DNA from: a virus
Reading direction: 5' to 3' (one strand)
Virus record (IMG/VR): IMGVR_UViG_3300044959_000025
Location: 1 to 40,530 of that record
Length of the DNA stretch: 40,530 nucleotides
Within the stretch, counting starts at the first letter, position 1, and each line of letters begins with the position of its first letter. Under the pieces are notes generated by a model that saw nothing but the letters and a program-made list of their open reading frames with translations, did no database searches and had not been told where the DNA came from. Both the position numbers and the translations under genes were made by a program. This document shows, piece by piece, positions 1 through 40,530 of this stretch.

Positions 1-20
1 TTTTTTTTTGTCCATCGCGT

Positions 21-49
21 TTGACACTAAACGCGCACCATGCTATGTT
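21..49 (+). promoter_or_regulatory. Sigma70-like early promoter P1 (TTGACA-N17-TATGTT); second copy at 40424-40452 within the overlap
   Basis: TTGACA at 21-26, 17-nt spacer, TATGTT at 44-49. It lies just downstream of the terminator at 40385-40412 and upstream of the 188..1081 gene. Confidence 0.6.
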
Positions 50-62
50 CACCATGCGTTGT

Positions 63-92
63 TTGACAAGTGAATCGGACCGAACGTATTGG
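63..92 (+). promoter_or_regulatory. Possible second tandem promoter P2 (TTGACA-N18-TATTGG)
   Basis: Perfect -35 at 63-68, but a weak -10 (tattgg at 87-92) that lacks the final T. Confidence 0.3.
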
Positions 93-187
93 GCCGCGCG
101 CGCGGTCCGATGCGACACTCGCGCATGGGCGCATCATGTGTCGTATGTCATCCGTGCGCGGCCTACTCACAGAAAGGAACAAGACCT

Positions 188-1081
188 ATGGCGACCATCT
201 CCAATGATCCCGTCACGCTTGCCGTGAAGGCGTATGAGGCGAGCGAGGGATTTTCTCAGAAGGCGGAAGCGGCATTTGCCGCGTTCGTCTATCACTGTGA
301 CGCTATCCTGTCGGACCCGGAACGCGGCGCTTTCGCGCCAAGCGCGGAATGGGTCCCATGGGAACAGGGGAAGCGCCGCCGTGATTTGGCCAATGCGCTG
401 CGGGGCATCCTGTTCGGCGATGATCCTTTGCCGAGCAAGAGGAAGGTCGGCGCGACCGCCTACAACAAGGCGCGCGCCGAGCGCACCCGGCAACAGCGCG
501 CCTGCGATCAGGCCGTTGCGGCAATCGCGGGTATCCGGCGCGGGCAGTCTGCCACCAGCCGCGCGCCGGAGTGGCGCAATGGCGAGTTGTTGCTTCCGCT
601 GGACTACTTTGTGCCAGCGGATATTCTCGCCAGCGTCAATCTTGTGATGCTGTTCGGCAACAAGATAACGAAGCCGCCGAAGCCGGGTGAGTCCTACATG
701 CTGCCAATGACGTCCACCACTAGCGAACACACTGTTCGCTATGTGACGTCAGACAAGGAAGGAAACCCGGTCGAAGCGTTCACCCGAATCAGGGTGACGC
801 GCGCCAGCATTGCCAAGATTGGCGCACCGCCCAAGGCGGAACGCGAGAATGAGGAAGGCGACCGAAACGAGACTGATCCTGTCGCGCGCGTTCCGCTTCC
901 TCAGGCTACGGCAGCGCTTCATTCCGCGCTTGCTGCGGCAGATTATGTCGTGGCAGGTGATGCGGCAGACGCGTTCCTTGACTTGCTCCGCGCTTGGCGA
1001 GATGCCAGCCCGGCGAACCGCAAGGCGCTTCTGGATATCGCTACGGAACCTGCGGCGAGCATCGCGCAAAGCGCCGCATGA
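188..1081 (+). CDS. Hypothetical immediate-early protein (297 aa), visibly GC-rich
   Basis: The ORF is open from 89. The ATG at 188 has gaaaggaa about 8 nt upstream. It sits downstream of P1/P2 and is followed by a palindrome hairpin and an intrinsic terminator. No motif recognised. Confidence 0.75.
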   Translation: MATISNDPVTLAVKAYEASEGFSQKAEAAFAAFVYHCDAILSDPERGAFAPSAEWVPWEQGKRRRDLANALRGILFGDDPLPSKRKVGATAYNKARAERTRQQRACDQAVAAIAGIRRGQSATSRAPEWRNGELLLPLDYFVPADILASVNLVMLFGNKITKPPKPGESYMLPMTSTTSEHTVRYVTSDKEGNPVEAFTRIRVTRASIAKIGAPPKAERENEEGDRNETDPVARVPLPQATAALHSALAAADYVVAGDAADAFLDLLRAWRDASPANRKALLDIATEPAASIAQSAA

Positions 1082-1086
1082 CGTCA

Positions 1087-1112
1087 GGCCTAGGCCAGCA
1101 ATGGCCTAGGCC
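1087..1112 (+). other. Hairpin made of two self-complementary GGCCTAGGCC decamers separated by agcaat
   Basis: ggcctaggcc at 1087-1096 and 1103-1112, giving a 10-bp stem and 6-nt loop just after the stop at 1081. Confidence 0.7.
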
Positions 1113-1122
1113 ACCCCTACGA

Positions 1123-1157
1123 GCCCCACACGGAGCCCCCGTGTGGGGCTTTTTTTT
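1123..1157 (+). terminator. Rho-independent terminator
   Basis: Stem gccccacacgg (1123-1133) pairs with ccgtgtggggc (1139-1149); 5-nt loop; T8 run at 1150-1157. Confidence 0.85.
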
Positions 1158-1278
1158 GTCCTATCCCTAGGCATCTTTGCCTAACCCCCCTGACTGCGTG
1201 CCTATCCCCACACCCCTCCCCAGCGCAAATAATGCGTGACGCCCGGGCGCGGATGGCCTAGCATGTCCTGCCAGACAT

Positions 1279-1309
<31 letters not shown>

Positions 1310-1368
1310 TGCACACAAGTTGTGGGTGCCACGTGGTGTCGTGACGCAACTAATGTGGGGTGTCGGGC

Positions 1369-1397
1369 TTGACAGTAATGCATTTGTGTGGTATATA
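1369..1397 (+). promoter_or_regulatory. Strong sigma70-like promoter P3 (TTGACA-N17-TATATA)
   Basis: TTGACA at 1369-1374, 17-nt spacer, TATATA at 1392-1397, about 100 nt upstream of the 1495 gene. Confidence 0.7.
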
Positions 1398-1420
1398 TAC
1401 AGACAAGTCGTGAGGTGAGT

Positions 1421-1437
1421 GCACAACATGTGCACAT
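1421..1437. promoter_or_regulatory. Palindrome/hairpin copy 1: GTGCACA-ACA-TGTGCAC (putative operator or 5' leader hairpin)
   Basis: 7-bp arms and a 3-nt centre, about 24 nt downstream of the P3 -10. It shares the 13-mer GCACAAC(A/T)TGTGC with three other sites. Confidence 0.6.
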
Positions 1438-1494
1438 TCTTTCACGATAACCTGTAGCAATGGTGCTGCAGGTTGTTAGAAGGAGGCACAACTA

Positions 1495-1818
1495 GTGAAT
1501 GACGAAAAGAGTGTTCGCGCTGACGTTTCGTCGAGCGCAAAGGCGTTCCTCAGCAACGTCAAGCAGGTGGCCATCAAGGCATTTGATGGCCGCATCAGCG
1601 TGGTCCTCGTCACTGAGGACCGGCCTGTGTATGCCTGTGCGTTCGATCCCGAAGACATTCAGCGCGTGGTCAATTACGCGCAGCGCAGCGTCAATGCACT
1701 GAATGTGCTGCGCAACGCGAAGAACGACATGGTGGCAGCCATCCAGGCCGTCCGTGTGCTCACGGATTGTGACATCAAGACTGCGAAGGACATTGTGGAA
1801 ACGCTGCTGAATCAGTAG
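1495..1818 (+). CDS. Early protein with a ribosomal L7/L12 C-terminal-domain-like segment (107 aa)
   Basis: GTG start 8 nt after AGGAGG (1481-1486). The C-terminal MVAAIQAVRVLTDCDIKTAKDIVE aligns with E. coli L7/L12 [24 protein letters not shown] (about 13 of 24 identical by eye). Confidence 0.75.
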   Translation: MNDEKSVRADVSSSAKAFLSNVKQVAIKAFDGRISVVLVTEDRPVYACAFDPEDIQRVVNYAQRSVNALNVLRNAKNDMVAAIQAVRVLTDCDIKTAKDIVETLLNQ

Positions 1819-1826
1819 CGTTTCAT

Positions 1827-1891
1827 GGGAGTGAGCACAACTTGTGCTCGCTCCCTCTCGAAGAACCGCTGCATGGTGCGGCGGTTCTTTG
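1827..1891 (+). promoter_or_regulatory. Composite intergenic element, copy A: 13-bp-stem hairpin with ACT loop, then the conserved GAACCGCTGCATGGTGCGGCGG hairpin
   Basis: Hairpin 1 at 1827-1855 (one G-T pair). Hairpin 2 at 1859-1891. It starts about 9 nt after the stop at 1818 and runs into the SD of the 1909 gene. Confidence 0.7.
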
Positions 1892-1908
1892 TGGGGGAGA
1901 CACAACAA

Positions 1909-2082
1909 ATGTGCAAGAGCGGAGACAAACTAAAGGCCAGCCCTTGTGAGGCTGCGTTGTCAGTTGTTGCGGCACAACTTGACAACGTCATCTCTGCGCT
2001 AGAAGCGGAGCAGCACGAGCACGCGTGGGAACTGCTGCACGAGTTGCGATACATGGTGCGCAATGTGCAGATGGGAGGCTGA
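1909..2082 (+). CDS. Hypothetical small protein (57 aa)
   Basis: ATG at 1909 follows gggggaga-cacaacaa. The upstream part of the ORF (from 1825) is occupied by the hairpin element. Confidence 0.6.
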   Translation: MCKSGDKLKASPCEAALSVVAAQLDNVISALEAEQHEHAWELLHELRYMVRNVQMGG

Positions 2083-2084
2083 AC

Positions 2085-2312
2085 ATGACGTTTGATGAAG
2101 CGTGCCGCGCCGTCGTGCGCGCAGCCAAGGGTGCGAAGCCTGGGCATGGGCTGCAATATGCAGCAGCCTACGCGCAGGCTGGCATAGGCATGACAGGTGA
2201 GGAGCGTCGTGTACAGGCGCTCTATATCCTAGCCAACCTCACCACCTGGCGTGGTGAGGAAGCACAACAAGTAAAGGCTGTGCTGCGTGACGCCAGCAAG
2301 AAGGTGGGCTAA
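2085..2312 (+). CDS. Hypothetical small protein (75 aa)
   Basis: ATG at 2085 lies 6 nt after GGGAGG and starts 3 nt after the previous stop. Confidence 0.7.
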   Translation: MTFDEACRAVVRAAKGAKPGHGLQYAAAYAQAGIGMTGEERRVQALYILANLTTWRGEEAQQVKAVLRDASKKVG

Positions 2313-2476
2313 TGCGCAACTGGCGTGCTTGGCTGCAAGCCTTCATTGACTTGGTTGCTATGACCATCCTACTGTGTGTGCTGGTCGTGGCCATCACGTT
2401 GTTGTTTGGCACAGAGAAGCAGGCCAATGACTTAGGCTTGTTGTTTCTGTCCGTGCGGCGTAGCCTAGGACTGTAA
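2312..2476 (+). CDS. Small predicted membrane protein (54 aa; below the ORF-track cutoff)
   Basis: TAATG stop/start overlap with the previous gene. Hydrophobic stretch MTILLCVLVVAITLLF. Translated by hand. Confidence 0.5.
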   Translation: MRNWRAWLQAFIDLVAMTILLCVLVVAITLLFGTEKQANDLGLLFLSVRRSLGL

Positions 2477-2496
2477 ACAAGCATGAGGAGGATGCA

Positions 2497-2682
2497 ATGA
2501 TCAGCACTGAAAACAGGAAGGGCCTCGGCACCCTGACCTATGACCATATCCTCAAGACGCACGGAGCGGCAGCGGCAGAAGAATGGCGGCGCAAGCGCAG
2601 AAAGGCGCTCGCCAAGAAGCGTGCGCAGCACGAGAAAAACGTTGCTGCGCGTGCATTCCATAATCGCAGCAAGACGCGGTAG
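2497..2682 (+). CDS. Small highly basic protein (61 aa), possibly nucleic-acid binding
   Basis: GAGGAGG lies 6 nt upstream of the ATG. Arg/Lys-rich C-terminal half (RRKRRKALAKKRAQHEK). Confidence 0.7.
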   Translation: MISTENRKGLGTLTYDHILKTHGAAAAEEWRRKRRKALAKKRAQHEKNVAARAFHNRSKTR

Positions 2683-2689
2683 AACGTGT

Positions 2690-2752
2690 GGGTGGCTGCA
2701 CAACTTGTGCAGCCACTCCTTCCCGATGAACCGCTGCATGGTGCGGCGGCTC
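2690..2752 (+). promoter_or_regulatory. Composite intergenic element, copy B (paralog of 1827-1891)
   Basis: Hairpin at 2690-2718 (ACT loop). An identical 22-mer gaaccgctgcatggtgcggcgg at 2728-2749 matches 1863-1884. It starts 8 nt after the stop at 2682. Confidence 0.7.
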
Positions 2753-2772
2753 CTTGTGAAGGAGGACCTACA

Positions 2773-2844
2773 ATGCCAAAAGTTATCTACTCCGCAAACA
2801 GGCAGGCAGGCAGACAGGCAGCACTGCCCAATGCAGCGTCTTGA
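2773..2844 (+). CDS. Mini-ORF (23 aa, MPKVIYSANRQAGRQAALPNAAS) containing the CAGG repeat
   Basis: AGGAGG lies 7 nt upstream of the ATG. Translated by hand. Coding status is uncertain. Confidence 0.35.
   Translation: MPKVIYSANRQAGRQAALPNAAS
2799..2821 (+). repeat. Imperfect (CAGG)n tetranucleotide repeat (CAGG x3, CAGA, CAGG, CAG)
   Basis: Counted directly. It lies inside the mini-ORF 2773..2844. Confidence 0.9.
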
Positions 2845-2877
2845 GCACACTGGCCTTGAAGGTGATGGAGAAGAGTA

Positions 2878-3099
2878 ATGAACAAGACATTCATCCGCTA
2901 CTTCATTTATGCATCTGACGACCCGGACGACAAGGAGTTGGACATTGACCCCATGGTTGTGTGTGCATCACCAGCCGATGCTGATGCACACGTTGATGAG
3001 TTGTTGTGGGAGTATGACTATGTGTGGGTGGACGAAGTGACTTGTGTTGCTGCAGTCCGCTTGCTTGAACGTGAAAGAGGTGAGGACTACAAACACTAA
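2878..3099 (+). CDS. Small acidic early protein (73 aa)
   Basis: ggagaag upstream of the ATG. About 19 Asp/Glu of 73 residues by my count. Confidence 0.7.
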   Translation: MNKTFIRYFIYASDDPDDKELDIDPMVVCASPADADAHVDELLWEYDYVWVDEVTCVAAVRLLERERGEDYKH

Positions 3100-3103
3100 C
3101 AGG

Positions 3104-3132
3104 TTGACAGTGACAGCAGACTGCTGTATAAT
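3104..3132 (+). promoter_or_regulatory. Consensus sigma70 promoter P4 (TTGACA-N17-TATAAT)
   Basis: TTGACA at 3104-3109, 17-nt spacer, TATAAT at 3127-3132, 30 nt upstream of the 3163 gene. Confidence 0.8.
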
Positions 3133-3162
3133 GCATATTGCGCTCTAGGAAAGGAGGCAGAC

Positions 3163-3606
3163 ATGAAGCGCATTCACATTGGTTCTGTGTCCTCCGGCAC
3201 GACACGGTTGGAGGACATTGGTCCTGCCGTCCTCGATGTAGCACTTGATGTGCTGCCGAGTGACGAAAGGTTCGATGAACTGCTTCGTGATGCTCACGAG
3301 GCAGACGAGCGCGAGTGGTCGGGCGAATACGACAGTGAAGTGCTGGATGAACTCATTGACGCGATCAATGAGTTCTGCCCGCCATACGTGTATTTCGGCG
3401 CGCACTCTGGCGACCCTGCAGACTTCGGCTTCTGGCCAGACTTCGATGCCATCGAACAAGATGTGCGCGATGGCGTGATCCTCAAGACAGATGGGGACGT
3501 GCCAGAAGACTGGCGTGGTTATGTGTTGCAGGTGAATGACCACGGCAACACAACCATGTGCTTTGCAACACGGAAGGGAGTGGAGGTGCTATGGGACTGC
3601 GTGTGA
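3163..3606 (+). CDS. Strongly acidic early protein (147 aa); candidate DNA mimic or anti-restriction protein
   Basis: AAAGGAGG RBS. About 34 Asp/Glu against about 12 Lys/Arg by my count. First gene after the consensus promoter. Confidence 0.8.
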   Translation: MKRIHIGSVSSGTTRLEDIGPAVLDVALDVLPSDERFDELLRDAHEADEREWSGEYDSEVLDELIDAINEFCPPYVYFGAHSGDPADFGFWPDFDAIEQDVRDGVILKTDGDVPEDWRGYVLQVNDHGNTTMCFATRKGVEVLWDCV

Positions 3607-3824
3607 CTGACATAGGTCACCTGCAGAACTGCCACATTGATTGGGATGCCATGAGCGACGAGCAGTGTCGCAAATGGGAATACATCCATAACTGCATGAA
3701 TGCTGCAGGCTTCAAGATCGCTGCCAAGCACATGGCAGAGATTGTGCACATGGTGAGCAGCCCAAAGGCGCTGCGTGCATTGGAACGTGCATGGCAGCGA
3801 TATGCAGGCAGAAAGGAGCCATAA
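3591..3824 (+). CDS. Hypothetical protein (77 aa)
   Basis: The ATG at 3591 is preceded by ggagg and overlaps the upstream gene end by 16 nt. The ORF is open from 3558. Confidence 0.6.
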   Translation: MGLRVTDIGHLQNCHIDWDAMSDEQCRKWEYIHNCMNAAGFKIAAKHMAEIVHMVSSPKALRALERAWQRYAGRKEP

Positions 3825-3825
3825 C

Positions 3826-4032
3826 ATGTTCCAGAGGCGACATTTCAAGGTGTTGTCTGAATGGGTATGCAGCCGTGCCGACGTGTCAGAAGCGGCATGC
3901 CTGTCATTGGCAATCATGCTCAAGATGCACAGTCGGCACTTCAAGGCAGTGCGCTTCTTCCAAGCATGTGGCTACAGCAGAGACGACGCAAACAGGCTCG
4001 CAGAGCGCGTGGACAAGGAGTGCGGGATATGA
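3826..4032 (+). CDS. Hypothetical protein (68 aa)
   Basis: The ATG at 3826 lies 7 nt after aaaggag. The ORF is open from 3775. Confidence 0.6.
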   Translation: MFQRRHFKVLSEWVCSRADVSEAACLSLAIMLKMHSRHFKAVRFFQACGYSRDDANRLAERVDKECGI

Positions 4033-4385
4033 AGTTGAATCCGGACTTCAAGGCCAAGTGGGTAGCTGCATTGCGCAGTGGTCAGTATGTGCAGGCACGC
4101 AACCAACTCATTGCAGACTACGAGATGCCGGACGGCAGACAGGCATTGTGCTGCCTCGGCGTTGGGTGTGTTGCCAGTGGCATACCTGCAGTCAACTTGC
4201 ATGGCTTCAAGTTGCCTACTCTACTTCATGTGCATGGTTGGTGGCAGGAACATGGTGATGGTGACGGCTCACCATGTGACCCTGCCGTGATGGTGAACGG
4301 CAAATACTACACACTGTCAGATTTGAACGATCGGCTCAGACTGACGTTTGAAGAGATTGCCGACATCATCGAGCAACAACTGTGA
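4029..4385 (+). CDS. Hypothetical Cys-containing protein, tandem paralog A (118 aa; MKLNPDFKAKWVAALRSG...)
   Basis: ATGA overlap with the upstream stop. AAGGAG lies 8 nt upstream. It shares KWVAALRSG, CCLGVGCV and LSD(L/V)ND(R/K)LRL..E(E/Q)IADIIEQQL with the next gene. Confidence 0.75.
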   Translation: MKLNPDFKAKWVAALRSGQYVQARNQLIADYEMPDGRQALCCLGVGCVASGIPAVNLHGFKLPTLLHVHGWWQEHGDGDGSPCDPAVMVNGKYYTLSDLNDRLRLTFEEIADIIEQQL

Positions 4386-4399
4386 AAGGAGAATGTGCT

Positions 4400-4756
4400 A
4401 TGAAGTTGAAGCCAGAGTTCAAGACTAAGTGGGTTGCTGCACTGCGCAGCGGCAACTACAAGCAGGCATACCATTCCCTTGTTGACTGGGATCCATCTGA
4501 ACAGGGCCCACGTGCCTTCTGCTGCCTTGGTGTTGGATGTGTTGTGAGTGGCGTGGACCCAAAGGACCTTATCAACCTCAACTTGCCTACGAGGTCACAT
4601 GTAGATGACTGGTGGGACGGTGACGGTGGCCCCTATGTTTCACCGTATGACCCTTGGGTGCGTGTGTATGGTCTTGACTATAAGTTGTCCGATGTGAACG
4701 ACAAACTCAGGCTGAACTTCGAGCAGATCGCAGACATCATCGAGCAACAACTTTGA
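4400..4756 (+). CDS. Tandem paralog B (118 aa; MKLKPEFKTKWVAALRSG...)
   Basis: aaaggag upstream. Same length as paralog A, same conserved blocks, and an identical C-terminal IADIIEQQL. Confidence 0.75.
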   Translation: MKLKPEFKTKWVAALRSGNYKQAYHSLVDWDPSEQGPRAFCCLGVGCVVSGVDPKDLINLNLPTRSHVDDWWDGDGGPYVSPYDPWVRVYGLDYKLSDVNDKLRLNFEQIADIIEQQL

Positions 4757-4757
4757 C

Positions 4758-4988
4758 ATGCACACATTCCCAATGCAGCCGAGGCGGTCACTCACAGTGC
4801 ATCGCCTCGCTGACTGCTGGATTGTCTGGTTGTCAGGGTCACACTTGACTGTAAACCAGACATACGCTATACTCTACGACAGTGGTCACGTAGAGTATGT
4901 GAAGCAGACAAGTGACCACTACGACGTGGTGCGTATTGCACCACAAGAGCAACAGAAGGAGCAGAAAGGTGAGCAACACAATGAATGA
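4758..4988 (+). CDS. Hypothetical protein (76 aa)
   Basis: The ORF fills the gap between flanking genes, but there is no clear RBS. Confidence 0.45.
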   Translation: MHTFPMQPRRSLTVHRLADCWIVWLSGSHLTVNQTYAILYDSGHVEYVKQTSDHYDVVRIAPQEQQKEQKGEQHNE

Positions 4989-5274
4989 CGTCGAGATGGA
5001 GCGTGCGCTCCGCACTGCCACTGCGTGGGCTAAGGACACCGTGGCAAAGACATGGCTCGAGTTTGAGCCCGATGCCTACAACCCGCAGCCAGAAATCCGC
5101 TACACCAACCGTAGTGTGTGGGAACTCACACTCTACAAGGATGGGCGAGCGTTTGTGTCCTGCGGTCCCATGCTGTCACAAGCAGTGGCAGACATGGTGC
5201 TGCAGATCAACAACCACTTCAACAACAAGAAGGAGGCAGTGCTGCTGCTTCAGGCCTCCACTGAGGAGGGCTAA
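4981..5274 (+). CDS. Hypothetical protein (97 aa)
   Basis: The ATG at 4981 follows aaaggtgag and overlaps the previous stop (ATGAATGA). Confidence 0.65.
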   Translation: MNDVEMERALRTATAWAKDTVAKTWLEFEPDAYNPQPEIRYTNRSVWELTLYKDGRAFVSCGPMLSQAVADMVLQINNHFNNKKEAVLLLQASTEEG

Positions 5275-5688
5275 ATGGCCACGTTCACAGACAAACTGAT
5301 CACGGCCTTCCGCAACCTTGGCGTCAAGAATGGCACCAAGTATCCTGCGGCGGTCAACAGTCCTGACGTGCAGGCTGCCATCGAGTATGCAATGGCATCT
5401 GCATTGTCGAAGGCTGCGGAAGAACGCAAGCAGATAGCACGCCAAGCCGTGATGCCGCTCGTCGAGCGGTATCAAGACAACCTCGGCACACACGTTGTCG
5501 TGGACTCGCCATTTGTCACGCTCACTGCACAAGTTGTGCGTGGTGCGCGACGCTTGGACGAGAGGCTGCTGCTTGACAACATCATGAAGCAGTGCAACCT
5601 CGACAAGCGTGCAGCACAATCTCTGATTGACCAGAGTAAGGTCACTGGAGACAACCAGTTGCGGCTGACTGCCACATTGGCAGAGTAG
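5275..5688 (+). CDS. Hypothetical protein (137 aa)
   Basis: GAGGAGG upstream. The ATG immediately follows the previous stop. Confidence 0.75.
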   Translation: MATFTDKLITAFRNLGVKNGTKYPAAVNSPDVQAAIEYAMASALSKAAEERKQIARQAVMPLVERYQDNLGTHVVVDSPFVTLTAQVVRGARRLDERLLLDNIMKQCNLDKRAAQSLIDQSKVTGDNQLRLTATLAE

Positions 5689-5817
5689 CCCACTGCGTCT
5701 AGGAGTGGGGAGCGTTCCTCCTTTCCGCTGAGTCCCCTGCTGGCAGCGCGCTGCGCTGCGTGCCGCAAGGACTAACCCCACTGAGCGGCACACCTGTTTC
5801 AACCATTGGAGCATCGT

Positions 5818-6033
5818 ATGAGCAATGTCATATCACTCACACCCAAGACTGTGCGTGGCCGCACGCGCAACTGTGCGTGGTCGTATAGTTACGACCGCAA
5901 CACACGCACGTGGACATGGCGCGTCGAGGTGGCTATCGAACCACAAGTGTTCTCTGGCACTGCTAACTCTGAGCAGGAAGCCAAGCAGGTGATCCACTCT
6001 ATCATATACAGTGGAAAGGTGCCATCTCGATGA
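5818..6033 (+). CDS. Hypothetical protein (71 aa)
   Basis: ggag lies 7 nt upstream of the ATG at 5818 (an alternative ATG is at 5806). It follows a 129-nt intergenic gap. Confidence 0.6.
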   Translation: MSNVISLTPKTVRGRTRNCAWSYSYDRNTRTWTWRVEVAIEPQVFSGTANSEQEAKQVIHSIIYSGKVPSR

Positions 6034-6042
6034 GACGACAAC

Positions 6043-6375
6043 ATGAAGGACACACCATTTGACAGGCAACTGTTTGTCACCATGACACCGCAAGAACAGT
6101 TGGCGTGGCTGAACCAGTTGCGCGAACGCAGGCTGGCAACCGTCAGGATGTATCAGCAGAAGATGGCACAGATAGCCGCTGACAAGCGTGCTAAACTGAC
6201 TGCCAAACTTGAACGTGCGTTCGTTGCGATGGAGAAGGCATACGCCAAGTTTGAGGAAGCATCAACCAAACTGGATGTGCGCATCACTACGATGCACGCA
6301 TTGCTTGCCATGACAGAGGACGCAGATGAAGAACAGCGAGATACGGGAACTGCTGAGGGGGAAGATTATTCCTGA
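6043..6375 (+). CDS. Hypothetical coiled-coil-like protein (110 aa)
   Basis: Helix-rich, Lys/Glu/Ala-rich sequence. Weak RBS. Confidence 0.6.
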   Translation: MKDTPFDRQLFVTMTPQEQLAWLNQLRERRLATVRMYQQKMAQIAADKRAKLTAKLERAFVAMEKAYAKFEEASTKLDVRITTMHALLAMTEDADEEQRDTGTAEGEDYS

Positions 6376-6589
6376 ACTCGGCAAGGTGCTCATTGCCATC
6401 AACGAACGGTTGGCTGCCCAACACCAACAGATTATGGAGTTGGCACGCATGCTCGACACGTTGGCCACTGCACTGCAAGTGCAGGCACAGACTGTGCACA
6501 AGATGCAGAGCATGATGCCTACTGCGCAGGCAGCCAAGAACTTGGCCGTCAAAGTGGGCAGCGAGGAACACGAAGATGTCCCGCGTTGA
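6326..6589 (+). CDS. Hypothetical protein (87 aa)
   Basis: gagga lies 5 nt upstream. It overlaps the previous gene by 50 nt and the next by 14 nt. Confidence 0.55.
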   Translation: MKNSEIRELLRGKIIPELGKVLIAINERLAAQHQQIMELARMLDTLATALQVQAQTVHKMQSMMPTAQAAKNLAVKVGSEEHEDVPR

Positions 6590-7694
6590 GGTGCGGTTGG
6601 CAACGGCTGAAGAGTATGAGCAGGGCAAGCGTGGTGAACTGCGCACGTTTGACTATACCAAGTTGAACGCGCTCACGACTTGTCCAGTGTGGGGGTTGAC
6701 ACGCTACACACACCACAAGACAACCAGCATTGCTTCTGACGATGCACCTGCACCGCTGCGGGCAGGCAAGGTGCTACATGAGTGTTTTGCTGCCATCCGT
6801 CTATGGACGCTTGGCTATGCACAACACGAGTGGGAACTGTATGAGACAGAAGGTGTCAGGCTGTTCGGTGCTGACCGCTTCCAGGCACTCAAGGACGTGG
6901 CACAACAAGGCTTCAAACAGAGTGACCTCAACACTTCACTGCGCAACATCGCAATGGAGTGCCTAGCAACTGCTGACTATGTGGAGGACCCAGATGACAA
7001 ACGACGCACCTATTCTAATCTCGAAGGCAGCCTGCTCTATTACGTTCAACGATGGGACCACACTCGATATCCCGTCTGGGTCCCGAGTGCAGATAGTGCC
7101 AGTGGAACATTGGTGCATGGGCTGCAACGAGGAGGGCGTGTCTCCGGCATTGAGCGCCCATTTGCTCTACACATTAGTTGTGCCGATGGGGGCTTTGCGC
7201 CCTTCCTCTACGTCGGACGCATCGACGGCATCCACTATGACCCACGAACACAACAAGCAATCGTAATGGAGAACAAGTCAGCCACGCGGCTCAACGATGC
7301 ATGGCGCTTGTCATTCCACACGTCACCACAGGTCACTGGTTACACAGTGGCAGGCTCACTGCTGATTGAGCAGCCAGTGCAACGTGCATGCGTTATTGGC
7401 CTTGCACTACCACTGCCACGTGTGTTGTCGGATGGCCTTGCCATTGAGATGGTGGAGCGTCACACTGAGCAGGTGAACTTGTGGATGGATTGGGTGTTGC
7501 ACACAGTCGAATTACACGACAAGTGGCAAGACCAGCCTATGCAGGCACCTAGGCACTACCAGTCGTGCAACCGCTACTTCCGTCCATGTCCACTCGTGTT
7601 CTTGTGTGCATCGCCTGCCGATGAGCGTGAGGCTATGTGGGCCGACATGCGCACTGACGTGTGGAATCCTCTACACGGAGACGATGACGAATGA
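6576..7694 (+). CDS. PD-(D/E)XK exonuclease, Cas4/RecB-like, with Fe-S-type cysteines (372 aa)
   Basis: GRIDGIHYD ... IVMENKS (D...ExK). An N-terminal Cys (TTCPVWG) plus a C-terminal CNRYFRPCPLVFLC cluster typical of Cas4-family nucleases. Confidence 0.75.
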   Translation: MSRVEVRLATAEEYEQGKRGELRTFDYTKLNALTTCPVWGLTRYTHHKTTSIASDDAPAPLRAGKVLHECFAAIRLWTLGYAQHEWELYETEGVRLFGADRFQALKDVAQQGFKQSDLNTSLRNIAMECLATADYVEDPDDKRRTYSNLEGSLLYYVQRWDHTRYPVWVPSADSASGTLVHGLQRGGRVSGIERPFALHISCADGGFAPFLYVGRIDGIHYDPRTQQAIVMENKSATRLNDAWRLSFHTSPQVTGYTVAGSLLIEQPVQRACVIGLALPLPRVLSDGLAIEMVERHTEQVNLWMDWVLHTVELHDKWQDQPMQAPRHYQSCNRYFRPCPLVFLCASPADEREAMWADMRTDVWNPLHGDDDE

Positions 7695-8566
7695 CTATCA
7701 CCATAGGCTCATTCGACGTGCAGCCAGGCACAGTCAAACAACAATTGTTGACAATGTTGTTGTGGGGCAAGCCCGGTTGTGGCAAGACCGTGCTGGCAGG
7801 CACTGCACCAGCAAAGCGGTTGTGGTTGCAGTTTGACCCTGCAGGCACGGCGTCGCTCACTCCTAGTGACGACAACCTGATTGTGGACCTGTCAGGCATT
7901 GACCCTAAGCGGCTTGACACAATCAAGCAGGGCTCAACGTTTGAGGCTGACTTGGTGAAGTTGCTACGCACACGCGATGACATTCAAACTGTCATCGTTG
8001 ACAGCCTTACGTCACTAGGACAGACTGCCTTGACATATGCAATCCTTAGCGGTAAGGCTAACAAGGGTTCATTCAAGGCAACACTTGAGGACCCAGGGCA
8101 GACAGGGTTTGGTGTGCGTCTTGCAATCGTGCAGGACTTCGTGAAGTTGGTGCTGCGTGCATGTGCCGACTACAAGAAGCACTGCATCTTCATCTGCCAT
8201 GAGAAGGATGCACGTGCGGAGACTGTGAACGGTAAGAGCATGGTTGTGGAAATCACCATGAACCTTGGTGGTCAACTCAACAACAACGTTGGGTTGAGCA
8301 TCAGCGAACTGTGGTATGTAGAGGACACAGGCAAGCAGCGCCTGATCTATCTACGCAACCACGGTGTGAAGCGGCCCATGCGCACACGCATGTTCTTGGT
8401 CCCGCCTGACAAGCAGACACTTGTGTGGGAGTATGACCAGACAACCAACACTGGCGACACCATCGCAAAGTGGTATGCTGCATGGCAGGCCAACGGATTC
8501 AACAAGTTGCCGCTCGGCGCGAAGGTCATAGACCGACCCGTCGAGCCTATAGTCACCGAGGGCTAA
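7691..8566 (+). CDS. Sak4-like / AAA_24 RecA-fold ATPase (291 aa)
   Basis: Walker A GKPGCGKT, Walker B VIVDSLT. ATGA coupling to the exonuclease. Typical phage recombination-module position. Confidence 0.7.
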   Translation: MTITIGSFDVQPGTVKQQLLTMLLWGKPGCGKTVLAGTAPAKRLWLQFDPAGTASLTPSDDNLIVDLSGIDPKRLDTIKQGSTFEADLVKLLRTRDDIQTVIVDSLTSLGQTALTYAILSGKANKGSFKATLEDPGQTGFGVRLAIVQDFVKLVLRACADYKKHCIFICHEKDARAETVNGKSMVVEITMNLGGQLNNNVGLSISELWYVEDTGKQRLIYLRNHGVKRPMRTRMFLVPPDKQTLVWEYDQTTNTGDTIAKWYAAWQANGFNKLPLGAKVIDRPVEPIVTEG

Positions 8567-8580
8567 CACTCTCGGCGAAC

Positions 8581-8621
8581 AGTCCACACAACGAGTGACG
8601 GGTTGACGCTATGTGTGGACT
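8581..8621 (+). other. Intergenic hairpin (10-bp stem agtccacaca/tgtgtggact, 21-nt loop)
   Basis: Read directly. The loop contains ttgacgctatgtgtg, which resembles the loop of the 9098-9126 hairpin. Confidence 0.5.
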
Positions 8622-8659
8622 AACACCCGCTCAACCCAACCATAGTGAGGAGTGCAACT

Positions 8660-9079
8660 GTGAGCGAACTTCCTAGCGTGATGGAACTCGATTTTGACCT
8701 CAACGATGCGAAGCCGCCGGTGCCGCTGCCGGAGGGTGAGTATCGTGCAACGGTGCGCGCGATTGAGCGTGCCATCTCCAAGAACAGCGGCAAGGACATG
8801 GCCGTTATTGACTACTTCGTGTCGCCCGACCAGTTTCCGCCGGACTACACGGACGGCAACCCGGATGGTGAGGTGCTGCGCACCTACATCAGCCTGGACA
8901 TGTCGGTGCCGCGCAACCGTTACCGGTGGAAGCAACTGCACCAGATGCATGGGGTGCGTATCATTCCTGGTCGCCTCGACCTGACCGCCTTCATCGGTCG
9001 GGACGTGATCGTGCAGGTCACGCATGAGGACTACCAGGGCGAGATGCGCCCCCGTGTCAACCCGATCCGCGAGGCGTAA
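8660..9079 (+). CDS. DUF669-like protein (SSB-like partner found in Sak4 modules), 139 aa
   Basis: The GTG at 8660 lies 7 nt after GAGGAG (an ATG alternative is at 8681). The LDFDLNDAKPPVPLPEGEY...SKNSGKDM pattern is typical of DUF669. GC-rich codons. Confidence 0.55.
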   Translation: MSELPSVMELDFDLNDAKPPVPLPEGEYRATVRAIERAISKNSGKDMAVIDYFVSPDQFPPDYTDGNPDGEVLRTYISLDMSVPRNRYRWKQLHQMHGVRIIPGRLDLTAFIGRDVIVQVTHEDYQGEMRPRVNPIREA

Positions 9080-9097
9080 AAACCTCTTGCGGAGACT

Positions 9098-9126
9098 GCC
9101 ACGGCACGCTATATGTGTGCCGTGGT
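9098..9126 (+). other. Hairpin (9-10-bp stem ccacggcac/gtgccgtgg), weak terminator or regulatory site
   Basis: 19 nt after the stop at 9079. Only a short T stretch follows. It could overlap a weak promoter (TTGCGG-N17-TATATG, 9088-9116). Confidence 0.45.
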
Positions 9127-9158
9127 TCCTACCACAACAACCCTAGGAGACTGAAAGT

Positions 9159-9419
9159 ATGGCCAAGAACCCTACTGAGAAGCGTTCCGCTACCAAGCGC
9201 ACCACTCCGCCTGAGCGGACGCTCTACATTGTGTTTCAACCGGGGACCAGCCCGGACTTCATCAAGCAGGTGAAGGAGAGCATCCGGACTCTGACTGGCA
9301 ACGGGCGGGTTGTTATCGACGCATTCCGTCAAGGGGACCAGATGCCGGTCCTCCCGCTCACGGTGGACGTGGAGCGTCGCCCGCGCGTTGCTGGCGCGCC
9401 GGAACTCCCGGCTGCTTGA
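9159..9419 (+). CDS. Hypothetical small protein (86 aa), bracketed by hairpins
   Basis: aggaga lies 8 nt upstream. GC-rich. No motif recognised. Confidence 0.7.
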   Translation: MAKNPTEKRSATKRTTPPERTLYIVFQPGTSPDFIKQVKESIRTLTGNGRVVIDAFRQGDQMPVLPLTVDVERRPRVAGAPELPAA

Positions 9420-9483
9420 TGCAGGGTTGTGCTAGTGCCCGTAGGGTGCTCGCAGCGGCCTGAGTAGCGAAGGCAGCACAACA

Positions 9484-9510
9484 GGGCGGCAGGCTGATCA
9501 CCTGCCGCCC
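9484..9510. promoter_or_regulatory. Perfect 10-bp inverted repeat GGGCGGCAGG-N7-CCTGCCGCCC (hairpin or operator)
   Basis: 28 nt upstream of the RHH gene start. No T-run follows, so it is not a classical intrinsic terminator. Confidence 0.55.
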
Positions 9511-9537
9511 AACCTGCTACCACAAGGAGCACACACA

Positions 9538-9774
9538 ATGAGTAACAAACCAACCCGTGTTGAAGTGCGTGTGCCTACTACACCATCACTACGGGGCGTG
9601 GGCATTGAAGCGAAGCGGTATAAGTCCACCATCCGCCTGACGGAGGATGACTACAAGACACTGCTGGCTGCTGCTGAGAAGGCAGGCGTGCCGTTGGCCA
9701 CGTTCATGCGCACAGTGATTACTGATGCTGCTGCACAGTATGTGTCGGAGGATGCGAGCAATGGAGTTGAATGA
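9538..9774 (+). CDS. Ribbon-helix-helix (MobC/CopG-like) DNA-binding protein (78 aa)
   Basis: IRLTEDDYKTLLAAAEKAGVPLATFMRTVI matches the RHH beta-strand/helix/helix pattern. AAGGAG RBS. Confidence 0.7.
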   Translation: MSNKPTRVEVRVPTTPSLRGVGIEAKRYKSTIRLTEDDYKTLLAAAEKAGVPLATFMRTVITDAAAQYVSEDASNGVE

Positions 9775-11083
9775 GCAGCAGCAGCGTGCAGTCAGGCGTT
9801 GCCTTGGGCTGGACCCAAGTCACAAGTGGCGAGTTGTTGCCGTCACTGGTCCAGCAGGCACGGGCAAGACCACCATCATCCGCACAGTGTATGAGCAGTT
9901 GGTGGATGCAGGCTACTCGCCTGTCATCGCAGCACCAACTGGCAAGGCAGCACGTCGTGTGACTGAGGCAACAGGCTGCCCTGCCAAGACTATTCACAAG
10001 TTGTTGGAGTTCCCTCGTCCAAACGAAGTTGACCCCAAGACTGGCAAGTATCTTGACATCACACTACCCAAGCGCAACAAGAACAACCCACTGCAGCACG
10101 ACACGGTTATCGTTGACGAGTATGCAATGGTGAACCGTGAGTTGCATCGTCAGTTGGTAGATGCCATGCCTGCAGGCAGCCGACTGTTGGTGTTTGGTGA
10201 CAACCAGCAACTACCACCAATCGAGCCTAAGCAGACAGGCAAGCCCTCCATCTTCAAGGAGTTGTTGGACAAGTGTGACGGCATTGTGCTCGACACAGTG
10301 ATGCGACAGGACGCTGACAGTGGTGTGCTAGCCAATGCTAGGCGCATCCTGCAGGGTGTTGCACCTGTTGACAACGCTGACTTCAAGCGCATCATCACGG
10401 ACAGGCCCATTGATGCACTGGTAGCAGAAACGCAGCGTCATGACTTCCGCAAACTGCACAACCAAGTCATCGTGCCGGGTAACAATGGGTGGACTGGCAC
10501 AGCCAAGTTGAACATCCTGTTGCAGATGTTGTTGTGGCCAGAACAACGCCCAATGCTGTCGCTGCCTCGCCACCCATGGAGCAGGTATAAGGACTTCGTT
10601 GCAACCATTGGTGATGTGCGCATCCCATTCAAGGCAGGACTGTCCGTTGGCGTTGGTGACAAGGTGATGATGACCAACAACTGGTATGAGTTGGAGTGTG
10701 CTGACGGCTCGTATGGTGTGATGAATGGCGAGGTGGGCATCGTCATTGACATTGACGAAGAACTTGGCGAGGTGGTTGTTGACTTCGACAACCGCGTATG
10801 CCGCATCCCACCGATCGTGCAGACAGTGCATGAAGGTCGCGTGCGGACAGGCTATCCACAGAAGGACTTGGACCTTGCATATGCAGTGACAACGCACAAG
10901 ATGCAAGGCAGTGAATGTGAGCACGTGTGCTATGTGCTCAACAAGTCAGCCATCAGCCTGTGCAATAGGCGTAACTTCTACACTGCCATCACACGGGCAC
11001 GCAAGTCCGTAACACTCATCACTGACACCAAGGCATTGTCTGTGTCTGTGACCCGCAAGGAACCGATGGAGTTTTCACGATGA
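9761..11083 (+). CDS. RecD/Dda-like SF1 DNA helicase (440 aa)
   Basis: Walker A GPAGTGKTT, Walker B VIVDEYAMV, C-terminal TTHKMQGSECEHV motif. GGAGGA lies 8 nt upstream of the ATG at 9761. Confidence 0.85.
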   Translation: MELNEQQQRAVRRCLGLDPSHKWRVVAVTGPAGTGKTTIIRTVYEQLVDAGYSPVIAAPTGKAARRVTEATGCPAKTIHKLLEFPRPNEVDPKTGKYLDITLPKRNKNNPLQHDTVIVDEYAMVNRELHRQLVDAMPAGSRLLVFGDNQQLPPIEPKQTGKPSIFKELLDKCDGIVLDTVMRQDADSGVLANARRILQGVAPVDNADFKRIITDRPIDALVAETQRHDFRKLHNQVIVPGNNGWTGTAKLNILLQMLLWPEQRPMLSLPRHPWSRYKDFVATIGDVRIPFKAGLSVGVGDKVMMTNNWYELECADGSYGVMNGEVGIVIDIDEELGEVVVDFDNRVCRIPPIVQTVHEGRVRTGYPQKDLDLAYAVTTHKMQGSECEHVCYVLNKSAISLCNRRNFYTAITRARKSVTLITDTKALSVSVTRKEPMEFSR

Positions 11084-11652
11084 AGTTCATCTTCCTTAAT
11101 GGTCCACCCCGCAGTGGCAAGGACACTGCTTGCAATGCTATTCTATCCATGCGGCATCCATCAATACGGGTGATGCGACGCATGTCTGAGCCACTCAAGG
11201 CTGGTGTTGCAGGCATCTTCGGCTGGACTGCTGAGCAGCAGCGCCAATTTGAGGAACGCAAGGACTCACTTGAGGTTGCTGACACCAACAAGACGTATCG
11301 TGAGTGGCAGATTGCCCTGTCTGAGGACTTCCTCAAGCCCAAGGCAGGACAAGACATCTTTGGTCGTCTATTCTTGCAATACTGCTTGCAGCATGGCTCA
11401 CCGCATCACGTGTGGGTGTGCCCAGATGCAGGCTTCAAGGCAGAGATCATGCCCATACTGCGTGTGTTCAAGCCACACAACTTGTTCCTCATACACATTG
11501 TGCGCCCAGGCACTGACTTCAGCAATGACAGCCGCAGTTACTTTGAGTTGGAAAACGTAGCCACCATGCAACTGCACAACTTTGGTGAACGCCACGAGTT
11601 GGAAGCAAACGCTGCACGGTTTGCACGTCTTTGGTTGGACTCGTTCGCATGA
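11080..11652 (+). CDS. Deoxynucleoside monophosphate kinase, T4 gp1-like (190 aa)
   Basis: MKFIFLNGPPRSGKDT resembles T4 gp1 MKLIFLSGVKRSGKDT. VCPDAG...IHIVRPG..SNDS resembles IVPDTR...IHVVRPG..SNDT. ATGA-coupled on both sides. Confidence 0.75.
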   Translation: MKFIFLNGPPRSGKDTACNAILSMRHPSIRVMRRMSEPLKAGVAGIFGWTAEQQRQFEERKDSLEVADTNKTYREWQIALSEDFLKPKAGQDIFGRLFLQYCLQHGSPHHVWVCPDAGFKAEIMPILRVFKPHNLFLIHIVRPGTDFSNDSRSYFELENVATMQLHNFGERHELEANAARFARLWLDSFA

Positions 11653-14072
11653 CAGTAGGACACATCAACCGTCAACTAGTTGAGAAGTGCCAGCAACTAG
11701 GGCTAGAGTATGACTGTCTAGCAGATGGCACTAGCGAGGCGGAACTCGCTATCGTAGCCGAGGCACCCGGTGAACGTGAAAGTGAGATGAAGTTGCCGCT
11801 TGTCGGCAAGTCAGGACAGATTGTGTGGCGCACGCTGGACAAAATCGGCATCCGGCGGCATCAGTGCTACATAACTAATGTCGTCAAGCGGCAACTTGTC
11901 TCGCTATCCGGCCCTAAGTCAGGCATCAGCAAGAACGAAGAGCAGCACTGGCATGGCCTTGTGCGTTGGGAGTTGAAGCAACTGCCCAACCTCAAGTATG
12001 TACTGGTGATGGGCAACAAGGCGTTGGAGGCGCTGATTGGTGTCACTGGCATTGATGCTTGGCGAGGTACAGTCAAGTTGGTAGATGGCATCTACTACTG
12101 CATGACCTACAATGCAGCACACGTCATCCACAAGCCGTCACTGGAACGTGTGCTTGCACTCGACGTGGCCAAGTTGGACCTTGTGCGGCAAGGGAAGTGG
12201 CGTGACCATGAGATCACCCCACTCATCAACCCATCACCAAGTGAGGCCATTGCATGGTGTGAGAAGATGATACAGGAAGGCAAGCCTGTTGCCTTCGACA
12301 TTGAGACCATGAGTGGAGAGACTGCATGTGTAGGGTTCGCCAATGATCCACACATAGGCATGTGCATCAACTTCCGCACACGAGACACGCACACATATAG
12401 TGACCGTGATGAGTTGCGTGTGCGTGTGGCTATACAGCGTGTGCTCCGTCACCCTCGTGTGCGCCTCATTGCGCAGAATGGGGCATTCGACTGTGCATGG
12501 TTGTGGTATAAGGACCGCATCAAGGTTGATCCACTATACATGGACACCATGCTGGCACACCACACACTCTATCCTATCTGGCCACACAGTCTAGCGTTCT
12601 TGACTGCACAATACACCACGCACCCTTACTACAAGGACGACAAAGACACATGGCGGGAAGGAGGTGACATCAACCAGTTCTGGGAATACAATGTGCGTGA
12701 CTGCTGCATCACGTTGGCTGCTGCTGAGGCTATGGAGCAGGAGTTGAAGCAGCAGAACCTGTGGGACTTCTTCACTGGTCATGTCATGCGGCTACAGCCA
12801 GTGCTGATCAGCATGACAGTGCTTGGCAATCGCATTGACTTGCAGATGAAGGCTGAACTTGCTGCCAAGTTCGAGGCTGAGGTGGAGCAGTTGCGTTTGC
12901 AGTTTGAGAAGGAAGCAGCCGAGGCAGTAGGGGACCCTGACTACAAGGTCAATCCGTTGTCGTGGCAGCAACTGGGTGACTGGATGTTCCGCAAGTTGCG
13001 GTTGGTAGGACGTTCCACGTCCACTGACGATAGCAACAGGCAATACATCATCAACTCACCACGCACACCAGAGAAGGCTCGTCAGGCACTCATCACACTC
13101 AACCGCTTCAAGGAACAACACAAACTGCTTAGCACATATATCAATGCCAAGGTGGACGAGGACGGCCGGATGCGCAGTGACTACAAGCAGTTTGGTGTAG
13201 TCACCGCACCTGGCAGGCTGTCTAGCAGCAAGACACTGTGGGACAGTGGGATGAACTTGCAGAACCAACCAGAGAGCCTGCGTGGTCAGTTCATCGCAGA
13301 TGAAGGGTGTTGCTTTGTTTACTACGATGGTGCACAAGCAGAAGCACGCATCGTGGCATGGGAAGCACCTATCCCCAAGTGGCAACACCAGTTCGAGATG
13401 GCACGGCTGCATCCAGGCACGTATGATGCACACCGAGCACTTGCAGCAGACATGTGGAACATACCATATGAGCAAGTGCCATCAAAGGACTGGGACCCAG
13501 AGACAGGCAAACACACGCTGCGATACATCGCTAAGCGTTGCCGTCATGGTCTCAACTACCGTATGCAGGCTGCACGACTGGCAGAGGTGACTGGCCTGAC
13601 GTTGGCTGAGGCAACAGAGGCCTACAACGCATATCACGCAGCAACACCAGAGTTGCGTAAGTGGTGGCAGGACGTGATTGACGAAGCACGTAAGAACCGC
13701 ATGGTGTTCAACTGCTATGGTCGTAGGCTTGTGTTCTTGGGCAGCACACTTGACGAGGAGTTGCTCGACGCCCTGATTGCGTTCAAGCCGCAGTCAGGAC
13801 TTGGCGACCACGTGACGCGCACTATGTATCTATGTCATGATGACCCTAAGTGGCCAGCCTATGCAAGGATAGTGTTCAACAACCACGACAGTATCACGGC
13901 CATGTGCCGCATTCAGGACAAGGAGCGTGTTGCGGCTATCATGAAGAAGTATGCTGAAATGCCGCTACTCATCAAGGGACAACAACTCATCATCCCTGCT
14001 GAGGTCAAGGCCAGTGTGCCTGATGAGAAAGGTGTGCATCGTTGGAGCAACCTGAAACCATTGGAGGTGTGA
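11649..14072 (+). CDS. Family A DNA polymerase with 3'-5' exonuclease and an N-terminal UDG-family-4-like domain (807 aa)
   Basis: UDG4-like AEAPGERESEMKLPLVGKSG..L. Exo motifs FDIET, NGAFDC, YNVRDC. Pol motifs YDGAQAEARI (A), RYIAKRCRHGLNY (B), NNHDS (C). Confidence 0.9.
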   Translation: MTVGHINRQLVEKCQQLGLEYDCLADGTSEAELAIVAEAPGERESEMKLPLVGKSGQIVWRTLDKIGIRRHQCYITNVVKRQLVSLSGPKSGISKNEEQHWHGLVRWELKQLPNLKYVLVMGNKALEALIGVTGIDAWRGTVKLVDGIYYCMTYNAAHVIHKPSLERVLALDVAKLDLVRQGKWRDHEITPLINPSPSEAIAWCEKMIQEGKPVAFDIETMSGETACVGFANDPHIGMCINFRTRDTHTYSDRDELRVRVAIQRVLRHPRVRLIAQNGAFDCAWLWYKDRIKVDPLYMDTMLAHHTLYPIWPHSLAFLTAQYTTHPYYKDDKDTWREGGDINQFWEYNVRDCCITLAAAEAMEQELKQQNLWDFFTGHVMRLQPVLISMTVLGNRIDLQMKAELAAKFEAEVEQLRLQFEKEAAEAVGDPDYKVNPLSWQQLGDWMFRKLRLVGRSTSTDDSNRQYIINSPRTPEKARQALITLNRFKEQHKLLSTYINAKVDEDGRMRSDYKQFGVVTAPGRLSSSKTLWDSGMNLQNQPESLRGQFIADEGCCFVYYDGAQAEARIVAWEAPIPKWQHQFEMARLHPGTYDAHRALAADMWNIPYEQVPSKDWDPETGKHTLRYIAKRCRHGLNYRMQAARLAEVTGLTLAEATEAYNAYHAATPELRKWWQDVIDEARKNRMVFNCYGRRLVFLGSTLDEELLDALIAFKPQSGLGDHVTRTMYLCHDDPKWPAYARIVFNNHDSITAMCRIQDKERVAAIMKKYAEMPLLIKGQQLIIPAEVKASVPDEKGVHRWSNLKPLEV

Positions 14073-14074
14073 CT

Positions 14075-14308
14075 ATGGCTGGCACCATCAAACCCCGAAC
14101 AGTGTGGGCTGCTATATATCCAGGACAACGTAGGATTGACCAAGGGCGTCTCTATGATCTCCATGCAGCAGCATGGAACGATTGTGTGAACACGTTTGTG
14201 TGGCGCACTTACCAAGAAACGGGCACCTGGCCACTTAGGACTCGTGCTGCTGCACGTAAGGCAGGATACCGCGTGGCCAGGGTGCGTATGGAGGTTGTGG
14301 AGGATTGA
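14075..14308 (+). CDS. Hypothetical protein (77 aa)
   Basis: GGAGGT lies 6 nt upstream of the ATG at 14075, which starts 3 nt after the polymerase stop. Confidence 0.65.
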   Translation: MAGTIKPRTVWAAIYPGQRRIDQGRLYDLHAAAWNDCVNTFVWRTYQETGTWPLRTRAAARKAGYRVARVRMEVVED

Positions 14309-15547
14309 ATGTTCCGTCCTAAGGAGTCCACCTTCTTGCACCACTACATGCAGTGGTGCAGTGGGCTAGAAACCAACCGCAACTACGACCTGTGGGGAGG
14401 ACTGTGGGTCCTCTCCAACGCAGTCAGCCGTGTAGTGGTGGTTGACCGCCCTAGCATTCCAGTGTTCCTCAACCAATACATCATCTTTGTTGCTGAGAGT
14501 GGCATCACACGCAAGTCAACTGCTGTCAGCAAGGCAGAACAGTTGTTGTCACAGTTCCAGGATCCCTACCGCATTGACATTGCGGGTAGGGTGACTGCTG
14601 CACAGTTGCAGAATGCACTCTCCAAACTGCCTGAGGATGTCCCACACAGTCACATTGCTATCACTGCTAGTGAATTGGTGACTGTGTTGGGCAGGGATGG
14701 CGGCACCTACGGCATACCAGGACTGCTGACTGACTTGTATGACTGTCCAAACCTCCGCACACGCATCATTGGCGATGTGCGACTAGTCATTGAACGTGTG
14801 TATCCTACACTGTTGGGTGCATCCACACCAACATGGCTAGCACAAGCAGTGAACCCTGCCGTCATTGAAGGAGGGTTCACTAGTCGTTGCCTGTTTGTGT
14901 ATGAAGAACGGCCTAAGAAGATGGTACCATGGCCTGATCCCATGCCCAAACTCGAGATGCTTATGCTTGAGCAGTTGTGGGATGCACGCAAGAAGGCAGA
15001 GAAGGTGCAACGCATTCAGTTGAACGAGAAGGCCAAGGCGTTCTTCACATTGTGGTATGTCAATCGGCCAACGCCACCTGCATCTGATGCGTTTGCAATG
15101 TCATTCTTTGCACGTGAGGACCATCACGTCCTACGTGTGGCAGGACTGTTGGCAATCAACGATGGCACGTTTGAGGTGCAAGTGTCACAGATGAAGTCTG
15201 CCGTCGCACTCATAGAGAGTGTGAAGCGTGGTGCGGGTGACTTGTTCTCTATCAGCCTGCATGAGCGTCGCCTGCTAGCCGGTGTGGACCGTCTAATAGC
15301 AGTGCTCATCAAAGCAGGCAGTCATGGGATGACCAAATCTGAACTCGTGTTCAAGTTGCGTGAATACATGAACGTCGCAGAGCGTGACATGCTGCTCGAC
15401 TTGATGCACGAGTTGGATATGGTGCAAAAGTTTGAGTTGCGTGGTGCCCCTGGCAGGCCAACTTACTTGTACCGAGGCACCACGCTACTACTCGACAATG
15501 AAGTGCGTCAGCAGTTCACTGAGAGGGTGAAGGCCTTGCTGGCGTAA
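14309..15547 (+). CDS. Replication-associated P-loop-like protein (412 aa; possibly DUF3987 or primase-helicase-related)
   Basis: Last gene of the replication block. It has a deviant Walker-A-like VAESGITRKST. The function is only guessed. Confidence 0.7.
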   Translation: MFRPKESTFLHHYMQWCSGLETNRNYDLWGGLWVLSNAVSRVVVVDRPSIPVFLNQYIIFVAESGITRKSTAVSKAEQLLSQFQDPYRIDIAGRVTAAQLQNALSKLPEDVPHSHIAITASELVTVLGRDGGTYGIPGLLTDLYDCPNLRTRIIGDVRLVIERVYPTLLGASTPTWLAQAVNPAVIEGGFTSRCLFVYEERPKKMVPWPDPMPKLEMLMLEQLWDARKKAEKVQRIQLNEKAKAFFTLWYVNRPTPPASDAFAMSFFAREDHHVLRVAGLLAINDGTFEVQVSQMKSAVALIESVKRGAGDLFSISLHERRLLAGVDRLIAVLIKAGSHGMTKSELVFKLREYMNVAERDMLLDLMHELDMVQKFELRGAPGRPTYLYRGTTLLLDNEVRQQFTERVKALLA

Positions 15548-18500
15548 ACTGCCTCATACCGCGTGCAGGGTTGAAGTTCTCTATACGGAACTGGATGCCA
15601 AACTCGTCGCTGATGTGCTGCTCCAAGTTCACAATGCTCTCAACTATGCGAACGTTGACATCACGAATGCGGTTGGCTATCCAGTTCTGACCGTAACGCA
15701 GCGCTATCGGATCACGGCGCAGTATAGGATCACTGTTGAGTGCAATCATTGCTGAGTATAGGCTGTTGCGTTCATCACGCAATGGCTGCATGTTGTTGAA
15801 CCCACGTACTACTTGTTGCACAATAGCACGCATTGGTGCCTGATCTTGTGGCGGCAGGCGGTCCAACCAGTCATACTGCGTTTCAACAAACCGTTCACGG
15901 CCACTTCCCAACACGCCAGGACGTGTTACATCACGGCTGCCTTGCTGCAACTCACGCATCTTACGCTCGACGTCTCGCACGTATTCTGACGTGATATCAA
16001 ATGATGGCTGACTGCGTGGACCAGACAGTAGAGGTGCAGCAATAGTTACACGGTCACCAAACCGTTGCCCAATAATGTCACCCAATGCTGACAACGTGGG
16101 CCGTGCATCTTGCTGCAACCTGCGCTGTGCAGCCTCTAGGTCCTCTCGATCCATAAACATCGGCAGCACACGCGCGACAAACTGTCCAACACTGCCCCAA
16201 CTGTTCAACACATTGACAGCCCAGTTGGGCAAAGTGTCAGTGTATGTCTGACCTTCGAAGTATCCTCCTGCACCACGTCGTTCTGTTGGTTGCAGTGATG
16301 GCCGGATGCTGATGAAGTCACGCATGTCATAGCCTGCTGCACCAACTGCACTAGCAATGAGTGGCGGCGGTGCCAACTCACCCATACCACGTTGCAGTGC
16401 TTCCCACATGGTGTAGGTGTGACGCTCCTCAATCAGCCGACGCAGCAACTCACGGTTCTGCCGCATGCCTTCGGAGTAGAACTTTGGGTCATCTGCTCCC
16501 AACGTTGACAGCAGAATGGCCTGTGCAGCAGCAACAAGCGGACCCAGTGGTTGGTCATAAGGCACACGCAGTGCCTGCTCAATAGGCAGTCCAGGCAGGT
16601 AGAATGGCAGTGTGCCTGCTACACGGTGCGGTGCGTTGAACACCAAGTCCTGCACACGTGTAGGCTCTAGGCCGTTTGTAATGTCCTCCTCGTCTTGCAC
16701 CATGGCATTGTAGAGGGCTAGCGTGGTTGGTATGATCACGCTAGTAACCATAGCCATTGTCGTGCGCACTGGGTTCTCACGGAACATCTTGCCGTACTGT
16801 GCCAACCCCTGCTTCATGATGGTAGCATACATGAAGGTAGACTCTATGCCCTGCATGGTACGGTTAGCAGGACGCAGTGCAGGGTCGCCAGTAATACGAC
16901 GCACACGGCTGGTCAGCACACTAAGTGCCTGCTCACGTTCTGGCGAAGCCGTCCTTCGTGTAGTGGTAACACCACGGTCCTCAGGCCGCACGTTGTACAT
17001 GCGCATGTAGTCGTCGCGGTTGAGACGATACACCATAGACTGTGGCGACGACGCTATAATATCGAACGCTTCACGTGCAAGTTGCCACGTCTCCACAACC
17101 TTTGGACCAAGTGGGCTGCGGATTAGTGCATCGCCAACCAACTCACGCAGTTCACGTATGTTAGTGGGGAAGTACCAGTCACGTGGGCGTATTGCCTGAT
17201 ACGAAGGAGACAACGCCGCCACTGATGGAGGCGCACCACCTGTGAAGTCAGCACCAGTGATGGGGTTGTTGCCGATAGCACTCATACGCCGCATCTCGGC
17301 ATAGATGCTATTCTCGTATATGTCATCAAGACGGCGTAGCAGTGCTGCTAGTCGCTCACCACCAACCATCTTACGAACGAGGCTGCGACTAGACAGCAAC
17401 TCACGGCGGGTGATATCAGACAACACCCGCACACTCATTGCTGCAAAGTCTTGCGCCATCGCCCATACGATGCCTGGGTACATTGTAGGATCAAGCATGC
17501 CAAGGGTGAGGCGGTCATTGGTAAAACGGCGCAGCAGACGGTCCAACCTGCCAGTGGCCAGTCGGCTCATTGGTGCTGCAGTCATCAACCACGTGGTGTA
17601 GATGGCTGATATGGGTGCTTGCACGGGACCAGTCAGTGCTGCCAACACACCAGTCGTCAACTCCTGGCCCCACAGACGTGTGGTATTGAGAATGCCTCCT
17701 GTCATAGAGGGTGCACTACGCAGTGCCTGATACACTTCAGGCACATATATCTGCACACTGTACTGCTCACCATTCTCCCACCACCGCATAGTGTTGGCAC
17801 GGTCATCAGGTTCAGGCACCTTGCCACGGTGTATTGGACCGATGATTTGCTTGAGCAGTCGTGGAGCCTTCGTAGGCTCTAGCCTTGCAGCATTCTGAAT
17901 ACGCTCCAAGCCACGGATGACATTACGACGTGCACGGTTTAACTCCGTCTCCGTGATCATACGGATGTCGTAGTCAAGTCGAGCGTCAACATACGATTGT
18001 GGACGATCGGCCAGTCCACCTTCGCGGATGCGTCGCAGTGACATGTAGCCTGTGTGCACATCGTACGGATCGTAGTCAGGCACATAGTGAATGTTCGCAC
18101 GACGCCACTTTTCTGCCATGGCAGGAGTGATGCGTCCCGCCCGCACGAGATACTGTCGCCGACTCTCTGCCCATGCAGCATGTTCGTCAATGTACTCACG
18201 CACCTGCGGCGAACGGCGCATGATTGCTGCTAGTTCTCTCTCAATGTCAGCCAACGACTTGTGCGTCATACCGACACGAGCGGGTTCATTTGGTGCAATA
18301 CGTGATGTAGTGCCAGCCGCTGCGGCACGCTGACGGTTAGACAACTCATCCAACAATGCTTGCACCTGCACAACGTCTGCATGCAGTTCCGGCTGCTCAC
18401 GGATGAGTGTCTCCATGCGGTCCTGCAACTCACGTTGTGAGAACACCCTGCGTTGTGTGCCATCAGGCATACGGACTGTACGCAAGTCATACCCATCAGG

Positions 18501-19703
18501 CGCAATGCCCCGTCGCAGTGCTGCATGAGCACGGGTCTCACGCACGGCCCGTGCTAGCGTTGTTTGCAAGTCAGCATCCAACGATGCACGCTCATCAGGC
18601 GTGATGAACCCAGCCCGTTCAGCCTCACGCACAAATCCACGTGCTGCTGCAGTCTCGTCGATGACCTGCGTAGCCAGTCGCTCACCAATCGTAGGCCGTG
18701 CAATGTCCTCTGGTGGTGGATTGCCGATGGCAACAGTGTCACGACTGCGCAACTCTTCACGTGCTTGACGTGACGCCTGCTGACGACGGAAGCCTGAAAT
18801 GCCTGCACCTATTGCACCTGCTGCAACTAGTGCAGGTATCGCGTTGTCACGCACAATCTGTAGCCACGTGCGGTCATCTTGTTCAGGCTGCGATGGTGCG
18901 GTGCTGTAGAATATCAGCCGACCATCTGTTGTTTCAGCCCAATACCCATCAGGCCCACGCAGTGGGTCCGCCGAAGGCGCCGGCGAGGCATCACTACCAC
19001 CACCACCACCACCACTACCACTCACACCAACACCAGCACCACTTGCTGCTGCCATCGGCGCAGCAGTTGGTGTTTGTGGTGTAGGTGTAGGTGTAGGTGT
19101 AGGGGTTGTTTGTATTGTTGGTTGTGTAGGTGTTGTTTGTGTTGTTGGTGTTGTTGGTTGTGTACTCGCCTGCCCGTGTCCGGGCCGCACCAACTGCAGC
19201 GTGCCATCTGGCAACTCAATCCAGTAGTCATTGTCACCGGGTCGTCCTGCCAATGCATCAAGGCCACTGAATGCCAAGTCAACTGCAGCACCACCTGCAA
19301 TGTTTGCACCAATGCGTCCTGCAGTGAGGGGCACTGTGACAGGTGTAAGTGCTTCTGCAACATTGATTGCAGCACGCACGGGGCGTGGTGCCTGTGCAAT
19401 CGCAGCACCAATCTGTGCAGCACGAGGAATGAGACCAGCGGGCACACCTACTACACTGCCACCAATAATCTGCGCAAGCGCAGCACGCGGGTCCTCCGTC
19501 AACGACACGTCTTGTGTGCCAAGCAGGTTGTTGAAGAAGTCCCCCATGCGCATTGATATGTCAGCAGCACGTTCGTTGCCGAACATGCCTGCAATAGCAA
19601 ATGGTGCCTGTGGGACCTGCGTCACACCTCGCAGCATGTTGCGGAAGTCCCGCCAGTCCAACCCAGGCAGCATGCCTGCGCCAATGCGCACGTTGTCACT
19701 CAT
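15516..19703 (-). CDS. Large internal virion / DNA-ejection protein, T7 gp16-like by size and position (1395 aa)
   Basis: Last and largest gene of the late operon, after the nozzle and three mid-size proteins, as in T7 gp13-16. It contains a TP/TQ-rich and poly-Gly linker. Confidence 0.6.
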   Translation of the reverse strand: MSDNVRIGAGMLPGLDWRDFRNMLRGVTQVPQAPFAIAGMFGNERAADISMRMGDFFNNLLGTQDVSLTEDPRAALAQIIGGSVVGVPAGLIPRAAQIGAAIAQAPRPVRAAINVAEALTPVTVPLTAGRIGANIAGGAAVDLAFSGLDALAGRPGDNDYWIELPDGTLQLVRPGHGQASTQPTTPTTQTTPTQPTIQTTPTPTPTPTPQTPTAAPMAAASGAGVGVSGSGGGGGGSDASPAPSADPLRGPDGYWAETTDGRLIFYSTAPSQPEQDDRTWLQIVRDNAIPALVAAGAIGAGISGFRRQQASRQAREELRSRDTVAIGNPPPEDIARPTIGERLATQVIDETAAARGFVREAERAGFITPDERASLDADLQTTLARAVRETRAHAALRRGIAPDGYDLRTVRMPDGTQRRVFSQRELQDRMETLIREQPELHADVVQVQALLDELSNRQRAAAAGTTSRIAPNEPARVGMTHKSLADIERELAAIMRRSPQVREYIDEHAAWAESRRQYLVRAGRITPAMAEKWRRANIHYVPDYDPYDVHTGYMSLRRIREGGLADRPQSYVDARLDYDIRMITETELNRARRNVIRGLERIQNAARLEPTKAPRLLKQIIGPIHRGKVPEPDDRANTMRWWENGEQYSVQIYVPEVYQALRSAPSMTGGILNTTRLWGQELTTGVLAALTGPVQAPISAIYTTWLMTAAPMSRLATGRLDRLLRRFTNDRLTLGMLDPTMYPGIVWAMAQDFAAMSVRVLSDITRRELLSSRSLVRKMVGGERLAALLRRLDDIYENSIYAEMRRMSAIGNNPITGADFTGGAPPSVAALSPSYQAIRPRDWYFPTNIRELRELVGDALIRSPLGPKVVETWQLAREAFDIIASSPQSMVYRLNRDDYMRMYNVRPEDRGVTTTRRTASPEREQALSVLTSRVRRITGDPALRPANRTMQGIESTFMYATIMKQGLAQYGKMFRENPVRTTMAMVTSVIIPTTLALYNAMVQDEEDITNGLEPTRVQDLVFNAPHRVAGTLPFYLPGLPIEQALRVPYDQPLGPLVAAAQAILLSTLGADDPKFYSEGMRQNRELLRRLIEERHTYTMWEALQRGMGELAPPPLIASAVGAAGYDMRDFISIRPSLQPTERRGAGGYFEGQTYTDTLPNWAVNVLNSWGSVGQFVARVLPMFMDREDLEAAQRRLQQDARPTLSALGDIIGQRFGDRVTIAAPLLSGPRSQPSFDITSEYVRDVERKMRELQQGSRDVTRPGVLGSGRERFVETQYDWLDRLPPQDQAPMRAIVQQVVRGFNNMQPLRDERNSLYSAMIALNSDPILRRDPIALRYGQNWIANRIRDVNVRIVESIVNLEQHISDEFGIQFRIENFNPARGMRQFTPARPSPSQ
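18996..19013 (-). repeat. (ACC)6 on the plus strand, encoding Gly6 in the 1395-aa protein
   Basis: Counted directly. It corresponds to SGSGGGGGGS. Confidence 0.9.
19078..19101 (-). repeat. (GGTGTA)4 hexanucleotide repeat, encoding (TP)4 in the 1395-aa protein
   Basis: Counted directly. It corresponds to TPTPTPTP within a Thr/Pro/Gln-rich linker. Confidence 0.9.
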
Positions 19704-19714
19704 TGTGTTTGCCT

Positions 19715-20974
19715 CTACCGCTGCTGCTGCTGCTGCTGCTGCTGCTGCCGTTGCCGCTGCATGTATTGACGTGCCCGTTCGATCACTTCATCGTATGGGA
19801 CAGAGACAGTCTCTCTGTTGGGCTTTTCAATCACGATACGACGGTTCTCAGCCGTATGGAACCTAGAACCCTGCGGCAGTCGGCCCGCTGCTATCTCTCC
19901 AATGATGTATGTAGTTATCTGTTCATAGTTTGGCCTGCCAGGTTCAGGTGGCAGTACCCTCACCACGCTGCCAGTCTGACCTGCTATTCTTGCTTGTTGC
20001 AGTGCTGCAGCACCGCCAGTGCTCGGCGTGGCCGGTGGTGGGTTAGCACGTGCAACATTGGGTTGTGCTGCAGGTGCAGGTGTGCTAGCAGCCGGTGCAG
20101 GCGCGTTAGCGGGTGGTGTAGGCATCTCCGTTGGTGCTGCAGGTGGAAGTGTAAAGTCTGCAGGCGTGCTAGGAAGTGGTACATTACCAGGGCGAGTGGA
20201 TTCAAGCAATGCACGCTGATTGGCAATCGCAGCACGTAGTGCATCTACAGAGTTTTGCAGCCTTTCAAGTTCCTCGCGGTGCCCTGGAGGTGCACTACGT
20301 ATAACATCTTGGCTCAACATTACTCGTCCCTGAGCATCACGCTGTATTTGCTGTGTGGTAAGGCCTGCGTTAGCAGCGGCTTGCAGGAGTTGATGCTCTT
20401 GCCTAAGCAGATTGGCTTCCAGTTGCAACAACCTATTGCTTGCAGCAAACCACTGTGACATTGTAAACGCATTGCGATCCCTGCCAGCATTTGTTGCCTC
20501 AGCGCGCCTCTGTGCTGCTTGTGCAAGCGTGTTCTCAATATCAGCCTCTCGCCTGCGCACATCCAACCCAGGCAGTTGGCCTATAGTAGCCAACCCCTCA
20601 GGTGTAATCTGTTGACGGCTCAGGTTGAACAGTGATGCATAGGTTGGGTTCTGCAACGCAACACGTGTGACTTGCGCATCCTGTCCACGCCTAACAGTGG
20701 CATCAGCCATTGCCGCAACCTGTTGCTGACGCTGCATGGCTTCACGCAAGAAGTCAGCGTATGCATTTTGTGCAGCAAGTCGGTCTCCTAGCGCACCAAG
20801 ACGGTAGCCCACCAACATGTTGGGGTCACTGCCGCCAATGCGGTTGCCAAGAGTAATCTCTAGCCCAGAAGGTTGGAATGCACGGTAGTCAGGTATGGGA
20901 ATGCGGTAGGCAGTGCGCGGGCCAGTGCCGGTGACAGGCACAACATTAGCATTAGCGTCATCGTCATCGTACAT
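19715..20974 (-). CDS. Putative internal virion protein (419 aa) with a C-terminal poly-Gln tail
   Basis: Synteny with T7 gp14/gp15. Ala/Pro-rich segment. The C-terminus is QRQRQQQQQQQQQR. Confidence 0.55.
   Translation of the reverse strand: MYDDDDANANVVPVTGTGPRTAYRIPIPDYRAFQPSGLEITLGNRIGGSDPNMLVGYRLGALGDRLAAQNAYADFLREAMQRQQQVAAMADATVRRGQDAQVTRVALQNPTYASLFNLSRQQITPEGLATIGQLPGLDVRRREADIENTLAQAAQRRAEATNAGRDRNAFTMSQWFAASNRLLQLEANLLRQEHQLLQAAANAGLTTQQIQRDAQGRVMLSQDVIRSAPPGHREELERLQNSVDALRAAIANQRALLESTRPGNVPLPSTPADFTLPPAAPTEMPTPPANAPAPAASTPAPAAQPNVARANPPPATPSTGGAAALQQARIAGQTGSVVRVLPPEPGRPNYEQITTYIIGEIAAGRLPQGSRFHTAENRRIVIEKPNRETVSVPYDEVIERARQYMQRQRQQQQQQQQQR
19721..19747 (-). repeat. (CTG)9 on the plus strand = (CAG)9, encoding Gln9 at the 3' end of the 419-aa gene
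   Basis: Counted directly. It lies about 15-20 nt upstream of the start of the 1395-aa gene (19703). Confidence 0.95.
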
Positions 20975-20986
20975 GCCTAGTGCTCC

Positions 20987-21925
20987 TTAGAACAGGAAGC
21001 CGCCAGCGTTCGCACCACCAACTGGGTTGAAGATGCTGCCAAGGTTGTACCCTGCTCCAACAGTAGGTGTAGCATTCTGCCTACGCCATGTGCTAAGCAC
21101 ACTGCCGAAACCACGTAGGGCTTCACCGAACTGATCCAGGCGAACTGGCAGGTTGTATGCACTAGTGTTGTATTGTGCTTGCTGCGGATTGAAGCCTGCA
21201 GACTGTCCACCACGTGTAGCGAGCATGGCATCCAGACCTTGCGACACCTGACTGGGGCCACGGAATGCCTCACCTGCGTCACGTGCGATAGGCAGCAGCC
21301 TCGACAAGTCAGCCATGTCGCTCTGCCGTTGTGCTGCTCGCCGTTCCATTGCCATCGTTGGACCCATCAGACGAGCACGTGCCAATGCAGTACGTGTGCC
21401 AGCCTGCGCACCACGCCCTAGTGCATCAAGTGCTGCTTGCACAGACGTTCCTTGCCGTATGCCACTCATACCAAGCAGTCGTGCAAGGTTGTTGCGGCCC
21501 TCTACCGCCTCAGCAACGTTCTGCTCAGCGAGTGCAGCAGTCACACTGTCAGTGTCATCTCTGCGTGCTGCCATCTCGCGCATGATGCGATCAGCAAGCA
21601 GACTGGCAAGGCGACCACGACGGAACGTCTCAAGGTTGCGTTGTACACGGTCAATCTCATCACTCGTGTATGCTCGCCGCTCGCCAGCATCGGATGCACG
21701 TCCAATGTTGGCAGCAACCTCAGACGGCTCAAGTACCCAGCCTAGGCCAGGTACAAAACGGATGCGATCACCACGACCTGTCGTGATGCCCGCCGTGCCG
21801 AGTGCGCGTTGTAGTTCCAGTTGCTCACGGTTGATGCGGTTCTGCTCTCTAGCAGCACGGTTGCCACCCAACAGGCCCGCAAGTGAGCCACTTAGACTTA
21901 TTGCTGAACCAATGAGTCCAAGCAT
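20987..21925 (-). CDS. Putative internal virion protein (312 aa)
   Basis: Gly/Ala/Arg-rich with a hydrophobic N-terminus (MLGLIGSAISLSGSLAGLLGG). Called by synteny. Confidence 0.5.
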   Translation of the reverse strand: MLGLIGSAISLSGSLAGLLGGNRAAREQNRINREQLELQRALGTAGITTGRGDRIRFVPGLGWVLEPSEVAANIGRASDAGERRAYTSDEIDRVQRNLETFRRGRLASLLADRIMREMAARRDDTDSVTAALAEQNVAEAVEGRNNLARLLGMSGIRQGTSVQAALDALGRGAQAGTRTALARARLMGPTMAMERRAAQRQSDMADLSRLLPIARDAGEAFRGPSQVSQGLDAMLATRGGQSAGFNPQQAQYNTSAYNLPVRLDQFGEALRGFGSVLSTWRRQNATPTVGAGYNLGSIFNPVGGANAGGFLF

Positions 21926-22830
21926 TACAGCGTGCTCCCCAATCCGCGACGATCTTCTTCACTATTGCTGCGTTGTGGAGGCACGAATGCCGCTATGCGT
22001 GGGTTCTGCGCACCTTGCAGTCGGCCACCACGTGTCAGGATGTCACCAATGTCAAAGAAGGACTGACCAGCCAGTGCATTGTATGCTGCACCAGGGATGC
22101 GCTCATTCAGTGTGTCAAGGAATGACTGCTTCTGTGCAGCAAACGGTTCAAGTGAAAACGAACCACCTGGCATGTAACTCTCTGCAGCATTGCGAGCACG
22201 GTTGCGGATGCTGCCAAACTCGTCACGAAGGCCTTGTAGTGCATTAGCAACAAGGCTGCTAGCCTGCTGCCTGCCTGCTTTCTCCAACTCACCAATCCGC
22301 TGCAATGCTCCGGATATGCCCATCTCAGTCAGATTGCCACGTGCCTTAGCACGGTCTATAGCACTCAACGCTTCATCGCGTTGTGTGTTCAACACTCGGT
22401 CTATGATGTCACGTCCTGCAGTATCTGGAATGTACCGCCATTCAGCATCAGGACCAAACAGTGTGTCCACATCACGCAAGAAGCGCTGACGGCGATCTTG
22501 CGCACCTTGTTCTAGTGCAGCCTCAATCAGTGATGGACCAAAGTACTTTATAGGCTGCGTATCAGTGTCGGGCACAGCCTGTGCTGTACGATTGAGGGCT
22601 TGCTCGATCAGGCTCATGTAGTAGTCCTGATCGGGAATGCCTCGACGTGCTAGCATGTCAGCAGCAAGACGTCGAGTGTCCTCGATTGCCAGCGGCAGTC
22701 GCTCATTGCGCAGCGCACGGTCTGCTGCCTCACGCTCACGACGAAGGCGCTCAGCAATCTCTGCTTCACTCTCACGTGGAGGCGCTGGCTTGGAACGTCC
22801 ACCACGAAGCAGTTTTGATAGCCAACTCAT
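21925..22830 (-). CDS. Putative internal virion / structural protein (301 aa)
   Basis: 1-nt overlap with the downstream gene. Called by position in the late operon. Confidence 0.5.
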   Translation of the reverse strand: MSWLSKLLRGGRSKPAPPRESEAEIAERLRREREAADRALRNERLPLAIEDTRRLAADMLARRGIPDQDYYMSLIEQALNRTAQAVPDTDTQPIKYFGPSLIEAALEQGAQDRRQRFLRDVDTLFGPDAEWRYIPDTAGRDIIDRVLNTQRDEALSAIDRAKARGNLTEMGISGALQRIGELEKAGRQQASSLVANALQGLRDEFGSIRNRARNAAESYMPGGSFSLEPFAAQKQSFLDTLNERIPGAAYNALAGQSFFDIGDILTRGGRLQGAQNPRIAAFVPPQRSNSEEDRRGLGSTL

Positions 22831-22842
22831 GTCAAGCCTCCA

Positions 22843-23757
22843 TCACAAGATCACATTGGCAGACATTGTGAACGCTGCACCACCACTCAGCACAAAGCGA
22901 ACAGCATTGATGACTGTGCTAGAACTGCGATGTCCAGTGCCTTGACGGTGGTTCCAGCCATCAGTTGCATGCAGTGCGCGTGTAGTCCACTGTGCAGACT
23001 GTGCCCCTGCAATCCCTGATGACGTAACACCAGTAAACAGCCGCACAGAACCGTTGAAGTACTGTGGTGACGCAACAGGGATTGGTCCTGCCAGTTTCCA
23101 TCCTGATGCAGTGCTGCTACCTTCGTATACAGATGCAGCATTGTTCAGTACTTGATTTGAGTAGAGGTAGCCAGTGGTGAGGTAGGTTGCACCGTTGTTA
23201 GTTGACACTTGCAGCAGCAAGTCCTGTCCTGCAGCAGCCGGTATGAATTGGTCAATCTCAAAGTCAATGGTTGGACGTGCTGGCAAGTTAGGCACTTCCA
23301 GCACAGTAACAGATGTGCCAGACAACCTGCGTAGCACAAACTTGCCTACAGCCGGATGGGATGTGTCAATGAGCATGAAGCATGACGCAGTGGTGTTGTA
23401 CACCACAGTCATGACAGCATCGGCAACAAATCGCCATCCTGGCACATCTACTAGAGATGTCCCATTCCACTCACGAATAGGCGTTGCACCCTGGTTGTTG
23501 ACATTCAATGTTATCGTAGTGGCTGACGCAGATGCCGAAGCGTTCAGCCGCATGCGGAACACCTGACCATTAGCGTACGCGATAGTTTCAGTGAACGTGA
23601 GTGCATACGCTGTCGGTGATGGTCGTGTGGTTTGTGTAACCAGTAGCCGTTGCAACTCAGTGATTTCATCACGAGCATGTGCCAACTGGTTGCGCACTGC
23701 CGACTTAGAGACAGGCACATTGTCAATAATAACTGCTGGATTGATAGCGCTAGTCAT
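22843..23757 (-). CDS. Putative tail appendage / fibre-like protein (304 aa)
   Basis: N-terminal coiled-coil-like VRNQLAHARDEITELQ, then a beta-rich Thr/Ser/Gly/Asn sequence. Directly downstream of the nozzle gene. Confidence 0.4.
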   Translation of the reverse strand: MTSAINPAVIIDNVPVSKSAVRNQLAHARDEITELQRLLVTQTTRPSPTAYALTFTETIAYANGQVFRMRLNASASASATTITLNVNNQGATPIREWNGTSLVDVPGWRFVADAVMTVVYNTTASCFMLIDTSHPAVGKFVLRRLSGTSVTVLEVPNLPARPTIDFEIDQFIPAAAGQDLLLQVSTNNGATYLTTGYLYSNQVLNNAASVYEGSSTASGWKLAGPIPVASPQYFNGSVRLFTGVTSSGIAGAQSAQWTTRALHATDGWNHRQGTGHRSSSTVINAVRFVLSGGAAFTMSANVIL

Positions 23758-25538
23758 CGGCGCACGCCTCCAGGTATGAATGCAACATTGATACTGGCCA
23801 AGGCAAAGTACGTCATGGCATTGCCTTCAAACTCAAAGGAGGCACGACGAAACTTACTCGGCCAGTTGTACAACTGCATGTTGTTAGTAGGAGCATCTGC
23901 TTGTACCACGTTGCCACCAAGGCCACCAATGGATATCGGTACGTCCGACTCCGTGTTCACAGCGTCACCTGCTTCCGTGCCTAGCAAGTTGGTGTCAGGA
24001 CCAGCAGGAGTTGCTGTCACTTCAAACGTACTAGACAACGCCTCAGGTTCAATGAGGTCAATGTACATACGAACAGTGAGTTGCGTGTTAGGCGGTGGGC
24101 CTGCCATGCACTCCAACATCATATACCGCGAGTACTTGGCTTGCATAGGATTGCCGAAGTCTAGCCAAGGCGTTCGCAACCTAAATGGAATAGCAGTACC
24201 ACCAGTCAACCCTGTTCCACGCCAGCCCTTGCCGTCACCAAACAGTGTGCCGTCACTCCATGCTTCTTCGTTAGGAAGCAACTTGTCACGGTAAGGGAAC
24301 AGCACATTGCCTGTGTTGGAGTACCTCCACACCGTGTGGCCTTCAACAAAGAATATCTCACCTGCCCCACTCTGACACGCTGCACGGTAGGGCATGTTGT
24401 CCAAGTACCCCCACCGGTCAGCAGGTGTGACGCCATCTTTGATGAGTGTGTACACGTTGTTGTCTGTAGAAGGCACCACGTTGTTGGTCTTAGGCAGGAA
24501 GAACATCACGTGCCCATCAATGCGGTTGTGAACTGCGAACACATTATGTGTTACTGTAGCATTGTTGAGCCGCCGTATGGCACGCTGCATTGTGGTGTCA
24601 ATGTTTGTGCTGACACGCTTTGGTGAGAACTGACCTGTGATGATGGTGCGCTTCATGCTCTCCACACCGAGGCGCGACAACACCACTACGTCATCACCAA
24701 GTGACACAACACAACGCCCAGACAACGCACCAATGCCTTGCAGTCGGTCCTCTACTTCTGGCACATGGTCGTTGTTCTGGTACTCACCCAGTTTGACGAT
24801 CAGCACCTGTTCATCGAAGAATACCAACAACCGGTCACGGAACGATGACACTGCACGAATGACTGGCGAGCCAATATCTACGTATTGACTGCACGAGAAG
24901 TTGGTTGCATCGTTTGGTGGTGGGTCACCGAAGAACGTGCCCGCCGTGCCTTTGGCTCCAATGAACAGCGTGTCAGGCTCAAACTGCGTACCTGCAAGTA
25001 CTAGGTAGTTGTTGAATGTCGTGCAATGACGTGCGCGAGGCACGTTCACATTGCTGCCTGTAGCCAGGTCCTGCAGGTAGTTGACTTGGTTGAATGCATT
25101 GACAACAAGCGGCTTGTCAATGCCATTGACGATGATCAACTCACCAGCAAACTGTGTGAACTCTGCATACTCCGTGGTGCCCCAACCATTAGGCGACCCA
25201 GGACGGCTTTGTGCGATGTTTTCATCCCACAACAGGCTTACATCACCACCACGAGTGATGCGCCACACTTTGCCTTTGCGAGATACTGCAATGATCGCGT
25301 TGTTGAAGAACTCACATGCGATGAGTTGTTCATCAACGTCAGGAATACGTGCTACTTCGTGTGTGCCGTAACGAATATGTGCTACACCTTGTGTAGTGAC
25401 AAGGATGTTGCGCGCATCAATGAGGAACTTGCTCGGCAGGTTAAGTGCACTGTCCTCAGTATTCAACCCACCACTAAAGTCACGTGCTGTGCGTGTGACC
25501 AGTCGGTTGGTAGGCCTGATGAGGTTGCGCGTTATCAT
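23754..25538 (-). CDS. Tail tubular protein B / nozzle-like protein (594 aa)
   Basis: Follows the adaptor-like gene as T7 gp12 follows gp11. N-terminal ...RDFSGGLN... resembles podovirus nozzle proteins. Confidence 0.5.
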   Translation of the reverse strand: MITRNLIRPTNRLVTRTARDFSGGLNTEDSALNLPSKFLIDARNILVTTQGVAHIRYGTHEVARIPDVDEQLIACEFFNNAIIAVSRKGKVWRITRGGDVSLLWDENIAQSRPGSPNGWGTTEYAEFTQFAGELIIVNGIDKPLVVNAFNQVNYLQDLATGSNVNVPRARHCTTFNNYLVLAGTQFEPDTLFIGAKGTAGTFFGDPPPNDATNFSCSQYVDIGSPVIRAVSSFRDRLLVFFDEQVLIVKLGEYQNNDHVPEVEDRLQGIGALSGRCVVSLGDDVVVLSRLGVESMKRTIITGQFSPKRVSTNIDTTMQRAIRRLNNATVTHNVFAVHNRIDGHVMFFLPKTNNVVPSTDNNVYTLIKDGVTPADRWGYLDNMPYRAACQSGAGEIFFVEGHTVWRYSNTGNVLFPYRDKLLPNEEAWSDGTLFGDGKGWRGTGLTGGTAIPFRLRTPWLDFGNPMQAKYSRYMMLECMAGPPPNTQLTVRMYIDLIEPEALSSTFEVTATPAGPDTNLLGTEAGDAVNTESDVPISIGGLGGNVVQADAPTNNMQLYNWPSKFRRASFEFEGNAMTYFALASINVAFIPGGVRR

Positions 25539-26227
25539 ATCTCATGCCATTGGTCTGTGCCATATGGGGCACGTGGGTCGAGTGCCAACGCAGCATTGTC
25601 ATGCATACGCCGCAACTGATCCAGTCGGTCTATAAACGTACGCTGTGCAACTTCTACTTCTGCAACGTTGGCACTGTCCGATGCTGCATACCGCACCACC
25701 ACACCATTGATGAGGCAGATGTCATCAAATGGCACTGGCACAGTGTTATCTACAAACAAGTTTGGTGGGTCGGACCGCAGATGAATGTGCAACTCTGAAC
25801 CTGCAGGTGTCACTGCATTCAGTGGGTGTACACGGAACACCCTAGTTGCATAGTTAGGATGCGTCACTGGTAGTGGTTCAATAAACCGTGGGCGAGTGCC
25901 AGCAGTCACCAACTGTGAGGGCGACACACCTGCACCGAGTTGCGGCAATGGAAACGAGTCACGCCCATACCGTACCTCTCGAATATCACGGAACCCTTCA
26001 CGCAGCGCAGGCAGCGCTACAGTCACTTGCCCAGTAGTGCCATCCAACACACGTGTGTGCCATGACATGAGATGGTCCCACCACCGATCAGTGCGAACCA
26101 TCCCATACACCTCTTCAATCAACTCAGCGATGTAGTCTTCGCTGTACAACTGCGTGCCTAGCCCCGGCACTTGCCGCAACTTGCGGATGATGCGTTGTGT
26201 CAAGTCAGGCACAGTACGGAATGGCAT
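25535..26227 (-). CDS. Tail tubular protein A / adaptor-like protein (230 aa)
   Basis: Position and size parallel T7 gp11. ATGA-coupled to the nozzle gene. Confidence 0.45.
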   Translation of the reverse strand: MPFRTVPDLTQRIIRKLRQVPGLGTQLYSEDYIAELIEEVYGMVRTDRWWDHLMSWHTRVLDGTTGQVTVALPALREGFRDIREVRYGRDSFPLPQLGAGVSPSQLVTAGTRPRFIEPLPVTHPNYATRVFRVHPLNAVTPAGSELHIHLRSDPPNLFVDNTVPVPFDDICLINGVVVRYAASDSANVAEVEVAQRTFIDRLDQLRRMHDNAALALDPRAPYGTDQWHEI

Positions 26228-26238
26228 GCGTTATCTCC

Positions 26239-26269
26239 AAAAGGACCGTGCAGGTTGCCCTGCACGGCC
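26239..26269 (-). terminator. Intrinsic terminator within the late operon (minus strand)
   Basis: On the minus strand: GGCCGTGCAGG-GCAA-CCTGCACGGTCC then TTTT. It lies between the capsid-module genes and the tail genes. Confidence 0.65.
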
Positions 26270-26297
26270 AAGTTGGGTTCACCCAGGGAGACAGGTA

Positions 26298-26963
26298 TCA
26301 GAAGAACTGCGGAGGACCATGGAGGTTGGTGTTGTCCACGATGTAGGCGATCTCGAACGTGTTGAAACCGTTCGGGACCACAGTGCTCGGTGCGTAAAGT
26401 CCGCGCACATCGCTGTTGTTGATAGCCGGAGCCGTGTCCGCAGCCAAACCTGCCGCGAATGAGCCAGCGTGGGCAGACGCAGCACCATTTTTGGTCTCGG
26501 CTACCATCTGCACACCACGGAACGGAAGGCCAAACACATCACGCCAACCCACATTAATGGTAACGCCGGCGGTGGCATCCCACTCGATGCGGTCAACAAA
26601 GCGAAATGCTTTGTTACCACCCACAAACGAAGTGCCGTTCAGAGTAATGCGTTCACGCATCCTCTGATTGAGGTAGTCACGGCCAATCACATACACAAAA
26701 CTGGTAGCGGCTCCGGAAGCTGTAAACCGAAGGCACCGCCCGAATGGAGCCATTGCGTTGAGACGTGCAGCCGTCAGCGGAATGTCCACTCCACCAGCAG
26801 TGGCAATGGACTGAGCAGAAAGGAACCCAGTGGCACTGGCTGCTGGGGGTGCACCAAACGACACACGGATGATGTCATCGCTCTCAATGCCAGCGATGTA
26901 ACCCATACGCGGCACATAAAGTTGCGCATAGGTCGGCATGAACTGTGCAACTCGACGAGTCAT
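26298..26963 (-). CDS. Virion structural protein of unknown role (221 aa)
   Basis: Beta-rich Ala/Gly/Thr sequence in the capsid module, upstream of the internal terminator. ATGA overlap with the upstream gene. Confidence 0.6.
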   Translation of the reverse strand: MTRRVAQFMPTYAQLYVPRMGYIAGIESDDIIRVSFGAPPAASATGFLSAQSIATAGGVDIPLTAARLNAMAPFGRCLRFTASGAATSFVYVIGRDYLNQRMRERITLNGTSFVGGNKAFRFVDRIEWDATAGVTINVGWRDVFGLPFRGVQMVAETKNGAASAHAGSFAAGLAADTAPAINNSDVRGLYAPSTVVPNGFNTFEIAYIVDNTNLHGPPQFF

Positions 26964-27316
26964 GGCGTCACTCCATCAACAAAAGGGTCAGCATTGCGGG
27001 TGTTGCGGGCAACGAACTGCTCTAGATCGAGCGTCTCCGATTTGGCGATCACTTCACCCGTGTTCATGTCAATCAGGTCTGGGTTGTCTACCAGCCCAAG
27101 CGCGGCAAGCCGCTCACGACTGTCAACACGGATGGAGTGTCCCTGCGGGAAGTACACGTCGAACACCTCAGGCAGTCTCTCCGTGACTTCCTCACGGACA
27201 AACTTGCCCTTCGTCTCGCCCTTTGCCTTGACATACCGCATGTTGACCACAGTACGGGTCACATTCTCACGGCGCTTGATGGTAAAAGCAGGTCGCACCT
27301 TACGAGTAATCTGCAT
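26960..27316 (-). CDS. Hypothetical capsid-module protein (118 aa)
   Basis: The ATG at 27316 lies 4-5 nt after GAGGTG and 1 nt after the capsid stop. The ORF is open to 27367. Confidence 0.6.
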   Translation of the reverse strand: MQITRKVRPAFTIKRRENVTRTVVNMRYVKAKGETKGKFVREEVTERLPEVFDVYFPQGHSIRVDSRERLAALGLVDNPDLIDMNTGEVIAKSETLDLEQFVARNTRNADPFVDGVTP

Positions 27317-27317
27317 A

Positions 27318-28301
27318 TCACACCTCATTCCGAAGGACAGCATGCGTACGGAAGCACTTCCACACACAGAACTGCCCTTGCCAAATCACACGACGACCGA
27401 TGGCATCAGTAGTCCATGGTGCCGTGAGGTTGACAACCTTCATGTTCACACCGTTGAGGATGTGTGTCCGCAAGTACTTGCTGTTGATGAAGTACGCACG
27501 GTCAACTGGGCAGTCCTCGTCGTACATCATGGTGATGCCATTGTGCATCACACCCTCAAAGCCAAGATCATACATGGCCTTGCCCTTGCTGGACGCGTCC
27601 ATAGTGATCATGATCTTGTCACGCACCGCCTGACGGTAGGTGCGGTAGATGTTGCGGCCAACAAGGATGAGGTCCGGCTTGTCCTCCTTAAACTTGAGGT
27701 CCATGAGGATATCGTCGAATGCCTCTTCGATGTTGGTCGCATCAAGGCCGCCAGCAAAGTTGTACGACGATGTACGCCACTGCGGCTCCGCAGCACGTGA
27801 CAGCCCACCAAGCACCCCGGTGGTCGGGTCATCTGCAATGAGTGCCTGCAGGCCGAGCGGGTCAATGCCTGCACCAGCACCATACAGATACGACGAGAAC
27901 AACTCCTTGATGGACTCAATGAGCACTTCCATCTTTGCAGTGAGCAGTTTGAAGATTGCTGCCTCACCAGTGTTCTCGTCAATCTCCTGGTTGCTGATGA
28001 TCATCGTGCCAGCAACACGCGACCACCCGTAGCCGACCGTGGTGAACTCGCTGGTCTGCGCCACAGGCAGTTCATCGTAGTACTGGTACGACGTGATGTT
28101 GGGGTTGCGACCAACGGTGAGCGGGTTGGTGATGTTGGCACCACCATTCTCCTTCTCAACGCGGTCGTTGGCAACACACCATGCATAGAGCGCATTGCTT
28201 TTGGCGGATGCCATGATGAGTTTGCGGCGGGACTTGTCCATCATCGAGTTGATGATGGTATCAAGTGTACCACCAGCAGCGAACTGTGAGTTGATAGCCA
28301 T
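27318..28301 (-). CDS. Major capsid protein (327 aa)
   Basis: Immediately downstream of the scaffold and portal genes. Size and composition are typical. No direct motif proof. Confidence 0.7.
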   Translation of the reverse strand: MAINSQFAAGGTLDTIINSMMDKSRRKLIMASAKSNALYAWCVANDRVEKENGGANITNPLTVGRNPNITSYQYYDELPVAQTSEFTTVGYGWSRVAGTMIISNQEIDENTGEAAIFKLLTAKMEVLIESIKELFSSYLYGAGAGIDPLGLQALIADDPTTGVLGGLSRAAEPQWRTSSYNFAGGLDATNIEEAFDDILMDLKFKEDKPDLILVGRNIYRTYRQAVRDKIMITMDASSKGKAMYDLGFEGVMHNGITMMYDEDCPVDRAYFINSKYLRTHILNGVNMKVVNLTAPWTTDAIGRRVIWQGQFCVWKCFRTHAVLRNEV

Positions 28302-28308
28302 CGTTCAC

Positions 28309-29289
28309 TTACTCCGGAGGGGTTAGACCTGCTTCACGCATTGCTTCACGGACAATATCGCGCGTCGAGGCATCTGCTGACAGTGCTGCTCGACGCGGTT
28401 CCATCGTAGTCGGTGCGTTGGTTCGCACCGGACCTCGCGCGTTGCTTACCGGCTGACGTGCTGCACGACGTGCTGCCAGTTGCGGACGCAGCGGTTTCGA
28501 TAGATCGAGATTGTTCTGTAGCGCATATGCTTGAAGTTCAAGCACCGCCTCGCGGTATGAGATATCGTGGCCTGCCTCTTCAAAGGCATCCATGATATCG
28601 GCCACTTCCTCATCGTGAACCGCGGCCCAAGGGAAGCGTGCAAGCACTGCTTCACGCTCTCGCTCAACTGCTTCCTGCACCGCGCGTTGCATTTCCGCTT
28701 CGCGCTGCTGGCGCTGCTGCGCCTCAGTGAGCGGCCGTACCGCGTTGTCCAGCATCTTCTGAATTGCCGAAGTGTTGATGCTGCCAACGAGGTCCTCTAT
28801 ATTGATACCTGCTGCCAGGACCTGCGCAAGTACCTCTTTTGCAGCCCCCACAGGATCGCGCTTGAAGTGCGCAATCATCTGCATGCCCATGATGGCTTCG
28901 TTAGGAGTCAATCCGAGTTGTGCAGGTAGTTGTGCAGCAGTACGCAGACCTTCCAACTCCGCGCGTGTGGTTTCCAACTCACGCGACACACGCTCTAACT
29001 CTCGCTGCGCTCGTTGCCAATTGCCATGGAAGCGTTGAGCAGCGCCACGGAGATTTGCATCTCCACTGGACTGCTGCGTGTTAGGCTCTGTACTAGCAGT
29101 GTCTGCACCCTTTTTGCCTTTGTCGGGCTTGGTGGGTTGTGCGGGCGCAGCAGTCTCAGCATCACTGGTGGTAGTGCTGGTGTCCTCACTCTGCGGCGCT
29201 TCATTGGTTGTCTGCTCCGACTCCTCACGTTTGTCCTCATCATTGAGTCCAAACGTGTCGGCCAACTTGTCGTCAAACGTACCACTCAT
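28309..29289 (-). CDS. Scaffolding protein (326 aa)
   Basis: Acidic, low-complexity N-terminus and long helical Ala/Glu/Gln/Arg-rich body. Lies between the portal and capsid genes. ATGA-coupled to the portal gene. Confidence 0.7.
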   Translation of the reverse strand: MSGTFDDKLADTFGLNDEDKREESEQTTNEAPQSEDTSTTTSDAETAAPAQPTKPDKGKKGADTASTEPNTQQSSGDANLRGAAQRFHGNWQRAQRELERVSRELETTRAELEGLRTAAQLPAQLGLTPNEAIMGMQMIAHFKRDPVGAAKEVLAQVLAAGINIEDLVGSINTSAIQKMLDNAVRPLTEAQQRQQREAEMQRAVQEAVEREREAVLARFPWAAVHDEEVADIMDAFEEAGHDISYREAVLELQAYALQNNLDLSKPLRPQLAARRAARQPVSNARGPVRTNAPTTMEPRRAALSADASTRDIVREAMREAGLTPPE

Positions 29290-31382
29290 TGCAGTTCTCC
29301 TGGGTTACCCTGTTGAGCCTGTAGTATCATGGGCAGCGCTTCTCTGAGCGATGCCCCTCTAGACAAGGCCAAGCCTAGAGCCTGACGTGCTTCCTGAGGA
29401 AGTGCATCAATCTGTGCAGCAACATCTGTGCTAGTAGTGGTGCCACTAGGCGGAGCGTTGTTACCACGTTGCAGCGCCATCGTGGCCTCTTCCTTGATCC
29501 TTTGGAACGCATCAGGTGGCAGATGCAGTTCATCAAAGGCTTCATCGAACAGGTCCATGATGACACCAATGACCACCGAAGGTGCCATCTCCACAAACTT
29601 GGACAAGATGTCTGCAAGTTGCAATGCTTGCTGCTTCTTAGCCTCACTGGTTGGCTTCTGTGTGGAACCACCAACCACACGGCAACGCAGAATACGGCGC
29701 AACTCCGACGGAGGGTACTGCCTCCACTTGGCTGCCTTGTCTGCTCCAAGCACGTTTTCTACGTCATTGGGCGTCATGAATTGCCCAACAAGGAACGCCA
29801 AGTCATAGAACACCTTGCCAAAGAAATCTTCAATGGCATCAATCTTCTCGTCCAACCGCATCGCGGTGACGCTGTTGTAGTTCTCGATTGCCTTGTTAGT
29901 GGTGTTGGTCTTGAACTGTACATTGCGTAGCACGTCAGACACACCACTAAGGCGATCAATGGCTGCAAATATTGGCCCCTTGTCGAACAGTGGCAACACC
30001 TTGAGTAGCGTGTTGGGCTTCTCAAGGATCATGTCACGCAGCGTCTTGCCTTCAGGTATCTTGACACCTTGTGCAAGGTTGTTGCTGCCAGTCAACCACT
30101 TCTCAACACTCTCACGGTCCATGCTGTCATCGTACAGGATGTTCTCCTTCACATCCTGTCGAGCACGGCGGTATTCGTCATTGATCTCGTTGATGGCATC
30201 CTGTTGGTCAAGGTAGTACGTGACCGGGCTGCGTGCCATGGCTGACATAGGCGTGGTGTTGTACACCAATGGACGCATTGGGAAGAAGTTGGGCAAGCCG
30301 TACGGGTCCTGCTCTACCCATATAGGCCACGTCCAATCGTTGTTGGCATACAGGAACACACGCCGCGTCACCTTGTCCCAAATCATCCAGCACTCTGTGC
30401 GGAATGCCTTAGCAAGTTGCTGCGTGTCACTGTAGCCGTACTGGTGTGCTTCCACGTCCTTGCCAACTTCAAGGAAGTTGTCATCTTCCGCACTGCTTGA
30501 TGATGCAGTCAGCACGTGCGTAGGCTTGTACACTGACTGCACCTGACCATCTTCACCCTTCTTGCCGTACTTAGCATTGAGATATGCAGTCGGGTACACA
30601 CAACGCAATGCCATCCATGTGGCATCGCTGAAGTCTGGCGAACGTGCATCAGGGTCAACTAGCACATTGTGTGCAGGTTCAAAACACACAAACGGCCCAG
30701 CAGGCTGCAGCACGTCGAGTGTCTCCTCAAGGGCCATGATCTTGCCCTCAATCTCACGGATGGTCTTGGCATCCTCTGCCTTCTCCAACTCCGCAGTGAG
30801 GGTTGCAAGTTCTGCTTGTGCTTCCTCGATGCTGCCGTTGCGTTCAGTGTAGCCATAACGCAGCCATGCAAGGTTGTGCAACTCAGCAGCCAACACTGCT
30901 TGCTTGGCGTGCACCTTGAGGTTGATGCCTGGTGCTACGTCAGACCCAGCCAACGTGTTGAGTAGGTCCTCCATGACGCGTACATAGTCTTTGTATTCCT
31001 CATCAGTACACGTCATCTCCACTGTTGGGTTCTTGGCGTACACCGCAGGCATGATAGCCCGAATGTTGGCGTACACGATGTTCTCTGTCTCTGCCCACTG
31101 CGAGTTGCGGCGGGCTGACAGGTAGCGATTGCCGCTGCGGTTGTTGCCTTTTTGGCGATACTCCCACTGGTTGTGATTGTAATAGCGTGTCGCTTCGTCC
31201 CAACCGTCCTCAAATATCTGCCGTGCGCGCCGCGCGCTGCTGATGCGGCCCTTCCACAGGCTACCATAGTGCTTGCTGACAAGCACCTTGGTGTTTGGGT
31301 CAACACGATACACCGGGCCGGGGTCAGCCTCCTCACCAAGCGGGGCTTCCTCATCCAGCATGCGAGTCAGGTTGTCACTCAT
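29286..31382 (-). CDS. Portal protein (698 aa)
   Basis: Directly downstream of TerL (ATGA overlap) and upstream of the scaffold gene. Size is typical of podovirus portals. Confidence 0.75.
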   Translation of the reverse strand: MSDNLTRMLDEEAPLGEEADPGPVYRVDPNTKVLVSKHYGSLWKGRISSARRARQIFEDGWDEATRYYNHNQWEYRQKGNNRSGNRYLSARRNSQWAETENIVYANIRAIMPAVYAKNPTVEMTCTDEEYKDYVRVMEDLLNTLAGSDVAPGINLKVHAKQAVLAAELHNLAWLRYGYTERNGSIEEAQAELATLTAELEKAEDAKTIREIEGKIMALEETLDVLQPAGPFVCFEPAHNVLVDPDARSPDFSDATWMALRCVYPTAYLNAKYGKKGEDGQVQSVYKPTHVLTASSSSAEDDNFLEVGKDVEAHQYGYSDTQQLAKAFRTECWMIWDKVTRRVFLYANNDWTWPIWVEQDPYGLPNFFPMRPLVYNTTPMSAMARSPVTYYLDQQDAINEINDEYRRARQDVKENILYDDSMDRESVEKWLTGSNNLAQGVKIPEGKTLRDMILEKPNTLLKVLPLFDKGPIFAAIDRLSGVSDVLRNVQFKTNTTNKAIENYNSVTAMRLDEKIDAIEDFFGKVFYDLAFLVGQFMTPNDVENVLGADKAAKWRQYPPSELRRILRCRVVGGSTQKPTSEAKKQQALQLADILSKFVEMAPSVVIGVIMDLFDEAFDELHLPPDAFQRIKEEATMALQRGNNAPPSGTTTSTDVAAQIDALPQEARQALGLALSRGASLREALPMILQAQQGNPGELQ

Positions 31383-32953
31383 GATGCATACCTATGTTGG
31401 CGGCTGCTTACAGCGTAATCGTCAATAGGCTCCTCACCCCAACGCAGCACTTGTGGGGGCACTTTGACGGGCCTGCGGTGAAGCAGTCGTGCTGGTGGTA
31501 TTGGACCATTCAGCATGTAGCGCAAGCAGTCCATGCTGTGGTTGTCCTTGTCGATAGGCTCGTCACGCTGCTCCTCGCCATCCTTGCGCTGCTTCCAGCG
31601 GTACTTCACCATCTCATCAGTAATGAACCGCAGGTGGTCAGCGAAGTAGAGCCGTGGCGCACCACGCTGCTGCGTGAACGGGCACACAACGCTGTTGCGT
31701 CGTTGAAGCGCCTGCTTCACAACGATAATGCCTTCAACGATGGCGTTTGATGCCGGACGCATCAAGATGCCATGGTCAGCGAACATTGCAGCGACCGAAC
31801 GTGCTCCACCACGCATGGCAGCGTTGTTACGCCGGAAGCATGATGGGTCAGCACGGATGTCGTCAATGGGATTGAGACCATTGGCTTCGCGTATCTTCTT
31901 GATGCGGTTAGCCTGTTCCTCAATGGACAGGCCTGATTCATAGAAGCCGTCAACAACCATTATCTGCTGCCGATCATCTGTGCCTGCCAGCAGGTAACAT
32001 GACGGCTCTGCAATGCCGAAGTCGTACGCTTCCAACACACCGGGCGTGTAGCCCATCGTCTCCATGTCGGCCAAGTAGTCCTGCAACCACTTACGCGGCT
32101 GTACATGTACTACTGGATCGAACTCATCGTACACTGTGCCTTCAAACGCAACCCACTTGCCGAAGATGTATCGGTCACGGAAGCGTCCAGTGTATGTAGC
32201 GAGCAGTGTCTTCACATAGTCTATTGGCACATTCTGTGCGTTGTCCAACGTGCTCGCCTCGAACACGTCAACAATGGGCACCTTCTTGCCATCCACTAGC
32301 AGCGGCTTACCGTCGAGGTCTGTCTCACACAACAAGTTAGGGTTGTCAATGCCACGACGGAAGTCATACAGTGGCTTTACAATGTGATCATACACCCAAC
32401 CAAGTGCAGGGTTGCACGTCAGGATCATGAACCGTGGGCCTGTAGCAGGCATGGTTGGGTCATCGCCTGCATACTTAGTGCTGCCGCGCAGGCGACCAAA
32501 CAACTGCAAGAAGTCGGCATACTCGATCTCTGGGTCCTCAATCTGGTCAACGATGATCCAGTCATAGGATGCCGATAGCAGGTTGCTGCTGCTGTCACCA
32601 GCAGTGCCGTACTTCTGTGCAATGTAGCGGAAGTCAACAATGGTGCCGTTGACCATCTGCCACGTGTTGTCGTTCTTGTTACCGCTCTTGATCCATGATG
32701 GTGGGCACCACTTGAAGAACTCTCTGCGTAGTGTGCTGTTCAACTTTGGATACGTGGCGCGTGCCATTAGCCCTGTGCTGCCAGGGTAGTCACGGATCAA
32801 CTTCAACGCCTCCGCCACAGCCGCAGTTGTCTTGCCATTGCCAAAGCCTCCACCATACAGCCGTATCTTCTTACGGCTGTTGTGGAATGCTTCTGCAGCG
32901 GAGCCTGCAACTATGACATATGGACGATCCACTACTGCACACTCTCCCACCAC
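31379..32953 (-). CDS. terL: Terminase large subunit (about 524 aa; start uncertain)
   Basis: Walker A YGGGFGNGKTT, Walker B IIVDQIED, and a C-terminal nuclease-like region. A GTG start at 32953 overlaps the amidase end. Downstream GTG alternatives exist. Confidence 0.85.
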   Translation of the reverse strand: MVGECAVVDRPYVIVAGSAAEAFHNSRKKIRLYGGGFGNGKTTAAVAEALKLIRDYPGSTGLMARATYPKLNSTLRREFFKWCPPSWIKSGNKNDNTWQMVNGTIVDFRYIAQKYGTAGDSSSNLLSASYDWIIVDQIEDPEIEYADFLQLFGRLRGSTKYAGDDPTMPATGPRFMILTCNPALGWVYDHIVKPLYDFRRGIDNPNLLCETDLDGKPLLVDGKKVPIVDVFEASTLDNAQNVPIDYVKTLLATYTGRFRDRYIFGKWVAFEGTVYDEFDPVVHVQPRKWLQDYLADMETMGYTPGVLEAYDFGIAEPSCYLLAGTDDRQQIMVVDGFYESGLSIEEQANRIKKIREANGLNPIDDIRADPSCFRRNNAAMRGGARSVAAMFADHGILMRPASNAIVEGIIVVKQALQRRNSVVCPFTQQRGAPRLYFADHLRFITDEMVKYRWKQRKDGEEQRDEPIDKDNHSMDCLRYMLNGPIPPARLLHRRPVKVPPQVLRWGEEPIDDYAVSSRQHRYAS

Positions 32954-33351
32954 CGACGCACGTCAAAGCATGGGCACGCCTTGCGCACATTTGGAAAGTC
33001 ACGATGCCCTAGCACCTCAGCATCAGGGAACACGCCCTTCAATGCAACAACAAGTGTACGCATTGAACGCTTCTGTTCTTCTGTCCGTGTGTCCTTGGGT
33101 TGCCACGTTGTGCGGTCCAGTCCGCCAACGTAGCAGATGCCGATAGTGGTTGCGTTGTGTCCACTCACATGTGCACCTGCTTGTGACACAGGTCGTCCCA
33201 ATTCTACCGTACCGTCAAGACGGATGACATAGTGGTAGCCAATGCTGGCCCATCCCAACTCACGATGCCAACGTTCAATGTCTGCAGCAGTATGTGGACG
33301 CCCCTCAGGCGTAGCACTGCAGTGTATAACAATGTGTGTTATCTTGCGCAT
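32932..33351 (-). CDS. N-acetylmuramoyl-L-alanine amidase, T7 lysozyme (gp3.5)-like endolysin (139 aa)
   Basis: IVIHCSAT...WH...GW..IGYHYVI..DGTVE.GR...GAHV.G.N..TIGICYVGG...KACPCFDV aligns closely with T7 gp3.5. Confidence 0.95.
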   Translation of the reverse strand: MRKITHIVIHCSATPEGRPHTAADIERWHRELGWASIGYHYVIRLDGTVELGRPVSQAGAHVSGHNATTIGICYVGGLDRTTWQPKDTRTEEQKRSMRTLVVALKGVFPDAEVLGHRDFPNVRKACPCFDVRRWWESVQ

Positions 33352-33542
33352 GATGTCTCCACCAACACCCGTGCAGCCGCTGCAGCGATGACTTCATTTT
33401 TGGTTGGCACACGTTCAGCCGCAGCATTGATTGCATCATAAGTAGCCAATATGCTACGTGCAACCGCGCAGCGGTCCTGTGTTTGGTCACTTGTGACACA
33501 CCCAACCAGTAGTGGGGCAACTACAATAACGCGCCACATCAC
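33339..33542 (-). CDS. Small lipoprotein, candidate o-spanin (67 aa)
   Basis: Signal peptide with lipobox LLVGC. ATGA-coupled to the holin gene. It is not Pro-rich, so spanin identity is tentative. Confidence 0.5.
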   Translation of the reverse strand: MMWRVIVVAPLLVGCVTSDQTQDRCAVARSILATYDAINAAAERVPTKNEVIAAAAARVLVETSCAR

Positions 33543-33736
33543 TTACGCACCTTGTCGTACACACCCCACACGATGCTAATAAGCACTGCCGCAGCACCTG
33601 CAATCTCTGTCAGTGCCGTACCCATAGTTGCTGCCTCCTCTGACGTGATGTACCCCAGCGACACGAGGATGCTGCCAACTGCTGTGAGTACATGACGAAC
33701 AATGCTTTCAATGACTGCACGGTTCACATTCATCAC
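33539..33736 (-). CDS. Holin, two predicted TMDs (65 aa)
   Basis: Two hydrophobic helices and a charged C-terminus (YDKVRK). It sits in the lysis cassette next to the amidase gene. Confidence 0.65.
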   Translation of the reverse strand: MMNVNRAVIESIVRHVLTAVGSILVSLGYITSEEAATMGTALTEIAGAAAVLISIVWGVYDKVRK

Positions 33737-33742
33737 TCCTCG

Positions 33743-34042
33743 TCAGTTATCACTAGGCCTAGTGCGACGGAGCAGACGCAACTCTTCTTGCATCAACGCT
33801 ACCTCACGACGCAATACTGCGATTGCTTCACGTGTCAATGCCATGTGGTCCCCAACCGCTTCTTGTCGCGTTTCTAGCGACGTAATCCGTCGTTCAAACA
33901 CTGGGACTACATATGCTAGGTTGGACAGCAACGATGCAATCCACAGAAGCAGTGCCAACGTGATACCACCAATCACCGTAGTTAGCACGGCGCGGATTGG
34001 AGAGTTGGCAGCGGCTACAAGCCCTTTGCTCAACTCATTCAT
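33743..34042 (-). CDS. Type II membrane protein with coiled coil, candidate i-spanin (99 aa)
   Basis: One N-terminal TMD (VIGGITLALLLWIASLL), then helical REAIAVLRREVALMQEELRLL. Confidence 0.5.
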   Translation of the reverse strand: MNELSKGLVAAANSPIRAVLTTVIGGITLALLLWIASLLSNLAYVVPVFERRITSLETRQEAVGDHMALTREAIAVLRREVALMQEELRLLRRTRPSDN

Positions 34043-34069
34043 TGTGAGTATCCTTCATTGGAACGTCAT

Positions 34070-34405
34070 TCATAGCCGCGATGCCTGTAAAAACAGATTG
34101 TCCACCTGTTCGGTGGTTAGGCCAAGCGATTGCGCCATCTCTGCGATCAGCAGATCATCGCGCCACCACTCGGTTGCGTCCTCATAGGTGATACGGACGG
34201 CAGGCGGAGCGTCGGCGATGAGGGCCTCAACGGCATCAAGAAGCCCAGCGTTGAGCAGTGCAAGACGCGCTTGGCGGCGCGTCACGCGATGAGGAATGGG
34301 CGGCGGAGCGTTTCGCAGCGCTTCGATCTCGGCAACCTCAGCGGGGGTCGCGTCGCGGACGCTGGTCTCGCCGGTGGCCACGTTGATGGACTGGACTTTG
34401 GTCAT
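34070..34405 (-). CDS. Hypothetical protein downstream of the tail fibre gene (111 aa), GC-rich; possible fibre-associated factor
   Basis: ATGA overlap with the fibre gene end. Its composition differs from the AT-richer 3' end of the fibre gene. Confidence 0.6.
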   Translation of the reverse strand: MTKVQSINVATGETSVRDATPAEVAEIEALRNAPPPIPHRVTRRQARLALLNAGLLDAVEALIADAPPAVRITYEDATEWWRDDLLIAEMAQSLGLTTEQVDNLFLQASRL

Positions 34406-35706
34406 GACTTCTTCAGCCCCATGACGACAAGACGGCCCACGTTTGCAGTAAGGCTAACTGGAAATGTGATCCTAAGCCCATCAACCCACCCAGACCCGCC
34501 AGTGGCGCGACAATACGAATGCATGCAGTGCATAACGTCACTGTTGTCTTGATAAAAAATGGTTGCTTGCAAAAATGCAGTTTGGTTGGATTCTGTCTGA
34601 AAGATGGTAATGTTTGACACTAGTCGCTCGGCTCTAATGCCTGCAGTGGTAATCTCACAGGTTGAGGCGTTTGTTTGAAATCCCGAGTTCACTCCAGTCT
34701 GAAAAACACTCAACCGAAGGCGGTTGTAACCAGTCGAAACAAGGGACTGATTTCGATACACTTGCACAACCACGTTTGACAAAGAGTTTGCTGTTGGCAA
34801 CACATTGAGTAGGCGAGCCTCCACCAGATAATAGTCTGCCAAACTGAACCCAGTGACATCAATCACTGCACTGTTTGCGATGGCAGCATCAACAAGTGTA
34901 ACCCATCGATCACCAGCATCAACATACGCCTTGCGTGTGGCGTGATTGGGGTCGGTCGGGTTGGAGGCGGGCAACGTCAGTGGGCCAATCACTGTGACTG
35001 CACCATCGTCAGTGATGGTGAACAGTTGCATGGGCGTGCCAAACGCTTTGACCACTCGAAACACTGGCGCGTTGCCTGCCCCGAACGTCTGCCAGAAATA
35101 CCCATCTGCATTGTCGCTGGCGCGGCGCGAAATCAGCCGCCCGCCTTCGATGTTGGTGTCTGCGCGATCAACGCGGAGGTCGCCGCGTGTTCTAGCACTA
35201 GCATCTACTGTAAGTGAAGTGTTGACTGTGACCTCAGCATTTGCAATCCGCACACGCTCTGCACCACCAGTCACTAGACCAAACGTGTCACCAGATGCAT
35301 GGTAGAGCCCTGTGTCGGTGTCATTCTTGAACTGTAACGATGGCGCTGAGGTTGTCCCTGGTTGCAAGATGAGTGTGCCATTGAGTTGTCCACCAGTCTG
35401 CGGGTAAGCGTTAGCGACTGTTGCTTGCAACTGCCCACCAATGATACTCAGCCCTGCGCCTACCGTAATTTCTTGCACAGGCCCCACACCCGAAGATGCG
35501 CGGCCAACAAGGCGTCCAGACGTGATAGTAAGTCCAGAAGTTTCAACAGGCCCCGCTGCTGCTAACTGACCGCTGTTGATACCGTACTGCACAATGTTAC
35601 CAATGCTTGTACGCTTGGTGATGCCTCCTTGCACTGCAGGCACCAATTCGCTGCCTGTGAGTGTGCTTGTTTCAGGTAGTTGGGTGATTTTGACCTTGTT
35701 AGTCAT
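34402..35706 (-). CDS. Tail fibre protein (434 aa)
   Basis: N-terminal KITQLPETSTLTGSELVPAVQGGITKRTSIGNI is typical of phage fibre N-termini. Gly/Thr/Ala-rich beta sequence. Confidence 0.6.
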   Translation of the reverse strand: MTNKVKITQLPETSTLTGSELVPAVQGGITKRTSIGNIVQYGINSGQLAAAGPVETSGLTITSGRLVGRASSGVGPVQEITVGAGLSIIGGQLQATVANAYPQTGGQLNGTLILQPGTTSAPSLQFKNDTDTGLYHASGDTFGLVTGGAERVRIANAEVTVNTSLTVDASARTRGDLRVDRADTNIEGGRLISRRASDNADGYFWQTFGAGNAPVFRVVKAFGTPMQLFTITDDGAVTVIGPLTLPASNPTDPNHATRKAYVDAGDRWVTLVDAAIANSAVIDVTGFSLADYYLVEARLLNVLPTANSLSNVVVQVYRNQSLVSTGYNRLRLSVFQTGVNSGFQTNASTCEITTAGIRAERLVSNITIFQTESNQTAFLQATIFYQDNSDVMHCMHSYCRATGGSGWVDGLRITFPVSLTANVGRLVVMGLKKS

Positions 35707-36002
35707 TACGAGAACACACCTACCAACCCAGAAGCAGCGTCAGGATCGAAGAGGGCAAAGCCCTCCGGCAGCGAGAACTGTGTCTTCGACCGGACGACGA
35801 TCACTGCACGTTCTGGTTCGTCTTCAACAAGAGAACCGATCCACGGACCGAGCACATGCATCCCTGCTGATGCAGGAGAAGCAAGCCACGCACGGACCGT
35901 GTCAGGGTCTGCTGTGAGCGCAGCTTGCCAATAAGCACCATTGTCCACAGACATTACAGCCTTGTCTGCTGCACGCTTCTCAATAATGGTTTGTGTCGTC
36001 AT
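35706..36002 (-). CDS. Hypothetical protein between the two fibre genes (98 aa)
   Basis: The ATG at 36002 forms an ATGA overlap with the upstream stop, and there is a TAATG overlap with the downstream start. The ORF is open to 36074. Confidence 0.55.
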   Translation of the reverse strand: MTTQTIIEKRAADKAVMSVDNGAYWQAALTADPDTVRAWLASPASAGMHVLGPWIGSLVEDEPERAVIVVRSKTQFSLPEGFALFDPDAASGLVGVFS

Positions 36003-37222
36003 GCTGCTACCGCCCATCCAGGATACATTACAGCCGTGCCCTGCGGATACAGACGCACTCGGCGAACATGCCATTTGCCTGCACGTGGTGTGATGATGTA
36101 TGTCCCTTCTGTCACTACTTCATCAGGACGCCATTCTCCCCCTTCAGTGTCCTGCACCAGCACATCATACATGCCGTTGGCAGCAGAAAGAGCAACAACG
36201 TCAGCAACGCGTGTGCTGAGTGCTACTGTTCCGCTTGGCGGCAGGGGAGGCGAAAGAGTTTCACTGCCAAGTTGGCCATGCGGGAGGCCTAGGCGGAACG
36301 CGAAGTTAATTGACGTCTCTGATTGCACTGAGAACCTGATTGACGCTGTCATCTTTGCAGCATTTGTGTCGGTTATAGTATGTACGAAAGACTTCTTGTT
36401 CTCTTTCAGACGGCTCGCACTAAAGCTGTCAACTGAAAAACTCCTAGAGTAGAGCCATCCGTTGCTTGCATCATACTCATCAAAAACAATACTAACACTT
36501 GAAATGCCATTCATTGACCCGGACAAGCTGCGCAGATACAGGGAATACGCATGAGTCTCTTCAACAGAAACAGACCAAAAGTGGCTAGAAACGACGTTTT
36601 GATAAAAACGAATTGCAGTAGAGTTTGCAGCGGTTCCCTGAAGTCGCAGGTCAATATAAGGAATACCGTCTTCTGAGCCGAATCCTTCTACAAATATACC
36701 ATTCAATCCCGCTTGGTTCCAGAGATTCCAATTAGTTGGCAAAGCTCCTCCAGACTCAATCTGGCCAACCGTCCCACCAATCAGCCTTGGATTTGGGATC
36801 CTGTTTTGAGTTGTCGGCTCAATAAGCAGTCCAAGCGAAGAGAGCGTAATCGGGTTGTGGTCGAACCTTGGCATGTCTGTGTCTGCTTCAATCAAAGTGC
36901 CGGTGCTGTCGAAGTACACACCCTTGCTTGCACGAGAGAACGTGACACTTGCCGGGAGCGCGTTGTTGCGGAAGTCAGCTTGGAACAGGGCGTATGGACC
37001 AATCGTGGGACCTCCCATGCTGACAGACGACAAATCAGCCCAATTCCTATTGGTGATGCCAAGCGCAACAAATCGTGCACCAGTTGTTTCGGACAGAACA
37101 ATTTCACCACGATAGAGCGGTGTCAGTTCACCAATCGGCGAACCATGCACTGTTCTGTTGACAGATGAATAGTTTGGGTCAGCAGGAATATGCGGCCGTG
37201 CAAGGTCCTTTACAATTGCCAT
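35999..37222 (-). CDS. Tail fibre / receptor-binding protein with lectin-like domain (407 aa)
   Basis: ASVTFSRASKGVYFDSTGTLIEADTDMPRFDHNPIT..GLLIEPTTQN is a motif I recognise from phage host-specificity proteins. AGAGGTG RBS before the ATG at 37222. Confidence 0.6.
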   Translation of the reverse strand: MAIVKDLARPHIPADPNYSSVNRTVHGSPIGELTPLYRGEIVLSETTGARFVALGITNRNWADLSSVSMGGPTIGPYALFQADFRNNALPASVTFSRASKGVYFDSTGTLIEADTDMPRFDHNPITLSSLGLLIEPTTQNRIPNPRLIGGTVGQIESGGALPTNWNLWNQAGLNGIFVEGFGSEDGIPYIDLRLQGTAANSTAIRFYQNVVSSHFWSVSVEETHAYSLYLRSLSGSMNGISSVSIVFDEYDASNGWLYSRSFSVDSFSASRLKENKKSFVHTITDTNAAKMTASIRFSVQSETSINFAFRLGLPHGQLGSETLSPPLPPSGTVALSTRVADVVALSAANGMYDVLVQDTEGGEWRPDEVVTEGTYIITPRAGKWHVRRVRLYPQGTAVMYPGWAVAA

Positions 37223-37223
37223 G

Positions 37224-37802
37224 TCACACCTCTGCGTCAATCAGTTTTTGCAGTTCAGGGATGTGTCTCTTGTCCTCAATGACAATGCGGAAGGTGGACT
37301 CCATCTGCTGACGCACATCAATTTTGTCAGACGGCTTGTGTCCACGACGGTCCAGCACATCTCGTGCAGCAGTCAGTGCAATCTTTTCGTCCACACTGTC
37401 CACCAGCTCAGTGAGACGTGTGGCAGCCTTCTTCTCCTTGCTTGCCAGTATCTGCTGCACCTCGTTCTCAGCAACACGGCGTGCCGCTTCAATGACTGAA
37501 TGCTCCATTGACTGATACGCCGGAGTGCGTTTGATTTGTGCAACTTGTTCTGCACTAATGCCAAGCGCCACACCAATCTCTGCATCAGAGATGCCACTCG
37601 CCGTGTACGCAATGATGGCTCCATATACAGTCAACTGTTGCGGTGTGCCCGGTAGGTCAATCAGTTTGCGACGTGTGCTAGCAACTAGACGTTGCGCCTC
37701 ACGCATTGAGGGCACACTGATACGTTCAAATGAAGCAGCCGGGGATGGCTGCACAATGTTGCCATCCACTATCAATGGTGTACCAGGAAGTGGAAGAGTC
37801 AC
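37224..37802 (-). CDS. Putative terminase small subunit / HTH DNA-binding protein (192 aa)
   Basis: HTH-like SDAEIGVALGISAEQVAQIKR and a TerS-like ARDVLDRRGHKP. It is separated from terL by about 4 kb. Confidence 0.4.
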   Translation of the reverse strand: MTLPLPGTPLIVDGNIVQPSPAASFERISVPSMREAQRLVASTRRKLIDLPGTPQQLTVYGAIIAYTASGISDAEIGVALGISAEQVAQIKRTPAYQSMEHSVIEAARRVAENEVQQILASKEKKAATRLTELVDSVDEKIALTAARDVLDRRGHKPSDKIDVRQQMESTFRIVIEDKRHIPELQKLIDAEV

Positions 37803-37805
37803 CTG

Positions 37806-38657
37806 TTACTCCTCAACGGGACGTACAGCCCGTGTACTAGGATTGCCTCTAGCACGTTGTCTACGCTGCTCAGCAGCAATGCGACGTGCTTCACGTGCTT
37901 CAATGCGTGCTCGTGCAGTGTTCTCACGCACTTCTTGACGATGTTGACGTGCTGTCTCGCTGACTTGTCGTCGAGGGGTAAGAGTTTGTGCAGTAGGCTG
38001 TGCAGTTGGCTGTGCAGAAGACGTAGGTTGTGCAGCAGTTTGTGCAGTAGGAGCAGGCAACGCAACTTGGGCACCACCGCTGCCACTACCGCTTGGTCCA
38101 TTGATGCGTGGCACTGGTGCACCTGCAGCAGGAGGTGGCAACCTGTCATCTCCACCACGCATCATTTGCTGCAATGCACGCCGTTGCAATGTTACACCAA
38201 GGCGTGGAGCCATCAGTGCAAGTGGGACAGGCAATGGCAGTATTGGAAGAGATGATGGATCAGCCAACTCTGGTGTGGCTGCCATCAATGCTTGACCTGC
38301 AGTACGGCGAGGAGGAGGAGGAGGTAGTTCAGCGGACTGCGGTGTGTCCGCAAACTGTGGCATCTCCGCATCATCATACTCACTTCTTGGTGCTGCTACA
38401 GGTTGAGCAGCATCCTCTTGTGGAGTTGCTGGCGGAGGCATGGGCAGTGAGCGTGCACTTCTGCCACGACGTGCAGTACGTTCAGCAAGCCGATCAACAG
38501 CGTTGTCCATGCTGAACTCTGTGCTCTGCTCACCACGGATAAGTGCGAGCATTGCACGGTTCAAGTTCTCTGCTGTCATCGGTGCACCTTGGCTGCGCAT
38601 CATTTGTGCAGCCAAGGCAGCAATCTGCTGTGGAGTTTGTTGCATTACGTCACTCAC
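37806..38657 (-). CDS. Hypothetical Pro/Ala/Gln-rich protein with a basic C-terminus (283 aa)
   Basis: Low-complexity AQPT repeats encoded by an imperfect DNA repeat of about 11-12 nt (about 37984-38050). Second gene of the late operon. Confidence 0.6.
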   Translation of the reverse strand: MSDVMQQTPQQIAALAAQMMRSQGAPMTAENLNRAMLALIRGEQSTEFSMDNAVDRLAERTARRGRSARSLPMPPPATPQEDAAQPVAAPRSEYDDAEMPQFADTPQSAELPPPPPRRTAGQALMAATPELADPSSLPILPLPVPLALMAPRLGVTLQRRALQQMMRGGDDRLPPPAAGAPVPRINGPSGSGSGGAQVALPAPTAQTAAQPTSSAQPTAQPTAQTLTPRRQVSETARQHRQEVRENTARARIEAREARRIAAEQRRQRARGNPSTRAVRPVEE

Positions 38658-39061
38658 AGTGGTGCTCTCCTACGGTTGACATCACCACCGAGGTTGACTG
38701 GATAAGTAACCGGTGCAGCATTGAACAGTTGGTCGTAGATGCGTGCGTTGATAACAGCCTGATCAGCTGCTGTGGTGTTTGCGTTGTAGTCAACACGAGT
38801 CTCTACAACACGCAGACCACCATTCTGCTGCGTCAGTGGAGCACCTGCTTGTACACGTGCATACTGTGCAGTTGCAGTGGCACCAGGGGCAGCACCATTG
38901 AGTGCACGCATTATTGCACGCATAGTGCGATTGCCCTTGGCGGCAAGTCGTAGAGACAGCATACGCTCTGTGCTGCTACGTGCAAAGCGTGGTTGGTACG
39001 CATTGGGAGTGTTGCCCCAGAAGTTGGACCAACCAGTGACAGTTGGGATGGTGAAGGACAT
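38654..39061 (-). CDS. Hypothetical protein, first gene of the late operon (135 aa)
   Basis: GGAG-cacaac-ATG on the minus strand (39062-39074). ATGA-coupled to the next gene. Confidence 0.7.
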   Translation of the reverse strand: MSFTIPTVTGWSNFWGNTPNAYQPRFARSSTERMLSLRLAAKGNRTMRAIMRALNGAAPGATATAQYARVQAGAPLTQQNGGLRVVETRVDYNANTTAADQAVINARIYDQLFNAAPVTYPVNLGGDVNRRRAPL

Positions 39062-39088
39062 GTTGTGCTCCTATACTGCAGCAGTGAG

Positions 39089-39145
<57 letters not shown>

Positions 39146-39160
39146 GTACTGTGAGGAGTG

Positions 39161-39204
39161 TTGTGTTGTGTTGTGTTGTGTTGTGTTGTGTTGTGTTGTG
39201 TTGT
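39161..39204. repeat. (TTGTG)8 pentanucleotide microsatellite plus a partial unit (= (CACAA)n in the leftward transcript)
   Basis: Counted directly. Confidence 0.95.
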
Positions 39205-39234
39205 TATATTATATACTACACACAACACACTAAA

Positions 39235-39245
39235 CCCCCCCCCCC
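39235..39245. repeat. C11 homopolymer (G11 in the leftward transcript)
   Basis: Counted directly. It lies about 15-25 nt downstream of the predicted leftward transcription start. Confidence 0.95.
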
Positions 39246-39267
39246 TTGTGTGTGTTGTGTTATTATT

Positions 39268-39296
39268 TACATACCCCGTTCACGACCCCTTGTCAA
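39268..39296 (-). promoter_or_regulatory. Candidate leftward (late-operon) promoter PL: TTGACA-N17-TATGTA on the minus strand
   Basis: The reverse complement of 39291-39296 is TTGACA. A 17-nt spacer follows. The reverse complement of 39268-39273 is TATGTA. Same TATGTN -10 style as P1 and P6. Confidence 0.45.
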
Positions 39297-39307
39297 GGGG
39301 GTATAAT
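39279..39307 (+). promoter_or_regulatory. Candidate rightward promoter P5: TTCACG-N17-TATAAT
   Basis: Perfect TATAAT at 39302-39307. The -35 is TTCACG at 39279-39284. It physically overlaps PL. The spacer contains the palindrome cccctt-gtc-aagggg. Confidence 0.4.
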
Positions 39308-39313
39308 TGCTAA

Positions 39314-39334
39314 GGGCGGCCCGAAGGGACGCCC
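39314..39334 (+). other. GC-rich hairpin at the predicted 5' end of the P5 transcript
   Basis: gggcg-g-ccc-gaa-ggg-a-cgccc. It starts about 7 nt after the -10. Confidence 0.5.
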
Positions 39335-39367
39335 CCCAGCAGATTCCCTCTACTCCCGCAAATAACT

Positions 39368-39522
<155 letters not shown>

Positions 39523-39854
39523 GGCGAGGCGTGACACGTTGCGGTGGGCATGTGTGTGTGAGTGGTGGTGTGGGGATGAAAGAGTGGACGAGAGGATGAA
39601 AGAGGGGGGTGGTTGATATGCGCCGCGGCTGGCACGCCTCACAAAACACCCCCCTTTTGGGATTCAGGTCAAGGGGGGGGATATGTTCCTAGCCTAGGAC
39701 TATATTCCTATGTGCGGTTGGCTGCATGGTGAGTGTGGGAGTCGAGGGCGTTGGGCGTATTGTGCGGTGCAACATGATTTTGTGAATGGTGGGGTTGGGC
39801 GCGTTTGCTGTCGTAGAGCATCCATCTACCATCGCGCATGGCAAGCGCTTGCTA

Positions 39855-39869
39855 TGCACAACATGTGCA
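39855..39869. promoter_or_regulatory. Palindrome copy 4: TGCACA-ACA-TGTGCA
   Basis: Same GCACAACATGTGC core as at 1421-1437. It lies about 16 nt upstream of the -35 of P6. Confidence 0.55.
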
Positions 39870-39884
39870 GCGCTGACGTGACGC

Positions 39885-39913
39885 TTGACGTTATGCGCGT
39901 GCCATGCTATGTG
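39885..39913 (+). promoter_or_regulatory. Promoter P6 (TTGACG-N17-TATGTG), paralog of P1
   Basis: 11 of 17 spacer positions are identical to P1 by my alignment, and P6 shares with P1 the 11-mer ccatgctatgt that spans the spacer end and the -10. About 45 nt upstream of the 39960 gene. Confidence 0.5.
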
Positions 39914-39959
39914 TTGCGTAGCCTGGCAATGATGCTAGGTGAGTGAAAGGGGAAAGGGA

Positions 39960-40364
39960 ATGAACGCAAAGCGTCAGTGGAAGGCGCTTTATGGCGCTTT
40001 CCGTGATGCCCTCAAGGGTGAGCCGCCCGAGGGTTACGGCTACGTCCATCCGGACGTGGCCGCAGTCAAGGCCGTCTATGAGACGGTCGAAGCCGACCGC
40101 GTGTGCGCAGGGTTCGCCCTGCGCCATGCCACGCGTTTGGCAGTGGCCTACCACAATTCATACCCAGGGGGCTGCGCTCCCGGGGCCGAGCATACCATGC
40201 CCCGCTATTGGCGAGGTGAAGTAGGCCGTCGGCTAGGGGTCAAAATCCCCGCCGGGGGCTACGGCCCCACCTATCTCACTCGGGCTGGGTTGCTCGCGCT
40301 CGAGCGCGAGTTTGCTGCATCCGTTGGCTTTAACGCTGCTACAGTCTTGGGCAACAACACCTGA
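39960..40364 (+). CDS. Hypothetical early protein (134 aa), GC-rich
   Basis: The ATG at 39960 follows gaaaggggaaaggga (an alternative GTG is at 39939). A terminator follows. No motif recognised. Confidence 0.7.
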   Translation: MNAKRQWKALYGAFRDALKGEPPEGYGYVHPDVAAVKAVYETVEADRVCAGFALRHATRLAVAYHNSYPGGCAPGAEHTMPRYWRGEVGRRLGVKIPAGGYGPTYLTRAGLLALEREFAASVGFNAATVLGNNT

Positions 40365-40384
40365 ACATCGCCATTTTCAATACT

Positions 40385-40412
40385 GCCGCCCCATGCGGGC
40401 GGCTTTTTTTTT
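40385..40412 (+). terminator. Rho-independent terminator
   Basis: Stem gccgccc (40385-40391) pairs with gggcggc (40397-40403); 5-nt loop; T9 run at 40404-40412. Confidence 0.85.
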
Positions 40413-40530
40413 GTCCATCGCGTTTGACACTAAACGCGCACCATGCTATGTTCACCATGCGTTGTTTGACAAGTGAATCGGACCGAACGTATTGGGCCGC
40501 GCGCGCGGTCCGATGCGACACTCGCGCATG
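40404..40530. repeat. Terminal overlap, right copy (identical to 1-127)
   Basis: Direct comparison with the left end. Confidence 0.95.

What the first reader, a model, noticed from the sequence alone, without database searches (positions are those of the whole stretch)
1421..2718. Four-copy palindrome/hairpin family with core GCACAAC(A/T)TGTGC at early promoters and gene boundaries
The same 13-mer core, with 6-13-bp arms and a 3-nt centre (ACA or ACT), occurs at 1421-1437, 1827-1855, 2690-2718 and 39855-39869. The first lies about 24 nt downstream of the P3 -10 and the last about 16 nt upstream of the P6 -35. A specific 13-mer is not expected even once by chance in 40 kb. Two readings are possible. 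The sites could be operators for a dimeric phage regulator; candidates are the RHH protein at 9538..9774 and the basic 61-aa protein at 2497..2682. Alternatively they could be RNA hairpins used for processing or stability. Stems with 3-nt loops also recall the hairpin promoters used by N4-type virion RNA polymerases, but I see no such polymerase here.
Basis: partly seen in the sequence, partly recalled or inferred. Interest (0 to 1): 0.65.

Follow-up and report, generated by a model that had tools for sequence, protein, structure and literature searches.

The report
Conserved dyad capping early-gene RNA hairpins
An uncultured 40-kb phage repeats a 13-base palindrome at its early-gene boundaries; its arms never change among relatives, and in three copies it caps longer RNA hairpins that pair with the next gene's ribosome-binding site, so it looks like a protein recognition site built into regulatory cassettes, not an N4-type promoter.

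Summary
The wider dyad GCACA-N3-TGTGC occurs 9 times (about 0.3-0.5 expected). Four IMG/VR relatives keep the four intergenic copies at the same places. The arms are invariant (0 of 40 columns vary; flanks 37 of 80), while loop positions 2 and 3 vary.

Two layers are present.
- **RNA layer (well supported).** The copies at 1421, 1835 and 2698 cap long + strand RNA hairpins. These belong to a thrice-repeated ~90-nt cassette: hairpin A, anti-SD tract, hairpin B, SD, start. All stem mismatches are G·U on the + strand, and stems covary.
- **Sequence layer (inferred).** The dyad itself is selected for sequence, not structure. The 39855 copy has no folding signal. Related clades carry other dyads in the same kinds of place, and one of those cannot fold well.

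My best reading is a DNA site for an unidentified dimeric protein. An RNA-binding reading remains a live rival.

Both proposed binders fare badly: the 61-aa basic protein is missing from 3 of 5 genomes, and the RHH does not co-vary with dyads in relatives. The N4-type promoter idea is rejected.

The parts
1419..1435 (+). Copy 1 (cassette M1). The dyad core is 1421-1433 (GCACA ACA TGTGC) in a 7-bp stem. A longer imperfect hairpin A spans 1407-1448. It lies about +15 in the leader of the sigma-70-type promoter at 1369-1397.
1827..1855 (+). Copy 2 (cassette M2). Hairpin A has a 13-bp stem and an ACT loop, and starts 8 nt after the stop codon of gene 1495-1818. Core 1835-1847.
2690..2718 (+). Copy 3 (cassette M3). 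Hairpin A has a 13-bp stem and an ACT loop, and starts 7 nt after the stop codon of gene 2497-2682. Core 2698-2710.
39855..39869 (.). Copy 4. A bare 15-bp dyad, TGCACAACATGTGCA, 16 nt upstream of the -35 box (39885-39890) of promoter P6. It has no extended stem and no folding signal.
5526..5540 (.). It is present in 3 of the 5 clade genomes; the left arm is mutated in the other two.
6485..6497 (.). Bare GCACA-N3-TGTGC core in a coding region (loop GAC), conserved in all five genomes. Three similar bare cores lie at 22572-22584, 30662-30674 and 32227-32239. Whether these four belong to the family is uncertain.
1449..1476 (+). Hairpin B of M1 (AACCUGUAGCA-AUGG-UGCUGCAGGUU). Its stem covaries in relatives.
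1859..1891 (+). Hairpin B of M2 (CGAAGAACCGCUGCA-UGG-UGCGGCGGUUCUUUG). It looks like a terminator, with an A-tract before the stem and a U-rich tail after it.
2724..2758 (+). Hairpin B of M3 with its flanking tracts.
39921..39940 (+). Hairpin-B-type stem-loop (GCCUGGCA-AUGA-UGCUAGGU) in the leader downstream of P6.
1437..1443 (+). Anti-SD tract UUCUUUC of M1, which pairs with the SD at 1479-1486. The equivalents are 1851-1857 with 1893-1899 in M2, and 2716-2722 with 2758-2765 in M3.
1369..1397 (+). Sigma-70-type promoter P3 (TTGACA, 17 nt, TATATA, preceded by TGg), read by eye from the sequence and conserved in all five genomes.
39885..39913 (+). Sigma-70-type promoter P6 (TTGACG, 17 nt, TATGTG), read by eye from the sequence and from its similarity to the promoter at 21-49.
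   Evidence: (family D8)

Best explanation
The finding has two layers.

Layer 1 (shown). Copies 1-3 are the tips of long stem-loops that form in the + strand early transcript made by the host RNA polymerase. Each belongs to a ~90-nt cassette present three times: once in the leader of promoter P3 and once in each of two intercistronic gaps. A cassette consists of hairpin A with a purine-rich, SD-like 5' arm; a pyrimidine tract that pairs with the downstream Shine-Dalgarno sequence; hairpin B; the SD; a CACAAC spacer; and the start codon. The cassettes also mark the places where gene content differs between relatives.

Layer 2 (inferred). The 13-15-nt dyact core TGCACA-A-NN-TGTGCA is conserved for its sequence, not for pairing. 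It is most likely the double-stranded DNA recognition site of a clade-specific dimeric protein that I could not identify. The four intergenic sites cluster within about 3.3 kb around the early promoters: 57 bp upstream of the P6 start, at +23 of P3, and at two gene boundaries in the P3 operon. A bound protein could therefore repress or block host polymerase at P3 and P6 and along the early operon. That the same bases also cap RNA hairpins would be because the ancestral leader cassette, operator included, was duplicated.
For: **The RNA layer.**
- In the alignment of the M2 and M3 hairpins, 100% of cells form standard pairs on the + strand. Four pairs change on both sides. There are 10 G·U cells and no A·C cell.
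- RNAalifold on 11 cassettes gives hairpin A, an anti-SD:SD helix and hairpin B, with 5 compensatory pairs.
- The + strand RNA folds at z = -4.1 to -7.1 and is 7-13 kcal/mol more stable than the - strand.
- The covariance model finds exactly three cassettes per genome, scoring 68-103 bits for the intact ones (26-41 for copies with a reduced or lost hairpin B) on the + strand and at most 37 bits on the - strand.

**Selection on the core sequence.**
- None of 40 arm columns varies across 4 sites in 5 genomes. In comparison, 37 of 80 flank columns and 7 of 32 lower-stem columns vary, and 4 of 8 columns at loop positions 2-3 vary.
- The 39855 copy has no folding signal (z = +0.29), yet it is invariant amid scrambled flanks.
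- Conserved arms with a variable centre is the pattern of a dimer-bound DNA site.

**Association with promoters.**
- The dyad sits 15-16 nt upstream of the P6 -35 box in 4 genomes. In L016 a deletion fused it 8 nt upstream of another promoter's -35 box.
- In L013 the leader copy has moved 25 nt further from P3, and an extra 12-of-13 copy sits 4 nt upstream of the P3 -35 box.

**Extra and analogous sites.**
- Bare cores also occur in coding DNA: 3 in the late region against 0.15 expected.
- Relatives found through the shared early gene 2085-2312 carry other over-represented dyads at the same kinds of place: CATTGCAATG, TTGAAAnTTTCAA, GTTTA-N5-TAAAC and CGATC-N5-GATCG. Their arms are conserved and their centres vary. 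By my reading, CATTGCAATG cannot form a stable hairpin (not folded here). Several lie 10-40 nt upstream of TTGACA boxes.
Against: - No binder is identified. The RHH is the only recognisable DNA-binding protein, and it does not co-vary with dyads in relatives.
- The 1835 and 2698 copies have no recognisable promoter nearby.
- Loop position 1 is A in 20 of 20 intergenic sites while position 3 is free. A symmetric homodimer on DNA would not be expected to impose that asymmetry. It suggests that the + strand is read, although if all three centre positions were free the chance of this pattern would still be about 0.09.
- In L013 the leader copy lies at about +48, too far for simple promoter occlusion.
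- The analogy with dyads in other clades is indirect.
- The bare coding-region cores turn over between genomes and may be partly due to base composition.
Confidence: 0.42

Rival explanations
1. The core is read as RNA. The tip of hairpin A (a 5-bp stem plus A-N-N, or a pentaloop AANNU closed by C-G) would be the binding site of a clade-specific RNA-binding protein. That protein would control read-through of the terminator-like hairpin B, or free the SD from the anti-SD tract. The known parallels are lambda N with boxB and phage Mu Com with the mom leader.
For: All four intergenic copies can lie in + strand transcripts; the 39855 copy would be reached from promoter 39279-39307. Loop position 1 is A in 20 of 20 sites while positions 2 and 3 vary, an asymmetry that fits a single strand. 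Hairpin A survives intact where hairpin B has been lost, in L016, L013 and L015. The distance from P3 is not conserved. Competition between the SD-like arm, the anti-SD tract and the SD is conserved in all cassettes.
Against: Proteins that recognise RNA hairpins usually read the loop and tolerate stem covariation. Here the stem is invariant and most of the loop is free. The 39855 copy has no structural signal. The arginine-rich 61-aa protein is absent from 3 of 5 genomes. No boxA-like element is conserved next to the copies. This reading does not explain the bare cores in late coding DNA, nor the CATTGCAATG dyad of relatives, which by my reading cannot form a stable hairpin.
Confidence: 0.27
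2. The elements are purely structural cis-elements with no specific binder. Hairpin A would act as a terminator or attenuator, or as a 3'-end protecting stem-loop, after each early cistron. Cleavage by RNase E or RNase III would occur in the cassette. The repeats would serve as homology patches for cassette shuffling, as PeSLs do in T4-like phages.
For: The hairpins start 7-9 nt after stop codons. Hairpin B has an A-tract, a GC-rich stem and a U-rich tail. In L016 and L013 the third hairpin A is followed by UUUUCC. Collinearity with relatives breaks at the cassette edges, at 1907-1934, 2666-2688 and 2736-2764. Gene presence and absence changes there. PeSLs are described as ~100-bp promoter/stem-loop/SD cassettes that flank ORFans and mediate indels (PMC2839356, PMC4122927).
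Against: Structure alone predicts covariation in the top of the stem, not 0 variable columns of 40. Gene conversion over 5-nt arms that spares the loop and the lower stem is implausible. The 39855 and 5527 copies are too short to be stable hairpins. Only two of the sites are associated with a promoter.
Confidence: 0.15
3. The sites are N4-type single-stranded DNA hairpin promoters used by a virion-packaged RNA polymerase.
For: The form is similar: short stems, 3-nt loops, and several copies near the start of the early region.
Against: No RNA polymerase is detected by Pfam or PHROGs. The only giant ORF (15516-19703, - strand) was modelled over residues 302-1395 at pLDDT 81 and pTM 0.80. It is all-helical and has no Foldseek match in the PDB at E < 1 and no profile match. 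N4 promoters need the hairpin on the template strand, with a purine at -11, G at -10 and G at -8 (PMC4496689). Here the wobble pairs favour the non-template strand, and the centre base on the template strand is G, C or A. Sigma-70-type promoters precede the early and late units.
Confidence: 0.02
4. The dyad is a DNA site for a process other than transcription. It could be the target of a nuclease or recombination protein that promotes cassette exchange, or a replication or packaging signal.
For: The dyads coincide with mosaic breakpoints. Every clade has its own dyad scattered over intergenic and coding DNA. These phages encode a PD-(D/E)XK nuclease and a Sak4-like annealase, and relatives carry HNH genes. 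The PeSL authors speculated that a protein might target their stem-loops (PMC2839356).
Against: No site-specific nuclease or recombinase is identified in the window. The sites cluster in the early control region rather than at the genome ends or at an origin-like region.
Confidence: 0.08

Closest known systems
PeSL cassettes (promoter-early stem-loop) of T4-type phages (PMC2839356, PMC4122927)
   Same: Both are repeated ~90-100-bp intergenic cassettes in the early, ORFan-rich part of the genome. Each contains a stable stem-loop with G·T pairs, an SD and the start of the next gene. In both, indels and gene replacements between close relatives are bounded by the cassettes.
   Different: Only the first cassette and the 39855 site are associated with a sigma-70-type promoter. 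Here the stem tip is an invariant clade-specific dyad rather than GGGG...CCCC. There is a second hairpin and an SD/anti-SD pairing. The host is a ~40-kb phage of an unrelated, uncultured group.
Palindromic operators of dimeric phage repressors (Cro/CI and Arc/Mnt/CopG types; from general knowledge)
   Same: Both are 13-15-bp dyads with conserved half-sites and a variable centre. There are several copies clustered around the early promoters. The sequence is specific to each phage lineage.
   Different: Two of the four intergenic copies are not at promoters. One centre position is conserved asymmetrically. No cognate repressor is identified, and the RHH candidate fails a co-variation test in relatives.
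Lambda-type nut boxB hairpins bound by N (from general knowledge)
   Same: Both are short RNA hairpins with a phage-specific sequence, one in the early leader and one after the first gene, upstream of terminator-like hairpins.
   Different: In boxB the loop is read and the stem may vary; here the pattern is the reverse. No boxA is found. The only arginine-rich candidate protein is dispensable, being absent from 3 of 5 genomes.
RNase III processing hairpins between the early genes of T7 (from general knowledge)
   Same: Both are intercistronic stem-loops just after stop codons in a host-transcribed early operon. The composite hairpin B reaches about 22 bp and buries the SD.
   Different: Hairpin A has only 13 bp and no internal loop. 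No cleavage data exist. Conservation of the sequence at the stem tip is not a feature of RNase III sites.
N4 virion-RNA-polymerase hairpin promoters (PMC4496689)
   Same: Stems of 5-7 bp or more with 3-nt loops near the start of the early region.
   Different: No virion polymerase is present. The hairpin is selected on the non-template strand. The bases conserved at -11, -10 and -8 in N4 are not present.

Membership tests
N4-type vRNAP hairpin promoter | The phage encodes a virion RNA polymerase | tested here: not met
   No RNA-polymerase hit in Pfam or PHROGs. The 1395-aa ORF gives an all-helical AF2 model (pLDDT 81) with no Foldseek match in the PDB at E < 1 and no profile match.
N4-type vRNAP hairpin promoter | The hairpin forms on the template strand, with a purine at the loop centre (-11), G at -10 and G at -8 (PMC4496689) | tested here: not met
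   There are 10 G·U cells and no A·C cell on the + (non-template) strand. On the template strand the loop centre is G, C or A across copies and genomes.
N4-type vRNAP hairpin promoter | Short stem (5-7 bp) with a 3-nt loop | tested here: met
   Stems of 5-13 bp with 3-nt loops. The likeness is in form only.
PeSL-type regulatory cassette | Repeated ~100-bp intergenic cassette with a stem-loop, an SD and a start codon, upstream of ORFans | tested here: met
   Three cassettes per genome are found by the covariance model. The downstream genes have no informative Pfam or PHROG hit.
PeSL-type regulatory cassette | Contains a strong sigma-70-type early promoter | tested here: inconclusive
   A promoter is present at M1 (1369-1397) and next to the 39855 copy (39885-39913). 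No consensus promoter is seen in M2 or M3.
PeSL-type regulatory cassette | Indels and replacements between close relatives are bounded by the cassettes | tested here: met
   blastn collinearity breaks at 1907-1934, 2666-2688 and 2736-2764. Genes 2497-2682, 2773-2844, 2878-3099, 1909-2082 and 39960-40364 are variably present. In L016 a deletion joins the dyad to another promoter.
PeSL-type regulatory cassette | The stem-loop acts as a terminator or attenuator | not testable with these tools
   Only terminator-like shape can be scored.
Dimeric-repressor operator | Dyad with conserved half-sites and a tolerant centre | tested here: met
   0 of 40 arm columns vary, while 4 of 8 columns at centre positions 2-3 vary.
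Dimeric-repressor operator | Symmetric conservation about the dyad axis | tested here: inconclusive
   Centre position 1 is always A, while its symmetric partner, position 3, is A, T or G. Only about 6 substitution events are available.
Dimeric-repressor operator | Sites overlap or flank the regulated promoters | tested here: inconclusive
   Two of the four intergenic sites are near promoters: about -57 of P6, and +23 of P3 (+48 in L013, which also has an extra copy at the -35 box). Two are not near any promoter.
Dimeric-repressor operator | A cognate DNA-binding protein is encoded and binds the site | not testable with these tools
   The RHH (9538-9774) is present in all 5 genomes. In relatives, RHH beta-strand type and dyad type are uncoupled. 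Binding itself was not tested.
Lambda N / nut (boxB) antitermination | An arginine-rich N-like protein is encoded alongside the hairpins | tested here: not met
   The 61-aa protein with the motif EEWRRKRRKALAKKRAQ is found only in the window and L015. It is absent from L014, L016 and L013, which keep all the hairpins.
Lambda N / nut (boxB) antitermination | A conserved boxA next to boxB | tested here: inconclusive
   No shared motif is seen 5' of the copies. The 3' pyrimidine tracts pair with the SD instead. The host's boxA is unknown.
Any curated RNA family (Rfam 15) | Score at or above the family's gathering threshold | tested here: not met
   No match over the whole window. The best sub-threshold match over 1350-2800 is RNAI, at 31.6 bits against a threshold of 47.

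The most novel reading that the evidence does not exclude
Across a widespread, uncultured group of ~40-45-kb phages, each clade may carry its own short dyad: GCACA-N3-TGTGC here, and CATTGCAATG, TTGAAAnTTTCAA, GTTTA-N5-TAAAC or CGATC-N5-GATCG elsewhere. These dyads are repeated at early promoters and early-gene boundaries. They would be read by a fast-evolving specificity protein that is not yet recognisable; it is neither the RHH nor the conserved early protein 2085-2312. The dyad-tipped cassettes would serve both as switches for early gene expression and as junctions for swapping ORFan genes.
Probability: 0.3. Interest if true: 0.7.

Novelty: new variant of a known kind. Interest (0 to 1): 0.5.

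Why it matters
If the reading is right, this phage group runs its whole programme on host RNA polymerase. It would control its early genes through a lineage-specific dyad built into RNA-folding cassettes that also gate translation of the next gene. That would give a compact case of one sequence serving at both the DNA and the RNA level. It would also extend PeSL-like cassette shuffling beyond T4-type phages. Finally, it would point to an unknown family of sequence-specific regulators that could be found by pairing each clade's dyad with its variable early proteins. If instead the core proves to be an RNA-protein site, it would be a new boxB-like system.

Tried and rejected
- **Phage database comparison.** DNA similarity to known phages gave no match. 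The DNA polymerase is at most 28% identical to that of any listed phage.
- **Rfam.** Nothing reached a gathering threshold.
- **Metagenome scan.** A scan with the M2-type pattern returned only five unrelated hairpins, so no further clade members were found.
- **Contigs for intermediate relatives (nuclease 50-72% identical).** They lacked the early region.
- **The 61-aa basic protein as binder.** Rejected, because it is absent from 3 of 5 genomes.
- **RHH as binder.** Weakened by two results. Dyad and RHH beta-strand do not co-vary in relatives. A different inverted repeat, CCACGGCAC-N9-GTGCCGTGG, sits at 9097-9123 in the gap upstream of the genes that lead to the RHH.
- **Protein 2085-2312 as binder.** Its homologues do not group by dyad type.
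- **Small ORFs starting at the loop AUG/UUG/GUG.** Neither the frame nor the stop codon is conserved (my reading of the alignments).
- **An internal promoter using the hairpin B loop (CATGGT or CATAGT) as a -10 box.** Dropped, because the same hairpin lies downstream of real promoters in M1 and in the P6 leader.
- **The core as a mimic of the phage's best ribosome-binding region (GGAG-CACAAC-AUG).** This fits M1 only, not M3 or the 39855 copy.
- **Structure of gp1 (188-1081).** The model was too poor to use (pLDDT 49).
- **Pfam and PHROG scans of about 20 early proteins.** Nothing informative.
- **Constrained folding.** The forced 'SD paired' constraint was not honoured for some cassettes, so only the MFE and the 'SD free' energies are used.
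Full report
**What the window is.** The window is a complete phage genome of about 40.4 kb. Its first and last 127 bases are identical. I take that to be the overlap left by a circular assembly rather than a measured terminal repeat.

Genes on the + strand run from 188 to 15547. They comprise about 20 small ORFans and a replication/recombination set:
- a PD-(D/E)XK nuclease (6576-7694);
- a Sak4-like ATPase (7691-8566);
- a DUF669/SSB-like protein (8645-9079);
- an RHH protein (9538-9774);
- a RecD/Dda-type helicase (9725-11083);
- a dNMP kinase (11080-11652);
- a family A DNA polymerase with an N-terminal UDG-like domain (11631-14072);
- a DUF3987 primase-like protein (14309-15547).

Genes on the - strand run from 39061 down to 15516. 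They include the large terminase, the portal, an amidase-like virion protein and a 1395-aa protein. Nothing similar at the DNA level is in the phage collection, and the polymerase is at most 28% identical to any listed phage. Sigma-70-type promoters precede the early units and the late operon. No tRNA and no Rfam family is present.

**The observation.** GCACAACWTGTGC occurs at 1421, 1835, 2698 and 39856 on the + strand. A fifth copy at 5527 reads with the centre AGT. That is 5 matches against 0.03 expected. GCACA-N3-TGTGC occurs 9 times, against 0.46 expected from shuffles or 0.33 from 5-mer frequencies. It is the outstanding 5-N3-5 palindrome of the genome.

**Relatives.** Four IMG/VR contigs share 94-99% identical polymerases and are collinear with the window. 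All four keep the dyad at the same four intergenic places. These places are the leader of promoter P3 (M1), the gap after gene 1495-1818 (M2), the gap before the gene 2773-3163 region (M3), and upstream of promoter P6.

Across these 20 sites the ten arm positions never vary and centre position 1 is always A. Centre positions 2 and 3 vary (C/G/T and A/T/G). By comparison, 46% of flank columns and 22% of lower-stem columns vary. The in-gene copy at 5527 is lost in two genomes. More distant relatives have no GCACA-N3-TGTGC at all; their nucleases are 45-72% identical.

**The RNA layer.** The M2 and M3 copies are the tips of 13-bp stems. Every cell of the alignment forms a standard pair on the + strand. 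Four pairs change on both sides between the two paralogues. All ten non-Watson-Crick cells are G·U and none is A·C, so the + strand is the one under selection.

M1 also has a long form (1407-1448), and it covaries in L013. RNAalifold on 11 cassettes gives a common design:
- the tip of hairpin A;
- a pyrimidine tract that pairs with the downstream Shine-Dalgarno sequence;
- an A-tract/U-tract extension;
- hairpin B.

This consensus has five compensatory pairs. By my count from the pair table, it has many more G·U cells (about 37) than A·C cells (about 6).

The + strand RNAs fold at z = -4.1 to -7.1 and are 7-13 kcal/mol more stable than their complements. A covariance model finds exactly three cassettes per clade genome, with far higher scores on the + strand, and none in distant relatives. 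The 5' arm of hairpin A is SD-like (GGGAG, GGGUGG, GUGAGG). Its 3' arm overlaps the anti-SD tract, so the bottom of hairpin A and the SD compete for the same pyrimidines. Hairpin A persists where hairpin B has been lost.

Hairpin B tops (..CA-[A]UGG/UGA/UAG-UG..) are also found on the + strand in distant relatives, with covarying stems. Hairpin B is therefore an older RNA element than hairpin A.

**The sequence layer.** Structure alone cannot explain an invariant stem tip with a free loop.
- The copy at 39855-39869 has no folding signal (z = +0.29). Yet its 15-mer is invariant while nearly every flanking column differs.
- It sits 15-16 nt upstream of the P6 -35 box in four genomes. In L016 a deletion has removed the P6 gene and left the dyad 8 nt upstream of the next promoter's -35 box.
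- In L013 an insertion moves the leader copy 25 nt further from P3, and an extra 12-of-13 copy lies 4 nt upstream of the P3 -35 box.
- Bare cores also occur in coding DNA: 3 in the late region against 0.15 expected.

Relatives retrieved through the shared early gene 2085-2312 show the same phenomenon with other sequences:
- CATTGCAATG: 11-12 copies in L021, 6 in L039/L040/L069/L070, 5 in L054;
- TTGAAAnTTTCAA: 7 copies in L049, flanked by conserved CCT..AGG blocks that are separated from the core by spacers that neither pair nor are conserved;
- GTTTA-N5-TAAAC: L046;
- CGATC-N5-GATCG: L058;
- CCTAGCTAGG: L042.

In all of these the arms are conserved and the centres vary. The sites lie upstream of TTGACA boxes, next to SD, start or stop codons, and sometimes in genes. 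By my reading (not folded here), CATTGCAATG cannot make a stable hairpin.

This pattern fits duplex DNA read by a dimeric protein better than an RNA hairpin read by a protein. I therefore prefer an operator-type reading for the core. The main caveats are that centre position 1 is conserved asymmetrically and that M2 and M3 have no promoter.

**Candidate binders.**
- The 61-aa arginine-rich protein (2497-2682) is present only in the window and one relative. Three genomes that keep every copy lack it.
- The RHH (9538-9774) is in all five genomes, and RHH genes occupy the same position in distant relatives. However, CATTGCAATG occurs with two different RHH beta-strands: LSCRLH in L021 and VAVRMH in L069/L070. 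Phages with the VAVRMH strand may also lack that dyad, as L022 and L066 do.
- Homologues of protein 2085-2312 are universal in the group, and the dyads often flank their genes. They do not group by dyad type.
- gp1 (188-1081) is clade-specific, but its model is unusable.

The binder is unknown.

**The N4 idea.** N4 promoters require a virion RNA polymerase and a template-strand hairpin with defined bases at -11, -10 and -8 (PMC4496689). No polymerase is detectable here. The 1395-aa protein belongs to a family of 1200-1450-aa proteins. It has no profile match to any solved structure. It folds confidently (pLDDT 81, pTM 0.80) into an all-helical structure with no Foldseek match in the PDB. The hairpins are selected on the non-template strand. 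I reject this reading.

**Mosaicism.** Collinearity between the window and its relatives breaks at the cassette edges. Genes 1909-2082, 2497-2682, 2773-2844, 2878-3099 and 39960-40364 come and go there. Gene 1495-1818, which is flanked by M1 and M2, is only 48-54% identical in three relatives, while the cassettes stay nearly identical. This is the behaviour described for PeSL cassettes of T4-type phages (PMC2839356, PMC4122927). I take PeSLs to be the closest known kind, with the differences listed under Closest known systems.

**Verdict.** The thing is a composite: a clade-specific, sequence-selected dyad that in three copies caps RNA hairpins of a repeated early-operon cassette. The RNA cassette is well supported; I put my confidence in it at about 0.85. 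The nature of the dyad's reader is inferred: duplex-DNA operator about 0.4, RNA hairpin site about 0.27, no reader about 0.15, other DNA transaction about 0.08, N4-type about 0.02. It is a new variant of known kinds of phage regulatory element. The interest is moderate, and it is raised by the finding that related clades each have their own dyad.

Noticed in passing
window 39062-39620: The divergent control region has very C/A-rich, G-poor untranslated tracts on both transcribed strands. On the - strand, a sigma-70-like promoter (TTGACA 39291-39286, 17 nt, TATGTA; read by eye) leads through (CA)n and (CAACA)n repeats (39090-39205) to the first late gene. On the + strand, promoter 39279-39307 leads into about 170 nt of (CAA)n and CACAAC repeats (39361-39530) with no ORF. 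These tracts look like Rho-loading (rut) sites or Hfq (ARN)n-binding RNA.
   Followed up: partly
window 39056-39068 (- strand), 1479-1497, 1893-1911: The best ribosome-binding regions of this phage read GGAG(N)CACAAC(N0-3)AUG/GUG. The first late gene has GGAGCACAACAUG, a 12-of-13 match to the dyad. In every variant seen, loop position 3 plus UG of hairpin A gives AUG, UUG or GUG. The 5' half of hairpin A therefore mimics a translation start region.
   Followed up: partly
L021, L039/L040/L069/L070, L054, L049, L046, L058, L042 (early regions): Each related clade has its own over-represented dyad: CATTGCAATG, TTGAAAnTTTCAA, GTTTA-N5-TAAAC, CGATC-N5-GATCG or CCTAGCTAGG. They lie at early promoters and gene boundaries. 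CATTGCAATG is shared by phages with 46% and 58% G+C.
   Followed up: partly
window 15516-19703 (- strand): A 1395-aa protein sits at the end of the late operon. It has a Pro/Thr-rich N-terminal linker and a confidently predicted all-helical body (residues 302-1395). It has 119 relatives of similar length and no sequence or fold match to any solved structure. It may be an internal or ejection protein.
   Followed up: partly
window 1276-1310 and 2799-2822: (CAGG)n tetranucleotide repeats lie upstream of promoter P3 and again after the third cassette, inside a 23-codon ORF. The copy number differs between relatives.
   Followed up: no
window 1-127 and 40404-40530: The 127-bp ends are identical. 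That length is typical of an assembler's k-mer overlap on a circular assembly, so the true genome ends are unknown.
   Followed up: no
window 4015-4385 and 4386-4756: A tandem duplication of a 118-aa gene (71-77% DNA identity). Relatives carry one or two copies.
   Followed up: no
window 9097-9123: The inverted repeat CCACGGCAC-N9-GTGCCGTGG lies in the gap after gene 8645-9079 and overlaps a TATATG -10-like box. It is either another intercistronic hairpin or the operator of the operon that contains the RHH.
   Followed up: no
window 1495-1818: The first gene of the P3 operon has a weak match to the C-terminal domain of ribosomal protein L7/L12 (Pfam E = 0.0013, below the cut-off). It is only 48-54% identical in three of the four relatives, although the flanking cassettes are nearly identical.
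   Followed up: no
L022 12198-15139 and L024 16088-18554: In distant relatives the family A DNA polymerase is split into two ORFs. In L022, small ORFs lie between the two parts. HNH genes lie nearby in L024. L021 encodes a protein with an Acb2/Tad1-type domain (19641-19910). L024 6843-7084 contains a sequence that looks like a tRNA.
   Followed up: no

What the first reader, a model, noticed from the sequence alone, without database searches (positions are those of the whole stretch)
11080..14072. T4 gp1-like dNMP kinase translationally coupled to a PolA carrying a degenerate UDG-family-4-like N-terminal domain
The helicase, kinase and polymerase genes are chained by ATGA overlaps. The kinase matches T4 gp1 at the P-loop and at the IH(I/V)VRPG...SND(S/T) block; T4 needs gp1 to handle hmdCMP. 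The first roughly 190 residues of the polymerase resemble family-4 uracil-DNA glycosylase, the domain also found at the N-terminus of SPO1-type phage polymerases (SPO1 DNA contains hmU). Here the motifs deviate: AEAPG replaces GE(A/G)PG, and VVKRQ replaces the Cys-containing KCRPP Fe-S ligand region. That suggests a non-catalytic or re-purposed base-recognition domain. Together these features hint at unusual nucleotide metabolism or a modified base. However, I found no thymidylate-synthase-like, dCTPase or transferase genes to complete such a pathway.
Basis: partly seen in the sequence, partly recalled or inferred. Interest (0 to 1): 0.6.

Follow-up and report, generated by a model that had tools for sequence, protein, structure and literature searches.

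The report
Phage polymerase with altered UDG domain
An uncultured 40.5-kb phage from a sample labelled hot spring or microbial mat chains a helicase, a T4-type nucleotide kinase and a DNA polymerase whose front end is a well-conserved uracil-glycosylase fold lacking its iron-sulfur ligands and a key catalytic histidine; this is a new variant of a known fusion, not a sign of modified DNA.

Summary
ATGA overlaps join helicase to kinase (11080) and kinase to polymerase (11649). The kinase is T4 gp1-like by PHROG, sequence and fold. Polymerase residues 1-200 are a true family-4 UDG fold (Pfam E 2.4e-14; AlphaFold pLDDT 96; best fold matches TM0511, Tth UDG and UdgX).

The motif deviations are real, and there are more of them. 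There is no set of four Cys ligands for the iron-sulfur cluster. Phe becomes Leu51. The motif-B catalytic His becomes Asn155.

The domain is not decaying. About 60 metagenomic relatives share the same signature (E38, N77, N-P-A), and the domain is as conserved as the exonuclease and polymerase domains.

UDG-PolA fusions are already known: N4-like (inactive), and SPO1-like and SP15-like (active, thymine-modified genomes). This clade is monophyletic and lies outside both the N4 polymerase and the one SPO1-like polymerase sampled. It also carries His at polymerase position 762, which the papers I read do not list.

The modified-base idea is not supported. The complete genome has no ThyA, ThyX or dUTPase, and no recognisable transferase. 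The kinase is missing from some sister phages, and elsewhere sits beside ordinary dNTP-supply genes.

Most likely the domain guides the template strand or senses uracil with little or no excision. This is a new variant of a known kind, of moderate interest.

The parts
9725..11083 (+). SF1B RecD2/Dda-like DNA helicase (452 aa from the first ATG; the true start may be a few codons downstream)
   Evidence: Pfam AAA_19 and AAA_30 at E about 1e-32, plus UvrD_C_2. PHROG exonuclease V / Dda-like helicase. NCBIfam RecD2 at E 8e-78. 29% identical to N4 gp37.
11080..11083 (+). ATGA overlap: kinase start codon and helicase stop codon
   Evidence: Sequence read directly.
11080..11652 (+). T4 gp1-type dNMP kinase, 190 aa. 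P-loop GPPRSGKDT at residues 8-16; IHIVRPGTDFSNDS at 138-151.
   Evidence: phrog_139 at E 3.7e-31. PDB 1dek at E 9.5e-4. AlphaFold pLDDT 97.2 with 1dek as best fold match. Invariant G13, K14, D15, R74, D116, E122, D150 and R152 in 60 homologues.
11649..11652 (+). ATGA overlap: polymerase start codon and kinase stop codon
   Evidence: Sequence read directly. An in-frame TTG at 11631 is an alternative start.
11649..14072 (+). Three-domain family A DNA polymerase (UDG-like, 3'-5' exonuclease, polymerase), 807 aa
   Evidence: Pfam. phrog_17 at E 4.9e-86. 66 matches, all but two near full length, with the same architecture.
11727..12239 (+). Family-4 UDG-fold domain (residues 27-197). Signature residues are A37-E38-A39-P40-G41, E44, L51, T76-N77, K80-R81-Q82 and N155-A156-A157. 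No four-Cys set for an iron-sulfur cluster.
   Evidence: Pfam UDG at E 2.4e-14. 1ui0 at E 1.5e-11. AlphaFold pLDDT 96.2. Foldseek to TM0511, Tth UDG and UdgX at E about 1e-12, TM about 0.7. Residue positions; clade conservation.
12255..12746 (+). 3'-5' proofreading exonuclease domain (residues 203-366), with an intact Exo I motif (D217-I-E219)
   Evidence: Pfam DNA_pol_A_exo1 at E 1.3e-11. The FDIET motif is conserved in the clade.
12861..14015 (+). Polymerase domain (residues 405-789). Motif A is YYDGAQAEAR. Motif B is RYIAKRCRHGLNY, with His633 at the position of E. coli F762. Motif C is NHDS.
   Evidence: Pfam DNA_pol_A at E 1.4e-31. Alignment to Taq puts H633 opposite F667. Motif alignment.

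Best explanation
This is the core replication operon of a complete 40.5-kb uncultured tailed phage. It encodes a RecD2/Dda-type helicase, a T4 gp1-type dNMP kinase and a single-chain replicase built as UDG-like domain, proofreading exonuclease and family A polymerase.

Kinase (inferred from family). It most likely raises the dNDP and dNTP supply from dNMPs. It is an accessory gene, not a partner of the UDG domain.

UDG-like domain, shown. It is a genuine family-4 fold. It has lost the iron-sulfur ligands, the stacking Phe and the motif-B catalytic His (now Asn155). It keeps Glu38, Asn77 and the motif-B loop under strong purifying selection.

UDG-like domain, inferred. By analogy with the cryo-EM structures of phiLo and YerA41 polymerases, it contacts the single-stranded template ahead of the polymerase site and can take a flipped base into its pocket. 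Without the His, it probably cleaves poorly or not at all. It would then act as a template-guiding or uracil-sensing module rather than an efficient glycosylase.

Genome DNA (inferred from the absence of pathway genes). It is most likely made of canonical bases.
For: Identity of the three genes.

UDG fold.

Motif states: by the alignment, E38 = Tth E41, L51 = F54, N77 = N80, R81 = the Cys of KCRPP, and N155 = H155. In phiLo polymerase the catalytic residues are E53 and H178 (PMC13697223).

Clade signature: among the 66 matches, E38 is kept in 64, N77 in 66, N155 in 62 and L51 in 60. No four conserved Cys exist.

Selection: mean pairwise identity is 0.51 for the UDG domain, 0.54 for the exonuclease and 0.53 for the polymerase. 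Columns at least 90% conserved make up 28%, 26% and 25%.

Loss of His loosens the pocket over deeper divergence. Among the 150 best 50%-identity representatives:
- the His type (n=91) keeps E38 in 97%, an aromatic at position 51 in 98% and N77 in 100%;
- the Asn type (n=43) keeps them in 72%, 47% and 84%.

The Asn clade has one origin (SH-aLRT 100). It lies inside a supergroup with the Mel-JY34, MW202489 and Desulfofustis phages; of these, Mel-JY34 and MW202489 keep GE.PG, PF and HP., while the Desulfofustis motifs were not resolved.

Canonical DNA: no ThyA, ThyX, dUTPase or ATP-dependent ligase in six frames, and no modification enzyme in the ORF scans.

Kinase is accessory: it is absent between helicase and polymerase in L004 and L005 and present at 36% identity in L003. 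The same family sits in a 49-kb contig whose PolA gives no Pfam UDG hit, and beside ThyX, MazG and RNR in a 74-kb contig.
Against: No biochemistry exists for this clade.

Asn at the motif-B position occurs in active MUG-type glycosylases (my own knowledge, not tested here), so a slow or re-targeted glycosylase is not excluded. The near-invariance of E38 and N77 inside the immediate clade fits catalysis as well as binding.

The position of the UDG domain relative to the template path is therefore taken from published relatives, not shown for this protein.

About half of the phage's ORFs have no family match, so an unknown modification enzyme cannot be ruled out.
Confidence: 0.55

Rival explanations
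1. The Asn-type UDG domain is still an active glycosylase. It would remove uracil, or another base, from the template during replication, as in SP15-like polymerases. Asn155 would play the role that Asn plays in MUG-type enzymes.
For: E38, E44, N77, P156 (Ala in the window itself) and R161 (His in the window) are strongly conserved in the immediate clade. The domain is as constrained as the catalytic domains. The probable source is labelled hot springs / microbial mat, where cytosine deamination should be frequent (source label only).
Against: The motif-B His is named as catalytic in phiLo polymerase. It is kept in 91 of the 150 best representatives, together with a strictly kept E, F and N. 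Lineages with Asn show drift at E38, position 51 and N77. The stacking Phe is replaced by Leu. No DNA ligase is found in the genome, and the ORF scans found no match to a PolX or AP endonuclease family. The published active systems carry PolX and ligase (PMC13697223).
Confidence: 0.25
2. The domain is only a structural or processivity module with no base recognition, as proposed for N4-like polymerases.
For: The iron-sulfur ligands, the Phe and the His are lost. Czernecki et al. suggest such a role for inactive UDG domains (PMC10201439).
Against: The N4 domain cannot be aligned to UDG motifs at all. Here the pocket residues E38 and N77 and the motif-B loop are nearly invariant over about 40-50% sequence divergence. 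A pure scaffold would not need that.
Confidence: 0.12
3. One reading: the kinase and the altered UDG domain mark a modified-base (hmU/hmC-type or hypermodified) or uracil-containing genome.
For: SPO1-, SP-15- and YerA41-type phages combine a UDG-PolA with thymine-modified DNA. T4 gp1 phosphorylates hmdCMP (my own knowledge).
Against: Six-frame searches of the complete genome find no ThyA-like hydroxymethylase, ThyX or dUTPase, and the ORF family scans find no dCTP deaminase, MazG-type enzyme, transferase or methylase. The kinase is dispensable in sister phages and is linked to ordinary dTMP and dNTP genes elsewhere. In those modified-genome phages the UDG is catalytically intact, unlike here. 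The genome assembled to a complete DTR-bounded contig from routine metagenomes, whereas hypermodified genomes resisted standard sequencing (PMC13697223).
Confidence: 0.06

Closest known systems
N4-like UDG-PolA (cluster #17 of Czernecki et al. 2023, PMC10201439)
   Same: An N-terminal family-4-UDG-derived domain is fused to exonuclease and PolA. The length is 800-900 aa. A catalytic UDG residue is lost. Motif C reads HD(S/A). The replication module has similar gene content: SF1 helicase, DUF3987-type primase, Sak4-like ATPase and SSB.
   Different: The N4 UDG region cannot be aligned to the UDG motifs, whereas this one scores Pfam UDG at E 2.4e-14. N4 has Phe at position B3; this clade has His. 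N4 falls outside the 99%-supported supergroup that holds the window. The genome is 40 kb, with no ORF of virion-RNA-polymerase size (longest 1395 aa), against 70 kb for N4.
SPO1-like and SP15-like UDG-PolAs (SPO1, SP-10, Bacillus phage JL; YerA41, phiLo; PMC13697223)
   Same: The same three-domain architecture. The UDG model also matches the UDG domain of phiLo polymerase 9qhs (Foldseek E 6e-8). The motif-A Glu is kept; the uracil-contacting Asn is kept here but is Ala in the one SPO1-like polymerase sampled (JL).
   Different: Those enzymes keep the motif-B His, and the SP15-like ones are shown to excise dU. JL also keeps the Cys ligands. SP15-like enzymes have three large insertions and exceed 1100 aa. 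Their phages carry thymine-modification or BER genes. JL lies outside the window's supergroup.
UDG-PolAs of Microcystis phage Mel-JY34, Manatee Spring phage MW202489 and Desulfofustis phage LS06-2018-MD01
   Same: These are the nearest sequenced phages (22-28% identity over the whole polymerase). They share the genome size (40-44 kb) and the synteny polymerase, DUF3987 primase, giant virion protein. They also have His at B3 and lack the KCRPP Cys.
   Different: Mel-JY34 and MW202489 keep GE.PG, PF and HP. in the UDG domain, that is, the canonical catalytic set. Neither carries a kinase gene next to its polymerase, and both carry a DNA methylase in the same module.
Free-standing family-4 UDG (Thermus UDG 1ui0, Thermotoga TM0511) and UdgX
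   Same: The same fold (TM about 0.7). The motif-A Glu, the Asn of the TN motif and the motif-B loop are kept.
   Different: No iron-sulfur Cys ligands, His155 replaced by Asn and Phe replaced by Leu. There is no UdgX-type His in the loop at 86-96. The curated NCBIfam cut-offs are not reached: TIGR00758 scores 60.6 against 125.3, and the UdgX model 54.4 against 190.
T4 gp1 dNMP kinase (PDB 1dek) / phrog_139
   Same: The P-loop, the IH.VRPG..SND block and the fold.
   Different: It is 50 residues shorter and only about 20% identical. Pfam DNMK scores 15 bits, below its cut-off of 27.1. Substrate range is unknown.

Membership tests
UDG superfamily (Pfam PF03167), family-4 fold | Sequence match above the curated cut-off, and an alpha/beta UDG fold | tested here: met
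   54.0 bits against a cut-off of 24.3. AlphaFold pLDDT 96.2. The top 36 listed Foldseek matches are family-4 UDGs or UdgX.
Family-4 UDG proper (NCBIfam TIGR00758 / NF040953) | Score above the curated family cut-off | tested here: not met
   TIGR00758 scores 60.6 bits against 125.3. NF040953 scores 51.6 against 250.
Family-4 UDG proper | Four Cys ligands of the 4Fe-4S cluster, including the Cys of KCRPP | tested here: not met
   The window has R81 where Thermus UDG has that Cys. The domain's Cys residues at 14, 23, 73 and 151 are not conserved as a set.
Family-4 UDG proper | Catalytic and uracil-pocket residues: motif-A Glu, stacking Phe, Asn of TN, motif-B His | tested here: not met
   The Glu (E38) and the Asn (N77) are present. 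The Phe is Leu51 and the His is Asn155. The same states hold in about 60 relatives.
UdgX (covalent uracil-DNA binding protein) | A His in the KRRIH loop that forms the covalent link, and the family cut-off | tested here: not met
   The aligned loop reads GPKSGIS with no His. Clade position 94 is S, G or N. TIGR03914 scores 54.4 bits against 189.95.
N4-like PolA (cluster #17) | Clusters with the N4 polymerase; Phe at B3; UDG domain with a deletion and lost catalytic residues | tested here: not met
   Only 23% identity to N4 gp39, over the exonuclease and polymerase parts alone. B3 is His. N4 lies outside the 99%-supported supergroup.
SPO1-like / SP15-like UDG-PolA | Conserved UDG catalytic residues (Glu and His). 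[quoted passage not shown] | tested here: not met
   The His is replaced by Asn155. The length is 807 aa with no large insertions. The SPO1-like polymerase of phage JL lies outside the supergroup.
Family A DNA polymerase with proofreading | Exo I DxE; pol motif A Asp and steric-gate Glu; motif B R..K...x.G..Y; motif C HD | tested here: met
   The motifs FDIET, YYDGAQAEAR, RYIAKRCRHGLNY and NHDS are present. Pfam matches both domains.
DpoZ (aminoadenine-incorporating PolA) | NCBIfam NF038380 above its cut-off | tested here: not met
   35.1 bits against 500. The ORF family scans gave no PurZ-type (adenylosuccinate synthetase) match.
T4 gp1-type dNMP kinase (phrog_139 / Pfam PF21448) | P-loop, the conserved IH.VRPG..SND block, and the gp1 fold | tested here: met
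   phrog_139 at E 3.7e-31. Both blocks align to 1dek. The best fold match is 1dek. Pfam PF21448 alone is below its cut-off (15 against 27.1).
T4 gp1-type dNMP kinase | Substrate range (hmdCMP, dGMP and dTMP in T4) | not testable with these tools
   Needs an enzyme assay.
Thymidine or cytosine hypermodification pathway | A ThyA-like dUMP or dCMP hydroxymethylase, a dUTPase or dCTP deaminase, and a DNA kinase or transferases | tested here: not met
   No PF00303, PF02511 or PF00692 match in six frames of the complete genome. No such family appears in the ORF scans.

The most novel reading that the evidence does not exclude
The Asn-type UDG domain is a non-excising 'read-ahead' base sensor built into a family A replicase. 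It would flip template bases into a retained Glu38/Asn77 pocket, detect uracil or another unusual pyrimidine ahead of the fork, and alter polymerase behaviour without making an abasic site. This would be a bacteriophage counterpart of the uracil-sensing pocket of archaeal family B polymerases. It would be fixed in a large, undescribed lineage of uncultured phages whose polymerases also carry His at position 762.
Probability: 0.3. Interest if true: 0.65.

Novelty: new variant of a known kind. Interest (0 to 1): 0.42.

Why it matters
UDG-polymerase fusions have so far been described in two states. One is catalytically intact, in phages with thymine-modified DNA, where excision is coupled to replication. 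The other is decayed, as in N4.

This clade shows a third state. The pocket is strongly conserved, but the iron-sulfur cluster and the catalytic His are gone. That gives a natural series for asking what the domain does once it stops cutting: template guidance, uracil sensing or processivity.

It also shows that a UDG-PolA, even next to a gp1-type kinase, is not a reliable marker of base modification.

The supergroup is large: 473 representatives at 50% identity reach E <= 1e-30. It carries His at the ddNTP-discriminating position 762, which surveys of viral PolA diversity score only as Phe, Tyr or Leu.

Tried and rejected
- N4 gp38, the small gene between the N4 helicase and polymerase, is not a kinase homologue.
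- ATP-dependent ligase as a marker of active BER: the window has none, but the His-type phages Mel-JY34 and MW202489 also have none. Only the Desulfofustis phage has one, and MW202455 is annotated with one next to its polymerase. It does not separate the two UDG types, so I do not use it to tell them apart.
- Metagenome contigs L003 and L004 could not be searched whole.
- Pfam, PHROGs and NCBIfam gave nothing for most early and structural ORFs.
- No tRNA genes were found.
- Earlier notes of this scan on the same genome concern other loci and did not bear on this finding.
- No RNA holder is listed among the public runs.
- Papers: no paper in the searched library mentions Mel-JY34, and 'UDG-PolA' appears only in Czernecki et al..
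- I could not read model coordinates, so pocket geometry was not measured.

Full report
**Setting.** The window is a complete virus record of 40,530 bp with direct terminal repeats. Public runs that hold the whole stretch are labelled hot springs or microbial mat metagenome and are probably its source. It has no close sequenced relative. The best phage matches to the polymerase are 22-28% identical: a Manatee Spring phage (MW202489), Microcystis phage Mel-JY34 and a Desulfofustis phage.

**The observation.** The helicase (9725-11083), the kinase (11080-11652) and the polymerase (11649-14072) lie head to tail on the + strand. Both junctions read ATGA. This is real but ordinary: 9 of 36 same-strand junctions in this genome are (A/G)TGA overlaps.

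**The kinase.**
- It matches phrog_139, deoxynucleoside monophosphate kinase, at E 3.7e-31.
- It matches T4 gp1 (1dek) at E 9.5e-4.
- A model built on 60 homologues has pLDDT 97.2, and 1dek is its best fold match (E 1.6e-9, TM 0.72).
- Pfam's DNMK model alone stays below its cut-off.

**The polymerase.** Pfam gives three domains: UDG at 27-197 (E 2.4e-14, above cut-off), 3'-5' exonuclease at 203-366 and DNA_pol_A at 405-789. Residues 1-204 match Thermus family-4 UDG 1ui0 (E 1.5e-11), UdgX and Thermotoga TM0511 by sequence. A model of residues 1-205 built on 63 sequences has pLDDT 96.2. Its best Foldseek matches are TM0511, Thermus UDG, UdgX and Sulfolobus UDG (E about 1e-12, TM about 0.7). It also matches the UDG domain of the phiLo family A polymerase 9qhs.

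**The motifs.** The residue equivalences come from the alignment to 1ui0.

| Window residue | Thermus UDG equivalent |
|---|---|
| A37-E38-A39-P40-G41 | G-E41-G-P-G |
| L51 | stacking Phe54 |
| T76-N77 | T-N80 |
| K80-R81-Q82 | K-C-R (iron-sulfur ligand) |
| N155-A-A | H155-P-A of motif B |

The domain's four Cys residues (14, 23, 73, 151) are not conserved as a set in relatives. The loop at 86-96 aligns with the KRRIH loop of UdgX but has no His. NCBIfam's curated family-4 and UdgX models match below their cut-offs. The two more telling ones are Phe to Leu and His to Asn.

**Not decay.** A search with residues 1-200 found 66 proteins, all but two near full length, with the UDG-exo-pol architecture. 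Many sit on contigs of 42-48 kb. In them, E38 is present in 64 of 66 and N77 in 66 of 66. Asn at 155 is present in 62 of 66, P156 in 63 and L51 in 60. K80 and E44 are invariant. Mean pairwise identity is 0.51 in the UDG domain, 0.54 in the exonuclease and 0.53 in the polymerase. The share of columns conserved at 90% or more is 28%, 26% and 25%. The domain is under the same constraint as the two catalytic domains.

**Wider family.**
- A profile of the domain, searched against 1.84 billion representatives, gave 473 proteins at E <= 1e-30. Most of the best 150 are about 800 aa.
- 91 of those 150 keep the motif-B His. With it they keep E38 (97%), an aromatic at 51 (98%) and N77 (100%).
- 43 have Asn. 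They keep these residues less often (72%, 47%, 84%).
- Only 8 of the 150 have the KC Cys, so the iron-sulfur cluster was lost in nearly the whole supergroup, including forms that look catalytically intact.
- This pattern fits a loss or change of uracil excision after the His was replaced. Within the window's own clade, the pocket remains constrained.

**Phylogeny.** I built a maximum-likelihood tree of 32 whole polymerases (quick search, LG+G4, T7 as outgroup). The Asn clade is one branch (SH-aLRT 100). It sits inside a 99%-supported supergroup with the Mel-JY34, MW202489 and Desulfofustis phages, a PolA without a UDG hit (L010), and P0065 and P0066. N4, the SPO1-like polymerase of Bacillus phage JL, MW202455 and P0064 fall outside. 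The UDG columns were included, and several outgroup branches are long. I therefore rely only on the two starred branches.

**What is known.**
- Czernecki et al. 2023 (PMC10201439) defined N4-like PolAs (cluster #17) as UDG fusions. A deletion and mutations inactivate the glycosylase in them. They noted other, unclassified UDG-PolAs that keep all catalytic residues.
- Missoury et al. 2026 (PMC13697223) showed that the SP15-like polymerases of YerA41 and phiLo excise dU from the template ahead of the fork. The catalytic residues are E53 and H178. These enzymes belong to phages with thymine-hypermodified DNA, which also encode PolX and a ligase.
- The window's enzyme fits neither group. N4 gp39 aligns only over the exonuclease and polymerase parts (23% identity), and its N-terminus shares no UDG motif.
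- Phage JL keeps the Cys ligands and the His. The sister phages Mel-JY34 and MW202489 keep GE.PG, PF and HP..

**Modified bases.**
- Six-frame searches of the complete genome find no thymidylate-synthase-like protein, ThyX, dUTPase or ATP-dependent ligase, and the positive controls responded.
- Pfam, PHROGs and NCBIfam scans of all ORFs of about 88 aa or more found only replication, lysis and packaging functions: Sak4-like ATPase, SSB-like protein, helicase, DUF3987 primase, amidase, portal and terminase.
- The polymerase is not a DpoZ (35 bits against a cut-off of 500).
- The kinase is present at the same place in one sister contig (36% identity). It is absent between helicase and polymerase in two others.
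- The same kinase family occurs in a 49-kb contig whose PolA gives no Pfam UDG hit, and in a 74-kb contig between ThyX and MazG and close to RNR genes. That is an ordinary dNTP-supply neighbourhood.
- I conclude that nothing here points to non-canonical DNA. Many ORFs remain unassigned, so this is an absence of evidence within the reach of the profile libraries.

**Mechanism.**
- Shown: the identity and integrity of the helicase, kinase, exonuclease and polymerase motifs; the UDG fold; the residue states; and their conservation.
- Inferred: the UDG domain contacts the single-stranded template ahead of the active site, as in the published structures of relatives. It retains a base-accepting pocket (E38, N77, L51). 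Without the motif-B His it excises poorly or not at all. It therefore serves as a template guide or uracil sensor.
- Rivals: a slow or re-targeted glycosylase is the main one. A purely structural role and a modified-base link are less likely.

**Verdict.** This is a new variant of a known kind (UDG-PolA), of moderate interest.

Noticed in passing
window 13545-13547 (polymerase residue H633): Motif B position B3, the equivalent of E. coli Pol I F762 and Taq F667, is His. His is found in 62 of 63 near-full-length matches, in Mel-JY34, MW202489 and the Desulfofustis phage, and in 84 of about 100 full-length representatives of the supergroup. The two PolA surveys I read describe only Phe, Tyr and Leu at this ddNTP-discriminating position (PMC6302109, PMC10201439).
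   Followed up: partly
window 7691-15547, compared with L002 (phage N4 gp37-gp45): The replication module has the same gene content as N4: SF1 helicase, UDG-PolA, primase (DUF3987-type in the window), Sak4-like ATPase and SSB-like protein. This is despite very low sequence identity, a 40-kb genome and no ORF of virion-RNA-polymerase size (longest 1395 aa). It suggests a deep common origin of the module.
   Followed up: partly
representatives (for example P0130, P0147, P0155, P0156, P0259): Eleven of the best 150 UDG-domain relatives are 1047-1449 aa long, well above the usual 800 aa or so. They may carry inteins, insertions or extra fused domains. One (P0140) has the UDG domain starting at residue 246.
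   Followed up: no
window 15516-19703 (- strand): A 1395-aa protein with no family match lies tail-to-tail (convergent) with the primase gene. A giant ORF of 1270-1890 aa at the same place is conserved in L003, L004, Mel-JY34 and the Desulfofustis phage. It is probably an internal virion or ejection protein.
   Followed up: no
L006 6586-7881 and L007 7286-8677: The His-type sister phages Mel-JY34 and MW202489 carry a DNA methyltransferase of about 430-460 aa a short way upstream of the polymerase gene. In the window the genes just upstream of the polymerase are the helicase and the kinase, and no methylase was detected anywhere in its genome.
   Followed up: no
window 11080-14072: Public runs holding the whole stretch are labelled hot springs and microbial mat metagenome and are probably the source sample. 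Several other mat runs hold 31-37% of the sampled words, which suggests related variants.
   Followed up: no
window 14042-14308: A possible 88-aa ORF lies between the polymerase and the primase, and its start overlaps the end of the polymerase gene. The sister contig L003 has a 132-aa weak HNH ORF at this place, and L004 has none. The slot is variable.
   Followed up: no
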